A DNA stretch of 63,994 nucleotides, filler included, from Collodictyon triciliatum (lineage: Eukaryota), in assembly GCA_043381765.1 (NCBI GenBank). It is 8 parts of 8 records of this genome, joined end to end, with 100 filler letters (N's around TTAATTAATTAA, not from the genome) between each part and the next. Parts side by side here need not be neighbours in the genome. Positions count along the whole stretch, not along the records: positions 53,814 to 62,324 come from JBHJMP010003397.1; 7 more parts are not named here. One strand, written 5' to 3'. The notes under the pieces were generated by a model. The model saw nothing but the letters and a program-made list of their open reading frames with translations, had not been told where the DNA came from and ran no database searches. The number at the start of each line of letters is the position of its first letter. Within the stretch, counting starts at the first letter, position 1. Positions 1 to 63,994 of the stretch are shown in pieces. Both the position numbers and the translations under genes were made by a program.

Positions 1-108
1 TTGTTCTTTGTTCTTTGTTCTTTGTTCTTTGTTCTTTGTTCTTTGTTCTTTGTTCTTTGTTCTTTGTTCTTTGTTCTTTGTTCTTTGTTCTTTGTTCTTT
101 GTTCTTTG
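1..108. repeat. (TTGTTCT)n microsatellite; other intronic/contig-end tracts at ~1930-2091, ~3430-3531, 8629-8750, 17421-17513, ~25620-25748, ~27772-27867, 27968-28064, ~30885-30981, 33862-33919, ~40790-41055, 44991-45100, 53814-53910, ~57240-57348, 62425-62606
   Basis: Directly visible simple tandem repeats; most contig ends fall in them. Confidence 0.95.
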
Positions 109-331
109 TCTATGTTTTCTGTTCTTTATAGTAGAAAGAGAAAATGAGAATAATCATTCCATGTGCTGTAGGTTAAAAAGTCGGCCAATCATGCATCAAT
201 ATCTCTGCCAAGTATTTTATAATAAATTTTCGACAATATTTATCCTTCAAAAGTTGTGTTTTTTTTATATTTTTAAAAGAAAAAGTATTATATTTGAAAA
301 TTCATTTTTATTCTCTAATTTTTATTTTTAG

Positions 332-3300
332 GCCAATACCAAGATTTGACTGAGGATATAATCATCCAGATAAAGTCTTTGAGACCTTTTGTGCCAAGTA
401 TATACACCTTAACTGTCAAATCAAATATTTTTGTATCTTTTCTTTTTCTATTTCAGCTTCGCGTGGTTATATTATTAAGTTCTTAAAAAAAAATTATCGC
501 ACACTAGGAATTTGGGTTGAAGAGGATAATACAAGTGATCAGGTGGGACAATCAATTTGATTTTATATCACCGCATAACCTAAGTAGTAACTGTTATACA
601 AACAAGCAATAGGGGTGATGGATAGAAAGAATGACGGATGCAACCATTATATTTATTAAAAAAAAAAAAAACTTATCCAAAGGTTGCCATGGTCGTCTTC
701 TACCCAAAGTTCAACTATGAAGTACCATCCCAATCCGAAATCGTATTTTTGCTCGACTTGTCAGCCAGCATGGAGAAAGGTCACTAAACTGGTTTGCATC
801 CTATATCCGTGCAACCAAGTCACTCATACATCTGGCTAATTATAGGAGGAGCGTTTGAAACCATGAAGGAGCTCGTTTGTTTTGTTCTTGCCAAGCTCCA
901 GCCAAATATCTACTTCAATGTGGTTGCATTTGGCTCTACATATAGGTACTATAATCACATGTCCATATTTTTTTCATGATGAGATAAAGCTAATATACTA
1001 ATCTTAACTTATTTTTATTTCAGACGTCTTTTTGTTACAAGGCAAGCTTAATTCTCCAATATCATTGTTATGTCGAAATACAAAGTATTTTGAGTATGTA
1101 GGCCCTTGTATCTAATTTTACACATTTGTATTTTTTTTTTGTAGCATGCCGGCTACAAAAAGCAATATAGATAGCGCAATCGTAATCTTAAATTTTTCAT
1201 CAAGTCTGTATTAAAGGGAGCTTAAAATTTTTTTGGGCTTTTAGATTTGAAAGTTTAAGTCATAATGAATTCTTGTTTTTTTATCCAGAGTTACGTTTCT
1301 GACCTGAAGTCCAATCTTGGTGCAACTGAAATCATTTTCCCTCTTCGGAGTTATCTACTTACAGGTTTGCCTCTTGTCGCCCTTTTTTAAGTCCCCCTCC
1401 TCCATTTTTTTATAACCACTGAGCCAGGTCGTTGTACATGCTAATATATGATTTCCAAAAATAAAAATAATCAGTAATCTTTAAATCGAATGAATGAAAA
1501 AAATCAGTCATAAAATTATAAAAATGCATACAAATTTTTTTATTCACCTTGGTTTACGAAAATCCAGCACCAAAAAACAGGCCAAGGAATATTCTTCTCT
1601 TCAGTGACGGGCAATATACGTATTATTTATATACACAAAATAGCAAACACAGAAATTTATCTTCGTGTAGATTAAAAATGATGTTTGAAAATTAAGCGGA
1701 AAAAAGGAGGGATATCGACTCTAGAAAATGAATATCATTAAAAATCATTCATTATCATTCATTAAGTCGTTAATTCATCAACGAACGCACGATGATGTTT
1801 ACAATATGAACTTAGTGATGTCCAAACCCTCGTTCACATACTTCGGGCTTCTCCTGATACCTTTCGGGTCTTCCCTGTTGGTGTTGGAGCTGACGTTAGA
1901 AAGCATTCCCTCCGTGCCTTGGCTAGGTTTTCCTTCTTTTTCCTTCTTTTTCCTTCTTTTTCCTTCTTTTTCCTTCTTTTTCCTTCTTTTTCTTCTTTTC
2001 CTTCTTTTTCTTCTTTTTCTTCTTTTTCTTCTTTTTCTTCTTTTTCTTCTTTTTCTTCTTTTTCTTCTTTTTCTTCTTTTTCTTCTTTTTCTACTAATAT
2101 TCTTTGTCTTTTAATTTGTCTATATCTTTAATAGGTATACGCTCGCTGGTTTAATATTCATTTTTTTAAAAAAAATTCGCCCTTGATCTTAACATATTCA
2201 CTGTTATTCAAGAGTTGGACGAGGCATTGCCGAGTTTGTTGAAAAAGGAAAGGTTAAGAGCCAGCGACATCGAGTAACTACTTTATATCTACTTGACCAA
2301 AGCATCACATTTTTATAGTGATTTCTTTCATGTTCTTCAAGAATGTTTGTTGATGCTCAACGGTCCAAGCGCCTTCCCATGATTTTCAGCATTTAATTAT
2401 TTTGACTAATATATATACTGCATCATAGGTATTAAAGCATTTGGTGAGGGCCCGCCAACCTTGTTTATCTAATGTGAGACTGGAGTGGCTCAAAGCAACT
2501 GACGAATCCTTTGAAGTGCTCAAACAGGTTAACATTCATTATGCCCTAAATGTGAAAATAGAAGATTCATATGGGCTAATGACTATCACAATTTTAGTCT
2601 CCATCATGTCCTCCGTGTATTTTTGACGGAGAAAGGCTCATAGTATATGCCTTTGCACATGGTTGCTCACACGTGAAGCTATCTGCTAAATGGTCCCTTT
2701 TTTTCTTCTTTCTTAATTCCTCTCGAATATTTCTACTGACATTTTCTCTTTTAAAGAATTATATGAAATAGACATGGACTTATCAAGAACTAAAATCCTT
2801 TGTAATCACAGTGGGGACTACGAATTTACAAGCACTATATCCACCGGTGGATATTCTGTCAAGAGAGGTTCGGATTGGCGCTATGGTTTAAGTAGCGCTT
2901 TGCCGATAGAATGTTTTAATATACCTTACCTTGCTTTTCACAGGCGACTTTATCCACAAGCTTGGAGCAAAGAGCTTGATTCGTGCATGGGAAGATGACT
3001 ATCTGGATGATGATTACCAAATTAGCTCATTGAAAAAAATCAACCTCAAAGTTTTTTTAAAATTTTTTTTATTCAACTCCGACAGTCTTCAATTAATTGC
3101 CATTCGCCGTCTTTTATTGAAATGATGAAATGATTTTGAAGATATCTATATATAACCAATCCTCCAGGATGACCTTGTCCAGCTGGCTATTAAATACTCC
3201 CTAGCAACTCTATGGACCAGTTTTATTGCTGTCGAAAAGCGTGATGCAGCAGGTTATATATATTTCTTCATTCTTCAATATTTTCTTTTATTTACCATTA

Positions 3301-6300
3301 TCTGCGTCTTGAAACTGGATTTGGTTATTAGGAGACGCCTTCAAGGGCAGAACACCAACTATCAGAGAATTATTGAGCCGATTGGTAAACTGGAAATAGA
3401 TTGTTATTGGTTGTTTTCTTGATTGTTTTGTTTTGTTTTTATTTTTGTTTTTATTTTTGTTTTTATTTTTGTTTTTATTTTTGTTTTTATTTTTGTTTTT
3501 ATTTTTGTTTTTATTTTTGTTTTTATTTTTGTTCTCATGTCAAGCATCAATTTCCGAATGATTTATTTTTAACAGCCAGCAGACAATTTGGAGCATGCCC
3601 CTGCTGATCTTGTTCCTGTCAGACAAGAAGCCGAATCGAAGAAAAACGAAGCATACGAGGGAGATTTACCTGGAATTGAAGGCGATGAGCCAGAACTCTT
3701 AGATGCTTGTTGGTCCGGAGATGAACTTGAATGTGTTGATGACGATGAAGGTACTTATAGAAATAACCAAGAAAGCAGCGAGGATCAGGATGAGGATGAA
3801 GAAAGAGAAAAGGAGCTGTATGAAGAAGCAAATTCGGAGGCTGCTGAAGAAGCTGAAGAAGTTGGTGGTATATTCTCTGATTTTTCAGATGATATGTTCC
3901 GAGGCCCATCGGTGGGCGCGATGGTCACGGCAATCTCTAGTTCTGCATGGGACCCACCCAAGAAAATCGAGATCCCATGTTTTGGTTTGTTTATTATTTT
4001 TTTCTATTGTTTCAGTTTCTTGTTCAATGGGTTTTTTGAGAAAGTAACTTTCCTTGTGACATCTTCATAATATGGTACTTTTCCCAAGTGAAGAGGCTAT
4101 AGGAAAAAATTCAATCTAAACATTTTAAGTAAGCTGAATCATTCCTCTAGACGACAACGATGAAGATATGGGCTTCGATTTGTTTGGTGGAGGCTGGGAT
4201 GAAAGTGAAGAGGAGGAGGTGAAAAGTATCGCTCCTCGATACAAAATGGAAGAGATGTCAAAGTCCATAGAAATAGAAGCACGCAGAACAGAATCGACGA
4301 AAAAAAAGGAAAAAGCAATATATACGGAACTATCAAGGAAAGAGGCGGAGATGGCCGTTGCAGCGCCTGCGCCTGTGCTCTTCTCTCAACAAATGAGTCA
4401 AGCACCACAAATGGCCTCATCTATGGTACGAGAGGATGCCCAACCAATGTTTCGCAGTATTAAGTCGATTCGCGCTGCAGATTCTGGTATACGTTCGAAA
4501 ATGTTGGCACCTGCATCCTCATTGTCCCTGAGTTCAGACGATGACCTATCCACGTCCTTATTTTCAGCAAAGATGGCCTCTGCTGCACCTGCAGCTGCGC
4601 CCACGCTTTTCGGAGCTGCCGCTTTTGCTCCTCCGCCCCCACCACCTGCAGCTGTGCCCATACCCTTTGGTTCTCTTCCTCCGCCTCCACCACCTTCAGC
4701 TGCACCCATGGGTTTCAGAGCTACCGCTTTTGCTCCTCCGCCTCCACCACCTGCAGCTGGTTTCGTGCGGTATGTTACCTCCGCGGAACGGACATCAAGA
4801 CCTTCATTTTTGCCCGAACAGCCTCCAGCTTCGGGTGGTTTGGGCTCTGTCTTTGGCTTTGGATTTGGCTCTGGCTCTGGCTCTGGCCCACTTGCCACCA
4901 TGCCTCAGCCCGAGCCTTTGCCTTCACCAGGTTACGAGATTTCCCCATGGCTCGCACCCCCGCCAGACCAGGCACAGCCTGCGTTCTTCGGAGGGTTCAG
5001 ATTTGCACAATCTCAGGCATCTTCGGTTTCACATAACATGTTTAGTGGCTTCAACTTCCCTCCGAGAGCTTCCGCTGCTCCGTTTTCTCCATTCAATGTG
5101 CCCTCATACTCCGCTGAATTTGGTTCCACAAATGCTGTGGCAGCCCCTTCTGTGGCTCCAGCCACAGTCGGTGGATTAGTTCGATTCTCCCCATCCAACC
5201 AAACCAGATCACTCTTTGGTTCGGCGGTTTCTTCATCTCCAGATTCAATTCAAGGCAGACAAATCATACAAAACACTGTCTCGCCGCTTATGCAGACTAG
5301 AAGCAACCAGGATTTCCCCACGGAAATTGAAAACAGACTCGAATTTACGTATGGAACAAATAGCATACCATCAGCAAAACCTACCGAATCCTTTGCAGGA
5401 GAATATGATGGAGGTTGGGGTGAGTCCGAATTGCTTAGCATGCAGCCTGGAAGTAGAGGCCCTGGATATGGTGTTGCTAGTGGCGAGCCTAAATGGCAAA
5501 GGGAATCCCTTCAGAAGGGAGGTCGACAATCAGGTTGAATATGTGTTTTAATTGGGAATTTTGTGTACAATAGGTATTCTTTCCATTTGTATTCATAGGT
5601 GGGTTTTTTTATAAAAAAAATTGATATGTTTAGCTGTATCTGACTACCAGAAGGCAAAAAAGAAAGGTAGTTTTCTTTTCTTTTTCTTCTTCTCCTTTTT
5701 ACACCTATCGCCCGTAATCAATATGGATAGGTAATCAAATATGACACATTATGCTAAGGTTATAATTACTGGAAGATTTTTTGCCTTGATTCCCTTACAC
5801 TCTTTTCATGCAGTTTCCAACGATTTTGCACCCGCACGAGAGGGTAGTGGCCAGTCAATTGGATATGGCCGTGGTATGCAAGGATACAAACCAAATTTCT
5901 CCCGTGAAGAAGGTAGATTATATCCTTCCAGTAATCAATGTGTACTTATAAATGATAAAGAGAATGCCCGGCCTAATCTTTGTTTCTCCAGAACGACGTG
6001 CTCAATATTATCGTCAAACCGAGAAGTCGGATGGACTGACACCTAAGAAGGTGACCATTTCCAGCCAATATATGGATGTTGTTCTGAAGCTTCAAGAGCC
6101 CACTGGCGAATGGAAAGACAGTGACGCAATATTGTCCATTCCGATATTCATACAAGCTATTGCTTGGCTTATTTCAGAAGGTATTTATTTTCCTAACTTT
6201 ACAATTTTCAAATATTGTGCAATGAATCAACCGGATGAGAGCTGACAATGAATTCTATATTTTCATTCTAAAATCTAACAATGATAAAGGAACATCGAGT

Positions 6301-6930
6301 ACACAAGTCACCGTGTCCGAAATTATACCTCTCTTTTTGACTATTTTAGTCACAAAATGTACGATTTAATCTGTATGCTATTCCTTCAATTAAATGATAT
6401 TTGACAAAGGCGTGAAAGCACCCACAATGTCACGTTGCCATGTAATCCGTATCTCTAAATTCACCACTGCGCCCACTAGTGCTCAAGAACTTACCCACTC
6501 AAGACAGAAGGTATGACTTTTTGATTATATCAATACTGAAAACAAATTTTCTTCAATTCTGCACAGTTCAACCAAAAGACATCTTAAACACACGACATGT
6601 TCTTCTTTGTGCAACATTAAATATATTGGTATATAGAGTTCAAGAATCAATCAGAAAGGCCCGAGCTTGGACCAGATTCACAAGCATGAAATTCAACAAA
6701 GCCAGAAATAAGGTGAAAGAGATTCCCGTTTACTTTCCAAAAATCATACTCATAATTTGCTGTCAGTGCGTAATTAGTTTGTCAGTAATCTAAAATAGTT
6801 GTTTTCTTTTTCTTTTTCTTTTGTTTTCTAACCAACTTTATTACATTTCTCTATTTCCCCGTTGAAACCTCAGGATGGAAGCAACTTCGATGTCGAATCG
6901 CTCGTGGATTCTTTCTTGGCTGCACAATGA
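332..6930 (+). CDS. PARP4: PARP4 (vault PARP)-like protein, 5'-truncated by the window edge: vWA domain, post-vWA helical region, acidic and Pro/Ser-rich region, C-terminal domain; many GT-AG introns
   Basis: Spliced exons read SEIVFLLDLSASMEK (MIDAS DxSxS), FNVVAFGS, LGATEI, NILLFSDGQ, RVFPVGVG, then PCIFDGERLIVYAF...GDFIHKLGAKSLIRAWEDDYL...IKYSLATLWTSFIAVEKRD, which closely resembles the PARP4 segment after the vWA domain. Large Pro-rich exon in ORF 4168-5538. Probable last exon 6874-6930 ends in TGA. PARP catalytic/BRCT/VIT parts would lie upstream of the window. Confidence 0.7.
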
Positions 6931-7266
6931 GCCGCTGCTCGCGCCACAGCAGACACGCCACGCCAAAGCGGAGTCGAATGCAAGGCAGGAACGCGCCAAC
7001 GAAACGAAACGAAAACAGAATAAACTCCGCTTTTGGATACCATATATGTTATGTATACGCGCACTAGCTCCACAAAACCAAAGAAACCGAAGAAGCGATC
7101 AACCAAAGCGCCCTCTTTTAGCGGCAGAAGACTGGATGATCGTTGGCCGCACGTTTCGCGTTCACAAGAGCGATCCACTTCGTTTGAACAACTCACACAG
7201 GAGGAAGTATCGCATATGTAAAAAAACAAACAGACAATAATTCTTTTTTTTTTTTTAATGTTAGAG

Positions 7267-7772
7267 ATGGCAACGAAGGACGAGGCCTCAGGCAATGTGG
7301 AGATTCCGTTGGATCTGATCAGGCTGAGCTTGGACGAACGCATCTTTGTCAAGCTTAGGGGCGATCGCGAGCTGCGCGGAAAGCTTCATGTGAGCTCCTG
7401 ATAATGGCTGTTTGTTTTGTAGCAATTGATTTCTCCAAACTTGTTTCAAGCAGGACCAAACGACGCCCAAGTCAACTATGTCTTTGTAGGCTTACGACCA
7501 GCACTTGAACATGCTCCTTGGGGACGTAGAAGAGAAGCAGACTGTCATAGTATTTGACGAAGGCAGCTTTGAAAGCACTGTCAAGGTATTTCCGTTCCTC
7601 GTGTATTTTTGGTTTGATAGAGTTGTAATCACTCAGAAGGCATGGAGGTTGTATTCACAGAACTCATGCCTTGAACTCCCTTATTGTCCCATAGGTCATC
7701 ACAAGAAAGAGGGAGATGCTTTTTGTCAGAGGAGACGGAGTCATTCTTATTTCCCCTCCTATCCGCACTTAG
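7267..7772 (+). CDS. LSM3: U6 snRNA-associated Sm-like protein LSm3 (3 exons)
   Basis: Spliced translation [56 protein letters not shown]...[38 protein letters not shown] and [15 protein letters not shown] are LSm3 signatures. Confidence 0.95.
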
Positions 7773-8070
7773 TGGGTGTTGCAAGGAGCCATTATCATTC
7801 AACGAATAATAAATAAATAACATAATAAAAATAAGAGTAAATCATAGGCATACAGAAAAGGAGAGAAAACTATAAAACTCGTAGGACAGTAAGGACAATT
7901 GGTTTGTACATATGTGTGTGAAGATATTAAAATCACTAAGAGTACTGGATAGTTATACCGAAGGATTTATGCCTCTTCGCGCCGAACATATGACATAACT
8001 TTCCCCTTATTCTCTTCTCCCTAGGCGGTATGATATTTCGATGGATGAGCCAAAACAAATATCAAAGAGC

Positions 8071-8528
8071 TTTTTTTATTCTTCCTTTTTATTTTGTGCG
8101 GGATGGTGAAGATGTTGGCTTTGGTTCGCTAGCCATCGTTTGCATGGACGCTACTTGTTGGCCGGGTGGCGGAGAAGTAGTCGGTAATAAGGAATAGCAT
8201 CCTGCGGTTTGGCCTGTAGCCCGGGTCTTGTGCTTGCATGAGAGATACAAGGCGAGGTTTAATGTCTTTCTCAGCCTCTTTCCACATGTCTCTTCTCACG
8301 GGGTCGGAGTAGTAGAGAACGTGCAGGTGGCGAAGGAAGCTATTGAGGAAAGAGATTTGTATGATGTCATTCAACCTATTATCAGGAATGGGTGGCTGGT
8401 TGTTGAGTCTTGCTTTGCATGAGTATATGCGCGCTATCCACATAGTCCATAGCAAATGGCCTCGCATCACTGCCCAGAATGTTTTTGCATCTGGACGCAG
8501 CTGTTGCAGAGGCCCAAATATCGCCTGG
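8071..8528 (-). mobile_element. 3' end of an L1/Tx1-type non-LTR retrotransposon (ORF2 C-terminus, short 3' UTR, A-rich tail), cut by the contig end
   Basis: Minus frame reads QAIFGPLQQLRPDAKTFWAVMRGHLLWTMWIAR... (FG...W...LWxxWxxR, typical of L1/Tx1 ORF2 C-termini), stop at 8129, then AATAAA and an A run. Homologous copies at 9279-9490 and 54403-54459. Confidence 0.65.
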
Positions 8529-8628
8529 NNNNNNNNNNNNNNNNNNNNNNNNNNNNNNNNNNNNNNNNNNNNTTAATTAATTAANNNNNNNNNNNNNNNN
8601 NNNNNNNNNNNNNNNNNNNNNNNNNNNN
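8529..8628. other. Artificial contig linker (N44-TTAATTAATTAA-N44); identical linkers at 19246-19345, 27868-27967, 36486-36585, 45101-45200, 53714-53813, 62325-62424
   Basis: Exactly 100 nt each with a six-frame-stop core; five consecutive contigs between linkers are 8522, 8518, 8515, 8513 and 8511 nt (length-sorted). Confidence 0.98.
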
Positions 8629-9278
8629 TCTTTTTCTTTTTCTTTTTCTTTTTCTTTTTCTTTTTCTTTTTCTTTTTCTTTTTCTTTTTCTTTTTCTTTT
8701 TCTTTTCTTTTCTTTTCTTTTTCTTTTTCTTTTCTTTTTCTTTTTCCTTTCTGTTCTTTTTTGGTTTTCTCCACTGATATAGACACGATTTTTAAGCTTA
8801 TTTCCGAGCTGACCTCTAAATAAGAAACAACGAAAGCAACACCATATCCACTGAGTGTGATTATTAAGTGGCTCATCTCTGTGACAAAATATGTGGTTCT
8901 AATTTTGATATGTCTCAAAAATTTATTGCGGCTCGCCCTTCTTCCATCGAACATTTTTATAATGTAATCCTTCAATTCTGTCGTAGACAATCTCATCTTA
9001 CATAATTGTTCCTTGAAATAGACTTGGTTGAAGACCTCGAATCTAATAGAATCTACATCTCTACGTTCCAGTCCCCCACATATCACGAATTATATTTCGA
9101 TATAGTCGTTCTGTCCCATCGATATTTTTGGACACTCTTCATCCTATTTGCACACTTATCTCGAGTATTATGAGGAAGGTATGCGACTAAATATGTATAA
9201 TCCACCCACGGATTAACGGGATTTTATTTCGTGCTTTCTGGTTCGTGTTCATTGAATTGTGCAAATCAGTACAAATCG

Positions 9279-9490
9279 AGAGACATGTGGATAGAGGCTG
9301 AGAGGGATATTAAACCCCGCCTTACAAATCGTGCAAGCATAAGACCCAGGCTACATGACAAACCACATGATGCATTTCCTGATTACCGCCTACTACTCAT
9401 CCACCGAGAATCAATAAGTCTCCATGTGAGTGAAGTACAGGGAACCGAGACCAAAACTACATTTATCGCACAGATTGAAAAGAAAAATTA
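9279..9490 (+). mobile_element. Degenerate 5'-truncated copy of the same LINE 3' end
   Basis: agagacatgtggatagaggctgagagggatattaaaccccgcctt... aligns with the reverse complement of ~8075-8293 (agagacatgtggaaagaggctgagaaagacattaaacctcgcctt...), with indels breaking the frame. Confidence 0.75.
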
Positions 9491-12235
9491 ATGAGGGGAT
9501 AAATTGTTACAACTAACAAAACATGTCACACTACGTTGAAGAGTATGAACCCCTTTTCCAATGAAGGACAAAGTCGCACATATGGTAAATTTTGGATTAT
9601 ATCGTAAACGAAGAGTTAAATCCATTTATTGTCTTATGGGTGCATCTCGCGGACCTGAAAAGGTTTCCTTATGAATTTAATAACTACACGAGTTAGAACA
9701 AATGAACAAATCGTCATTCTAGTTATATCATCAGGTATAGCTATAAATGTTCTACAAGGTGGCGGAAAACTGACTCGGTAATTAAGATTCTACCGTATTT
9801 TTTCAACGAAAAGTGCAATGAATAGAATCCGATAAAAGGCATTTGCTCGAAGTATGCAAGATTATCACATGGAATGAATGTGCCACATCCTACAGAATGG
9901 TCATTGTGGAAGTCAGCAATTTCTATAAAGGACAGAGGAGAAAACAGTGTCGCAATTGGAAGTTTTTTTTCCTTTATTCGATCCAAGGCAAGGATGGGTT
10001 TTTAGATTATTATTTCTTTCTTCTTTTTTTTTTTTACAGTCCGACGGTATTGGTCATAATTAGAAAGTAAAGGTTCTATTTTTTGGTGACTTTATTCACA
10101 CTCTTGCTGTTTTACCGAATGATATTGTACCGAGTGGATTAGTTATGTATCTGAATAATTCGTATTTTGGATACTATCATAAAATCCCGAATGAAAAATA
10201 CAAAAATAGTGACTTTTTTTTGCTAGCTTTCTCAAGTAGAGGTGTTGCGTAACAACTTGCTGGGACTGGGGATGTGAAGATAATGGAGCATACAAGTAAG
10301 TGTATTACCCTCTCATTAAGGGGTTTGCGCTTTTTATATCAATAGATATTGCTTGTGAGTACAGTTTATCATAATATCAGATAAAATAAAAGTTACTGAT
10401 AAAGTTTGGATGGCTGAAGACATCATACTTAACCTAGGAATTCAGATGGTTCTCTACAGTGATGTAATGATTCGAGATGATATACAAAGCAATTTGACTA
10501 TTTACAAATCTTTCGATTCTGATAGTGACCTTGAACATTCTATGATATTTCCCGTAACATTTTTGGATATTTTGGACTCTCCTCGATTTCTATCCCTTCA
10601 AATTCAATCAAAAGGAGGGTTTCCAGTATTCTTGCTGTGCACTTTGGAGCACCTGAGGCTTTGTAACGAAATCCGATTGGCGATATATAGTGCGAGTATG
10701 CTAATTTATCAATGCAAAAATCGTGACAGGATGCGCAAAAGGTGAAATTGTACGTATCCCAAGGACACTTCTGATATCTCATATACCTCAGTTCCATTAG
10801 CAAGGGCACAATTTTTCGATAATGCTTATTACATGCCCATAAATTAACCCCGTGGTCCGTCGCCGAAAAGTTTGCGCAAAGCAATCCCGAAGAAACTCTT
10901 GCTTCCACCATGGTATAGTATAAGCTGGGTGGTTGAGTATTAGGAACCTTATTAGCCTCAACATATGTAGGCTCTGAAAAATAAAAGCACGAAAAATACT
11001 GTTGACAAAATTACTCTGATGTGTGATGAAGGGGGTATCCAACAACATTAATTTCAAAGAATAAGAAAAGTCCAGATTTGATGAAATGTGTAATAGAAGA
11101 ACAAGGGTGGAATGAATAAGACATAAGGTCCTATGATTTTAACTTTTGTCAATATATTATTGATATTTATTATTTTCTTACAAGGTATTTGTTCTTATAA
11201 CTGAAATAAATGCATTTATAATAGCATTATATAATATAACATTTATATTCCGGATTTGCATAAATTGCAATTTTGGATATTTCTTTGAAATTTTCTTTGA
11301 ATTATGACAAAAGAAGTCAAGCCACAAATCATTAAATTCAGTGAAAATAAACTAATGAGATGAAAAGTTCGTGTAGTCTATTCCAAATTCGGATTGGAAA
11401 TTTCTGCGCGATTTTCGAACTTTTCAAAGAAACCTACCCCAAAAAATTTCACCACATTTAGGCCTATTTGAATTATCTGTCAAATTGGCTAATTATAGCG
11501 ATTATATGCAAGTATCTTGCTATCTATGCTATTTTCTTAGCGCAAATCGTGGCTGACTTTTTTTTTTCGGCTAATTCGCAGCAATTTTGGGTCTGTGCGA
11601 AGATGATTCTGTGTCACACCTGTAAATCGAACATTCAATGACAACGCACCATATATAAAATTACACAATGTTGGCATTGATATTGTTTGGTATTGTAATA
11701 TAGCAGTATAGTTGATATTGATGGTAATTTGAATAAAATTAGGAGTTTTTAATTAATAGTCCACTTATGAATAATTGCACCAATGTAACGCCTTTCCTTT
11801 CCGTGGAAACGAATTTCTGTTGCACGCACCACAGGCTCGCGGAAAATTTAGCTTTTTTTCTGCAACACAACAGATCTACAAAACCAGCGGAACCAGCAAA
11901 CGGCTAATGTTCTTTCCTGGTGCAAGATGAGGAATGAGCGAAGCGGAGAATTTTTTTTAGTTTTTCCTTTCTTCAGTTGCGGGTGCGATAGGGATGTGTG
12001 TGGGGATAGGGACAGAGATCAACGAGGGCTCAGCAAATGCTACAAAACCCATGAAATGAATAAGGGTGCGTGGCGGTGGTTGATTGCCGCTGGCTTACTC
12101 GATGAACTTCAGGGCCGTTTCGTACCTGAACGTTTTTCAGGTCCGGAACAGGCTCCTTCAAGTCCTTCTCGGTCAGGGCGACAAACTCAGCACCAGTGAG
12201 CGGCATTGGAGATGATTTTTTTTTTCGGATCCTTT

Positions 12236-13871
12236 TCAGTTTATCTGGCATGGTTGAGAAGAGTAGCGTGATGGGAAAGCGGGGTTGGAGATGACGCCCT
12301 TGAGCTCATTCTCGACCTGTTGAGCACTGATGCGAGTCTCATAATTCTTCTCCCAGCACTCGCGGATAAGAGCTGCGAGGTTAGAAGGGCATGTAGAGGG
12401 AATGGGAAGCATTTTACCGCTCAAGACCTTAATGCCGATCTGGGTGTCATTCATGCCTTCGTAGGGGTACTTACCGCTCAGCATGGACCAGAGGACCACG
12501 CCGTACGAGTAGACGTCGCTGGGCAGCCCCATGCTCTTGCCCTCCTCGAAGGCCTCGGGCGGCGACCAGTTCTTTGTGCCTTTGAAGCCGCTCACCGAGT
12601 TGACTGATGCGCCGCTCTTTGCAAGGCCGATAGAGGTCAGCTTGGCGACGCCGTTCACAAGGAGGACGTTCTCGGTCTTGAGGTTGCGATGCTGGATGGG
12701 CCTTGGCTGCGTATGCAGGTAGACGAGGCCCTGGATGATGTGCTGCCCGTACTTGAGGGTCAGGTCGGCGCCGAGTGCCTTTAGTTTCCTGATGAGTGAG
12801 CACAAGTCTCCGCCGTCTGCAAACTCCATGACAAAGAGCAGGTCTTTGCCGCGGAACCCAAAGTCGTGGAGCGTCAGGATGTTTGGGTGCTGCAGGTCGA
12901 GCATCATGTTGCACTCCTTCTCAGGGTCTGTGCCGTCGGCAGGGGCGTGCATTTGTGCGTTTGCAACAAGCTTTACGGCGAAGAGGCCTGCCTTCAGCTG
13001 CGCCTTGAAGACCAGTCCGAGACTGCCCTTGCCCAGGAAGTTCTCCTGTTTCTCAAAGTCTGTGGTCAGCAGGTCGACGTATTTGCCGCGGGACAGGCGG
13101 CTGGTTGGGGCGGCAAAGATGCCCGACTGGATGTTGGGACTTACTGTGACCTGTGTTGGCTGGAGGGAGTGTGCATGTCAGGGAATGTTATGTGATAGTC
13201 TGTTGTGGGTGGATGGGGGATTTGGGGAATGACTGGTGCATTGCAGTGCGGTGCGTGCGTGCGGGTGCGGTGCGTGTGCTTACGGGGTCGTAGAGCTGCA
13301 GCTTTCGGAGGGCGTCGGCAAAGCTCAGCGTCATCCATGACCAACGTTTCTCTGTCTTGTTCCACACTGGGAGGGCGGTGATGCCACGCGGCGCTCTCTT
13401 GATGGTCTGTCGGCCTTGCCATTCAATGAAGAGCGACTTCAGATTCGTGAGCGCTGTGATTTCTGGTGGAAGCTCCTCCATCTACATATATCGTTGTGAG
13501 CAACTTTATCTTTTCAACATAAAAAAAAAAATAGACGTGATGAATGATTAAAACCATACCGGGTTGCTATAAACATAAAGACGAATGAGACCAGTCAAAC
13601 ACGATATTTGTGCCGGCAGTGATGACAACTGATTGCCTTCAACATCAAGCTTTGTGAGACCCGTCAAACACGATATTTGTGGAGGCAGTGATGGCAACTG
13701 ATTGCCATATAGATACAACACTTTCAGATCAGTCAACAAAGAGACACCAAGCGGAACGGATGAAAGGTCTTTGGATTGGAGCAGTAGACATGTGGAGCTT
13801 TTTAAAGAGGCGATGTCGCGTTCCCCGGCGATTTTTCGGACCTCTTCTAAAAGCGCATTCTGGTCGGCCAT
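12236..13871 (-). CDS. LRR + TKL-like pseudokinase, ~474 aa, exons 13871-13560, 13481-13284, 13150-12236
   Basis: LRRs (LKVLYLYGNQLPSLPPQI, LTKLDVEGNQLSSLPAQI); kinase motifs LGKGSLG, FAVK, HPNIL, HRNLKTEN, LTSIG, GTKNWSPPE, SDVYSYGVVLW. All splice junctions are GT-AG and in phase. Confidence 0.85.
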
Positions 13872-16800
13872 CGCGTCAGAAGTGGGGTGGGGGCGGTTTG
13901 GGCGAGTTCTGGGGGCTGTGTAGACTGGTGGACTGGGTTGTGTTAGTGCACTGCAGTGTTTATTTGTTTTGTGAATGCACTTGACAGGTCACACAGACTG
14001 GCGTTGCTCGGGTGAAAGCAGTGCGGTTGTGCACACAGAGAATAGAACGCGCATTGCGAATGAGTGATGTGATGATGCAGTGTGAAAGAAAGAGCGAAAG
14101 GCAGTAGCGATTTCGACGGGACGAAGCTTAAATATCCCACAAAGGATGGCGAATCTTCCGTCCGAACATATATGACCATCTCAATATAGAGGTGGACGAA
14201 TTGGGCTGTGTGTCGCTCGTGTGCGGTGTGTGGCTCGTGTGGTGATTGGGAAGGCAGAACATTCTCGAATGCTCCAGGTGCGATATCTCCCAATAATGCA
14301 CTATGTGTATTCTTGCTGCAAAAATTCGGAAAATTTATGACACAGTATTCGACATGCACCACCAAATTATGTATATGCTGTATATTCCACAGATTGAAAA
14401 ATGTAGGGTGATAATGATACGGAACAGAATATACCTCTTTCCCTTATTGGATGAAAATTTGCTTCTTCATGCCATTATTGTCCGTGTTTATTTCAGCTTT
14501 TTTTTTTTTTCATTCTGTGAGGGTGTTGAATGGCTTGTGTGATGAGTGGGTGAACCTTTCATCTTTGCCGCAGCGAGTTCGTATTCTTCCTTGTTCTATG
14601 TATGTGAAGTACACATCATCGTATTCCGGCATTGTGCAGTTCCTTTTCGGGTCTTGCGTGTGAGGCAGACATGGTCGTATTCCGGCATAGTGGAGTGCCT
14701 TTGCGGTCTTCGAGTCTTGCGTGCGCAGAAGTGTGCGTGCTCGTGGGTGCAGGTGTGCTCGTGAGTCCGCGTTGCGTTGCTTGTGCGAGTGGCTGCGTGT
14801 TGCAGGCGACATTTGCAGGTCGGCCAGACTCGAGACTCGAGACTGGTTGGCGACTGGCCGGCTGCTGCAAAAAAAAAAAGGATCGCGCATGCGAGGCGAG
14901 CGGCTGCCGAAGCCGCCCGCCTTGAAAAGAACGAAAAAAAAAGGGTACAAATTGAATAAACGGATAACCCTGTTCGCACATGCTTAGCGTTTCCGAGGTT
15001 TACATACAGCTTTATCCCGACTCTTTATGTACAAAGGCGTTGCCCCAATGAGGAGCAGTTTACCCGTGGGCCCAGCAAGGGTTGCCTGGCAGTAGTGCCT
15101 GGATGGGGATAGGAAATGGGATTCGGGTCAGATTGGTTTTGATGCATAGATTTGATGTGATTGAAGAACATAGATTAAGCATGACATATTTGTATATTTA
15201 ATGTGGAATATAATAGTTATTGACAAAATGATCAAATGTATAACTAAAATTAATTGAATTGGTTATTTTGTTTGATGGGTTTATTTCGTTGTGATTTGTC
15301 GTATTCTTCAAACCACATGCAGAAAGAGAACAGAACAAAGAAAACAAGAAATATGAGGGTATTGGTTGCATATGAGACGTACTTGTTGGGTGCGTTGTTT
15401 CCCGCAGCAAATACTACTGTCAGGAGCCTTGCTGAAGCCACGGGGCTGCTATCCACCGAGTCGAGATACGGCACCACGTATAACCGTTGGAAAATACCCC
15501 ACCAGTTTGCGTAGTGACTCCCTTTAGTGGTTCAGTTCTCAGGGAGGACGGGTTCCAACTGTGGAGTGCTACAAACCTCGGCCATCCCATGATAAGAAAG
15601 ATACGCGCTGCGTGGAGCGCCGGAGCCATCCAATGAACTCCACAACGCCACGCTCAACGCCCGCCTACCCTTCTTAACCCGGCAAGGATAGCCTGCATGA
15701 ATGAACCGATGATGAGAGGATGTTCTATTTGACTAGTTGACTTCGTCGGGGGATTTGTGAAGCGCAAGAATTTGGGTCTATACATACAGATGTTGGTCAT
15801 GATTAATTAATGGCTTACAGAGGGTTTGTGCCCCGTCCGCAGGTTGCTTGTGCATTATGTCGTAGTTCATTCGTCGGTCGTCTCGGCAGGGTTGGAGTGG
15901 TTGTGATAATCACCAAACCCACCCAACAGACACGCACGAGGCTCTCAAACGCCAACCAAAGACGACAGAACCTCATATATGCTTGAATCTTGGGCTGCAA
16001 CACCCTTCGTAACAGAAACATACCCCATCCCGATTTTTGAGAATTCAAAAAATTCCTTTATTCGATTCAAAGTGCAGCGAGGTTATGCCATACAAAGGGG
16101 CGGTATAGGAGCGCATGGGAGAGAGCAAACGCGAGTAGGAGAAGACACTACCGTGGAGAGGGTAGCACTGGAAAGAAATTACTGATAACGAGTTGGTCAG
16201 GTGGGCATCCCAACTGGTTGATTGGTTGCGAGGGTAGCAGGGGTTGGATATGCTGTGGGAGATATCGCACGACACATTCCCACATCTCTTCGCTTGCGGT
16301 CAGAGTAGCGAAGAATGCGAGCGTGTTTCAGCAGGCTGTTCAGGAAGCTGTATTGCACGAGACAACTTCCTTGTATCTTAATTTTCAAAGTGGAAAAAAA
16401 ATCGCTCAAACGGATGCAGTGTGATTAATGCGTTTTGTGTGGAAAATATAGTACAATAGTGATTAAATAAAAATTGATAACTAGAACACTTACATTCATT
16501 CTATTCAGTGTTTGTAGAAAAAACTTGTGGTCCGATATCATTCTTGTTTCAAAAATCAAAACAAGTCACACATGTAAGGTCTTAACGGATTTCAACCTTA
16601 TCTGCATCCAACCAAACCCTATCCATACAAAGAATTCAGCCTACTACGGATGTTTTTTAGGGAAAAAATATTTGAGAGCTTTATTTTCTGCCGAATCTAT
16701 ACGAACAATATAAGCGCCAAAAACCTACACTAAACACTCCACCACATATTATAAAGAAAATTCAATAAAAAATGCCAAGATTATATGAAAGCTGAATATC

Positions 16801-17422
16801 CTAAATAAATGGAATATGAAGTAATGTCTCATCTCAACCTAAGTGAATGTTTTTTTTTTATTTTTTTAAAAGGGATAAGTTTTTCAAGGTAGAATTAACA
16901 ATATCTGAAATCTATTATTTAAAAATTATTCGAGAATATGAAAATCGAAAATGAATCCAATTAGTTGATAAAAAATGACGAAGTTATCAAAATAATTAAG
17001 GTCTACAGTTTCACATCTTGAAAGGTTGGGGCATTTGAAACGTGACTTTTTTGGGATTAAGTCGTTTCCCTGTTCCTCATCTCCGCCTATAAATATAGGC
17101 ATCAGAAATTTTAATTTAATGTAGCAACAAAACACTCAAAAAAAAAAAAAAAAAAAAAAAANNNNNNNNNNNNNNNNNNNNNNNNNNNNNNNNNNNNNNN
17201 NNNNNNNNNNNNNNNNNNNNNNNNNNNNNNNNNNNNNNNNNNNNNNNNNNNNNNNNNNNNNNNNNNNNNNNNNNNNNNNNNNNNNNNNNNNNNNNNNNNN
17301 NNNNNNNNNNNNNNNNNNNNNNNNNNNNNNNNNNNNNNNNNNNNNNNNNNNNNNNNNNNNNNNNNNNNNNNNNNNNNNNNNNNNNNNNNNNNNNNNNNNN
17401 NNNNNNNNNNNNNNNNNNNNTT

Positions 17423-17516
<94 letters not shown>

Positions 17517-17800
17517 TCTCTTCCTCTCAATCATCCAATATCATGAAAATTTCTATATAATGTAGCTAACTCATCTTCATATACAATATATCTGCTCATC
17601 GTAATTACAAGTGGAAGTGAAATGAAGTTGCCCTTGGAATATATACTATTATCTCGAAAACAAACTATATATGTAAGGTAAAATTTGAATGTATTAACAT
17701 TTCATTTTTAATTGTAAAAGTACAGGAAAATGAAGCTTCCAGCAAATGATGAAAATAATGAAGATCCGCATGGTGTATACAATCAGACAGAGAGAAAAAA

Positions 17801-19245
17801 ATGGATGACCGAGATATTCGCAGAATGTCTTTGTCAAGCTCTATCATAGGGGAGCTTGATGTTGCTGACTTATCATCTATGTGGAATAGACATCCCTCAT
17901 ATAACAACGAAGCAACAATATCTGAGGAAATAAAGAATAAATACAAGATGGATAAATGGCTGACCTTTCTGGTAAAAATTTGTGACTCGTCAGTTTTTTT
18001 TAATCATAATATCAAGAAAAATATGTGCTCGTGTGTGCGCATACCTGAAGATATATTACCTAGGTATATTGATAAGGCGGTTGTCATTTTTTACTATGCA
18101 TGTATTACTAAGCAATATTTTTTAAATATAAAATTAGGATAGAAAAATTGAGGAAGAATTCTTTAAAAAATATTTCTATGGGTCCATTAAAAGTCACCGA
18201 GCCCTCATAATGATCATTTCTTGTTTGTATCCGTTGTTCACTATAATGGCTGTTCTAGAAGAAAATGTCTCAAATGCAATTTTATACTTCATTCTTGGAG
18301 CGACAACAATGGCATTATACGTTTATCTACGAAGGTAACAATAATTTGGTGTCGCATAATCATATAAGATTTCGAATTTAATTATTCAATACTGATTTAA
18401 ATTTGATCGAAACATAATAGCAATATCAAATTCTCAAATGAACTATATCTAAAACGACACCTTATAAAATATATGACGAGAAGTTTCATTACGAAAAGTA
18501 GCTTAACATCATTCAATTTATATTTGTAAAAGAGATTCAAGGGATTATCACCTGAACATGTTCTGCCTGCTCATCCCCTTTCATGCCATCGGCCTTGGCA
18601 TGTCAAGAGTATACGACAAAACCGAGGAAAAATCTTACAGTCTTCAAATTAATAACGGACGAGCATTAGCAATCGTCTATACATTTTTACTCTACATCAC
18701 TATTATGTCATCGAGATTTACAATGAAGGTTTTTTTTTAAAAATCCAAAATCTTCCTTGATCAAGAAAATTTAATTAAAATATATAATTACATCATGCTT
18801 GAGGTTCTTTGAATCGAGTAAAGGAAAAAAAATATCATGCTTGAACTTTATGATTACTTATTTATAGATTGTTTTCAAAATTTGGATTGCCATCATGCTC
18901 ATCTTTTACATCATGATGTCCCTTCTACATCTGACGGAGCCCGAAGAATACATCGACTGCACGATATTCTTGTTTGTTGTCTCTGCTTCTCTAAGCATCG
19001 CTGCATACACCACCGAATTGAATAACAGAAACCAGGAGGTAACGTCTTGTGGTATCCACTTCAATATTGCTGTGCTTTCAACATGCATCCTAGCTTCTGA
19101 CAGTCGCTTCAATAAAATATAGGTTTTATATTGATTTTTACCTCCATTCAGATAAGAAGAGCTGCCATCTTGCATCACACAGAGGAGGTCGCCAAAGAGA
19201 AAACAGTCACGGTATGTCATGAGCATCAGCCACTTCCCTGTCAAA
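17801..19245 (+). CDS. Multi-pass membrane protein resembling the N-terminal membrane/helical region of an adenylate/guanylate cyclase; 3'-truncated
   Basis: Exons give WLTFL|DRKIEEEFFKKY, several hydrophobic helices, then AAYTTELNNRNQE|IRRAAILHHTEEVAKEKTVT, like the segment before class III cyclase domains. The catalytic domain is not in the contig. Confidence 0.4.
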
Positions 19246-20133
19246 NNNNNNNNNNNNNNNNNNNNNNNNNNNNNNNNNNNNNNNNNNNNTTAATTAATTA
19301 ANNNNNNNNNNNNNNNNNNNNNNNNNNNNNNNNNNNNNNNNNNNNTGTCTTTTTTCTTTTGTCTTTTGTCTTTTGTCTTTTGTCTTTTGTCTTTTGTCTT
19401 TTGTCTTTTGTCTTTTGTCTTATTTTCTATTTTTTTTTTCATTTCTTTTCATCTCATCTTATTGTCTGTTATCATGTTATTTTTTGCTCCTTGGGAAGTT
19501 CCATAAATTAAATACGCTTTCCCTGCCATACCATCACCTGATTTCGAAAGAAACCCATGAATAGTTTTCATGCCACGAAGAAATCTATCAAGTTGGGAGC
19601 ATTTGCAGCACTTAATGGAATATGAGAATAGCTACCCATTTCCGACAAGTAGTTTTTACGCAGCCTTGGTCAGCACTCTTCTTTTTTTTTTTTTTGCATT
19701 GTTATTTTTATTCACATTTTATTTAATTTTTTAATACTTAAAATTGGTAAATATTTTCTACATCTTCATCCATCCGACGAAGCAGCCTTCATACCCTGCT
19801 TCACAAGTAAAATCCAATGCAGCAGAGTCAAATGGTATTGTCTAGCTTTTCTTTTCGTTTTATTCTCTGTGTTGCTCTACACATTCCTCTTTTTCTCAAT
19901 GATTACCATTTATTTATGGCGTGCTCCCTTTCGATTCCCTATCCTATATTTCATTTGTTCCCTCTTTTTTCTGCTTCATATGTTTTAATGAAAGAATTTA
20001 TTTCGCGGTACGATGCGGCAATAAACCCATAGCCAATGGAGAAAAGGTTCCCATAAGGTGAGGAATGCGTGTTTATATATCTCTGGCTCAAGATCGGCTA
20101 ATATCCTCATATCTAATCCTACCCGCCAGAGGC

Positions 20134-22856
20134 ATGGATAAAGCCAAACCACCCATCCAGGAGATTGTAGCAAAGTATAGGACTATTCAGGTTCTAGAAT
20201 CGTCGCGTAATAAGACTTATACCAAAGAAGGTAAAGTAGAGTTACAAAGTATATTTTATTGGATTTTATTTTCTGCTCATATTGTAAAAGAATGCCTATG
20301 ATTACAACATATAAATGAATCAGAATTCAGCAAGAGAGAATATCGACTGAATCAGAAGCCTTATCTTCTTGTCAATTCAAGATATAAATCGAAAAAGCAA
20401 GTTCGTTGCAAAGCTAACCGAATGCTTGTGTTTTCATTTGCAATACAGCTTAATATTATCTTCCCATCAAAGTGCGCAAGATAGTGTATATTAGAACTGC
20501 ACCAGACTACAGGGCCATTAAATTTCGTTATCCATAGAACGAAGAGCATATACCTCCTGCAGAACTCAGAATATGTCTGGAGGGACGGCTGTGTCCTCTG
20601 TGCTACGACACGATGGGCACTTCGTCACTGCTCCCATGTAGACATGCGTTTTGTCGTGATTGTATAACGAAAAGCATTGCAGATGCTGGTGAAGAGCCTC
20701 CATTTGGGTGCCCCTTGTGTGCAAAAATATTCCATCCAAACGAAGTTGTTATGAATGAGCATGATGTCACATATGGCGATGCAGCTTTGCTTAGGATTTT
20801 GGATGAAAACTCGCTGACAAGTCACCAATATAAGACCTGGGAATGTAGGCATGAGGGATGCCATAAAGTAGTGTCCAATTTCTGCATGAGATGTGCAGGA
20901 AAGGGAGCCTTCTGTGCCGCACATGCAGAGAAGCATGCCCTTGAAAACGATGAGACTCATGAGATGCGGTGATAATATAATAAATGTGAATGGAGTGCAA
21001 GAATGTATTTAAGCACATAATCCAGACATAAAGAAACTCATCCTGTCTTTGTAATTACAGACCTCTCGTTTCTGAGGAATACGCCAACGTAAATACGGGG
21101 GGATGTTGCAAAATTCACAAAGGGTGCCTCACATGCTACATGTGCCCTTATAATGATACGTATACCTCCCAGTGCATCAAATGTGCGCTCGATGATACCA
21201 CGAAAGATAAAAGTAGGATGATACTCAATATTACAGACCCTATGATGCTTAGACTGGTAGAGGAGAAACTGCAGTCATTGCAAAGGACGGAAGACACTTT
21301 GGCTCCCAGAATTGAAGAAATTAAAATCAATATGAAAGAGGTAGTATGTCCTTCAATTTCAGGTGTTCGATTAAGTTTTCTGCTCATCGATATACCATGT
21401 GTAGATTGAGACGAACCACGCAGAAAAGGAAAAAGAGCTTGAAGACTACATAAAAAAGCTAGAGCAACTTGTAAAAGATTTCAAATCGGAATCAAAAAAG
21501 CAGGTTTATTAGAATTGTAATATGCAGGAAACGAAATAATACACAAATGAATTGGGCGTTTTCTCATATCAATTTTATTGTTTTCTTGAAGACTTTTTTT
21601 TACTCTAGTCTAAAAAAAATTATATTAACTTACTTGCCAAACTATTGTAGCTCAAGTCTGTTTACCAATATGCAATATCTCCTTTAGAAAGAGCTTATAA
21701 GTGTTTTTCATCCATCAAACATCGAATCCGCCTTGCTAGAAAAGCTATATTGATTGCATCAGAGAAATTGGATAATGAGAGCCTATACTACCAACTTGGC
21801 CATGCAATTCGCTTTGCAGGACAACTTTCGTATCCTCGACTCAATTATGACCTAAATATTCATTTGCCCCAGATTTCTTTCAAAATGGATGATACAATAC
21901 TGAATTATTTGAAAAATATGAAAGAGTCCTTTATTTATGGGCTTATCTATTCAACTGTTAGCCTTGAAGAAGGTGTTCAAAAAGAAATAGAATCTAATCA
22001 TCACCCTGAAATCATTCCCTCCAAGATCATACAAAATAAGCCAGTCATTTTTGACTCATCTAATTTTGATGAAAAGATTGAACAGCCATGGTCGATTTGT
22101 GTGCATCCTGTGACCGGCAAAGTGTATGTTACTGATGAATGTTTGCAACAAGTAAATGTATTTGATAAAGACTTCAGGCCTCTATCATCTCACTTCACTG
22201 GTCTAACTGTTCCACATGCCAGTCACGGGCCCAGAGGAATCTCGATATCCAAGAATGGGTTAATAGCAATCACAGATTGTGAGGCAAATCGTGTGAATTT
22301 ATATACAGATACAATGACGCTTGTAAAGACGATAGGAGGAAAGAAGGGCAATAAGGAAGGGATGTTTGATCGCCCATACTCAGTTTCATTTGATACCCAA
22401 GGGTGCTTCTATGTTGCAGACTCTAAAAATCTTCGAATTCAAAAGTTTAACAACCGGGGTGAATTCATGTGTGCTTTTGGGGATCAGACCGAAGAGGGAG
22501 GCTTTCTCAATTCATTTGTCAATAGTGTTGCTGTGAATGAAAACGACGAGATTCTTGTTTTATGCGCTGGCTCTCAATTCATTAGGGTTTTTACATCGTT
22601 GGGACGGATGAAGGAATACATTCGAATAAGCTACCCTACTGATGAGAATGGTCTATCACAAGTATTTAGAGCACACAGGGGGCATTTTGGTGTGTCGGAT
22701 AGTGAAACAGGAATCATTAAGGTCTATGATTATGACGGTAATGTCAAAGATAGAGTTGATTTAGATGGTTGCATGGGTGCATGCTATGGTTATGATGGCT
22801 TCTTTTACACGACAAGTCTATTTGAAAAGGCCATTTTTAGATTCTCTACAGGTTAA
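20134..22856 (+). CDS. RING / B-box / coiled-coil / NHL-repeat (TRIM-NHL-like) E3 ligase; start codon uncertain
   Basis: C3HC4 RING CPLC...LLPCRHAFCRDC...CPLC (from 20592); B-box-like CRHEGC...FCMRC...FCAAHAEKH; second Cys/His cluster CKIH...C; coiled-coil exons; NHL blades PWSICVHP..GKVYVTD, PRGISIS, GMFDRPYSVSFD..GCFYVADSKNLRIQKF. Confidence 0.85.
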
Positions 22857-23036
22857 AAGTCATACTCATCTTCAAATATCACTCCCTTGAATTTGCAGCT
22901 GTGTTTTCATATGCTCTTTAATATTGCAAATAGGCCCCGAAGAGGATGACTCAAACGAAAGCAAGCAATCGCCCAACCACAGAAATAAGTATGAGCTTGA
23001 TATACCTGATTTCCTTCCGTTTCTTTCCATATTAAA

Positions 23037-24071
23037 TTGATTCCATTAAAAAAAAATTGTGTAGACCGACGAATGGGCCTCATACCTCCTGGCGAGGTAA
23101 GCTGTAATTCACTTTTCTTTGCATACACTTTTAATGATCAGTCCAAAGTTTATGAATTTCTGAATCATTCATTCTGTGAAAGTAAAACAAGCGTCATCAA
23201 TACCTCAAGTAATCCTCTACTAATCATCACTTCATTGAAACTGGATAAAGCAAAACCTTGCGAAATTACAGGAGCACGTGCCATAGATGTTTCGGATTCC
23301 AGTGATATCCTGAATGATTTATCTATTACAGAAAGCAAGCCCCGTCCTTTGGTCACTCCCGAAACAAACTATTGCTCGAAACATGGGTCGATGTCTCGGT
23401 ATCAAAATCACGCACGTGAATCATTCACTCAATACGCATTGCACAGGTATAATCGAGAGTCAGCCCCAACGCCCGATGGCTCAACATCGAAGCTATTCTC
23501 GTACGACTTTCTTAGAAGCCAACGAAATGGTTCAGCAGCATCTTCTGATGACCCTAATCAATTATTCTCGGTCAGCAATACTGCTGCTCCAAAGAAGTGG
23601 GACATTAGCGAGACGAACCCAGTGCTATCAAATGCAAGTATGCCGCCTGCAGATGCTAATGTGACACCTCTATTCAGTTATTCCCTCCTATCAAGACTTG
23701 AAAATATTGCCAAGACTTCAACAGCCAAATCAACGACTTTATTCAGCTATGAAAAGCACGTGAGACATAATGATGTTTCATCTGTCCCGAGAAGTGGTTT
23801 AAATACAGTCAGCCACCGACTTTCTTCACAAACAAAATCAGTATTGTATGAGTCAAATTCCAACACAAGTCCAGCCAACATGGCAACCATAATCCCACCA
23901 AAACCCTTGAACCCATCTCAAAGTGCAAACATTGTGCTCGCTATTCCCGATTCATTTAGTCCCACGCCAAACTTTTTTGATTACGAATCACAACCCACTG
24001 TTTACTTTTCGTCTGACAATATGCATGATTGTGATGACGATTTTTTTTCTCCGTATTCAAATGAGGATTAG
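23037..24071 (+). CDS. Ser/Thr-rich, probably disordered protein with recurring LFSY-like motifs
   Basis: 344-codon open frame in AT-rich DNA; motifs KLFSYD, QLFSVS, PLFSYS, TLFSYE, NFFDYE; acidic C-terminus. Confidence 0.5.
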   Translation: MIPLKKNCVDRRMGLIPPGEVSCNSLFFAYTFNDQSKVYEFLNHSFCESKTSVINTSSNPLLIITSLKLDKAKPCEITGARAIDVSDSSDILNDLSITESKPRPLVTPETNYCSKHGSMSRYQNHARESFTQYALHRYNRESAPTPDGSTSKLFSYDFLRSQRNGSAASSDDPNQLFSVSNTAAPKKWDISETNPVLSNASMPPADANVTPLFSYSLLSRLENIAKTSTAKSTTLFSYEKHVRHNDVSSVPRSGLNTVSHRLSSQTKSVLYESNSNTSPANMATIIPPKPLNPSQSANIVLAIPDSFSPTPNFFDYESQPTVYFSSDNMHDCDDDFFSPYSNED

Positions 24072-24754
24072 CTGGGTGTTCCCATCACACTCCCCTTTAC
24101 TCTTCAAGTTTTGACCTCCGTGCGGCCGAACCGAGGTGTGGATGGTGCCATTCGACCTGAAATAAATCTCTAAACAAAAAAAAAAATGTAGAAATCGGCA
24201 CCATTTATCTTCAAAGAAAAAAAAAAGGCTTTTTCCTGATGCCCGGTTATATGAAAGCTGTGTATTTATATCATCAACCTTCCTTTTTTAAAAAAAATAA
24301 TAATAATAATCCGGACACATTTTCCTTCAACTCCTCCGTTGGTGGATTGTTGCCACTTGTTCCTTGAAGTCCTTTTGCATTTATCACCACGGGGCTTTAT
24401 CGTCCAGCCCAACCAAATCGTAGATATTAGCAACGCGCCATTCGCCAGTCCAACTGCCCATCAGGTCTCTTGCAGCCACTCACGGCGTCTTGTGCCACCT
24501 GCAATCATACTCCGTGGCGACACAACCCAACAGAGGTCAACAAATAATGTATAGTATATTCATATTATGTATATGCTATATTTTTTTACTCGTTTTAACT
24601 CATTCTACAGCGTAAAATATGGCAAAATCATAATTTCTTTATAATTTCCACAAATGTTCCCTTCGCCTTACTTTATTGCCACACAAATCACACAACGCAT
24701 CAGAATCAATCAAAGACACACAATAAACAACATCGTTCGCACCAACAAACAAGC

Positions 24755-27738
24755 ATGGAACCGAAGGCCCGGCCGCCCTCGCCAAGAAGCCCGTATGTGC
24801 CTTTGGCAGCAAAGCCGGAGCTGCAGCAACCGAGTGTCTCGACGTCCCAACTGAGGCCGAATCCCAGCCACATACGCACAGACGGGCCGCCGCGGCTGCG
24901 AAGCCGGGAAAGTCAACTGCGCTCTGTGGGAAACTATGTGCTTGATCGGCTTGTGGGTGAAGGATCGTATGCTACTGTGAAGCTGGCTGATCATCGCTTA
25001 ACCGGAGAGAAGGTTTTCGTCGTTCTGACTTGTGTATTTTTTTTCTACTTATTTCCAGTTTTCTATCTCTTTTCTAATCTTTTATTTTGTTTCCTTGTTT
25101 GTAACTTTTCGTTTTATTTTAATTTATTTTTGGTTTTTATCTTGCTCTATTTTCTTTTGTTTATGATTTAAGGTCAATGGTTTTTTTCCCTTTATTCGAT
25201 TCAAAGGTCTATGGTTTTTTGTTTAAAAAAAATTCCATATTAATGGTAGTAGTAATAGTAACCTGCTTTGTCACTCAAGGTTGCAGTCAAGATTTTTGAT
25301 AAACATGGTTTGGACCCAAAAGAAAATGAGCTTGGGAAGATAATAACAGAGATACACATCCTCCGAGCTGCAGACCATCCTCATATTGTCAAAATATTTG
25401 AGGTTATAGAAACACCTGACGACTACTACCTCGCTCTAGAATATGCATCTGGTGGAGAATTATTTGAATACATCATCGAGCACGAAAAGGTAAACTTTTT
25501 TTCCTTTGTTGTATCAGTATTTGAATTCACAGATAAAATCGCGTTTCGTTGTTTCATATAGCTTTTCCTCGTATGCTGTGAAGTTGATTTTGACTACGCC
25601 TACTTATCAAGTGCATGTCTTTTTCTTTTTTTCTTTTTTCTTTTTTCTTTTTTCTTTTTTCTTTTTTCTTTTTTCTTTTTTCTTTTTTCTTTTTTCTTTT
25701 TTCTTTTTTCTTTTTTCTTTTTCTTTTTTCTTTTTCTTTTTCTTTTTTGGTTAATCAGATATCTGAAAGAGATGGAAGAAGGATATTCCAACAAATAGTG
25801 GATGCGGTTGATTATCTACATTCTAAGCGCATTGCACACAGAGACCTGAAGCCAGAGAACATTTTATTAGACCAAGATATGAATATCAAAGTAATTGATT
25901 TTGGAATGGCTGTACACGTGAAGCCGGGCCAGACTTTCAGCGAGAGATGCGGCTCATTAGCATATGCTGCCCCAGAAGCCCTAGAGAATCGCTCATACAA
26001 TGGCTTCGATGTTGATGTCTGGAGCTTGGGTGTAATATTATACACCCTTCTTACAGGGAGATTCCCTTTTGAAGATATGGATCCAAAAGCGATGCAAGCC
26101 AAAATACTACGAGGAAAGTTCAGTGTTCCGTTCACGCTATCTAAAGGTAAGTTTATGTGTAAGCCTTTATTTTAAAATTAAAAAGAAAGAGCAAGTAAGC
26201 GAATCAACCCGAATTGGACAGCAGTTTTTGTGTTTAAGTTCAAGTGTATTCACGCATAAAATTTTTTTTCCGTTCTATTTACCACAGAGGCCAGGGACTT
26301 GATTAGAATGATGCTTGTTGTTGATCAAAAAGAGCGATGCACTTTGAAAGACATTAAAAATCATCCATGGCTCGAGTGGAAATCACTGAGGCAAAATCCA
26401 TTCACTCCATTGGTCCCTTACAGCGATGCTATTCTATCTCAAATGGAAAAAATGGGATACACAAGGGACGCTGTCGTTGCATCTCTGGACGATCGCTCCT
26501 GCAATGACAGCTTTGCAACATACATGATTCTGCTGATTCGCAGCCGAAAGCAAGCGAGTAAACTTCCCACAGACCACATTGCACAACCGCCTCCACAGAC
26601 TCCTTTGCAAACAGAGAGACAGAGACCCACAAACCCGCCCCAACCACCCCAACCCACAAACTCGTCCTCTAATGCGCTGCACGCCCCTCACAAACCCATT
26701 CCAAAATCAGGCTCAAATCCCATCGCGATTCTCTCTCCTTCTGCACCGCCATCTACAACAGCGCCTTCCTCGAAACCGGGCCACCAACAATCAACTTCTC
26801 TGCCGACATCTCTCGGTGACATTGCAGGCTTCTCGCACAACATACCTCCCAACGCAACCAGCGTGCCAACCTCGCGTCCTGAAACGGAGCCCGCGTCATC
26901 GAGAAACTCAATGCCCAGCTCACGAGGACCACGGCCTTCCTCCAATCCACGCAACCACTCTGCATCAACAGCCAAGGACTCCGACCCACCGACACAGATG
27001 CATTCGCCTCCTTCTTCCTCTTCATACACGCCACGACCCACATTTGCATCGCCCGCTCCATTCTACCACGCAACGACATCCACTGCGTTGCCAGAGTCCA
27101 TCGATATGTCCACCCCTCGCTTTGAAAGACGCCTGGCCAAAAAGTCGCAGCCACAAGCGCACATATCTTCGTCTCCGTCAAGCAGCCTGCTGGGCGCGCA
27201 GATGACAACATCCAGCTCAAGCACAGCCGAGGAGGAGTTTCTAAAGTCTGTCCTTGCAGAGGCCAATGTGACTGGAACTCAAAGCATTCCACCCACGCAC
27301 AACCGAGCTGCGTCTCCAACAAAGTCTGCGTCTTTGCACGCGTCCCCATTCAACGCTGCGGCGCAAAGTAGCGCTGCTCTGCTATCTCCAAAGCCTTTAC
27401 ATCAGACACACGCTGTAGTTTCTGCAAGGCAGTCTTCTCCGCCCCTGCGGCCGGCAATCGAGGACGATGCCGATAGCCCTGTCATCGTGTCTACGGGGAA
27501 GACACCCGAGGGTATTCTTGCTGCGCTCTTTCGCGTTTTTGAAAAGTATGCGGTTTCTCACCAGAACGAAAGTCCGACGAGGTTTCAATGCATCCGGAAT
27601 GAAACCCGCTTTCGCGTTGAAATCCATGCTCATCCTGGCTCAAAAGGGCTCTATCGCATCGTGATGCAACTCACACGGGGCCATTCGTGGGCCTTCAAGG
27701 AGGTTGCCACAGAGATATGTTTTGCAGTGCGCTCTTGA
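24755..27738 (+). CDS. MARK/AMPK-related (CAMKL) Ser/Thr kinase with UBA and KA1 domains; exons ~24755-25012, 25280-25489, 25759-26146, 26288-27738
   Basis: GEGSYATVKLA, VAVK, HPHIVKIFEV, HRDLKPEN, DFG, CGSLAYAAPE, DVWSLGV; UBA-like MEKMGYTRDAVVASL...FATYMILL; C-terminal KA1 RFRVEI...LTRGHSWAFKEVATEI. Confidence 0.92.
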
Positions 27739-27772
27739 TTCGGATGTCCCTTTTATCGTCTTCTCTTTTTTT

Positions 27773-27864
<92 letters not shown>

Positions 27865-27967
27865 TTTNNNNNNNNNNNNNNNNNNNNNNNNNNNNNNNNN
27901 NNNNNNNNNNNTTAATTAATTAANNNNNNNNNNNNNNNNNNNNNNNNNNNNNNNNNNNNNNNNNNNN

Positions 27968-28066
<99 letters not shown>

Positions 28067-28139
28067 GTAGATAACTCAATTCAATAAATTTTCAAAAGGC
28101 ATGTAATACATCACGCATCGAGAAATATGTATACATATA

Positions 28140-36335
<8,196 letters not shown>

Positions 36336-36585
36336 TTAAAGATCGGTCGAGCCTCATATTTGAAATATGCATCCCCAGTTAGAAGGTCTTTTTTCTCTTT
36401 TTTCTCTTTTTTCTCTTTTTTCTCTTTTTTCTCTTTTTTCTCTTTTTTCTCTTTTTTCTCTTTTTTCTCTTTTTTTCTCTTTTTTNNNNNNNNNNNNNNN
36501 NNNNNNNNNNNNNNNNNNNNNNNNNNNNNTTAATTAATTAANNNNNNNNNNNNNNNNNNNNNNNNNNNNNNNNNNNNNNNNNNNN

Positions 36586-37005
36586 TAACATAGGAGGCCT
36601 CAAGGCAGTCTTCGTTACTTATCCGAAAGGATACTCCAAATCGAAGGCAACACAAGAACCAGCGCCCACCAAAGATAGTCCGTTTATCCTTCCCCAGCCC
36701 GTCGCACCGGGAACCAAGGAGCAAGAGCAAACACCACAAGTCGAATCTAAGCTTGGAACTTCACACACCAAAGACAATCCGAGCAAGCAGGAGCGTATGT
36801 TTCTAAAACCAAAACGCGTATCCATACTCCGGTTAAGCAAAGTCCACAGCCGGCTACGCATGTTTCCGAAACCAGGGGATGGTCAAGTGCCACTTCCGAT
36901 AATTCCAGACAAACAACGATGTATCGCTTTTTGACTGAGTCGCCCAGTAAGAAACGCAAGGAAAATGACCCGATGTCCCCTCAAAAGACTCATCCTATGG
37001 AATGA
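36586..37005 (+). other. Coding-like fragment at a contig start, ending in a PIP-box-like motif plus basic cluster
   Basis: Two overlapping open frames (NIGGLKAVFVTYPKGY...; ...RQTTMYRFLTESPSKKRKENDPMSPQKTHPME*). How they join (intron or frameshift) is unresolved. Confidence 0.3.
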
Positions 37006-37738
37006 AATAGGATGTAAACCTTGTCTGAGATAGACAGTTGAAAGGACTCGTCGGAATCGATTTGAGAAGTAACTGCCATGTGCGTACTTTCATCGACCCG
37101 ACAACTATATCTGCTCTTCTGTCAGTCTCTAACACAAACAAAAATCGCATTGGAGCTCATTCACCTCGGGTAGAATAGTCTGCGTGTGAGAACACTTTCT
37201 CTCCTTTCTATTTTCTTTTTCCTTTTTTTTTCTTTCCACCCAAAACACAATACCTCCAACCACACAATCCGGGGTTTTCCATTGTCTCGTCCACAGCTCA
37301 TTTCTTGTCCTAGAGGCGAAGGCGGTTTCCTCGGCTATGTTTTCTCTCGATAAACTGTTGAAATGAAACCAACAAATGATATGCGGCACATTCTTTACTT
37401 TTCCTTCCATTCCAATTCCTTCGGTTTATTCTTTTTTTGTGTTTGTTTGTTTGTTTGTGTTGTTTTGTTTTGTTTGTGCTCTCGATTCACATCTTTGGCG
37501 TAGAAACCAGAAATGATGAGGAGCTTCCGAAGGGATGATGCATCATACGGAGAATGGAGCGCGGAAGGGGATTGAAGGACTTGCAGGAAAGCGTGTTAAT
37601 CCCTCCGATGAAATAGTCGCGGCATCTATGGTAAATTCCCTGGCTTAGGACTAATCCTTCATTTTCATCATTTTCTTCATTTTCCATCATTTTCCATCTC
37701 TTTCATCATTATTTTCCCTTTCACTTGCCTACTCACTA

Positions 37739-40636
37739 TTAGACGGCGACAAAGTAGACAGCACCGCGGTTTTCGCCACCCACGCTATCATACGGAGCGC
37801 CCACAGTGATACCGTCGTCGTTTGTAGCCACGCTGATTCCGAACGAGTCTGCCCCATTTTGCACTCCGAAGCTGTACTTTTTCTGCTCCCAACTGCCTCC
37901 AACATTCTGGAACACATAAACAGACGTCGGCGCTGCAAAACAAGGTAAGGCAACATTGTAAGACTCCACGTGACATTAAATAAAAAAAAAAATTCATGCA
38001 AAGGACCGAAAGACAAGGCGCCTATGCGAACAAACGTCGAAGAATGGGGAAAGGAAAATGTTGAAATCAGAAGGGAAAAAAGAAGAGGCAGTAAAATAGT
38101 AAAATGCCATGCTCAAAATTAGATGTATCGGGTGGTATAATTCACTCACCATTTCCGGTGCAGTAGGCGCAGCCATAGTATGGCGATGACCCGACAACGA
38201 GATATTGTTTCTTTGAATTGTATGCTACGGACGCTCCAAAGTATCCAGTCGGGTCTCCGTCATATGGTGAGATGCGACTGGCTTCGTAGAATTGGTTCTC
38301 TGCGTCCAGCAAGTAATGGGAGACAGTCCCAGAGGTCGGTGGGTAAGACAAGTCATACGACGTGGCGAATAGACTGGTTCCTTCGAATACCAATCCGTAG
38401 CCCAGCAGCGAATAGCCGCTCAACTCTGCGGTGATGGTCTGGGTGAGCACGGCTGAGGTAATACCCTTGTGTGAGTAGACATAGAGCCGTCCATACGAAG
38501 AGCCGGTGGACACAACGATAATTCGGTTACTCGTGGCTACAGTTGACCCGAAGCCGATGCCGTCCTCGCTGGTAGGGCATGCGATTTCAAGGCTGCGGGG
38601 TCCATTTGTCTTGTCCATCGACCTTGGATAGTGGAAAACATACACGCGTCCTTTGTACTGGGATTCACCCACATTAGCGAACGGAGAGGATATGACGGTG
38701 AAGTTGCCGTCCATGGCAAGGCTCTGTCCAAAGTACTGGTACGCTTGGCCCAAGGGAGACGACACCGAAAACTTACGCACGTATCTCCCATGGCTTGGTG
38801 AGTAGCGGAATCCGTAAACGGTAGACTCTTCAATCCCAGAAGTGGAGCCGTAGAGAGCCTGCGATGTCACCAGAACCCATCCATTCTTGACAAGGACGGT
38901 TGTTCCAAAGCGAGAGTAGGCAACACGCCCCAGGTACTGGAAGTATTGCACGAGGCGCCATTCATCAGAGGAGGAGTCCACCAAGTAGACTTTCCCACAG
39001 GGCTTGTCGTATTGGCTCTTTTCAGAACAGGCTGGCTGTGCAATAGCTACGATGGTGCCCTCAGCTGAGACAGAGGACCCTAGATTGTTTGACTTTCCAT
39101 ATATGTTATGGTAGAAGCGACCGTTGCTGGGGAGAGCTGTGTATTGATGTCAAGTTAGTCGTGCACGATTAGTGGCTAATATTAACTGAATTCAACATGT
39201 CTATGTGAAAGTGGTCAACATTATTAAAAAAAAAAAGTACATATATATTAGGCTGGGAGCATGGCTTGCATGCATCACAAATAGGGTGGCATTTAGTCGC
39301 TATAACTTCTTTTCTTTTTCTTTTTTTTGGCCATTATGAGAGGCATTCAATTACCTTGGTTTGCAGCAAAAGTGAACACAGCTCCTGCAGGATAGCCCTG
39401 GTCGTAAGGTGCTCCATCCGAAATGAAGACTTCGTTCCCACGAATATAGACATTGTTTCCAAACGTACCATCTGGTCTGGCCTCGCTTGGTGCCGCTATC
39501 TTGTAAGGTGCAGACCACTCACTATCAGACAGTTTGAATATGACTGCAGTTTGGGTGCTTGAATCACCAGCAACAAGATAGGATCCCGAGAACGCAAGAT
39601 TGGAACCAAGTGAGAGTGTCGATGGGGCGGTCAGAATATTGCTTTGACTCCAGCCATACGAGTAGGTGTATGAGAATATGAAAATGGACGACAGACCAGG
39701 GCAGCCCAAGGCGATAGTGTTGTCAGATGCGATGGCGGCAGAATAACCCAAATAGGTATAGTCCACAGGGTTATTGGCACCCAACCTGAATAGGCTATAC
39801 TGGTTGATATCATTGCCGCTCCTTGGCCATACATAAGCCGCGCCTTGTCCATTCGCTTCGCCGTGGGAACCAGCTAAAACCCAAGCAGATCCGATGTCTA
39901 GGGAATTGCGATAGTATAGATACGAATATGTTCCGTAAAGTGTAGTATAATAGGAGTAATATCCGTTGGTCCAATACCCATCAGTCCAGTAACCATCCAC
40001 CCAATAACCCTCCACCCAACCCCAGTACGACCAATAGCCATTCACCCAGTATCCATCAGTCCAGAATCCATCAACCCAGTATCCTTCATTCCAGGTATAT
40101 GCCACGAGAGAACCCGATGGGTTGAAGGTTCCAGCCAACAGAAGATCTCCATCTATGGCAAGGTTTCCTCCGAGATATGTGTTCCAACTACTCCCAGAGA
40201 AGCTATTCGCGTAGACCCAGGTGTTATTTTGCAAAACAAAAACGTAGACTGTACCATACTGGCTATTGTCCAACGGAGCCCCAACCATCAGGCGGTCATC
40301 AGCAACAGCCACGGCCGACCCAAAGTAAACGTACGAATTGCGGTTGGGTGAGGTCAGTTTGGAATGATAAGACCATTGGGTATTGTTGCGTGAGAAGACA
40401 GAGACTGATCCAGCGTCGGTTATCCATCCATCGATATCATCATATGATGAGCCGATAGCCAGAAATGCCCCATTAGGAGACATGGAAATACTGCCGCCGA
40501 ATTCTGAGTTGTAGCCAACACCCGAGTCAGGAACAATCTTGTTAAGGTACTGAACAGATTGCCCCAAGGTGGAGAGAGGACTGGTGATAAAGATCACGAT
40601 CACGATGGCAGCAAAGGCTGCAAGTTTAACTCGCAT
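37739..40636 (-). CDS. Secreted FG-GAP repeat (integrin-alpha-like beta-propeller) protein, about two propellers, 3 exons
   Basis: Signal peptide MRVKLAAFAAIVIVIFITSPLSTLG; repeats FGGSISMS...LAIGS...GSVSVF, YFGSAVAV...MVGAPLD...GTVYVF, YFGQSLAMDG...GRVYVF, SFGISVA...TVGAPYD...GAVYF; no TM segment seen. Confidence 0.88.
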
Positions 40637-42035
40637 GGCTTTACCTACTAGACTTTCCTGCGGGTTAAAAGGGTTACTTTTTTAGATTCTGTGTGGTGTT
40701 GATTTCGTACCTTATAAGAATAGAGCAAGTGGCAAGATCATTTGACAGTAGTCGCGCTGGTGATGCTTTGTTGTTTTTCTTCCTTTTCATCTCTATTTCT
40801 TCTTTTTTTTCTTCTTTTCTTTTTCTTCTTTTTCTTCTTTTTCTTCTTTTTCTTCTTTTTCTTCTTTTTCTTCTTTTTCTTCTTTTTCTTCTTTTCCTTC
40901 TTTTCCTTCTTTTCCTTCTTTCCTCTTTTTCTTCTTTTTCTTCTTTCCTCTTTTTCTTCTTTTTCTTCTTTTCTTTTTTTTCTTTTTCTTCTTTTCTTCT
41001 TTTTCTTCTTTTTCTTCTTTTCCTTCTTTTCCTTCTTTCCTCTTTTCTTTTTTTCTTTGCTGCCGTGGAATGCTGATTCATCTTGTGTTTGTCTCCTCTG
41101 TGCGCCTGATGGAGCCCGCCGTGGAAAAGAGGTGTCCAGTCAATAACGGGAAGTGGCGGTCGCTATTTGTAGCACAAGAGAAAGCCCGTTGGTTGCTTAA
41201 TGCGTCCGTTGGATGCCAAATGCGTATTTGAATAATTCCACACTTATTGTGGAAAGTAAAATAATGAAGTCCATTGACATTGTATAAAGGTATTTGTCCT
41301 AATCACTTATAGGATTATGATAGATATATGCGGGATAAACATTGTATAGGTATTGTAAGAGTTGGACACCTAATTCATTGTAAGCAGACAAATATCCCGA
41401 ATGTGGAGCAACTATGTCGGGTAAGTGCCTGGTAGATTAGGGCGCGTCTCCACCGATGAATCATGGCTGACGAAAGAAAGAGCTTTGACGAATCCAAGAA
41501 ACAACCTGAGTAATATAATGGTACGATTGGTATATATAGTAAGGTTAAAAATACTTAAAAATTTCATTCTATTCCTATAATCAATTTACATTTTATTTTC
41601 CATTATGTAACATTATCATTAATATTAAAATTCAAAGATTACGAACAAGCCCTTACCTTTGCCAGACAGAAACCACGCTATAAACCTTCCGCCAAGCATC
41701 CATTTCAAAAAAGCGTACTATCCACACTTGCGGCGGTAATCATGTTGTTTGGGGCCGATGTGTTGACTTTCAGTCGCAATGGCTATACGGCCGTCCTTTC
41801 GAACTCGCCGAATCGGCTCTCAGCGTTTTGTCTCAAATCACTTGCATAAATAACTTTGTGTGCTTATTTGCCACAAGCACACATTTTGAAAGTCCTGGTA
41901 GATGCTTGATTTTACACGAATGGATTTTAAGCAGTTGTATTTATTAAATTATTAAATTGACTTATAGACTTAAGTTTTATTAAAATTGAAAACTCGGTAG
42001 TTTTCTAAAGGAAAAAGTAAAACAAAGCCTTTCAG

Positions 42036-43935
42036 ATGAAGAAAAGAAAACGTCTTGAGTCTGAGAATTTAAAGTCTGTAAAACTACACTATCGAAATGT
42101 GAAAACGTCTTTAAAGTCGATTGTAAAGAATGCGAATGACTAAGACAAAATCAACGGTGCGGTTTTATTGTGTCATTATTTGGTTACCTACACTTATCTG
42201 TTTGCAAGATGTTACAAATTGAAATCACAACAGCTCTCAATAATCGATGAAATGTATTTTTGTACGCTTTAAAGACAGTAAGAATAGTTTCACAAGATAG
42301 ACCCGCACGATTAAAAAAAAAAACCAGATATGAGTAAAGACTGATGATTTTTTCTCTGATTTTCGATTCCTTTTGTCCCGAGAAGAACACTTTCCGTTGG
42401 TTGGACAGTCTCATCTATTACCGTACTTGGCGAAGCGAATGTTGACAGCTTATCGTAACAACATTAAGGAACATTTTGTAAAGAGGTTACTGCGCTTTAT
42501 AAATCAAACAGTTCCTAAAGATGAGAATATTACTAAAGCTATTAAAGAGGCAGAGTTACAAAAGTTAAAAAAAAAAAAAAAGAGCCATCTTCAAGAAACT
42601 CGAAATACCGGAACAATATAAAGGATGGAATATAACGCGTCAGCATCATATCATTCCCAGCGATATTGTAAAAGGTATCGAATATGACACTAAAATTTAT
42701 CAAAATAAGTACATATCATGCCTGATTTACATGAATCGCATTTTTTGGGGCATTGGAACCAAACTGTTTTAACCAATCCCTATAAGAACTAACAATATAC
42801 CATGTCATATTAATCTAGATACCGCATGTTTGATACATATTATTATTATTATCATCTGAAAAACATCATTACTGAAGAGCACATCAGGGTGTAAAGAGAC
42901 CCTATGGGATAACTTCTATGCAATAAAGAGAGGGTCTTTCATCAAAGAGAGACTACAATTTTAAATACATGATACAAACAGACGGCTTGGCGGTGTCATT
43001 ATTGTTTGAAAAGATAGGTATTTCAAATCCAAAATCCAAATACAATCAAAACAAACTCAAGAATGTGTTTATATAAATGAGCTTTCCGAAGAGCAGCTAT
43101 CATTTTAAGCGAAAAAATATAGTTTGGAGTGGACGCAGGCAAGTTTAATTTGGTTATATAGTGGATAAGATAGTTAAGAAATTACGTTACACGGCACACA
43201 AAACAAGACATGATAACAAACCTCTTAAAAATCACAAAATACTCTCGCGTGATAAAAAAGAGTACAATTCTTCAGGGATATACGTGGCAACAGGTTTACA
43301 AAGTGCTATTTATTTTTGTTGCATGAATTTTGAAGAGAATCAGCAGCTTGAGACATCAAGAGTATCTTAAATCGATTCAGATACAAAATTGAGTAAACAT
43401 AATTCATGGACGCTCGACTATGAAAAATTTCGAAAATATGTACCTATGAAATCAAGATACCAGGTAGAATTATCCAGATTTTATAAACAAGTAACTTTTC
43501 GAAAGATGAGATGGAGACAGTATGTTAATACAAAAAGAAGGGAACAATTGATTATGAACCGAATTGAAAAGACATTTGGCAAGGATGTTGTACTGGCGTA
43601 AGGAGACTGGAGCAGAAAATCTCCGATGAAACGTTTTATGCCAACAATCGGAAGAGGATTACGAAAAATAGTATCTAAACGTTTTGAAGCAGTCAGTGTA
43701 GATGAATTTAGAACCTCCAAGATGTGTTTCAACTGCGTAAAAGAACAGGATTATATGACACTGAAAGGAAATTCAAAGAAAGGTGTATAGATGTCTCATA
43801 TGTAAAGGATGCAATCGCTCAGAAAGCAAACAAAGTGTATTCTTGACAAGGGACTTTAACAGTGCTAATGATATACTCAACGAAGTTCTTTCAATTATTG
43901 AAAACAAATATACACACCTTTCTTTAAAAAACAGG
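42036..43935 (+). pseudogene. Fanzor1: Decayed Fanzor1 (eukaryotic TnpB/IS200-IS605-derived RNA-guided RuvC nuclease)
   Basis: Across frameshifts: VKTSLKSIV; YLAKRMLTAYRNNIKEHFVKRLLRFIN; IPIRTNNIPCHINLDT; MIQTDGLAVSLLF; RuvC-I GVDAGK (D at 43132); FRKMRWRQY; LA*GDWS; PTIGRGLRK; RuvC-II VDEFRTSKMC (E at 43704); zinc finger CFNC...CKGC; RuvC-III RDFNSANDI (D at 43852). Several in-frame stops and indels. Confidence 0.88.
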
Positions 43936-44623
43936 TTGTTGAGTCTTTTCTTGCAGTCTTCATCACTACACGATCTTTTGAAAAAAGTGATGAGACCTTG
44001 GATACTAGCGACCAGGTTTGTCAATCGAATGATTGGTGAGCTCCTTTTAGTATTCATTATTAAACGCAGCAAACGCTCACACACAAAGCGACACGTAACC
44101 TCCAATCAGGGCACTCAGTTTGCTTCTGACGGCTCTTTCGAGCAATCAAGTAAGTGCAGCCATGAAGATGGCCAAAATAAGAGAAGATAAAAGCCACCGG
44201 ACTTCCGTACTTTATTGCTGCTCTTATTGTCACAGCGTCCGTTCAGCAGGCACATAAAAAGAAAGAAGCATAATATCTTCCAGTCACATCGCACTTTGTG
44301 AAGCGGAAAGGAACCTCTGCACCTGACACGATATAAGAGATTCATTGGGCAGCTCGCTCCAAAAGAAAAGGCACGGTTGCCTCTGCATTGCTTGTCCACT
44401 TTGCACCGAAACTCAACTCTTGCGCATATAGTCCTGCACTTTGTCCACCTCTACTGCGCTTCCCGGCCAAAACATCAGGGGGCACTTGCTGCTTTCCCGC
44501 TTGGACTCGCAGCTGCTTCGTGATTATTTGGCACACAGACCACAGGCCAAAGTATCAACAAAAACAACTACAGCAATAACCCGGCAAGCTTGAAGGCGAA
44601 CCGCTTGTTCTACAGAAGGCTTC

Positions 44624-44925
44624 ATGTCTGCCGATGCCTACACGCAAAATGCAAACTCCATGCACAGTGGAGGCGCAGACTTGTCAAGACAACAGCAGAA
44701 ACAGACGCTTTTGAAAGTGCTTTCGACCTGCTTGCAGCTGAGCATTCCCATCCTTGCTGGCTTATTCTGCGCCTTGGGCACAGTTTTTCTTTACAAAGTC
44801 ATCTTGAGATCAGACGAGTTTCCTGCGGAGGATGGGTATGAAAGTCTAGGCTCTGGCGATCAGATTAAGAAGTTGCTGGAAGAGCTGGCGCAGAACGCAA
44901 GTATCCCGCAATATCCCCCGAAAAG
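44624..44925 (+). CDS. First exon of an unknown protein with one N-proximal hydrophobic helix; truncated by the contig end
   Basis: MSADAYTQ...IPILAGLFCALGTVFLYKVIL...; ends at an AG|GTGAG donor followed by an (ATGTCT)n tract. Confidence 0.45.
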
Positions 44926-45200
44926 GTGAGGACCACTAGTTGGTAGCCTATATATTAACATTTACATTCACATTCACACGGGCCATGATTATGTCTATGT
45001 CTATGTCTATGTCTATGTCTATGTCTATGTCTATGTCTATGTCTATGTCTATGTCTATGTCTATGTCTATGTCTATGTCTATGTCTATGTCTATGTCTAT
45101 NNNNNNNNNNNNNNNNNNNNNNNNNNNNNNNNNNNNNNNNNNNNTTAATTAATTAANNNNNNNNNNNNNNNNNNNNNNNNNNNNNNNNNNNNNNNNNNNN

Positions 45201-45431
45201 CTGCTCCAACAGGCGCAGGCGTGTGGCGTGCGTCAGTGTCTCAGTGTACTCGCCCACCAGGCGCACCACGCAGCCGGCCGGGTAGAGTCCCTTCTCCTGC
45301 AGCCCCGCTGCTCGCTCCAACGGTCGCGTCCGGTAGTGCTCGTAGACCACATTCTCGTCGTCAAGTTGAGGCACCTCGCTCTTGTGCGTTTCGCTTGCGC
45401 TCACCGCACCTGAGCTCGGCTTGGTTGCCAT
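45201..45431 (-). CDS. 5' part of an unknown protein, truncated by the contig end
   Basis: GC-rich open frame MATKPSSGAVSASETHKSEVPQLDDENVVYEHYRTRPLER... running off the contig. Confidence 0.4.
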
Positions 45432-46335
45432 ACGTGTGGTTTTTGTGCAAAACCAAAGGGCATGTGGCTTTAATGTTGAATGGAATCCAAAGCATTTAGA
45501 AACCGAAATTGCCTCGCTGAAGTATTTCAGTGTGCCCGCAAAGAATGACTTTGACGCTTTCATGAAACCAGCCAAGCACAAGAGAAGTTTGCACAAGTCT
45601 TGCATCAAACGATAGCAGAAAAGGAAAGGTGTATCTAACGTAGATGAACAGTTCTACCATCCTGCGCAAAATTGAAAGGAAGAATAAAAAACAAAAAAAC
45701 ATAAATAAGTAGTTTATGTTTCCATACTTTTCTTTCCTAAAAACATTTCAATCAACAAAAAACTACTCATATAATGTTTGGATAGCACTATTGGATTACT
45801 GAACGGTTGTCTTGTTTTATTATATAGGGGCACCCAATATGGCATGAATGTTGAGGGGCGGACTATATAGCCGTTAGGGCGGGCGGAATCTAAGGTTGCG
45901 GGCTTCGTGGTTCTGGGGCAGCTTGTGCTTACCTCGAAGGCGAACGTGGCAGCCGGCTCCGTACAGGTTCAGCTCCTGGGCTCTCTTTGATCGGCGTATC
46001 GGTGCGGACGAGGGGCCTTGGTCGAGTTGTGTGCTCGATTCTCGTACTTTCCATAGCGCTTGTAAGGAGAGGATTGGCGAAGAGGGCGTTTAAGATTATT
46101 TTTAGACGATATGAAAAGTAATGAGATTATGTAATGTTTGACTGGGCGGTGGGCGAACTAAAAGAAAACATGAAGCTTCAGAAACTGGTAGTCTAGGGCA
46201 TCCTTTTTTTCTCCCTTTAGACGAAATGGGACTTAACAAAAAAAAAACTCAAATATTGTTCCAATATAGTCACAATTTTTACAAATTGTCTACTTTATTT
46301 TGTCCATTCAATTTTTTATATATTTTGTTTTTATT

Positions 46336-49300
46336 CTAGGCCGAGTTTTGAGAGTCCGGTTCATCACACGAAAAAGATGGAGATTGAGTTGAATTGTAAA
46401 GGCGTGATAAATGAATATGTTCTGTCGGAGATGGATTTGAAGAGTTGTCACCAACAACGATTTGCAGTGGCTCAAAGTTCTGGCTATTCAAGTTGTGTAA
46501 AAGCGAAGCGCCGGATAGATTTTCCGAGAGATTTTGCTCACGAACGACGATAACATTTCTTTTAATTCTCCTCATATAGAGCAGGAATGCTAGTGAAATG
46601 AGCGTGACAGCAGATACGCAAACGATTCCTCCGATAATTATTGCCCAAAGACCGCTAGAAACATCATTTTCGTCTCTTTGATTTGTCATATGCAACGTTT
46701 TGGACCGAATGTGAGGTTCGCTATTAAAATTATTTGATTGTACTCTAGAATGAAGCTTTGTGTTTGGTTTGCTCCTTGATTGGTACCTAGATACTGACCT
46801 ATATGATGTGGTAGAAATAGAACTTTCGTTATTGGATTTAATATGGACTTTTTTCTCTAAAATGCTGGCAAAAGTTGATATCAAGTAGCATTTACAAACA
46901 ACTCTTTCTTCATCATAGCTCAACAACTGACACCCATCTTTGCTCCAGAGTTGACTCGTAAAATTGTAATTTATGCAAGCAGGCGCGTAACGATCAAAAT
47001 CCAAGCTATTTGGACTGGAAATAGAAAGTGATACATATACTGGGCTTTTCATTCTGTTTGGTGTCATATTGCTTGCAATAAACTCAGATAATTCTAGAAA
47101 TACTTCTAAAATGGCAGAACTGATGTTTGGATGAAAGGTGTAGGAATTGAACAGAGTGTTCGACACGTGAATGACTGGGTTGCTAAGGTTGGTGTACACT
47201 TCCCGACTCAAGATGATTCCAGGATTTCCATCAGCTGGAGCTACAACCAGATGGGGTTCATTATCGGGGCACTGTTTATAAGAAGCTACTTGAAGCAGTT
47301 TTGATGAAGCCAAGTACCCAATATCTCCACAAAGCTGGAAATTTATATTTGATATAGCAATCAACTTTGCTGATTTTTTAGCTTTGTGTAGGATATTCTT
47401 TGGGTCTGCAAATCCTACTTGATACCGTTTAGGTAGTCTCAGAGCTGAGTTGAAGATATTTGTGAAGGCATGAAGCAAAGAAGTTCCCGTATTCTCTAGA
47501 ACAGAAGTAGCAGTTGCTGCTTCTGTATAATATATAAATTAATGAAATTATGTTATCTTAATTACAAAATTTTGCAAGTTGAGTTAAAGGTGAAAAAATG
47601 ACAAAAAAAACATGTTACCCGCTAAAATCGTGAGATAATCAGTGGCATTGGAAATCAATGTTTGATTCATGCAAGAGTCTCCTAGAATGGCTGAGAATAG
47701 TTGTATATTCGAATCAGTTTGGGTTGATGAGTAGAATTGCTGCTTGGAATTAGTTGTTTTCATTAAGAAGAAAGCTTTGAATCTGGTGCTTGAGGCCAAA
47801 ATTTGGGCCAATGTGCAAGGACTCTGTTGATTCCTTTTAAAAAAAGTCTGATTCCTTTCAGATAACATCGAATTTATAATGTCCATGCAGCTTGCGCAGT
47901 ATTGAGTAACTATGTCATAATTTCCTTGCTCAAAAGCACTATTCATCTGTTCGGTCACGATGGAATCGGCAGAAGAGGCTCTTTCCGAGTCATCAAGAAA
48001 CTTCAGAGAGGTGACATTTACCAATTTTTCTAACCTTACGAAGTTGCCGTTTACATCAGATATGTATATAACTCCTTTGAGTAATGTCATTCCTGGTGCA
48101 GCACCACTCATTTTTCCTTCGGGCATTATGATTGTCCGTATAGAAGAAGGTGCGTATGGTGAGACAATTTGGTCGAATCCGTCATCCGTGAGCACATAAC
48201 CGAATGCGTATGACAAAGGATAATTGAAATCGAACGTTTGCCATCCTTTGGCTTCGAAAGTAAATGGAGACAATTGTTCACCGCCATTCGAAGGACACTC
48301 AAACGTCCCACCGAATGGTAGTATATTTGTTTTAAATGATATCTCGGACATACCATTGATATTTCTATAAGTGTCTGTGGCTATGAGGGTTATTTTGTAT
48401 AAGGTGTTGTCTTTCAGCCTGTATGGGGGTATTGAAATCCTGGGATTCTTCAAGTCTGCTAAATTTATCCCCAAATCCAAAAATGAAGAAGTTCCACCGC
48501 TGATCTTCCAGGAATAGCTCAAAACATTGTTTGTTGCGTAGGCTGCATATCCAGATATTCTCAAGGTGGATGAAACAGACGGATACTCCTGCTCCAGAGG
48601 TAAGATATTGACAACTGGAGGGTCTTGCTGGACGACGACTATAATTTTTGAAGCAAAAGCTGGAACATATGCACCACTTGATTTAGATAAAATAAGTTCA
48701 AACAAATAAGTACCTGGATTCAAGGTAGGAATATCTCCACTTTGTCTTATTTTGATAACACTTGTGTCTGGAAAAATGATTTGGGTGTTGTTTGTGGCAT
48801 ATAAACATGGGAGCATCGAAGTCATGTTTCTACAAGACCATTGATATTTCATGGATAGATAATCCTGTATTTGTACTTCAGGGTCGAATGATATAGAGGC
48901 GTCTACTTCAAAATCCTTGACACATCCGGCAACACCTGCTGTGCCTCCAACTATAAGGGCTCTTAGTCCACCAGACAAGCCTTCAATCATAACTTCAGCA
49001 AAATTACAAGCTTCTCCACCTTCGCGTAAAGGTATGCAGCCAGTCAGTCTGAAGTTGTATTTTTTAAATGGAGCCAAGGAAAAAGGTGTCAATGTCAGCG
49101 TATTTGTGTTTTTTAAGACAGGGTTTAACCTAATTGCATCTCCTGATGTTTGTTCCCACAAGAAATTTATTGAAGAGCCATTGAGACACTTTGGAATTAA
49201 TCCTATTCCTTTTAAAGTTGTATATTTGGATGGAAGTGCATACTGTAATCGCGAACCACCAATTGTGATTGTCGGAAAGGCATCGCTCAACTTCTGAACC

Positions 49301-52300
49301 ACTATACTACCTGATGTTGACAATCCAAAAGGTGTTTTAATGGTCAATGTAAAGTTATAAGTAAATCCTGGGGTAAGTTCATCATTCATATAGAGAAACT
49401 CTCGTGATTTACGAATAGCCAACATCGTAATATTCATGAAATGATCTGGAAGTGGTGGAGATGAAGTAAAATTCCACTTGTAATCAATATTGAGACATTT
49501 GTTATTTATTAATTTTGTCGGTGATGAATCCAAATACAAGGGAGAGCACCTGCTAATCCTTTGAGGACCTGATATACTTACTACTATTGAGACTAGCGAA
49601 ACTGGCATCTGGGTCACGTAGGAGCCTGAACTGGTTGGGAACCAGAAACACCCGTACTTGACGCGAATCTTGTTTCTTTTCAAGGTAATATTCATTCCTA
49701 TAGTTACTAATGGAGAACATGCTGTTTCAAGCACTAACTTTTTGTCTGTTTCCCATTTACAACGGAATGTCTCCATACCCACTAGAAGCTCACTGCAATC
49801 AAAATCCGAGGTAAAGCCTCCCATATCAGTTGATTTGTCGAAAATGATTATTATTTGATGGCCATACTCACCGAAAATAGCGGATATCACGCTTGGTGCT
49901 TCTATGTATGTCTTATTTTCGATTCCAAAGGTTAGAAAGGCCTTCGGAATATCTCCTTGGCCTCTGTAATAATCTACTTTTCTTTCAAGGGCGGATTTTC
50001 CTTCACTATCGTAGGTTATAATGGAAAAAGAAATGCCTATAGACTTCTCAAAACTCTGTGCTTGCAACTGACAACTAAATTCATGTCCTACCAGCATCGG
50101 TCTGACACGAAACCCGTATTCATAATCCAGAGTTCGTGCTCCTAGTATCACTTTCATATCCTTATTTTTTTTCGTAACTATGTCTATATAAACATCGAGC
50201 TTCGATGTTGAATTCATTCCGAAGATGTCTTTTGGTGCAATTTTGAATTGAGGGATACAATCATATCCTGGAATAAAAGAAAAGGACGTGTCAATGAATC
50301 TCCATTTTCTTGAGAGGACACGCAGCAAAAAGATAGCATCTGCAACACCTATTTTTCCATCTTCATTTGCATCTAGCCATTTCATTTGATAATTCTCCAG
50401 AGGATGTTTTATTAAATTAGCTATGTACATCACAGCAAATTGTACGTCAGAAATCGAGAACTCACAATCTCCGTTCGTGTTTCCTCTTATTGATTCTGGA
50501 GCACATGATGACTTTTTTGGCTCTACTGATGATAAGTTGTTGATTAAATTTGATGTATTTTGATCGTGCTTCAAATATGATCTTTGGTATCCTATTTGAA
50601 GGAATCCAGAGCCCGCTACTATTTCGCGAGATTTCAATGCAGTGGGGTATGCTCCTATCGGATTTGATTCCAAACCCGACTCCACCAAACTGTTCACCCG
50701 ACCAGTAATCAACACTTGGCCGTTCTTAAGAGCTTTAAATCGAATCTGCGCAATGTTAAGTCTTTTTCCATAAACGTGTGAGCCCACTGCAGTTACTCCA
50801 ACTATCTTGATTTTACCTGCAGGGTCATTCAAAGTTATCTCTATTTGTCCACCTGGCCAGTCCTTTCCAACTTGAGAACTGATAGCGCTTAAATAGTTTG
50901 CATCGAAAATTATATCAATATCAAAAGCCCCAAGAATTTGACTCCCAGTATTAATATAAATTGGTATGTCATGTTCTGAGTTTGGTTCCATTTTATCGTA
51001 TTGAAGACCATCTGGGTTTCCAATATCGATATCTCCGACATCTGGCTCCAGGTTTGAGTATACTTGAAAATATTGGGCTATTATATTACATGCAGAAACT
51101 TTAAATGAAAAAGAGTAAGGGCTGTTTCCTTGCACTATGACCGCTCTTGATTTTAAGTCGACATATGCACTGGAAGGATGGGATGATTCAAACGAAAGAA
51201 ATCCTTCTAAGTCATTTGCTTTTTTGTAAACAGTTTGGTCTTCAAATACAGCAGTCACATCGAACTGTGGGATTGCATACCCTTTCACTCCTTTGAATGT
51301 GAGTGGTACGTTTGCGCTTATATTTTTGACAGATATGTAGTCTGATAAGACGGACAACATAAATTTTTCTGACTTTTTAGAAGCAAACCTTCCAATGATT
51401 GCCACTGTACCCGCATTATTAGAGTTTGGTCTGACAATATTACCATCTATAGCAATAATGTCACTTCCCTCTCCTTCATCAAGCTCATAGGTGACGAAAT
51501 TTGCTGTTGATGATATTTCTGTAACTCTTCCACTAGAAATTTGCATAAAAAGTCTAAGAATAGCCTTTTGATATGTTGAAGTACAGTGTATTCTCCTAAG
51601 AGAATTAATTGATTTCAAATCAGAGGATGGATATGTAGGATACGGATTTGCATCAATAAATAATTTTTTGTGTGATACAACTTCAACAATCAGTTCAACT
51701 GATGGTAACCCAGGGTGAGCAGGTATACTGATGATAATTGTTGCATTTCCGATGCTCGATTCGATAGCCTTAACAGCAACTGAATTTTCTTCATGAGTGT
51801 CATTTTCAACTATCATGACTAAGTTGATTGAATTAGGGTGTATTCTGTAGAAAACCTGATGGTTCATGGAGTAGTCTATTTCTTGGCCATTTTCGAAAAT
51901 AGCCTTTATGAAAATTGGCAAGGATGTGGGTATGCCAATAAGAGATGATACGTCTGACTCACTTGTCAGTAAATATCCATTCTTTGTGTATGCTCTTATA
52001 CTTGAAATTTTTGGTAGTTTCAAGTTTAATAGCGCATGTCCCGATTTTATTTCCACTCCACAAGTCTTCCAAGATGCACGGATATGGTACCCACAAGATG
52101 ATTCCCTGGCTATTACACACGAACCATTCTTCAAGACCTCTATTGATGAATCCAACGACACGATATCTAAACCTGCCTCTTGATTGATTTCCATTTTTCT
52201 GCCGTCAGAGAACAATGCATATGCAACCACGTATCCAACCTGGTTGACGTTGGTAAAATTTTGGAAGACACTGGCAATAGCCGCTCCAATTTCGTTTGAT

Positions 52301-53713
52301 TTATATCCTTCAATTTCTTTGTCTATTTGGGATATAGTTATATTCGTAAAAACTGCTGCTTCAATATCTTTAACATGGACATAATCGGAAGAGACGGTTA
52401 ACACTACCACATTTGAATTTATCAATTTTGCCGAAATTTTAGTGTCTCCGGGTGACTGGCCCTGAATTTCATATCCAGATACAAAAGCAACACTTTCTTC
52501 GGATGATATAATGGGCACATGGGGTGTTACATCAACTGATACTATATCAGTATCACTTTTTAATCTTGCCTGTATTCGATATGCCGTCTTTTGATATATC
52601 TCTTGTCTACATGAAGCATTTAAAGTTCCATTTATAGCGAAAAGCTTACTAGTATCTAGAATCAATTGAACGGGCCGCAACGGAATCCAAATTCTAATTG
52701 TCGTCTTATAGTCCTTTATTCTAATGATCAAATAACCTCCAATAGTTTCTCTTCCGGTTAGTATTAAAGTACAACCAGCTACCGAAGACATAGTTGTGTC
52801 ACTAATCATACATGCGGCGGACGATGAAATATCAACTTTTCCTCTGATTCCCCAAATTTCGTACACAAAAATGGGTATGTTAATTTTAATCCCATTCATA
52901 ACGGCTGTATTCAATACTTCTGACACACTCGGTGTCAAATAGTAACCGCGGATGGAATCATATAATATTGCAACAGTACCAGGGTCTTTTGAACCTTCTG
53001 AATCACGAACAATACCATCTATTTCGAACGGGAGTATAGAGACAGCTTGAATGTCAGACATTTCGGGTATGGTGAAGGATATAGCTGCTAAGTTTCTAGT
53101 GATATCTAAATTTTCGTCTATTTCCCATGTCATCAATAAAGCGTCTTTGATAGCACCTCTTGTCTTGCTAACATTACATGACTCATACTTCAAACCAACC
53201 ACGGAAACAGGTTGTTCGTTAAGGTTTGCGGTAACTGAGTACTTTTCCCCACCATGTATATTTTTTATTCTAATTATTTGGGAATCAAAGTATATATTTA
53301 ACTTAAAGCCCTGTAAAATTGTTTCTCCTGTAATGGCGTCAATAGTTGCCGAAAAAGTGCTGCCATGCGTTACCGGTGAAGTTGGTAAGTTCATTATCAT
53401 TCCGATTTTCTGCTCTGAAAAAGAATTGGGTATCTTCTTTGCTCTTATCTTTTCTAATTCGATCAAATATCCGTCGATGGAGAGAATAGGTGTCAGGTAA
53501 TTGTCTGATGCGGTTGAAAAAAAGTAATCAAGATTCCTGAGGGTGAGAAGACATGTGTTTACACCATCGCTTATGCAAGAATCGGAAACTGTTGGAAATT
53601 CTTTGAAATAGGCCAATATGCGCCCTCCGCTGGTAATTGTTTCTCCTTTTGGTCCGACAAGCCATGCGTGTATTTTCACGGGATTTTCTCCTTTGTAAAT
53701 ATCTGAAGAGGAC
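46336..53713 (-). CDS. Giant single-pass surface protein: TMEM132-like cohesin+Ig region, cohesin, dockerin, REJ module, GAIN/GPS, TM helix, short tail; 5'-truncated, one intron (47523-47618)
   Basis: 2031-aa ORF spliced in phase to the 380-aa ORF. TMEM132-like IWIPLRPVQLILD...YQKT...VDVTP...ALFSDG; cohesin IPIYINTGSQILGAFDIDIIFD...LNIAQIRFKA; dockerin GNTNGDCEFSISD...LDANEDGKIGVADAIFLLRVL; REJ VDASISFDPE...YQWSC, PFGGTFEC...GWQ...PLSYAF; GPS CINYN...WSKDGC...CKCYLISTFA; TM GLWAIIIGGIVCVSAVTLISLAFLLYM followed by RRIKR. Confidence 0.85.
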
Positions 53714-54053
53714 NNNNNNNNNNNNNNNNNNNNNNNNNNNNNNNNNNNNNNNNNNNNTTAATTAATTAANNNNNNNNNNNNNNNNNNNNNNNNNNNNNNN
53801 NNNNNNNNNNNNNTCTCTTTCTCTTTCTCTTTCTCTTTCTCTTTCTCTTTCTCTTTCTCTTTCTCTTTCTCTTTCTCTTTCTCTTTCTCTTTCTCTTTCT
53901 CCTTCTCTTTCTGCTGAGAACAACTTTGTAATTTTTTTCTTGTCTCTGCCACGTGTCAAAATTTAATTATCAAACCTAATATGATGTCGTACTCTATTCC
54001 TTGTCAATAATGATGATAATAATACCTAATTAAAGAACAAGAGAAAAAGAGAC

Positions 54054-56577
54054 TTGGGTGCCCGGGGTCCAGAGCAGGGAAGCAGAAAGCCTATGAAGAT
54101 TGAACTTACGCAGCCCTTCAGATTGACCCCCTTCACAGTGGTGTCCCTTGATTTTGCTGTTACTCTTGGGTTGTATGTGATATACACAGATAATTACAGG
54201 ATTACCTCGTCTCACTTCATCGGCCCATATGACCACCACATTAGCGCTTGGTTCGATGTCTTGGTATGCAGCACGATTCATTCCTTATCTTACATAGCGT
54301 TTGACACTATTGAAGAGGGTTATCATGTGTAATTAGAATTATTATGCTTAGTTGATTTATGTTGAACCTTGTATATGGCATTATGTGTACACTTTATGTG
54401 ATTTTTTTTTATTCTTCCTTTCAATTTTGTGCAGGATGGTGGAGATGTTGGCTTTGGGAGTACATTTTATGTGATAAAAAAAAGTCCTCAAACTCATTTT
54501 AATGAATCTTTACAGGTATTGTCTGGTTTTCGTACGTTGTTCATCATCTTGGGGCTTTCCAACATCAAGAGCAATCGCCCGATGATAATTACAGTGAGTG
54601 TTGTATGAATCCTTCATAGTTCATATGCCTTTATTTTCTATCTTCAAAAATCCTCAATAAAATTCGACGTATTGTTCCAAGATATTAGTAGCGAATGACG
54701 AAATCAAGAATTTAACGATGAAGAGCATTTTTTTGTGTGTGTATATGTTAATATTTGAAATGCTATAGGTTGTTTGTTTGTTGGTCGAAACCCTTCTTCT
54801 GTATGAAATGGTCATTTATGGGCTGGAGAATCTCACATTTAAGCTGTTCTTTTATTTCTCCTATCCACAATTTATCGGATTACTGGAGATTTTATCCGCT
54901 GTATTACCTCCTAAAATTGAACTCTTTGTTGAGGCAAATACTCCTGTGGATGTGGCTGACGAAGATGTAAGTTCAAGGTTCACTTCAATGCTTTTCCTGA
55001 TGTATCCTTGGTTTATTCATGTGTGTCAACAGTTTATCTTTCAAAAACACACATCGCTCCGATAATTATGTGCACATATGAATACAATTGTTATGATATA
55101 TATCCTTTCTGTTTAATTTCTGATGGAGCCATATAATCAAATAAATTCGTTGATAATCCTCATTAATACCTTTAGAGCGATGGAGAAATATATAAAGATA
55201 TCAAAAGCACCAAATCAGATGATGATATGAATCCTACGCTTTTTCCCCAATCTTCGAGAGGCAGCACTAAAAAACACAGTATTGGTACTCCCTCCACGTA
55301 CAGTCATTTATTTTTTTTTAAGATTAAAGAACAGAAAATGTGAAAAAAAATTATTTTTTTTTAGAAACAGTCATGTTTTATTGTATGTCCTTCTAATATC
55401 TGAAAGTCGGCCTAATTGTTGTCAGGGTAAAAGCTAATTCCAGTTCGGATGGAATATGCTTGATTACACTTTATAAGTCGTTTTCCGTCACATATAAGAG
55501 AGTCATCGAGATGGAAAAGAGAAAAGAAATGTGGTCACATGTTTGCACTAAGGAAGGAGTTGAGATATTCAAATGTTCTCAAGACCCTTTGCTGACCATT
55601 AAGGTAGCTGTCGAATAACTTCATTAATGTCGATATATTCTTTTTACTTTTTATGAACATGCATATAAAATATGAAATGAATTGATTGGACATAGGGTAT
55701 CGGCTACTTGACTGTATCACCCTTAGTCGCATTTATGATTATTTCCAACTTCGACCTTCGAAAAAAATGGGATTATTTATTTGACCATGGAAGAGAAATT
55801 ACCAGAATAAATGAGTATTACTTTCACTCACGAATTTATTCGAGCCTTTTTTTTTCAAATAAATTGATGTAGATATCTATTATCATGTCTCTTTTTTATA
55901 AAAAAAAAAAAATAAGAATAAGAAGGCGAATGAAAAATACTAATGATTAACCCGGAATAAAATAATGTAACAGCTCCTGCCGCATCTTGCATCTTACCTA
56001 CAAATCCATTTGGCCCACAGCATCAAGAGAATTGTGCGTCATGGAAGATATCACTGTAGAAGATAATGGAAATATTACGATGATATCAAAGTCTGTTGAG
56101 CATAGGGAGGTGAGGCTCTGCTTGCAATATCTATTTTTGCTTACATCTTTTTCTTCTTCTTCTCCCTTTTTTTCAATCTTAATGAAATTACAAAGGCCTC
56201 TTTGAAACCCGGTAATGTCCGTGCCGACCTGAAATGTTGTGGAGGCTTCATCTCACGAGTTCCTGGTTCTCCTGGAAAATCGAGGGTGCAGCTTATTGCT
56301 CAGGTATGAATTGCTTACTCACCTCCGTGGAGTCCACAGTGCGCACACTAAGATGTCAACCAAAATGGTAAGCCGCTGAACATGTCTTTAAATCATACCT
56401 CAGGCTGACCTTGGCGGCAGTATCCCCATTTTCGTGGCAAATTATGTCGCTGTTCAACAACCCATGTGCTTGGCTACTGTGCAAAAGTTTATTGACCAAA
56501 ATCCAGAGAAAATCGCAGAAATTGAGCGAGAGGCTTCTGTGCTGCACGTAATGCAAAATTTGAACCCACCTTTTTAA
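54054..56577 (+). CDS. MENTAL + START domain lipid-transfer protein (STARD3/MLN64-like architecture); both ends approximate
   Basis: MENTAL-like helices VVSLDFAVTLGL, WFDVL|VLSGFRTLFIILG, FIGLLEILS; START exons WSHVCTKEGVEIF, LRKKWD, IWPTASRELC, ISKSVEH, GNVRA, ADLGGSIPIFVAN. Confidence 0.75.
54403..54459 (-). mobile_element. 57-bp LINE 3'-end retroposition with poly(A) and a 16-bp target-site duplication, inside an intron
   Basis: ttttttttattcttcctttcaattttgtgcaggatggtggagatgttggctttgg matches 8071-8124; flanked by gtacactttatgtgat (54387-54402) and gtacattttatgtgat (54460-54475). Confidence 0.85.
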
Positions 56578-57390
56578 AAATGTTAATTAATAATTATTCT
56601 ACTTTGAATCGACTAAAGGAAAATAATAATGTAAACCTTCCATTAATTTCCGCTCAAATAAGAGTTTTTACTTTATATACGGGTGGCTCTAACAATCCAT
56701 CCCTTTTGAACACATTTTCGCACAACTTCCTAGAAAACTATCACGGAAAAGAGGGGTAGTTTGCGCCCAGCTGCAGAAAATGGTGATTTATCACTACCAT
56801 CTTTGCCACCATCCTCTTTGCCATTATCACCATTATTTTGATTAATCAAATCTTCAAGTATCTTTTTGCTCATGAAAGCTCAAACTGACCAATACTAGAT
56901 ATGGATGGGCGTGCGACCCTGAAGTTCGCAACTTGGGCAGAGAAGAAGCTTGCTGAATATGAAAGAATAGCAAATTGACCCCATTTTTTGTCTTGTGATG
57001 CCGATTTATACTTCGTGTTAAGTGTAAATCGGCATCATCTTGTTTCTCTTTTTCTCTCTTTCTCTCTTTTTTCTATGTTTTTACATCGGAAAAGAAAACG
57101 ATGCAACCTTCCCATCGAACAATTATTATTCTATAAAATTTTAAAAAAAAATATTGATATTTGTAATAAACTGAAATTAGGCTCGATTTTGGTGGTTCAT
57201 CCCTTATTTCTTTTCTTCTTTATTCTTCTCTTCACTTCTCTTTTTTCTTTTTCTTTTTCTTTTCTTTTCTTTTCTTTTCTTTTCTTTTCTTTTCTTTTCT
57301 TTTCTTTTCTTTTCTTTTCTTTTCTTTTCTTTTCTTTTCTTTTCTTTTATTCGGCGCGAGACTGCAGCGCAGAGAGCCAGAGCAAGAGTC

Positions 57391-60365
57391 CTATTTGGGC
57401 AGATTGGCCGGGACGTAGACGCACCCGAATCTCGAGACTGTGGCCGGCGAAGCCTTTTGGAAGTTCTCCGCTTCGACAAAGATCTTGACGTTTGCGGGGA
57501 CATCGATGCGGTCGCCGTTCATCAAGCACAAGACGCGGTTGTCATCCAACACAGTGTTGAGATATTCGGCCCACTCGTAGTGGCAGACACCGTCAAAGAC
57601 GAGCCACTTTAAACCGCTGCGGTCGGAAGCATTAAAGCGTCGAAGTGTGGACGGCACAATCCCGTCCTTCCAGGTGCTGTCAGACGGGTCAAATGACCCA
57701 AACAACTCTCCAAGACTCACCGACATCGGGTCCACGCTGAACGCATCCACTGGCGCCGCTCCTTTCACAATGACGCCTTTCCCGTGCAGGAGATTATAGG
57801 CAGCTTCAAGCACGCGGTAGCAGCTGGTTTTCCCACTGCCAGAGGGCCCCACCAACGCAACACCGTGGCGGGTTTGAATCGCAGAATGCACTTGCAAGAC
57901 TTTAGTCACAAACTCTGGCGAGGCTTTTAGATTCATCTGCCCCAAAACTTCGTGAACAGCATCGGTCAACGCGGCGATGTCTGAATCCTGGGGAATTGTG
58001 ACTCCTGCAAAGAGTTGCTGAAACAGAGATTCATACGCTTCGGCACCGTCCTCGGTGATTCTCGGGCGGTTTACGGAATCAAACGCCTTTGCCAAAATTA
58101 CTTCTTCGGGTTGGTCAGGCATGTCCTTTCGGAGCTTCTCAGCTAGAGTCACCACAGATTTGAAGCTTCTCATCCCGAAGTCGTAATGGTCCTTTCTGGA
58201 GAATTGCAGCAATGCGGTGCGCGCTTGCCCCATTTTCTGACCAAGCATCTTGCCCTCTTCGAACCCGCACAAGTGGAGCATTCCCTCAGTTAGGACGGAC
58301 ATTTCAGGAATGGAAACGGAGTGCGCTATTATAAGCTCCTTCATAACGGTCTTTGGGTCAGACTCTGGCTTGAAGCCCGGATTCATGGTAGCAAAGGTCC
58401 CAGTGAAAGGGTGGATTGTGATGAGCTTGCCCATAAAAGTCGTGGACTTGGAGCCAGCTTCTGATGCAGCTTTAATTGTTCCAATTTGCTTTGTCAACTC
58501 GATGGTGGTAAATTCGGTGATTCTGTTGAGCTCATCAAAATTTATCCAAGTTCCGCTCTGGATGGCTCCTTTAAGATAATGACCAAGCATAATATGGTCC
58601 ACTCCTTCGCTCATATTGATGGTGATGAGAGAACGACCGCAAAATCGCGCAAAATCTTTTATGGTCTCATTCTTCCCAGAACCAGCGGGGCCAGACAATA
58701 ACCCAATGGTGTGTGTATGGACAGCTTTGGAAAGAAGTTCTTGATAGGAATGTGTCGCTTGTTGTTTCACAAGGCTCGGTTCAGAACCAAGGAATTCATA
58801 TCCGTACGGGAGGGTCACATCGCCAGACCTAACTTGGACTCTTTCGTGTTCAGAATCCCAAACGTATCGCGTGCATTTGGCCCAGTATGACTGAGCAGTG
58901 CTGATAGACTCATGGTTATGCATTTCAGAGATGGTGTCCATTAAAAAGGACAATGAAATAATCGCAGAAGACAAAATGTTCTTTTGGGCGATTGTCCAAG
59001 TCTGTCTCGCCAGTCGAATAAGCCCCACATGAAGTTGTCGGTACTTTTTGAGCAGTTCTTGTAATGATTCCTTGGGGTTAGAGCTTTGGAGAGAAGTATC
59101 AACTTGCGCACTCCAGTCCAGCTCTGCAACAACAAGAGAGACTTGGCCAATGTATTTGAAAATCCACTCGTTGAGCTCGGATTCTTGGTAGCCTTGCTTT
59201 GCCTTGAGTATGAGCTCATGGATTGATTCAATCTGTGCATTCATGATTTGTTGGAAGAACTCGCTGAGCTTGTGGTTGTACTTGACAGGTGTCTTGAACT
59301 TTAGCTCATCTCCATGGACAGAGACCATGGAAAGGATATCATTTGTACCCTCGCTGAATCCGAAATGGCTGAGGTTCTCAAAAACTCTTGCACCAAGGGA
59401 AGAGATAGACCCGCGCTCATCACGGGTTCCGATCATATGTATGAGTTCATCATTACTGACAAAAAAGAACCTGGGGAAATCGCCTCGAATGGCTGAAAGG
59501 TAGTCCATGGTCTCATCAACAATCGTCTGCATGGTGGCAACATGCTTTTCCAGAAGGGTGGTGACTGCAGCGTCTTCAATAATCTACTTCCAGGATTTTT
59601 TATTTGGAATTATTTGTATGCTGTTTCCACTTAGTGACAGTATCTGTTTTCTGAAAAAAAAATTTTCGAGATAACACTATTAAAAAAAAAAACATGAAGA
59701 CTGGATGAGAAATAAGGAAGGACCTTAGGTAATGATTTCTTCTCTTTTAACGCCTCGAAAGTAGCGGCTATCTCCGAGGCAATCATGTTGTATCTTTCAA
59801 ATAGACTTGGGAGGTCCTGTTGCAACAGCTTGTGCTTGTAAAAAGTGACAACACCATTCAAGTTTGTTTGGAGCGAAGCGCAATGCCCCAGGACCGCCAA
59901 AAGTTTGACGAGCTCGTTTTTAATTCCCACTGCTTCCTATATATAATTGAAATATGAAAGAGTGACTTTAGACTGTGCCAGCACTGAGAGAAAAAAGTGA
60001 AATATAATAGAAGACACCTGTGAATTCTCGGATGTCGGGGGATTTAGAAGAAAAAAAAAAGAAGGGAAAGGAAGGAAGTTCACTGTGGCGTGAGGAGCAT
60101 CTGGAGCGGCAGAGAGGGACGAAAGGGTGCTGATGTCGGACTCAGCTCGCTCGGACGTATCTTCGAGAGAGGCGATGACTTGGATTGGGAGATCTCTGGC
60201 TTGTGTCAGCTCCAGAACCCAGCTTTTCCAGAAGCTGTCAATCTGCCAAAGGAAGAAAAAAGCAGGCGAAGGGCGTCAACTTATCGCAGGAAGACGGGGC
60301 GTAAAGGAGAAGGGTAGAACCTCTTCGAAAGTGGCCGGCTTAGTGGAGGTGGGGCTTGCGGACAT
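57391..60365 (-). CDS. Truncated dynein-heavy-chain-like protein (~869 aa): DHC linker + AAA1 + AAA2 only; exons 60365-60321, 60242-60084, 59936-59724, 59583-57391
   Basis: FPRFFFVSNDEL, YGYEFLG, GPAGSGKNETIKD, WINFDELNRI, FATMNPG, HYDFGMRSFKSV, RHGVALVGPSGSGKT, ELFG...WKDG, WLVFDG, LNTVLDDNRVLCL, ASPATVSR then TAG. GCCATG start, three in-phase GT-AG introns, AATAAA ~40 nt after the stop. Confidence 0.88.
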
Positions 60366-61017
60366 GGCTGTTTGTTTCCTTGGTGGAGGGTTCTGTGTTG
60401 TAGGGGATGGTGAAATTGTCTTCAAGTGACAGTCTGCGACGTCCGGGTTTGTGCGTCCATGTAGTGGGAGTTGTCTTTGCGGCTCGATATTGAGCTTTTG
60501 GTTGCGTTGCGTAATGCCATAACGGCTTCTGCCAGTTTGTTTTTATATGAGCCCCATACTACAAATGTGGATGTTATTTGATGATGTCAATAACTAAATA
60601 AGGCATGATTTCAAAAAAACATGGATGACTAAATATAGAAGTCAAAAGGTTTAATAAATATTATTATTGATATACATTATATATTCTTGCTTTAAAAATT
60701 TATTTTTATGATGTTTTGTGCGCAAATTACCATATATTATAGATTTTATAATAAATTCCATATATATTGTAGAATTATGTAATTATCTGTAATATTATTA
60801 ATCATAATATTTTTAATCATATATTTGTGGCATTAAAGGTACAAATATCAATCAATTAAAGTATTATGATGTATTCCAGATATACTGACCCATTCAGTTC
60901 CTGATTTGTGTGCCTTTTGTGCAACTCTGCTGTTCGGATGCAAATAAAAAAAAAAACAAAACAAAGCAGTCGAAAAACGCAATGCCCGCGCTGTTTGTGC
61001 TGGGCTGAGGAATCGTC

Positions 61018-62324
61018 ATGATATTTTATACGACGGTAGAGCAGGGCCAGTTTGAATGCTGCGTACAGAAAGATTGGGATAAGTATGATCGGGTTGCAAT
61101 TATTTGTGCTGCTTATGTCTCAGGCTATGGAAATGACTCATCGCGAGATATTGACAGGACTCTTCTGGCAGACTCTTCTGAGATGATTGTGCTTGCAAGG
61201 CCTTTTCGCCTGAATACTTTAAACATTCTATGTCTCGACCTTTTATTTGTATGGATATTATATTTGTTGTGTGTGGACGAGCGTGTTTCTCTTTCAAAGG
61301 GTTCCGCAACACATGCTCTGCGCTACGAGGCCTCCCTGATCTATGATCACATGGTTTGTTTTGTCGCAGACTTGCTGCGGTGCATCTTCTTTTCTTCTTT
61401 TCTTCTTTTCTTCTTTTCTTCTTTTCTTCTTTTCTTCTTTTCTTCTTTTCTTCTTTTCTTCTTTTCTTCTTTCTTTTCCTTTTATTATTTTAATTCTTAT
61501 TTTTATTGTTAGAATGCAAGTCTTGACTATACGCTTAATATGATTATCTCAAAGTGTATTAATTTTATTCGGGATTATAGTGTTTGCTTCGCCAAGATAT
61601 GCCATGTCAATCTTTGTATGAAGAAATCTTGTCATAAAGATTCTAAATGTAACCATCAGTTTGACTCTACATTTTTGTAGATTCTGTCTGTCACCCGCAC
61701 ATTATTTATCGTCTTGGTGATAAATAAAGTAAAGAAGGACAAAGAAGCAGCCGTTTGCGTATGTTACATTCTTTATGACTCAATTGGTTTCTATTCATTT
61801 TTCCTTTCAAGTTATGCAGGATTGAGAATTCGTTACATGTCCTTATTGTAAATCATTATTTATGTTCTATTTGTATTTTCCTCTTTTTTTCGCATTTGCC
61901 TTGTAAAGAATGGACCGCTTTTACAAGTTCATCGCCACTATGCATTTATTGAAGTGAGACCTCAATATCCAGATGATATGTGGGCTAGTGGGCTGCTTGA
62001 TGCTTGTCAAGTTTTTGTCGTATATGTCACATCGAATGACAGCAAGCTTTACTATATTTACCATGTATTCGCAAATTATTGGGATTATGGAATTCTTTTC
62101 CGCCTATCTACCTGAAAGGAAAGAGCCATACTATTTATTCAAATTAAAAAAACAAGGAGAAAGATACTCAGAGTGAGGTCAGTCGTCAAAACTATGCAAT
62201 CACTTCGCTTTTTTATTTACTTTAGTGGTCGGGGTTTTCCAGTAAAAAAAAAAAAAGTAAATGGGGAGTTTTTAGCGAAACTTTTAGTGTTCGTATTCTT
62301 TTTCCTTTGTAGCTTGGAATTCTT
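61018..62324 (+). CDS. Second MENTAL-domain paralog; 3'-truncated by the contig end
   Basis: RPFRLNTLNILCLDLLFVWILY, YDHMVCFVADLL, ILSVTRTLFIVL, YSQIIGIMEFFSAYLP parallel QPFRLTPFTVVSLDFAVTLGLY, YDHHISAWFDVL, VLSGFRTLFIIL, YPQFIGLLEILSAVLP of the gene at 54054. Confidence 0.7.
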
Positions 62325-62445
62325 NNNNNNNNNNNNNNNNNNNNNNNNNNNNNNNNNNNNNNNNNNNNTTAATTAATTAANNNNNNNNNNNNNNNNNNNN
62401 NNNNNNNNNNNNNNNNNNNNNNNNTATTTATTTATTTATTTATTT

Positions 62446-62604
<159 letters not shown>

Positions 62605-63294
62605 TTTTCATGTGTAATTAATGTATGTGATGTTCTTAGTTTGGCATTGTTCTCGAGTTGAGTGAATTATGCAAGCGAAATGTACCTCGGAGCTGGAGGC
62701 CGGCGTTCTGATGAAGACAGAGTCCAGGTGGGAGAGTTCGATCACAGCTTGACAAAGGTTGAGAAGAAACACTGGGAGCGGCGTTTCCATCCAGGCTGGG
62801 CAAAGACAACATAGAGTCAGGCATGGTGGTTAGTGACGGCAAGGAAAAGACTCGCTTCGTGGGGATGAAGAGCGCTCGAGCCGAGTGATTATCCAGCCTT
62901 TCGGCACCCTGTCTGACTCTGGGCAGGCGACGTTTGTTTCTCGAACGCACATCTTTTTTTTCTATTTTTTTACAAGCTCCGCTGCTGAATAATAGGATCG
63001 GGTGATTTGGGGTTGACGGATGCTATGGTTGGTGACGACTTCCGAATCGATACACAGATTGGATAAGAATAAATCTGGAAATTATGTTCATTAGTTAAAT
63101 GTAATCATATCATCCTATAATATAATTTTTCAATTGAATTTTAATATTTTTAGCATTTCAACAATATATTTATTTTCACTTACCTGTTTTTTCATTCAAA
63201 TATTCTCTGTCGGCGAACTCGCTTCACCGGGGGTGTGGAACGTGAAACTGCCGCAACCGATTCTCACGATACTCGAACAAGGCGGAGTCGAGTC

Positions 63295-63471
63295 ATGTCG
63301 CGGATGCAAACGGCCACACGCAGCGGCTTTGGCGCCTCTTCGAAAGGTAAGCAGAACCCGCCTTCAAAGTCAAAAGGCTTTGTCATGGATGACGAGGACG
63401 ACGATCTTCTCGGCGCCAGCATCGAGTATGACGTTTCTCCTTCAAAGGGCCCCACAACAACCCAGAAATCG
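63295..63471 (+). CDS. Probable first exon of an unknown protein
   Basis: GC-richer frame MSRMQTATRSGFGASSKGKQNPPSKSKGFVMDDEDDDLLGASIEYDVSP... followed by microsatellite DNA. Confidence 0.35.
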
Positions 63472-63550
63472 GTTCGGCACAGTTCTATCAAACTTTTTTC
63501 TGTCGCATTAATATTTGGTGGTGTTTGGAATTGCAACCTGAAGTCCGGTC

Positions 63551-63988
<438 letters not shown>

Positions 63989-63994
63989 GACCGG

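Follow-up and report, generated by a model that had tools for sequence, protein, structure and literature searches.

A broken copy of a Fanzor1 gene in a contig of Collodictyon triciliatum and its relatives in metagenomes and on giant-virus contigs

Fanzor1 proteins are transposon-borne, RNA-guided DNA cutters that occur in eukaryotes and in giant viruses. As eukaryotic RNA-guided nucleases, the Fanzors are compact candidates for genome editing. The question raised by the present locus is whether it holds a Fanzor1 gene and, if so, whether that gene can still encode its protein. The window, i.e. the whole stretch of 63,994 nucleotides from Collodictyon triciliatum that was analysed, is a chain of unlinked contigs of ~8.5 kb, in which only the contig listed first in Table 1 is physically linked to the locus.

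Extent and decay of the gene copy

The plus-strand segment 42036-43967 was found to be a Fanzor1 pseudogene, from which the protein can no longer be encoded, a reading to which we assign a probability of about 0.93. In a frameshift-aware alignment the segment is colinear with residues 1-642 of P0002, an intact metagenomic protein of 648 amino acids, and 363 of the 631 aligned codons are identical (57.5%), with eleven residues skipped and seven extra codons in 1.9 kb. Relative to P0002 the copy carries seventeen disabling lesions, comprising eleven frameshifts and six in-frame stops (at 42141, 42770, 42857, 43120, 43368 and 43599; four TAA, one TGA and one TAG, all of the substitution type), the last of them being the TAA at 43599-43601. 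No intron-sized gap relative to P0002 was found in 42036-43967. The sequence-only reading had described a Fanzor1 relic broken by stops (such as 43599-43601) and frameshifts and lacking evident introns, and this description is borne out in each part, with three of the eleven family-invariant residues changed in addition to the seventeen lesions. Its span of 42036-43935 is correct at the start ATG but too short at the end, as homology extends about 30 nt farther.

Table 1. Features of the Fanzor1 locus and its contig, in positions of the window.
Feature	Coordinates	Strand	Remarks
Contig of the relic, 8,515 nt	36586..45100	.	Flanked by artificial N44-TTAATTAATTAA-N44 linkers
Fanzor1 pseudogene	42036..43967	+	Frameshift-aware alignment, tblastn in three frames, family HMM on six-frame window
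ATG start and basic N-terminus MKKRKR	42036..42053	+	Sequence; P0002 N-terminus same
NNIKEHF motif, REC region	42457..42477	+	Sequence, family alignment; N145 nearly invariant in family
TDG motif (in IQTDGLAVS), WED domain	42978..42986	+	Fanzor1 hallmark
RuvC-I segment GVDAGKFNL	43126..43152	+	Catalytic Asp = GAC 43132-43134
In-frame insert of ~35 codons	43270..43374	+	Shared with P0002 residues 411-445; one stop, 43368
GDWS segment, canonical TnpB glutamate site	43602..43613	+	Adjoins stop 43599-43601; G521 invariant
RuvC-II alternative Glu and first CxxC	43704..43736	+	GAA 43704-43706, in VDEFRTSKMCFNC; CxxC 43725-43736
Second zinc-finger half CLICKGC (CLIC 43792-43803)	43792..43812	+	Other frame, past frameshift near 43779
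RuvC-III segment RDFNSAN	43849..43869	+	Catalytic Asp = GAC 43852-43854

When the window was translated in six frames and searched with A1, a profile of 65 family members, the sole match was this locus, in the three plus frames (E 8.9e-72, 1.1e-27, 5.3e-13 and 2.5e-10), a match that by sequence comparison is far above chance. Eight of the eleven residues that are invariant in the family were kept and three changed, while fourteen of the nineteen nearly invariant residues were kept; the catalytic D, E and D and the TDG motif are among the residues kept. Identity amounts to 82-92% in conserved columns versus 40% in variable columns, which indicates that the ancestral gene was under constraint and began to decay only afterwards. 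The copy is an ordinary molecular fossil.

The three RuvC residues proposed from the sequence (D 43132, E 43704 and D 43852) were each located exactly at those positions when the coordinates were checked, and the glutamate does stand just before the CxxC...CxxC finger, six residues (FRTSKM) separating it from the first CxxC, which reads CFNC. This glutamate, E555, is invariant in the family; the term 'Ealt' for an alternative RuvC-II glutamate is defined in PMC10711439. The C4 zinc finger and the RD of RuvC-III follow as CFNC...CLIC(KGC)...RDFNSAN, read across one frameshift, and a D-X-[TS][TS]-X-X-C4-X-RD motif is described in PMC3627910. At the codon after RDFNSAN (43870-43872) the family-invariant Asn N610 is replaced by Asp. 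Of the DPG fingerprint expected for RuvC-I this copy keeps the Asp but reads DAG, as the family-invariant Pro has become Ala at 43135-43137. In P0002 the motif is DPG, and neither D364 nor P365 varies among the 65 members, so the ancestor had DPG and the present copy lost the Pro. An RuvC-I Asp inside a DPG motif is reported as a Fanzor1 feature in PMC10711439, where the TDG motif is also named. Both N-terminal motifs that had been taken as signs of Fanzor1, NNIKEHF and TDG, are present, and in profile A1 the T312 of TDG is invariant with D313 and G314 conserved at 90% or more. The basic N-terminus may be a nuclear localisation signal, a type of N-terminal signal described for Fanzors in PMC10530073.

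The breaks in the copy are real. It is highly improbable that the gene is functional and only appears broken through errors of sequencing or assembly, through short introns or through decoding that departs from the standard. The assembly is in pieces, with contigs of ~8.5 kb, and error-prone poly-A runs (of 11 and 15 nt) do hold two of the eleven frameshifts, but the remaining nine lie outside long homopolymers and two FG-GAP open reading frames on the same contig (335 and 444 amino acids) are uninterrupted. The six substitution-type stops fall opposite four different residues or positions of P0002; alignment to Tyr, Gln, Leu and Tyr does not fit one reassigned codon, and elsewhere in the window a dynein exon of 730 codons and an open reading frame of 2,057 codons are read without interruption under the standard code. 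Short introns are contradicted by the absence of intron-sized insertions among the few extra codons, and the changes at invariant positions, the Pro of DPG among them, likewise argue against a working gene. The 16 sequencing runs listed have shares of 0.08 or less, with no RNA run among them, and give no evidence of habitat or expression.

The sequence-only reading had also suspected an insertion of ~100 nt near 43270-43370. This proved to be an in-frame segment of 35 residues that is present in intact P0002 as well, where it forms a low-pLDDT loop in the AlphaFold model, and it is occupied in just 13% of the 64 other family members. Judged by the alignment, the segment is a lineage-specific loop and no damage to the pseudogene.

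Fanzor1 membership by sequence and predicted fold

Membership of the relic in Fanzor1 is supported by sequence comparison and by the modelled fold of its intact relative P0002. A one-stop read-through piece of the relic (P0001) matched PpFz1 (9.5e-11), SpuFz1 (1e-7) and GtFz1 (1.5e-5) in the PDB; of the five sequences at E<=10, the remaining two are chance matches (0.33 and 0.36). P0002 matched the same three proteins over their full length (GtFz1 2.1e-28, PpFz1 2.7e-24, SpuFz1 3.7e-23), and in this PDB sequence search no Fanzor2, TnpB or Cas12 chain was found with it at E<=1. Profile A1 gave still stronger full-length matches (SpuFz1 2.4e-104, PpFz1 9.3e-103, GtFz1 1.9e-81), the next match being at 1e-4 and ISDra2 TnpB at 0.34 over the zinc-finger stretch only.

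The AF2 model of P0002 (pLDDT 87.9, pTM 0.86) agrees with these matches. All of the top seven Foldseek matches are Fanzor1 structures (SpuFz, PpFz and GtFz; E 2e-28 to 9e-24, TM 0.63-0.82), with TM 0.76/0.81 against SpuFz and long helices at 460-481 and 484-512 in the model. Cas12o comes after them (E 1e-6, TM 0.24), ApmFz2 (9b0l) reaches E 9.5e-5 and TM 0.21/0.27, and no TM above 0.36 was obtained against Fanzor2, TnpB or Cas12.

An RuvC and zinc-finger core is common to Fanzor1, prokaryote-type TnpB, Fanzor2 and Cas12-like proteins, and the relic's nine stop-free pieces gave a weak match to the Pfam family Cas12f1-like_TNB (E 0.036, 14.7 bits, under the cut-off of 26.3; P0003 reached 1.4e-7). 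That the relic derives from one of these other genes is nevertheless barely conceivable in view of the sequence searches and Foldseek scores above, the presence of the TDG motif with a long REC region, and the silence of NCBIfam, in which no family, prokaryotic TnpB models included, was found for P0001-P0004. TnpB itself was rejected on account of the GDWS at the canonical glutamate position and the DPG motif of the family in addition to the NCBIfam result; TnpB is described with a canonical Glu position and D-hydrophobic-G (PMC10711439). In TnpB of IS200/IS605 and IS607 the canonical Glu lies about 50 residues ahead of the zinc finger. Fanzor2, which in size and fold is close to TnpB and has an IS607 context, was rejected since ApmFz2 scored 9.5e-5 against 2e-28 for Fanzor1 and gave no sequence match at E<=1. 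The earlier expectation that the corrected protein should match TnpB or Fanzor profiles held for the Fanzor-specific profiles and structures but failed for the NCBIfam TnpB models and, by the cut-off, for Pfam Cas12f1-like_TNB. Pfam gave no family for P0001 or P0002. Weak or silent TnpB models are expected as Fanzor1 is divergent from TnpB. Sub-threshold Pfam matches of the nine pieces to DUF5958 (0.0021), PAS_6 (0.016) and PSD5 (0.095) were taken as chance. The relic belongs to the Fanzor1 subfamily listed as Pfam DUF8286, of which the nearest labelled members lie on giant-virus contigs.

Viral relatives, element ends and origin

At E<=1e-3 the family counts 3,147 cluster representatives. With a 10-row alignment as the query, at least 452 relatives were found among the viral contigs of IMG/VR, many of which bear GVMAG names; with P0002 as the sole query there was no relative in the viral contigs and a single distant locus in the metagenome contigs (L001, 21% identity). 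The viral relatives lie in shared units of ~2.4 kb with a conserved right terminus and a conserved, covarying, structured 3' RNA. The covariance model R1 detects this RNA in the relatives L001, L002, L003 and L005. Terminal inverted repeats (TIRs) of ~27 nt were found at both ends in the one subfamily for which both ends were read. An invariant TA stands outside CACC...GGTG in the viral units, which would fit a TA target duplication or may belong to the TIR itself. No partner transposase was found in the two viral loci scanned, where the upstream open reading frames of 465 and 493 amino acids have no Pfam family. The sequence-only reading had suggested that intact relatives may exist elsewhere in this genome and that a consensus could give a new nuclease. 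Intact relatives are present in public metagenomes and on giant-virus contigs, so a working enzyme of the subfamily should be obtainable without a consensus built from relics.

Comparable ends were sought around the relic. The model R1 found no omegaRNA near it, although the model may misfit this subfamily; its best matches in the window (E 0.21 or worse) are all on contigs other than the relic's. No Rfam family and no tRNA was detected when the window was scanned for them, and the predicted RNA folds in 43880-44180 and 43760-43940 do not reach significance (z -1.05 and -1.43). The best flank-to-flank inverted match scored 20, compared with 20.9 +/- 2.2 for shuffles, and a fuzzy search around the relic revealed none of the viral TIR motifs. 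An inverted repeat at 43772-43792 and 43908-43928 (AAAGGTGTA, TACACACCTTT) recalls the viral TIR core but was rejected as an element end because it lies inside the coding sequence, in reverse order and without fold support. No transposase domain was present in the ten flanking open reading frames scanned on the contig, and the upstream open reading frames of the viral relatives, including a small C2H2 zinc-finger one, have no counterpart there (best E 0.14). The loci of GtFz1, NlovFz2 and MmeFz2 are likewise without inverted repeats (PMC10432273), so the missing TIRs are compatible with Fanzor1 membership.

The ancestral gene would have encoded a protein of ~650 amino acids with a basic N-terminus, REC and WED regions with TDG, a C4 zinc finger and a split RuvC, the latter made up of an Asp, an alternative Glu placed six residues ahead of the zinc finger and a further Asp. 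By homology to SpuFz1, GtFz1 and PpFz1, this protein would have bound an omegaRNA made from the 3' end of the mobile element that carried its gene and would have cut double-stranded DNA at guide-complementary sites adjoining a short motif. Homology, motifs and fold are demonstrated by the present analysis, and activity is inferred. The simplest reading of the relic is that an element of the ~2.4-kb type inserted into the nuclear genome of a eukaryote and then decayed.

Compatible with the pseudogene reading, the relic could have been delivered by a giant virus, either as an endogenised fragment or by a hop during infection, instead of having been a resident transposon. In the tree, the relic and P0002 group with support of 100 and fall in a 97-supported clade with the viral loci L002, L003 and L004, of which L004 has a record named GVMAG; the viral loci were picked for likeness to P0002, so closeness to it is partly built in, and the tree, being unrooted, does not tell which way any transfer went. 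Viruses account for 92-100% of the nearest ESM-Atlas clusters, with Nucleocytoviricota as the most common group. Sharing of Fanzor1 between virus and host is documented in 10.1101/2024.09.03.611062 for Chlamydomonas, where a host fragment is 80% identical to an element of the endogenous giant virus, and a viral origin is suspected for HMa-1 of Hydra (PMC3627910). Against such a delivery, the 8.5-kb contig holds no viral hallmark gene and its FG-GAP neighbour has no close relative among the viral contigs searched. Moreover, the relic resembles the viral loci in DNA only within the coding part 43150-43866 (65-81% identity), and no taxon is attached to P0002 or to most family representatives, so that eukaryotic members may be equally close. 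We regard viral delivery as possible but less likely than not.

It is unlikely, but conceivable, that the relic and P0002 represent an uncharacterised Fanzor1 sublineage, marked by the 35-residue loop, a long spacer from zinc finger to RuvC-III and a guide RNA unlike the common giant-virus type, that moved between a giant virus and the lineage of this eukaryote and of which intact, possibly active omegaRNA-bearing copies persist in host or virus. The cluster of P0002 was found only on contigs of 2,610, 2,597 and 945 nt, a pattern suggestive of a mobile unit present in repeated copies; this, and the viral affiliation of the nearest labelled kin, would fit such a sublineage.

Significance and comparison with known systems

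Fanzors have already been catalogued, with 3,655 unique sequences given in PMC10530073, and a single decayed copy is one more host locus that adds nothing usable, as it has neither an intact open reading frame nor a guide RNA. Its modest value is that of a pointer to the intact 648-residue relative and to a large family, of which viral contigs carry at least 452 loci and whose units, conserved right ends (inverted repeats in one subfamily) and covarying 3' RNA are readable from the sequence. It is also a further hint of element traffic between giant viruses and eukaryotic genomes.

The closest known systems are the solved Fanzor1 proteins SpuFz1 (8gkh, 9ceu-9cez), PpFz1 (9cf0-9cf3) and GtFz1 (9cer-9cet), to which the family is homologous over its full length and with which P0002 has the same predicted fold at a Foldseek sequence identity of 17-20%. 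The DPG fingerprint, a Glu placed six residues ahead of the zinc finger, the RD...N of RuvC-III and the TDG motif are common to these proteins and the family, whereas the relic retains the Asp of the fingerprint but reads DAG. Unlike the solved Fanzor1 proteins, the relic and P0002 have an extra loop of 35 residues between RuvC-I and the helical region and a longer spacer from zinc finger to RuvC-III, and the relic copy is broken and without a recognisable omegaRNA.

Among mobile elements, PGv-1, PUl-4 and HMa-1 are described in PMC3627910 as Fanzor1-only elements of the Mariner type in giant viruses and eukaryotes. The viral relatives resemble them in being short units, Fanzor-only in the two loci scanned, with TIRs at both ends in one subfamily; in contrast to the Mariner type, no Mariner/Tc1 transposase was found here and the relic shows no such ends. 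The Fanzor1 elements of an endogenous giant virus of Chlamydomonas are similar in that full, Fanzor-only and degraded forms are accompanied by a decayed host nuclear copy, a fragment on chromosome 17 with 80% DNA identity to an element of the virus (10.1101/2024.09.03.611062). The present case differs from that pair, since the nearest viral protein, that of L002, is 47% identical to P0002. Finally, TnpB (ISDra2, 8h1j/8exa) and Fanzor2 (ApmFz2, 9b0l) have in common with this family the RuvC D-E-D and C4 zinc-finger core and an RNA-guided nuclease ancestry, but they show no significant full-length sequence match and a TM of 0.20-0.33.

Family assignment of the relic

A chain of short open frames begins at position 42036 on the plus strand, and their translations resemble one protein in pieces. 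The sequence-only reading had taken this stretch for a Fanzor1 relic, and both its observation and its family reading proved right down to the coordinates on the evidence of sequence, alignment, profile and fold; the start ATG, NNIKEHF, TDG, the D/E/D residues, CLIC and the TAA were all confirmed on the sequence itself.

Five PDB sequences were matched at E<=10 by P0001, a 139-residue translation across the stop at 43599 (written X). The top three are the Fanzor1 proteins of Parasitella (9.5e-11), Spizellomyces (1e-7) and Guillardia (1.5e-5), the remaining two being at chance level (0.33 and 0.36). Two of 56 candidates among longer proteins were relatives, namely the metagenomic protein P0002 (648 aa, 64% identity to P0001), which is the closest intact relative, and P0003 (653 aa, 44%). 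Significant PDB matches of P0002 were to Fanzor1 only (GtFz1, 2.1e-28; PpFz1, 2.7e-24; SpuFz1, 3.7e-23) and the other rows at E<=1 were two myoglobins (0.38 and 0.62). Among 1.84 billion cluster representatives scanned, 3,147 relatives reached E<=1e-3, and the count at E<=1e-30 was 537.

The profile A1, made from 65 full-length family members, matched SpuFz1 at 2.4e-104 (positions 11-597 of 608), PpFz1 at 9.3e-103 and GtFz1 at 1.9e-81. The best match after the Fanzor1s (1e-4) covers the zinc-finger stretch only, and ISDra2 TnpB was at 0.34. Against the six-frame window this profile found the relic locus only, in three plus-strand frames (8.9e-72, 1.1e-27, 5.3e-13 and 2.5e-10), the rest being 0.078 or worse. 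The AlphaFold model of P0002 (pLDDT 87.9, pTM 0.86) has SpuFz, PpFz and GtFz as its top seven Foldseek matches (E 2e-28 to 9e-24, TM 0.63-0.82), while Cas12o, Cas12X, Cas12f, ApmFz2 (E 9.5e-5, TM 0.21/0.27) and TnpB (E 6e-4) are twenty orders of magnitude weaker, all with TM <=0.36. Among the Fanzor1 marks described in PMC10711439 (a Glu placed six residues ahead of the zinc finger, a TDG motif of the WED domain and a DPG motif), the Glu and TDG are present in the relic; the third reads DPG in P0002 and DAG in the relic.

The expected match to TnpB/Fanzor profiles was obtained on the Fanzor1 side (A1 and PDB) but not elsewhere, as the NCBIfam prokaryotic models gave no match to the family, a Pfam search of P0002 found no family and Pfam on the relic pieces gave one sub-threshold zinc-finger match. 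P0002 and P0003 carry the precomputed Pfam label PF26935, named DUF8286 in the ESM Atlas. The relic is a dead gene of a large, already described Fanzor1 family.

Features of the relic, its contig, the rest of the window and selected viral loci
Feature	Position	Strand	Remark
Start ATG	42036	+	sequence reading
NNIKEHF	42457-42477	+	sequence reading
TDG	42978-42986	+	sequence reading
Asp GAC	43132	+	sequence reading
Stop TAA	43599	+	sequence reading
Glu GAA, six residues before CFNC	43704	+	sequence reading
CLIC	43792	+	sequence reading
Asp GAC in RDFNSAN	43852	+	sequence reading
In-frame stops	42141, 42770, 42857, 43120, 43368, 43599	+	alignment to P0002
Inverted repeat, 21 nt	43772-43792 / 43908-43928		86% complementary
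Relic's contig	36586-45100
FG-GAP_2 repeat ORFs, two in tandem	38145-39149, 39350-40681	-	both intact, relic's contig
CT-rich microsatellite, 9-nt period	40730-41106		relic's contig
(ATGTCT)n run	44985-45100		contig end
Artificial spacers	8529-8628, 19246-19345, 27868-27967, 36486-36585, 45101-45200, 53714-53813, 62325-62424		N44-TTAATTAATTAA-N44
ORF with GPS motif	46339-47538	-
ORF with REJ and PKD-like domains	47587-53757	-	2,057 codons, reaches contig end
Dynein heavy chain exon	57394-59583	-	730 codons
C2H2 zinc-finger ORFs	L020:2522-2866, L034:2543-2875	-	viral loci
Conserved 3' RNA	L040:4743-4910, L020:4743-4904		viral loci

Damage and decay of the gene

The damage was mapped by a frameshift-aware alignment of the P0002 protein to the window DNA, in which the relic is colinear with residues 1 (42036) to 642 (43967) and 363 of the 631 aligned codons are identical (57.5%). 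Stops and frameshifts had been noted from the sequence, and six in-frame stops, eleven frameshifts, eleven skipped residues and seven extra codons were found. The alignment has no intron-sized gap, which bears out the earlier remark that introns are not evident. Only two of the eleven frameshifts lie in long poly-A runs. The stops face Tyr, Gln, Leu, Tyr or gaps in P0002, and a single codon reassignment was therefore rejected as their cause. Because frameshifts in poly-A are few, the stops face different residues, a dynein exon of 730 codons and an ORF of 2,057 codons elsewhere in the window read through under the standard code, and the FG-GAP neighbours are intact, the gene is truly broken.

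The segment at about 43270-43374, formerly regarded as a possible insertion of about 100 nt, is no insertion into the relic, as the same segment occurs in the intact P0002 (residues 411-445), where it forms a low-confidence loop of the AlphaFold model. Only 13% of 64 further family members have residues in these columns, and P0003 is without the loop; the segment is an in-frame insert peculiar to this lineage, which the relic inherited from its functional ancestor.

Eight of the eleven residues invariant in the 65 family members are kept in the relic (the changes being P365 to A, E447 to D and N610 to D), as are 14 of 19 nearly invariant ones. Identity to P0002 varies with column conservation: it is 40% in the least conserved columns, 92% where conservation is 0.5-0.8 and 82% in the most highly conserved ones, from which it follows that the greater part of the divergence built up while selection acted on both genes. 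The highly conserved columns, with 10 changes in 56, give a rough gauge of later neutral decay, which a back-of-envelope estimate puts at about 8% per site, a value that would also predict roughly the six stops observed.

Contig context of the relic

Seven artificial spacers divide the window into contigs that descend in size (8,522, 8,518, 8,515, 8,513 and 8,511 nt). Unplaced scaffolds are strung together in the window, and genes on either side of a spacer cannot be read as neighbours; the polycystin-like and dynein genes, being on contigs other than the relic's, are no part of its neighbourhood. On the relic's own contig, the larger FG-GAP_2 ORF starts like a signal peptide and contains a repeat rich in Trp, Tyr and Gly (GYWVDGYWTDGYW); it has neither a close relative in the viral contigs searched nor a paralogue in the rest of the window. 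CT-rich repeats similar to those of this contig end several others and probably explain the assembly breaks there; the resemblance argues that the relic's contig comes from the same eukaryotic genome. The dynein heavy chain exon (DHC_N2, AAA_6, AAA_5) reads through and speaks strongly for a eukaryotic assembly with the standard code. Together with the GPS-motif ORF that follows it, the uninterrupted REJ/PKD-like ORF suggests a gene for a polycystin-1-like receptor whose exons are very long.

Searches of the relic's contig found no guide RNA, element ends or partner transposase: no transposase domain occurs in ten flanking ORFs scanned, no inverted repeats above chance bracket the relic and no unusual RNA folding was seen in its 3' region. 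Rfam and tRNA scans of the window gave no matches. A 21-nt inverted repeat within the 3' coding part has in its arms AAAGGTGTA and TACACACCTTT, sequences reminiscent of the viral TIR core; the fold of the repeat is not significant (z -1.43).

Giant-virus relatives and their 3' RNA

Viruses make up 92-100% of the nearest ESM-Atlas clusters, with Nucleocytoviricota the commonest group. In IMG/VR, a 10-row alignment matched at least 599 stretches, at least 452 of them encoding a relative, and the best 80 of these were analysed (L002-L081), many from records named GVMAG. The best of the loci listed, L002, is 47% identical to P0002. Nearly all have intact ORFs of about 575-640 aa, one locus being cut at its start. 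In a quick maximum-likelihood tree of 79 rows under LG+G4, drawn at the midpoint and with SH-aLRT as its only support measure, the relic and P0002 form a pair (support 100) within a seven-row clade (support 97) that also holds P0014, P0004 and the viral L002, L003 and L004, and that adjoins a 26-row clade with 16 of the 20 viral rows. As the viral rows were picked by likeness to P0002 and 58 metagenomic rows have no taxon, the tree shows that the relic is kin to giant-virus copies and says nothing on the direction of transfer. Movement of Fanzor1 elements between hosts and giant viruses has been described before (10.1101/2024.09.03.611062; PMC3627910). The three members of P0002's cluster lie on contigs of 2,610, 2,597 and 945 nt, sizes in keeping with a repeat unit of roughly 2.6 kb. 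P0005, a 291-aa fragment on an 11.1-kb contig (hypothetical protein in NCBI and JGI), is 82% identical to P0002 residues 138-409 and may represent a further incomplete copy of the sublineage, from a genome that has been sequenced.

All-against-all blastn gave a unit of about 2.4 kb common to different viral contigs (about 470 nt, the ORF and about 190 nt), and in a few pairs the shared stretch is longer, 3.4-3.7 kb. Towards its 5' end the unit carries a small C2H2 zinc-finger ORF (111-115 aa, zf-met 3.5e-6) on the opposite strand, in place of which another subfamily has a short forward ORF starting MNIEELINK. In one subfamily of five loci (L040, L043, L059, L042 and L052) the ends, at about 2530 and 4910, are inverted repeats of about 27 nt: the left one, TTACACC(C/T)TT...ATTTAAAACGCCG, begins TTACACCCTT, and the right one is CGGCGTTTTAAAT...AAGGGTGTAA. 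A second subfamily (L069, L065, L020, L024 and L077) has an identical right end and a left end that reads differently and, at most, looks like a degenerate form of the repeat. All 48 right ends compared have GGTGTA, and the TA that is invariant outside CACC...GGTG would fit a Mariner-type TA duplication, Mariner-type elements being carriers of Fanzor1 in giant viruses (PMC3627910, section 7).

The last 170 nt or so of the viral units form a conserved RNA with compensating stems, for example CACATCTTC...GAAGATG versus CACCTGTTC...GAACAGG. Its alignment (A3) was made into a covariance model (R1), which matched directly 3' of the Fanzor ORF in L001, a distant locus from metagenome contigs (4.9e-10), and in L005 (8e-6), L002 (1.1e-5) and L003 (2e-5). 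Nothing was matched near the relic, the best window matches (E 0.21 or worse) being on other contigs; a fuzzy search found no viral TIR motifs on its contig, and where the relic resembles the 81 loci in DNA, the similarity does not extend beyond 43150-43866 of the coding part (37 matches). The ends and guide RNA of the relic have thus decayed or gone, or else those of its sublineage are different. For the viral Fanzor1s, the alignment and model offer a ready-made candidate omegaRNA family. In the last stem of the viral RNA, an internal TTTTACA(C/T)(C/T)TTT pairs with the right TIR, in agreement with the Fanzor1 guide-RNA scaffold described in PMC10711439, of which the TIRs form part.

Follow-up and report, generated by a model that had tools for sequence, protein, structure and literature searches.

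Downstream of a TMEM132-like region in a gene of Collodictyon triciliatum, a cohesin is followed by a dockerin in one open frame (51036-50293, minus strand), and we hold it to be probable, at about 0.6, that such a cohesin and the dockerin following it form a Ca-dependent clasp by binding each other, within one chain or between the pieces of a chain that has been cut. The window, i.e., the whole stretch of 63,994 nucleotides that was analysed, consists of eight assembly pieces joined by N-linkers, and the piece examined here spans 45201-53713. Judged from sequence comparison, the two domains terminate a TMEM132-like module, some 1,150 aa long, of a single-pass REJ-GPS protein in which the dockerin is followed by a beta-sandwich, a PKD-like region, REJ, GPS and the membrane helix. 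The minus-strand frame of 2042 codons is open at the 5' contig edge, so that the true N-terminus is absent. Once spliced, the product comprises at least 2,426 aa; it has 33 N-glycosylation sequons, and its one membrane helix lies close to the end. Its parts are the following:

47619..53712, minus strand: exon 1, 2031 codons, open at the 5' contig edge
53416..53712, minus strand: TMEM132-like conserved region, the module's first domain, placed by position and alignment, with approximate boundaries
52963..53403, minus strand: cohesin 1, TMEM132-type, no dockerin adjoining, recognised by a profile-profile match to cohesin 2
52663..52941, minus strand: fourth TMEM132 domain (BIG-type Ig), PF16070 at E 1.6e-4 and 22 bits, short of the cut-off of 27
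51037..52662, minus strand: further Ig-like domains, the fifth and sixth of TMEM132 and probably about three more, the later count taken from the length
50593..51036, minus strand: cohesin 2, nine-stranded, from Pfam and a model; predicted dockerin-binding face, strands 8-3-6-5
50491..50592, minus strand: flexible cohesin-dockerin linker of low pLDDT, without a furin motif
50293..50490, minus strand: dockerin with two Ca-binding loops (N-x-N-x-D...D and D-x-N-x-D...D) and helices 1 and 3, from loops, model and profile
49903..50289, minus strand: beta-sandwich domain directly after the dockerin, from alignment and model, kept in paralogs and Myxococcota
47896..49248, minus strand: PKD-like and REJ region of polycystin-1 type (PF02010, E 4e-39; PF22352, E 7e-6)
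47523..47618, minus strand: GT-AG intron of 96 nt, predicted from similarity to a homologue and skipped by one contig of run X13
46336..47522, minus strand: exon 2, with GAIN region, GPS motif, transmembrane helix and cytoplasmic tail
46864..46983, minus strand: GPS motif (PF01825, 27.1 bits, above the cut-off of 22.5)
46576..46650, minus strand: single transmembrane helix, hydropathy peak 2.55; the tail behind it runs for about 79 aa to a stop

The first half of the module was traced with the help of its relatives. PF23481, the TMEM132-like conserved region, was detected in homologues only. Cohesin 1 was aligned to cohesin 2 by hhalign with a probability of 93.9 (E 1.5e-7), and PF00963 was found in cohesin 1 of 5 out of 20 aligned homologues and was absent from the window's copy. 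PF16070 was present in 17 of 19 paralogs (best E 3e-13), and the fifth and sixth TMEM132 domains were matched by PF23486 in 12/19 and by PF23487 in 6/19 paralogs. The TMEM132-like cassette was recognised across the paralogs, the window's copy alone falling short of the PF16070 cut-off. The beta-sandwich behind the dockerin, modelled as part of a larger piece, gave middling fold matches (Z 8.3-8.4). Removal of the intron joins the REJ frame to the exon with GPS and transmembrane helix, and one contig of run X13 omits precisely the 96 intron bases; that this run is RNA is a guess, and no more than the 3' part of the gene is covered by its contigs. The sequence-only reading had placed the domain pair in a eukaryotic, membrane-anchored surface protein, and the spliced intron, the REJ and GPS domains and the transmembrane helix bear this out. 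The usual GPS cleavage triad is H-L-T/S. The motif in the window reads CKCYLISTF, without the His that paralog L030 and Diphylleia P0007 have, and self-cleavage is therefore doubtful in this copy.

The cohesin-like segment noted earlier was real, and its motifs were found in one minus-strand frame (IPIYINTG at 50967-50944, IAQIRFKA at 50754-50731), while the modelled domain, with nine strands at 51036-50593, is longer than the part then quoted. Pfam Cohesin (PF00963) matched the excised region, a 300-aa piece, with 26.0-26.4 bits against a cut-off of 24.1 (E 1.2e-5); no PF00963 match to cohesin 2 was reported when the whole 2042-aa or the 1150-aa frame was scanned. Among the paralog cassettes, 26 of 27 were matched at E<=1, the best at 1.8e-11. 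The AlphaFold2 model built from 27 paralogs reached a pLDDT of 84.9 and a pTM of 0.83, and the first 37 rows listed by Foldseek were all cohesin entries (best E 1.2e-8). By VIA-align the model matched 4ums with Z 15.1 (rmsd 3.7 over 135 residues) and 5nrk with Z 14.8 (rmsd 2.0 over 129 residues). These cohesin matches of Z 14-15 exceed those to pilin-type folds (Z<=10.3), in agreement with the nine-stranded jelly-roll. Searching PDB sequences with the cohesin-2 profile gave a single weak match, 4dh2_A (E 0.75).

The duplicated Ca-loop/helix motif (GNTNGDCEF at 50484-50458, IFLLRVL at 50334-50314) likewise proved to be real, with both loops intact in the window's copy. The Pfam dockerin profile PF00404, proposed as a check on the first description, stayed at 13.3-13.7 bits (E 0.096), below its cut-off of 22.9. 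It was found at E<=1 in 15 of the 27 paralogs and scored higher in some homologues, such as P0027 (32.8 bits), P0031 (27 bits) and P0045 (25.6 bits). When a profile of 15 paralog dockerins was compared with the PDB, C. thermocellum dockerins came out on top (4fl4_A, E 1.2e-4; 2ccl_B, E 5.9e-4), with a TAF13 chain scoring similarly (7e-4). The dockerin model superposed on 4fl4_A with Z 10.5-11.1 and rmsd 1.3-1.7 A, and on 2ccl_B with Z 10.4-10.9 and rmsd 1.6, with 62-66 residues of the three-helix dockerin fold superposed on these two structures. The Ca ligands (D/N at positions 1, 3 and 5, D at 12) are kept in loop 1 of 197 and in loop 2 of 196 out of 207 cassettes; in paralog L025 loop 1 has decayed. 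A conserved Cys of the linker probably pairs with the Cys of dockerin loop 1, as far as the alignment tells. Type I dockerins of C. thermocellum carry a Ser/Thr recognition pair at positions 10-11. The resemblance to type I proposed earlier holds for the fold and fails for this pair, positions 10-11 being I-S and V-A in the window's copy and V-G and V-Q in the paralog consensus.

Querying the genome with the cassette gave 33 matches, 27 of which aligned as full cassettes. Repeats of (Ser-Gln)n were found after 14 of the 27 modules, in ten of them on both sides, and many contigs end there. In C1197 two successive modules are separated by a (Ser-Gln)n repeat and an N gap, the frame of L016 ends with the start of a second module, and REJ was found in eight frames. 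The modules are most simply read as belonging to fewer, giant genes, in which several of them succeed one another before a terminal REJ-GAIN stalk. The window contains a membrane-proximal copy, whose 5' end recurs in broken near-copies that are directly preceded by (Ser-Gln)n. Cadherin repeats gave no match in the 2042-aa frame, from which the N-terminus is absent, nor in 22 paralog frames.

A word-index protein search with the cassette returned none among 693 candidates. An exhaustive search with a profile of the whole module gave 2,319 representatives, 628 of them at E<=1e-30, and the best 150 of the 2,319 were taken for homologue analysis. The closest single-module homologue was a protein of D. 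rotans, which shares the arrangement of cohesin, REJ, GPS and membrane segment. Among 29 family proteins looked up, four came with an organism name, Diphylleia, Prymnesium parvum, Codosiga and Monosiga (A9V5X7), and cadherin repeats were present in five of the large ENA proteins scanned. The designations holozoan-like and haptophyte-like used below are tree-based labels, anchored by these few organism names and by the cadherin repeats. As a side observation, the C-terminal HSP90 exon of the genome was 84% identical to Diphylleia rotans, 92% to one metagenome protein and at most 77% to the other matches listed; as far as this one marker and the best matches go, the host reads as a collodictyonid (CRuMs).

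In 118 of the best 150 homologues a cohesin is followed by a dockerin, with a median gap of 41 aa and up to four times per chain. Coupling between the two domains was estimated by mean-field DCA on 207 homologous cassettes (Neff 170), a measure that gives the same signal for cis and for trans contacts between copies. The strongest pair overall joins cohesin position 79 to dockerin position 242 (z 10.1) and represents a size swap, Gly-Phe in 71/127 holozoan-like rows and Val/Leu/Ile with Ala/Ser in 30/31 collodictyonid rows; a tree-aware test of this pair was not significant (median p 1), being underpowered with 5 independent pairs. Eleven inter-domain pairs reached z>=4, against 0, 0, 1, 0 and 0 in five within-group shuffles, which leave fine relatedness unpreserved. 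Of the 15 highest-scoring inter-domain pairs, 12 involved the 8-3-6-5 face of the cohesin, whose limits were set post hoc, and 13 involved dockerin helices 1 and 3. The two- and three-domain models gave pTM values of 0.83 and 0.85, with a linker of low confidence. Cognate binding of cohesin and dockerin is supported by the constant adjacency of the two domains, by the inter-domain coupling and by the multi-domain models, from whose pTM the predicted docking pose is taken. Exposed residues are conserved in the paralogs on both faces (D39, E66, R77 and K116 in one, R239 and K244 in the other), and the window's copy deviates from the paralog consensus at the predicted interface by K116S, R77K, R203M, Q230G and Q232A.

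The linkers between the two domains, about 40-50 aa long in eukaryotes, differ among the groups. Two motifs were counted, R-X-[KR]-R and R-x-L, which we take to be those of furin and of site-1 protease, respectively; the rows are related to one another, so the counts are not independent. The former occurred in 97/127 holozoan-like linkers (random windows, 3%; shuffled linkers, 13%), and in 98/127 a basic site behind the cohesin was accompanied by a separate one ahead of the dockerin. Of the 208 R-X-[KR]-R sites in 82 holozoan-like proteins, 160 lay in the linkers, which make up about 2% of the sequence. R-x-L was found in 17/17 haptophyte-like linkers, against 16% of random windows and 60% of shuffled linkers. 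Furin motifs were found in none of the 31 linkers of the window's lineage, which are moderately Arg-rich (7.2% vs 2.8%) and have only single Arg or Arg-Lys near both ends, and in none of 32 Myxococcota linkers, 12-19 aa long. After a cut in the linker the dockerin would stay with the membrane part and the cohesin with the outer arm, so that the protein would be held together by the pair. The furin sites of the holozoan-like homologues suggest such a clasp between cut halves, while in the gene of the window, with 0/31 in its lineage, it may be the clasp of an uncut chain.

In the mechanism which we propose, both domains would fold canonically with their Ca ligands kept, and the 8-3-6-5 sheet of the neighbouring cohesin would receive dockerin helices 1 and 3, both of these steps being supported by computation. 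A secretory convertase would then cut the linker, the clasp tying the outer arm to the membrane part; for this step there is strong sequence evidence in holozoan-like and haptophyte-like homologues, and not in the lineage of the window. In the protist a polycystin-like REJ-GAIN-TM stalk would carry the module, together with (Ser-Gln)n spacers and, farther from the membrane, probably additional modules. The outcome would be a very long surface protein for adhesion or touch sensing, whose clasps could rigidify it, or open under load or upon loss of Ca.

The sequence-only reading had left room for binding in cis or in trans, and of the two cis is favoured by the alignments and models. Pairing in trans, the dockerin of one molecule with cohesin 2 (or cohesin 1) of another to form a coat, a filament or a cell-cell bond, possibly with domain swapping among paralogs, we regard as unlikely. 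It would produce the identical coupling signal, the many paralogs have near-identical interfaces, cohesin 1 has no dockerin of its own, and the Myxococcota linkers are possibly too short for cis docking. Against it are the strict 1:1 adjacency in 118/150 homologues and the eukaryotic linkers of about 40-50 aa, which together with the compact single-chain models permit cis docking, favoured in addition by local concentration; the paired protease sites around the linker are best explained if the two ends stay together. Rather improbable is a dockerin that has become a Ca-stabilised structural spacer, having lost cohesin binding in the lineage or in the window's copy. Such a loss would fit the Pfam score under the cut-off, the missing Ser/Thr pair, the substitutions at the interface of the window's copy and the decayed loop 1 of L025, but it leaves the inter-domain coupling and the conservation of exposed residues on both faces in the paralogs unexplained.

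The proposal that secreted dockerin-tagged enzymes are docked fared worse. The genome count of dockerins came to 28, all within the module family; 27 of them are immediately preceded by a cohesin in frame, and the remaining one starts at a contig edge. No dockerin-tagged enzyme was found outside the module, and a scan of 22 paralog frames gave no catalytic Pfam domain. The Pfam dockerin search of the genome gave 14 sub-threshold matches, including 10 family members, one calmodulin and one EF-hand-like loop. Free dockerin-tagged enzymes not having been found, this is not a cellulosome, although a divergent or intron-split dockerin could escape in a fragmented assembly that was searched exon by exon. 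The two cohesins per module, the many modules per genome and the fold identity with scaffoldin cohesins would suit the capture of tagged enzymes or other cargo, and on the counts above we find such capture very improbable. Least credible, with a probability close to nil, is an artefact, i.e., a contig from a bacterial contaminant or a chance motif. Close homologues of the module do occur in Myxococcota and the assembly is fragmented, but the gene has a spliced intron, eukaryote-type REJ and GPS domains stand in one protein with the module, at least 27 paralogs exist, a transcript-derived Diphylleia protein has the identical full architecture, and the GC content is 37%, against 56-66% in the bacterial loci.

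The clasp within one chain, as preferred here, has relatives among several known systems. According to PMC6030884, the first five domains have been described in animals and in cadherins of choanoflagellates and sponges, the architecture being early holozoan, and vertebrates are without detectable dockerins. With TMEM132 and the coherins, hedglings and lefftyrins treated there, the protein shares the order of conserved region, cohesin and BIG domain and the nature of a single-pass surface protein, and the homologues include Monosiga A9V5X7 and cadherin-bearing proteins. Compared with the TMEM132-like cassettes of that paper, the module is about twice as long, adds a second cohesin and a dockerin, and is without cadherin repeats in the available frame; in contrast to the early holozoan origin given there, it occurs in a CRuMs protist, a haptophyte and Myxococcota. 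In TMEM132 proper the transmembrane helix comes immediately behind the third BIG domain and the tail has PP1 and WIRS motifs, whereas here about 1,700 further residues stand before the helix and no RVxF motif was seen in the tail on reading. A bacterial origin of the coherin cohesins is an idea repeated in PMC8164589.

With the cellulosomal type I/II pairs (1ohz, 2ccl, 4fl4) the folds, the Ca ligands 1/3/5/12 and the predicted interface are shared. PMC8063739 describes how helices 1 and 3 contact the 8-3-6-5 sheet and what role dockerin positions 10-11 have; the Ca-ligand positions of the loops are given in PMC8063739 and PMC5590126. Unlike in the cellulosomal pairs, both halves are in one chain here, there is no enzyme cargo and no Ser/Thr pair, and loop 1 contains a Cys. 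A single binding mode is suggested by the asymmetry of the dockerin repeats and by a coupling that falls mainly on helix 3. With polycystin-1 and other REJ-GAIN proteins the PKD-like region, REJ (PF02010) and GPS (PF01825) directly before the membrane are shared, whereas there is one transmembrane helix in place of eleven and no PLAT or channel part. Notch, cut at S1, and the insulin receptor are convertase-cut ectodomains whose outer part is retained. For the holozoan-like homologues these would be a functional analogy only, the retention device being the cohesin-dockerin pair. Eukaryotic cohesin is already known; the longer module ending in cohesin and dockerin was not found in the searchable papers. 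The searchable literature contained no description of the clasp, of linker cleavage sites or of the Myxococcota module, while earlier choanoflagellate papers may already note dockerins, and Supplementary Fig. S2 of PMC6030884 may show them in coherins. Taken by its sequences and models, the pair resembles cellulosomal cohesin-dockerin in fold and probably in binding, within an extended TMEM132/coherin-type module on a polycystin-like single-pass stalk.

Outside the eukaryotes, the cassette matched 17 of 401 genomes in the phylum of a Myxococcota MAG. Most of the Myxococcota stretches fetched hold the whole module, in two divergent clades; the proteins are Cys-rich, with frames of up to 14,117 aa and bacterial neighbours such as purD. 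In two pattern-limited scans of 185,579 genomes full cassettes were found solely in Myxococcota-type or misbinned records, and Ruminococcus, Zixiibacteriota and Chloroflexi yielded short and weak matches resembling a dockerin or a cohesin. Homologues in giant viruses were also considered; of 18 pattern matches in viral contigs none was confirmed. The phylogeny, which the first description had called for, was built as an unrooted FastTree of 66 rows, compositionally heterogeneous and taken from matches ranked by a profile of the genome's own paralogs, and it separated all bacteria from all eukaryotes with support 97, each of the five groups also forming one side of a branch. A first tree had joined Myxococcota with the lineage of the window to the exclusion of other eukaryotes, and a transfer specific to this lineage was rejected when the second Myxococcota clade was added and the split appeared. 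One transfer would be enough to explain the separation in this tree. We lean towards a bacterial source, since the bacteria form two deep clades and both domains are spread among prokaryotes. The order of the eukaryote groups in the module tree departs from the expected species tree.

A fuller scenario, tentative and rather unlikely, is that the module of about 1,150 aa arose as a Myxococcota surface adhesin and entered eukaryotes once, early. It would there have become a 'cut-and-clasp' joint through convertase sites between cohesin and dockerin, giving exchangeable ectodomain arms with a Ca- and force-dependent release; the animal TMEM132 would correspond to the first half of the module after truncation, and in the CRuMs protist strings of such joints on a polycystin-like stalk would serve mechanosensing or prey capture. 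Bacterial cohesin-dockerin pairs are among the strongest receptor-ligand bonds known, as stated in PMC6030884. Soluble fragments of 150 and 70 aa make direct measurements of binding and force feasible, and an orthogonal eukaryotic cohesin-dockerin pair could serve as a tool. The TMEM132 architecture, published as early holozoan, is extended to CRuMs, a haptophyte and predatory bacteria, and its origin becomes a testable phylogenetic question. If the clasp is true, eukaryotic cohesins, including the orphan cohesin of human TMEM132, would gain a natural partner and a job across a protease cut.

In one paralog of the window's gene in the host genome (L021/L022, G000:C505), seven IPT/TIG domains separated the REJ region from the module, the TMEM132-like ectodomain unit that ends in cohesin 2 and the dockerin. 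In another (L011:1672-7578), a long Ser/Glu-rich stalk preceded the module and a likely signal peptide preceded the stalk (both by eye); this was the only paralog in which such a peptide was noticed. Four of the host copies were broken by stops or frameshifts, as listed below. Three of them (L067, L068 and L002) shared 86-98% identity with portions of the window's gene, and L067 was truncated, with a frame after it that by eye resembled a non-LTR retroelement endonuclease.

Broken copies of the gene family in the host genome (stops or frameshifts)
L067, contig C5338 of G000
L068, contig C11373
L002, contig C13378
L070, contig C6567

In Myxococcota the module was found inside open frames of 11,000-14,000 aa (G322:C1, G352:C12 and G267:C183); genome G391 contained several module genes, three of them sharing one contig. 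The family stretches L047, L050, L052 and L105 came from MAGs titled Enterobacteriaceae or Pseudomonadota, which are listed in one GTDB phylum sample with the Myxococcota MAG; the titles are probably wrong. Four short contigs of the eukaryotic family were present in record JAIYDG01, a MAG titled Bacteroidetes (L045, L046, L048). Since L045 was almost the same in sequence as the Diphylleia protein, and since L046 ended in (Ser-Gln)n, these contigs are probably misbinned protist DNA.

The window also contained the following coding stretches.

Other coding stretches in the window
12236-13177, minus strand, protein kinase (by eye)
21651-22856, plus strand, NHL-repeat-like protein (by eye)
24599-27738, plus strand, SNF1/MARK-like kinase, intron-split (by eye)
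38142-40681, minus strand, two frames whose repeats look like FG-GAP (integrin alpha) propellers; one of these frames has a short Gly-Tyr-Trp repeat (all by eye)
57391-59583, minus strand, dynein heavy chain piece (PF12774, PF08393)

The cytoplasmic tail of P0007, the Diphylleia rotans homologue, carried by eye a KVSF motif, similar to RVxF, the motif for PP1 docking that has been described in the tails of TMEM132 proteins. In the GPS motif of the window's gene (46864-46983, minus strand) the cleavage triad lacked its usual His; the same His was present in paralog L030 and in P0007. Going by these residues, the paralogs may differ in GAIN self-cleavage.

Follow-up and report, generated by a model that had tools for sequence, protein, structure and literature searches.

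The window, by which we mean the whole 63,994-nucleotide stretch of Collodictyon triciliatum DNA that was analysed, carries on its minus strand, between positions 60365 and 57391, a gene for a drastically shortened dynein heavy chain, hereafter the mini-dynein. Its coding sequence of 2610 nt, or 869 codons, is divided over four exons (60365-60321, 60242-60084, 59936-59724 and 59583-57391) holding 15, 53, 71 and 730 codons, with the start codon in the context aaacaaacagccATG and a TAG at 57393-57391, and all three introns, of 78 nt (60243-60320), 147 nt (59937-60083) and 140 nt (59584-59723), have GT..AG ends. These introns are spliced out in contigs of the cDNA-type runs X1 (record 4) and X2 (record 11); the first joint, 60242/60321, is found in both runs, and the second was mapped as 59933/60083 with two letters between, which a strain difference at 59934 accounts for. 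Intron 3 is partly retained in one X2 contig (59556-59656). The RNA contig cover of X1 and X2 extends from 60394 to 57340, the limit down to which it was examined, and its only joints are those of the three internal introns, none of them leaving the end of the coding sequence; the contigs do not mark true RNA ends, and no poly(A) was seen in them. Four further contigs from X4, an RNA library of another study, total 774 nt, are identical to the window and include one that crosses the stop. Contig-derived depth is unfit for ranking parts of the gene, and the gaps in cover in X3 and X4 are uninformative. The X1/X2 haplotype differs from the window at 16 positions of the coding sequence and contains neither a stop nor an indel.

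Genomic sequence and RNA contigs together delimit a 5′ untranslated region of 27 nt without an upstream ATG (60366-60392), while the 3′ untranslated region reaches at least to 57340 (57340-57390; X1 record 1, X2 record 6 and X4 record 19) and contains an AATAAA hexamer at 57351-57346, 40 nt past the stop. A (TTTTC)18 microsatellite at 57255-57344 adjoins this end of the gene. Reading the TAG as a sense codon takes the frame into a (GAAAA)n repeat without dynein homology, and this possibility was rejected. Gene model and spliced X1/X2 contigs thus confirm the preliminary description of four exons, GT-AG introns, a frame open over about 869 codons and a downstream AATAAA; only its placing of the TAG straight after ASPATVSR has to be corrected, as the stop lies 12 codons later and the protein ends in ...ATVSRFGCVYVPANLPK. 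Its view of the locus as a self-contained transcription unit agrees with contigs that are spliced, carry a 5′ leader and run colinear through the stop codon. The mini-dynein is a genuine gene, transcribed on its own and spliced, for a protein of 869 residues.

At its 5′ end, the RNA contigs cease to match the genome at an AG (60394-60393) just after a pyrimidine-rich tract, where the loose ends of X1 and X2 mark a candidate acceptor for trans-splicing or distant cis-splicing. Joined to it at 60394 is a non-genomic 5′ leader of 20-23 nt, with the same consensus in X1 and X2 contigs. The leader has no match in the 64-kb window at up to 3 mismatches, an Rfam scan of the window returned no family, and the leader sequence is absent from the literature searched. 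An off-locus leader joined at an AG acceptor, the combination expected of a spliced leader, was observed here at the mini-dynein locus, and it hints at spliced-leader trans-splicing.

Within the 730 residues of the last exon, Pfam recognizes AAA_6 (PF12774) over its full profile (positions 1-327 of 327; E 2.9e-73; 247.1 bits against a gathering cut-off of 25.2), corresponding to the AAA1 module at 57826-58806, followed by AAA_5 (E 2e-11), corresponding to the large subdomain of AAA2 at 57427-57861. Ahead of these comes a linker segment (59203-59559) whose match to DHC_N2 is confined to profile positions 285-402 of 403 (E 7.7e-18). No Dynein_AAA_lid was detected in this exon, and the protein ends 12 residues past ATVSR, ahead of the AAA2 lid. 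The first three exons have 11-15% identity to dyneins: exon 3 encodes a degenerate linker segment, exon 2 gives a collinear match to DHC_N2 positions 152-198 that is weak and not significant alone (E 0.21), and exon 1 has no recognizable dynein homology, so that the N-terminus of the mini-dynein corresponds to about DHC_N2 position 150. What the protein retains is roughly two thirds of the linker, a complete AAA1 with both of its subdomains, large and small, and, of AAA2, the large subdomain only.

The remainder of a heavy chain is not encoded close by. In tblastn searches of the window with seven full-length or long dyneins, only the mini-dynein locus was recovered, all other matches having E values of at least 0.23. 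Profile HMMs of the dynein parts beyond the two gene ends (the 367 positions following and the 211 preceding in canonical dyneins), run against 2,525 six-frame pieces, found nothing beyond the gene's own last exon, where the match is to a paralogous P-loop (E 1e-06); the next best had E values of 1.5 and 0.39. By these two approaches, no AAA_7, AAA_8, AAA_9 or Dynein_heavy part was found in the 64-kb window, and neither was a tail (DHC_N1), with no match there to the profile that covers the 211 preceding positions. The preliminary description had proposed a linker, AAA1 and AAA2; of these AAA1 stands, whereas the linker is incomplete and AAA2 is limited to its large (alpha/beta) subdomain. The profile scan it had suggested (AAA_6 in full, the last third of DHC_N2, AAA_5) upholds, with the tblastn and profile HMM results, its claims that tail, AAA3-6 and stalk are lacking, to which the AAA2 lid must be added, and that the locus leaves no room for the missing domains. 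Because it lacks the tail, the AAA2 lid, AAA3-6, the stalk and microtubule-binding domain and the C-terminal domain, the mini-dynein cannot be a conventional motor, again as claimed. It has neither the six-AAA ring, nor the stalk with its microtubule-binding domain, nor the tail and complete linker of a working motor, and it can neither move along microtubules nor slide them.

Among solved structures, the best relatives of the mini-dynein are single-headed inner-arm chains (8glv_Fm, 2.6e-120; DNAH7, 2e-118; DNAH1, 1.3e-116), with cytoplasmic dynein at about 1e-80. A FastTree phylogeny of 113 sequences and 473 columns places it inside the DNAH1/3/12 clade (support 0.919), itself enclosed in a clade of single-headed dyneins that also includes DNAH6 (support 0.998), on a terminal branch of 1.86 against a median of 0.28, or about 7x. 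As judged from sequence relationships, the ancestor of the mini-dynein was a single-headed inner-arm (axonemal) dynein heavy chain, and the inner-arm chains (human DNAH7, DNAH1, DNAH3, DNAH12 and DNAH6; Chlamydomonas, PDB 8glv) are its closest known counterparts. Common to both are the predicted fold of the C-terminal part of the linker, AAA1 and the AAA2 large subdomain, and the Walker B Asp-Glu, the sensor-1 Asn, the arginine of HYDFGxR, the AAA2 P-loop and the ATVSR arginine. In contrast to the roughly 4,000 residues of inner-arm dyneins, to which it has about 30% identity, the mini-dynein has 869, and it is without their tail, first linker third, AAA2 lid, AAA3-6, stalk and microtubule-binding domain, and C-terminal domain; where they have GKT in Walker A it has GKN, and it retains 72/105 near-invariant positions. 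AlphaFold2 predicts its fold with a pLDDT of 89.1 and a pTM of 0.85, a confidence that rests on the alignment of ordinary dyneins and is not proof of stability, and with Foldseek this predicted model reaches TM-scores over the query of 0.78-0.90 against dynein motors.

No orthologue was found in the libraries searched, which comprised protein representatives and metagenome contigs. An exhaustive search through 1.84 billion representatives yielded 8,364 matches with E ≤ 0.001, the best 150 of them at 27-35% identity; word-index searches at near and longer lengths returned nothing above 34% identity, a scan of metagenome contigs only five loci, with 28-44% identity on segments, and the ESM Atlas only clusters of dynein fragments. 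Several matches that end soon after AAA2 (P0001, P0023, P0039, P0061, P0090, P0102 and P0067 among them) were considered as kin of the same architecture and rejected. AAA2-ending matches are treated as partial gene models because many come from short contigs, and those in the tree, from which P0067 was left out, fall in ordinary dynein clades away from the mini-dynein. P0067 is a 1,840-aa model from Hammondia.

The catalytic residues have fared unequally. The AAA1 Walker A motif (58669-58692) reads GPAGSGKN in place of the relatives' consensus GPAGTGKT, with Asn at residue 444 replacing a Thr that is present in at least 95% of 73 dyneins; the GKN stretch is covered by X1 record 2, where no alternative letter is listed. 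The Walker A Thr holds Mg2+, and S/T-to-N changes are the classical nucleotide-binding mutants of small GTPases; by analogy, the main ATPase site is probably crippled by this Thr-to-Asn replacement. The AAA2 Walker A motif, GPSGSGKT (57826-57849), is intact on sequence comparison. The AAA1 Walker B Asp-Glu pair (D489, E490), the sensor-1 Asn (N540) and the ATVSR Arg (R857) are present, these being the roles that we presume for the residues, and K443 and R611 are also kept. Arg857 (57430-57432), which occupies a conserved column of the alignment, we take to be the AAA2 arginine finger that reaches the AAA1 site. Over near-invariant dynein positions as a whole, 72 of 105 are kept, against 96 of 105 in the lowest of 73 full-length dyneins, and the kept positions are distributed as 28/46 in the AAA1 large subdomain, 11/16 in the AAA1 small subdomain and 23/26 in the AAA2 large subdomain. 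T444N, R546E, P550K and R558I are among the losses, and the conserved linker motifs are largely gone. The AAA1 module has 31% identity to dyneins (best 36%), compared with a minimum of 38% and a median of 52% in 300 sampled pairs among the 73 dyneins. A difference found only in X2, G433W, lies four residues before the AAA1 P-loop.

On selection, the evidence points both ways. Between the window and the X1/X2 haplotype there are 12 non-synonymous and 4 synonymous differences, giving a pN/pS of about 0.87; on these 16 differences, omega values of 0.1 and 0.2 are rejected (P 5e-05 and 0.006) and 0.3 is marginal (P 0.044), whereas 0.5 is not rejected (P 0.24) and omega 1 fits. Present constraint looks weak. 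In simulations of random substitution, on the other hand, 25 of 300 copies were free of stops at 5% amino-acid change, 2 of 300 at 10% and none of 300 at 20% or 33%, while the actual gene has no stop or frameshift over its 869 codons in two haplotypes. Because neutral copies at 20% change or more never stay open, most of the divergence would have accumulated under selection for an open frame, and these simulations suggest that the frame was held open by selection while the sequence diverged beyond any working dynein; such selection would mean that the truncated or aberrant product had some use. The proposal that the gene is maintained therefore holds in part: the open frame in two haplotypes, set against 0/300 neutral copies, speaks for it, and the pN/pS of about 0.87 and the lost Walker A Thr speak against.

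We favor, with an even chance of its being right, the reading that the mini-dynein is an expressed non-motor pseudo-ATPase derived from an inner-arm dynein and under weak constraint. It would form a folded unit of linker, AAA1 and AAA2 large subdomain with an intact AAA2 P-loop and AAA2 arginine finger, and its action, if any, would lie in binding nucleotide or partners and not in force production. The gene probably arose when part of an inner-arm dynein gene was copied to a place between unrelated genes, where it then gained a start, a stop and a 5′ leader acceptor of its own, and it may now be drifting towards loss.

The principal competitor, possible if doubtful, is that the locus is a transcribed relic, the leftover of an unneeded inner-arm dynein gene whose product is functionless and whose frame is open because inactivation was recent. 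The polymorphism data agree with it, the 16 differences fitting omega 1, as do G433W near the P-loop together with the GKN of Walker A, the lost linker motifs and the lack of a known orthologue in the libraries searched; moreover, the 25 of 300 simulated copies still open at 5% amino-acid change imply that the frame could have stayed open through a brief neutral period. What this reading has difficulty explaining is the extent of the divergence, 33 of 105 near-invariant positions being lost on a branch about seven times the median, yet without a stop or frameshift in two haplotypes, when no neutral simulation remained open at 20% change or more. The losses are also uneven (23 of 26 positions kept in the AAA2 large subdomain, 28 of 46 in that of AAA1), unlike a uniform decay, and the ends are tidy: translation starts at the first AUG and stops at the boundary between the AAA2 large and small subdomains, the flanks are compact, and no remnants of the lost parts were found in the window.

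In a rather unlikely variant, the gene would be a selection-maintained 'minimal dynein engine', made up of the subdomains that build the main ATP site (the AAA1 large and small subdomains and the AAA2 large subdomain with its arginine finger) plus most of the linker, and working as a nucleotide-gated switch on its own or as one chain of a multi-piece dynein. In the latter version, genes at other loci would supply the remaining pieces, whose expression spliced-leader trans-splicing would make possible.

Division of heavy chains among genes has precedent. Heavy chains broken within AAA4, before the motor domain or within AAA1, their parts being separate polypeptides, are described for Ustilago maydis Dyn1/Dyn2, Agaricomycota, other Basidiomycota, Wallemia and the outer-arm chains of Giardia and Spironucleus, and complementary split genes that together give a normal dynein are known (Kollmar 2016, PMC5100056). 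In its accessible part, the same survey also lists 'ghost' or orphan dyneins, for example DNHD1, orphans of Daphnia and Strongyloides and fragments in Mastigamoeba, which either have the full domain organization and alignable tails or are frameshifted fragments and pseudogenes (PMC5100056). As far as these accounts go, the mini-dynein resembles split dyneins in that part of a heavy chain forms a separate gene, which has a start and a stop of its own and which no transcript was seen to bridge, but differs in its break points, one within the linker and one between the large and small subdomains of AAA2, in the degeneracy of its catalytic module and in being partnerless so far. With ghost and orphan dyneins it shares fast evolution, resistance to classification and confinement to one lineage; unlike them, it is an intact and expressed gene whose shortness is by design. 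The accessible text describes no protein of its domain content among split or ghost dyneins (PMC5100056), and titles and abstract openings in the literature searched yielded no natural stand-alone truncated heavy chain. The earlier claim that no such family had been described consequently survives for the domain content, within the bounds of these sources, and is weakened by the split and ghost or orphan dyneins already in print (PMC5100056).

Such precedent (PMC5100056, as far as available) lends some plausibility to a split dynein in which the tail and the start of the linker, and everything from the AAA2 lid to the C-terminus, are encoded elsewhere, the pieces assembling into a working motor. 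In line with this, the transcript has a start and a stop of its own and the contigs show no joint that bridges it to other exons, the piece contains all subdomains of the AAA1 site (AAA1 large and small, AAA2 large with R857), and the off-locus 5′ leader, in hinting at trans-splicing, would ease the expression of gene pieces. A working motor, however, should conserve AAA1, which here stands at 31% identity (best 36%) against the 38% minimum between dyneins; the Walker A Thr is lost, most of the linker motifs have disappeared, the chain would have to be broken twice, into three pieces, and no complementary part was found in the 64-kb window. We consider this arrangement quite improbable.

Highly improbable, in turn, is a homo-oligomeric ring of head-to-tail copies with their linkers, for example three copies providing six AAA large domains. 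By analogy, the general ring habit of AAA+ modules and the intact AAA2 P-loop and arginine finger might lend themselves to it, but AAA2 is without a small subdomain, which makes the modules unequal, the small subdomain being part of each inter-module contact in dynein, and R546, P550 and R558, after the AAA1 sensor-1 region, are lost. Predicted self-association of two copies of the 471-residue AAA1-AAA2 large-subdomain portion scored 0.00, a value obtained without controls that is evidence neither way.

As an expressed and intact gene for no more than linker, AAA1 and the AAA2 large subdomain, the mini-dynein would amount to a natural experiment on the abilities of a sub-ring piece of dynein. 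Few proteins are as rigid in their architecture as dynein heavy chains. Their classes are reported to have a very similar domain organization, and split genes still sum to a whole motor (PMC5100056, in its accessible part). The gene could reveal how so large a motor gene is taken apart or put to new use, and its product, small and possibly soluble, could serve as a handle on the linker and the AAA1 site; even as a relic, it would record one dated stage in the decay of a dynein gene, in a freshwater protist that has been little sampled. Its present weight is limited by its occurrence in one species, with no orthologue found and near-neutral polymorphism, and by a product predicted from RNA and sequence.

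That a misassembly or wrong gene model has cut a normal dynein gene might be suspected from the N runs in the window and the microsatellite that flanks the gene, but it is hardly credible, since the N runs (53714-53813 and 62325-62424) both lie outside the gene, the cDNA contigs follow the window through exon junctions, start, stop and 51 nt of 3′ untranslated region, and the sequence is far too divergent for a piece of an ordinary dynein. Pfam assigns no family to the flanking open reading frames, so that the convergent and divergent neighbors of the preliminary description are putative genes. A neighboring kinase gene has its best match, at 42% identity, in the transcriptome of Diphylleia rotans.

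The four-exon minus-strand gene at 60365-57391, here called the mini-dynein gene, is a separate, spliced and expressed gene for a dynein-derived protein. In our model, built by reading the sequence and by script, coding exons at 60365-60321, 60242-60084, 59936-59724 and 59583-57391 (the last encoding 730 residues) are parted by three introns of 78, 147 and 140 nt, all GT..AG. The coding sequence of 2,610 nt (869 codons and a TAG stop) begins in the context aaacaaacagccATG, and an AATAAA lies 40 nt 3' of the stop; both this signal and the exon structure had been proposed in the preliminary description, and the scripted model and cDNA joints confirm the latter. The last exon contains the AAA_6 domain, the dynein AAA1 module, at full length (Pfam 2.9e-73, profile positions 1-327 of 327), the last third of the linker domain DHC_N2 (Pfam 7.7e-18, positions 285-402 of 403) and, at its residues 575-719, Pfam AAA_5, the large subdomain of AAA2, while no Pfam match to Dynein_AAA_lid was found in its 730 residues. 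Exon 2 aligns weakly with DHC_N2 (positions 152-198, E 0.21), a match that is non-significant alone but collinear and therefore places the N-terminus about 150 positions into the DHC_N2 model; exons 1-3 share just 11-15% identity with dyneins. The composition originally described as linker, AAA1 and AAA2 thus holds in full for AAA1 only, the linker being partial and AAA2 lacking its lid. Likewise, the TAG closes the frame near the ASPATVSR motif but not directly behind it, 12 residues following ATVSR; within the aligned cut-out stretch, 73 full-length dyneins extend a median of 339 residues beyond this end.

A search of public sequencing runs yielded matching sequence, and four runs (X1-X4) were compared over 57340-61000. 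In contigs of X1 (record 4, 1,173 nt) and X2 (record 11), which belong to one study under two organism labels, all three introns are skipped, with two of the three splice joints exactly as modelled; the third is placed by alignment at 59933/60083 with two letters between, because of a strain difference at 59934, and the intron is then 59937-60083. Several internal loose ends of these contigs carry one constant sequence, presumably a template-switching cDNA oligo read in complement, which together with the splicing leads us to conclude that the X1 and X2 runs are cDNA. The contigs span 60394 to 57340, the edge of the compared stretch, passing the stop codon without an extra joint; they bear out this much of the transcript anticipated earlier, although contigs do not mark RNA ends and no poly(A) was seen. 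X4, a freshwater metatranscriptome from another study, adds four contigs (774 nt in total, one crossing the stop codon) identical to the window, where DNA carry-over is possible. Another X2 contig, at 59556-59656, reads from exon 4 into intron 3 at a depth of 6.2, compared with 8.68 in the spliced contig, and points to intron retention or an unspliced precursor.

At their 5' side, X1 and X2 contigs both depart from the genome at 60394 and continue into the same 20-23 letters (plus-strand consensus CTTTGATTAGGTAGTGTTAGCTA), which occur nowhere in the 64-kb window with up to 3 mismatches allowed and have no match in the searched literature. The genome carries an AG at this junction, preceded on the minus strand by a pyrimidine-rich tract, and the extension, which may be a spliced leader, looks as such a leader or a distant 5' exon would. 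The first ATG of the visible mRNA is that at 60365.

The remainder of a heavy chain is absent from the window. Searches by tblastn with seven long dyneins reveal no further dynein locus in the whole window (all other matches E >= 0.23). In 2,525 six-frame pieces of the window, profile HMMs built from the 367 canonical positions that would follow and the 211 that would precede pick up just one significant match, to the last exon itself through a paralogous P-loop (E 1e-06); the next best matches have E 1.5 and 0.39. All N runs fall outside the gene. The protein lacks everything needed for microtubule binding, for a six-module ring in one chain or for tail attachment, so that the earlier view of a locus without tail, AAA3-6 or stalk, and of a product unable to be a conventional motor, is upheld.

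Our comparisons place its ancestry among single-headed inner-arm dyneins, which provide the best matches among solved structures (Chlamydomonas 8glv_Fm, 2.6e-120; DNAH7, 2e-118; DNAH1, 1.3e-116); outer-arm and cytoplasmic dyneins match more weakly (cytoplasmic dynein 1, ~1e-80). In a FastTree phylogeny of the AAA1-AAA2L region (113 sequences, 473 columns, rooted on cytoplasmic dynein; 112 of 113 selected relatives were long enough to be included), it falls within the DNAH1/3/12 clade (support 0.919), nested in a wider single-headed clade including DNAH6 (0.998); its terminal branch measures 1.86 substitutions per site, compared with a median of 0.28. Close relatives were not found: word-index searches peak at 34% identity, among 1.84 billion representatives, searched exhaustively, there are 8,364 matches, the best 150 of them at 27-35%, and scanning metagenomes yielded five loci with 28-44% identity over segments. 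The protein itself is absent from all these collections.

This divergence is uneven. Among 105 near-invariant columns (>=95% conserved among the 73 full-length dyneins), mini-dynein keeps 72, compared with 96 in the poorest real dynein, and the loss differs by region, with 8/13 kept in the last-exon linker, 28/46 in AAA1 large, 11/16 in AAA1 small and 23/26 in AAA2 large. Its AAA1 has a median identity to dyneins of 31% (maximum 36%), below all of 300 sampled canonical pairs (lowest 38%, median 52%); for AAA2L the value is 38%, where the canonical median is 45%. Walker A of AAA1 reads GPAGSGKN instead of the GPAGTGKT of relatives, and conserved residues past the sensor-1 region are altered (G545P, R546E, P550K, R558I). 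AAA1 retains the Lys of Walker A, the Asp-Glu of Walker B, the Asn of sensor-1 and the arginine of HYDFGMR; in AAA2 the GPSGSGKT P-loop and the ATVSR arginine are likewise kept. In P-loop NTPases the Thr/Ser after the Walker A Lys holds Mg2+, and Asn there weakens triphosphate binding; judged from these residues, the AAA1 site is therefore probably crippled and no working ATPase. An AlphaFold2 model from a 36-sequence alignment is confident (pLDDT 89.1, pTM 0.85), a confidence that leans on the ordinary dyneins aligned; superimposed on motor domains of dyneins, it reaches query TM-scores of 0.78-0.90.

The coding frame is open over 869 codons in the window and is also open in the X1/X2 haplotype, where neither a stop nor an indel occurs. 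In neutral simulations placing random substitutions on the coding sequence without indels, a conservative choice, 25 of 300 copies were stop-free at 5% amino-acid change, 2 of 300 at 10% and 0 of 300 at both 20% and 33%. With a third of near-invariant positions changed and the frame still open, most divergence thus occurred under frame protection, which supports the description of the gene as maintained. Against it stand the 16 coding sites at which X1/X2 depart from the window: 12 of the changes are non-synonymous and 4 synonymous (pN/pS ~0.87, a small sample of a ratio that polymorphism inflates). Omega of 0.1-0.2 is rejected (P 5e-05, 0.006), 0.3 is marginal (P 0.044) and 0.5-1 fits, and constraint at present looks weak. 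An X2-only G433W (window 58704, codon 433), 4 residues ahead of the AAA1 P-loop, and an X1-only synonymous change at 58657 imply at least three haplotypes. In X3, a freshwater metagenome, contigs over the upstream intergenic stretch 60653-60977 carry numerous differences as well as loose ends (4 variant letters and 3 gaps within 151 nt). The two X3 contigs inside the coding sequence differ at 0 and 1 positions over 372 nt. This merely hints at stronger conservation of the coding part, since the contigs may derive from different strains.

We favor, at about even chances, a non-motor pseudo-ATPase under weak constraint. Such a gene would derive from an inner-arm dynein gene, the simplest route being insertion of a partial copy between unrelated genes, and would have gained a start, stop and leader acceptor of its own afterwards, its open frame being retained over a long time and its AAA1 probably not acting as an ATPase. 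A functionless transcribed relic, as the polymorphism pattern would favor, is a serious but clearly less probable reading, opposed by a frame that is still open and by conservation that differs across regions. In the portions of Kollmar's 2016 survey of dynein heavy chains (PMC5100056) drawn on here, domain organization is very alike throughout the dynein classes, orphan dyneins have alignable tails, pseudogenes carry frameshifts, and split genes, which together yield a whole motor, are broken within AAA4 in Ustilago, before the motor in Agaricomycota and within AAA1 in Wallemia, and occur in Giardia too. This precedent lends some credit to a piece of a split dynein, a reading that the degenerate AAA1 and linker make improbable. 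Assembly of the protein into a homo-oligomeric ring is more doubtful still, and an artefact hardly credible. Within the portions seen of the literature found on truncated, partial or fragmentary heavy chains, no natural stand-alone gene like this one appears; the gene is known so far from one species.

Directly after the gene lies a perfect (TTTTC)18 microsatellite (57255-57344); other long perfect microsatellites occupy 27968-28063, 30886-30981 and 63555-63984, (AAT)n/(ATT)n runs among them reaching 231 bases. The nearest match of a neighbouring kinase is from Diphylleia rotans (42%). At 25.6 and 61.4 kb there are coding runs of low complexity in which F, L and S are abundant. On the minus strand at 46336-53757, a very long open frame (2,057 aa) with REJ and PKD-like domains reaches into an N run, and the next ORF downstream of it contains a GPS motif; the pair resembles a nearly intronless polycystin/REJ-type receptor. 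FG-GAP repeats are present in two neighbouring minus-strand ORFs at 38142-40681, one of which contains consecutive W-x-D-G-Y-W repeats. N runs at 8529-8628, 19246-19345, 27868-27967, 36486-36585, 45101-45200, 53714-53813 and 62325-62424, plus 17162-17420, consist of paired blocks of 44 N with 12 bases between, the pairs repeating every ~8.6 kb from 19.2 kb, a regularity that looks like a masking or scaffolding convention rather than natural gaps.
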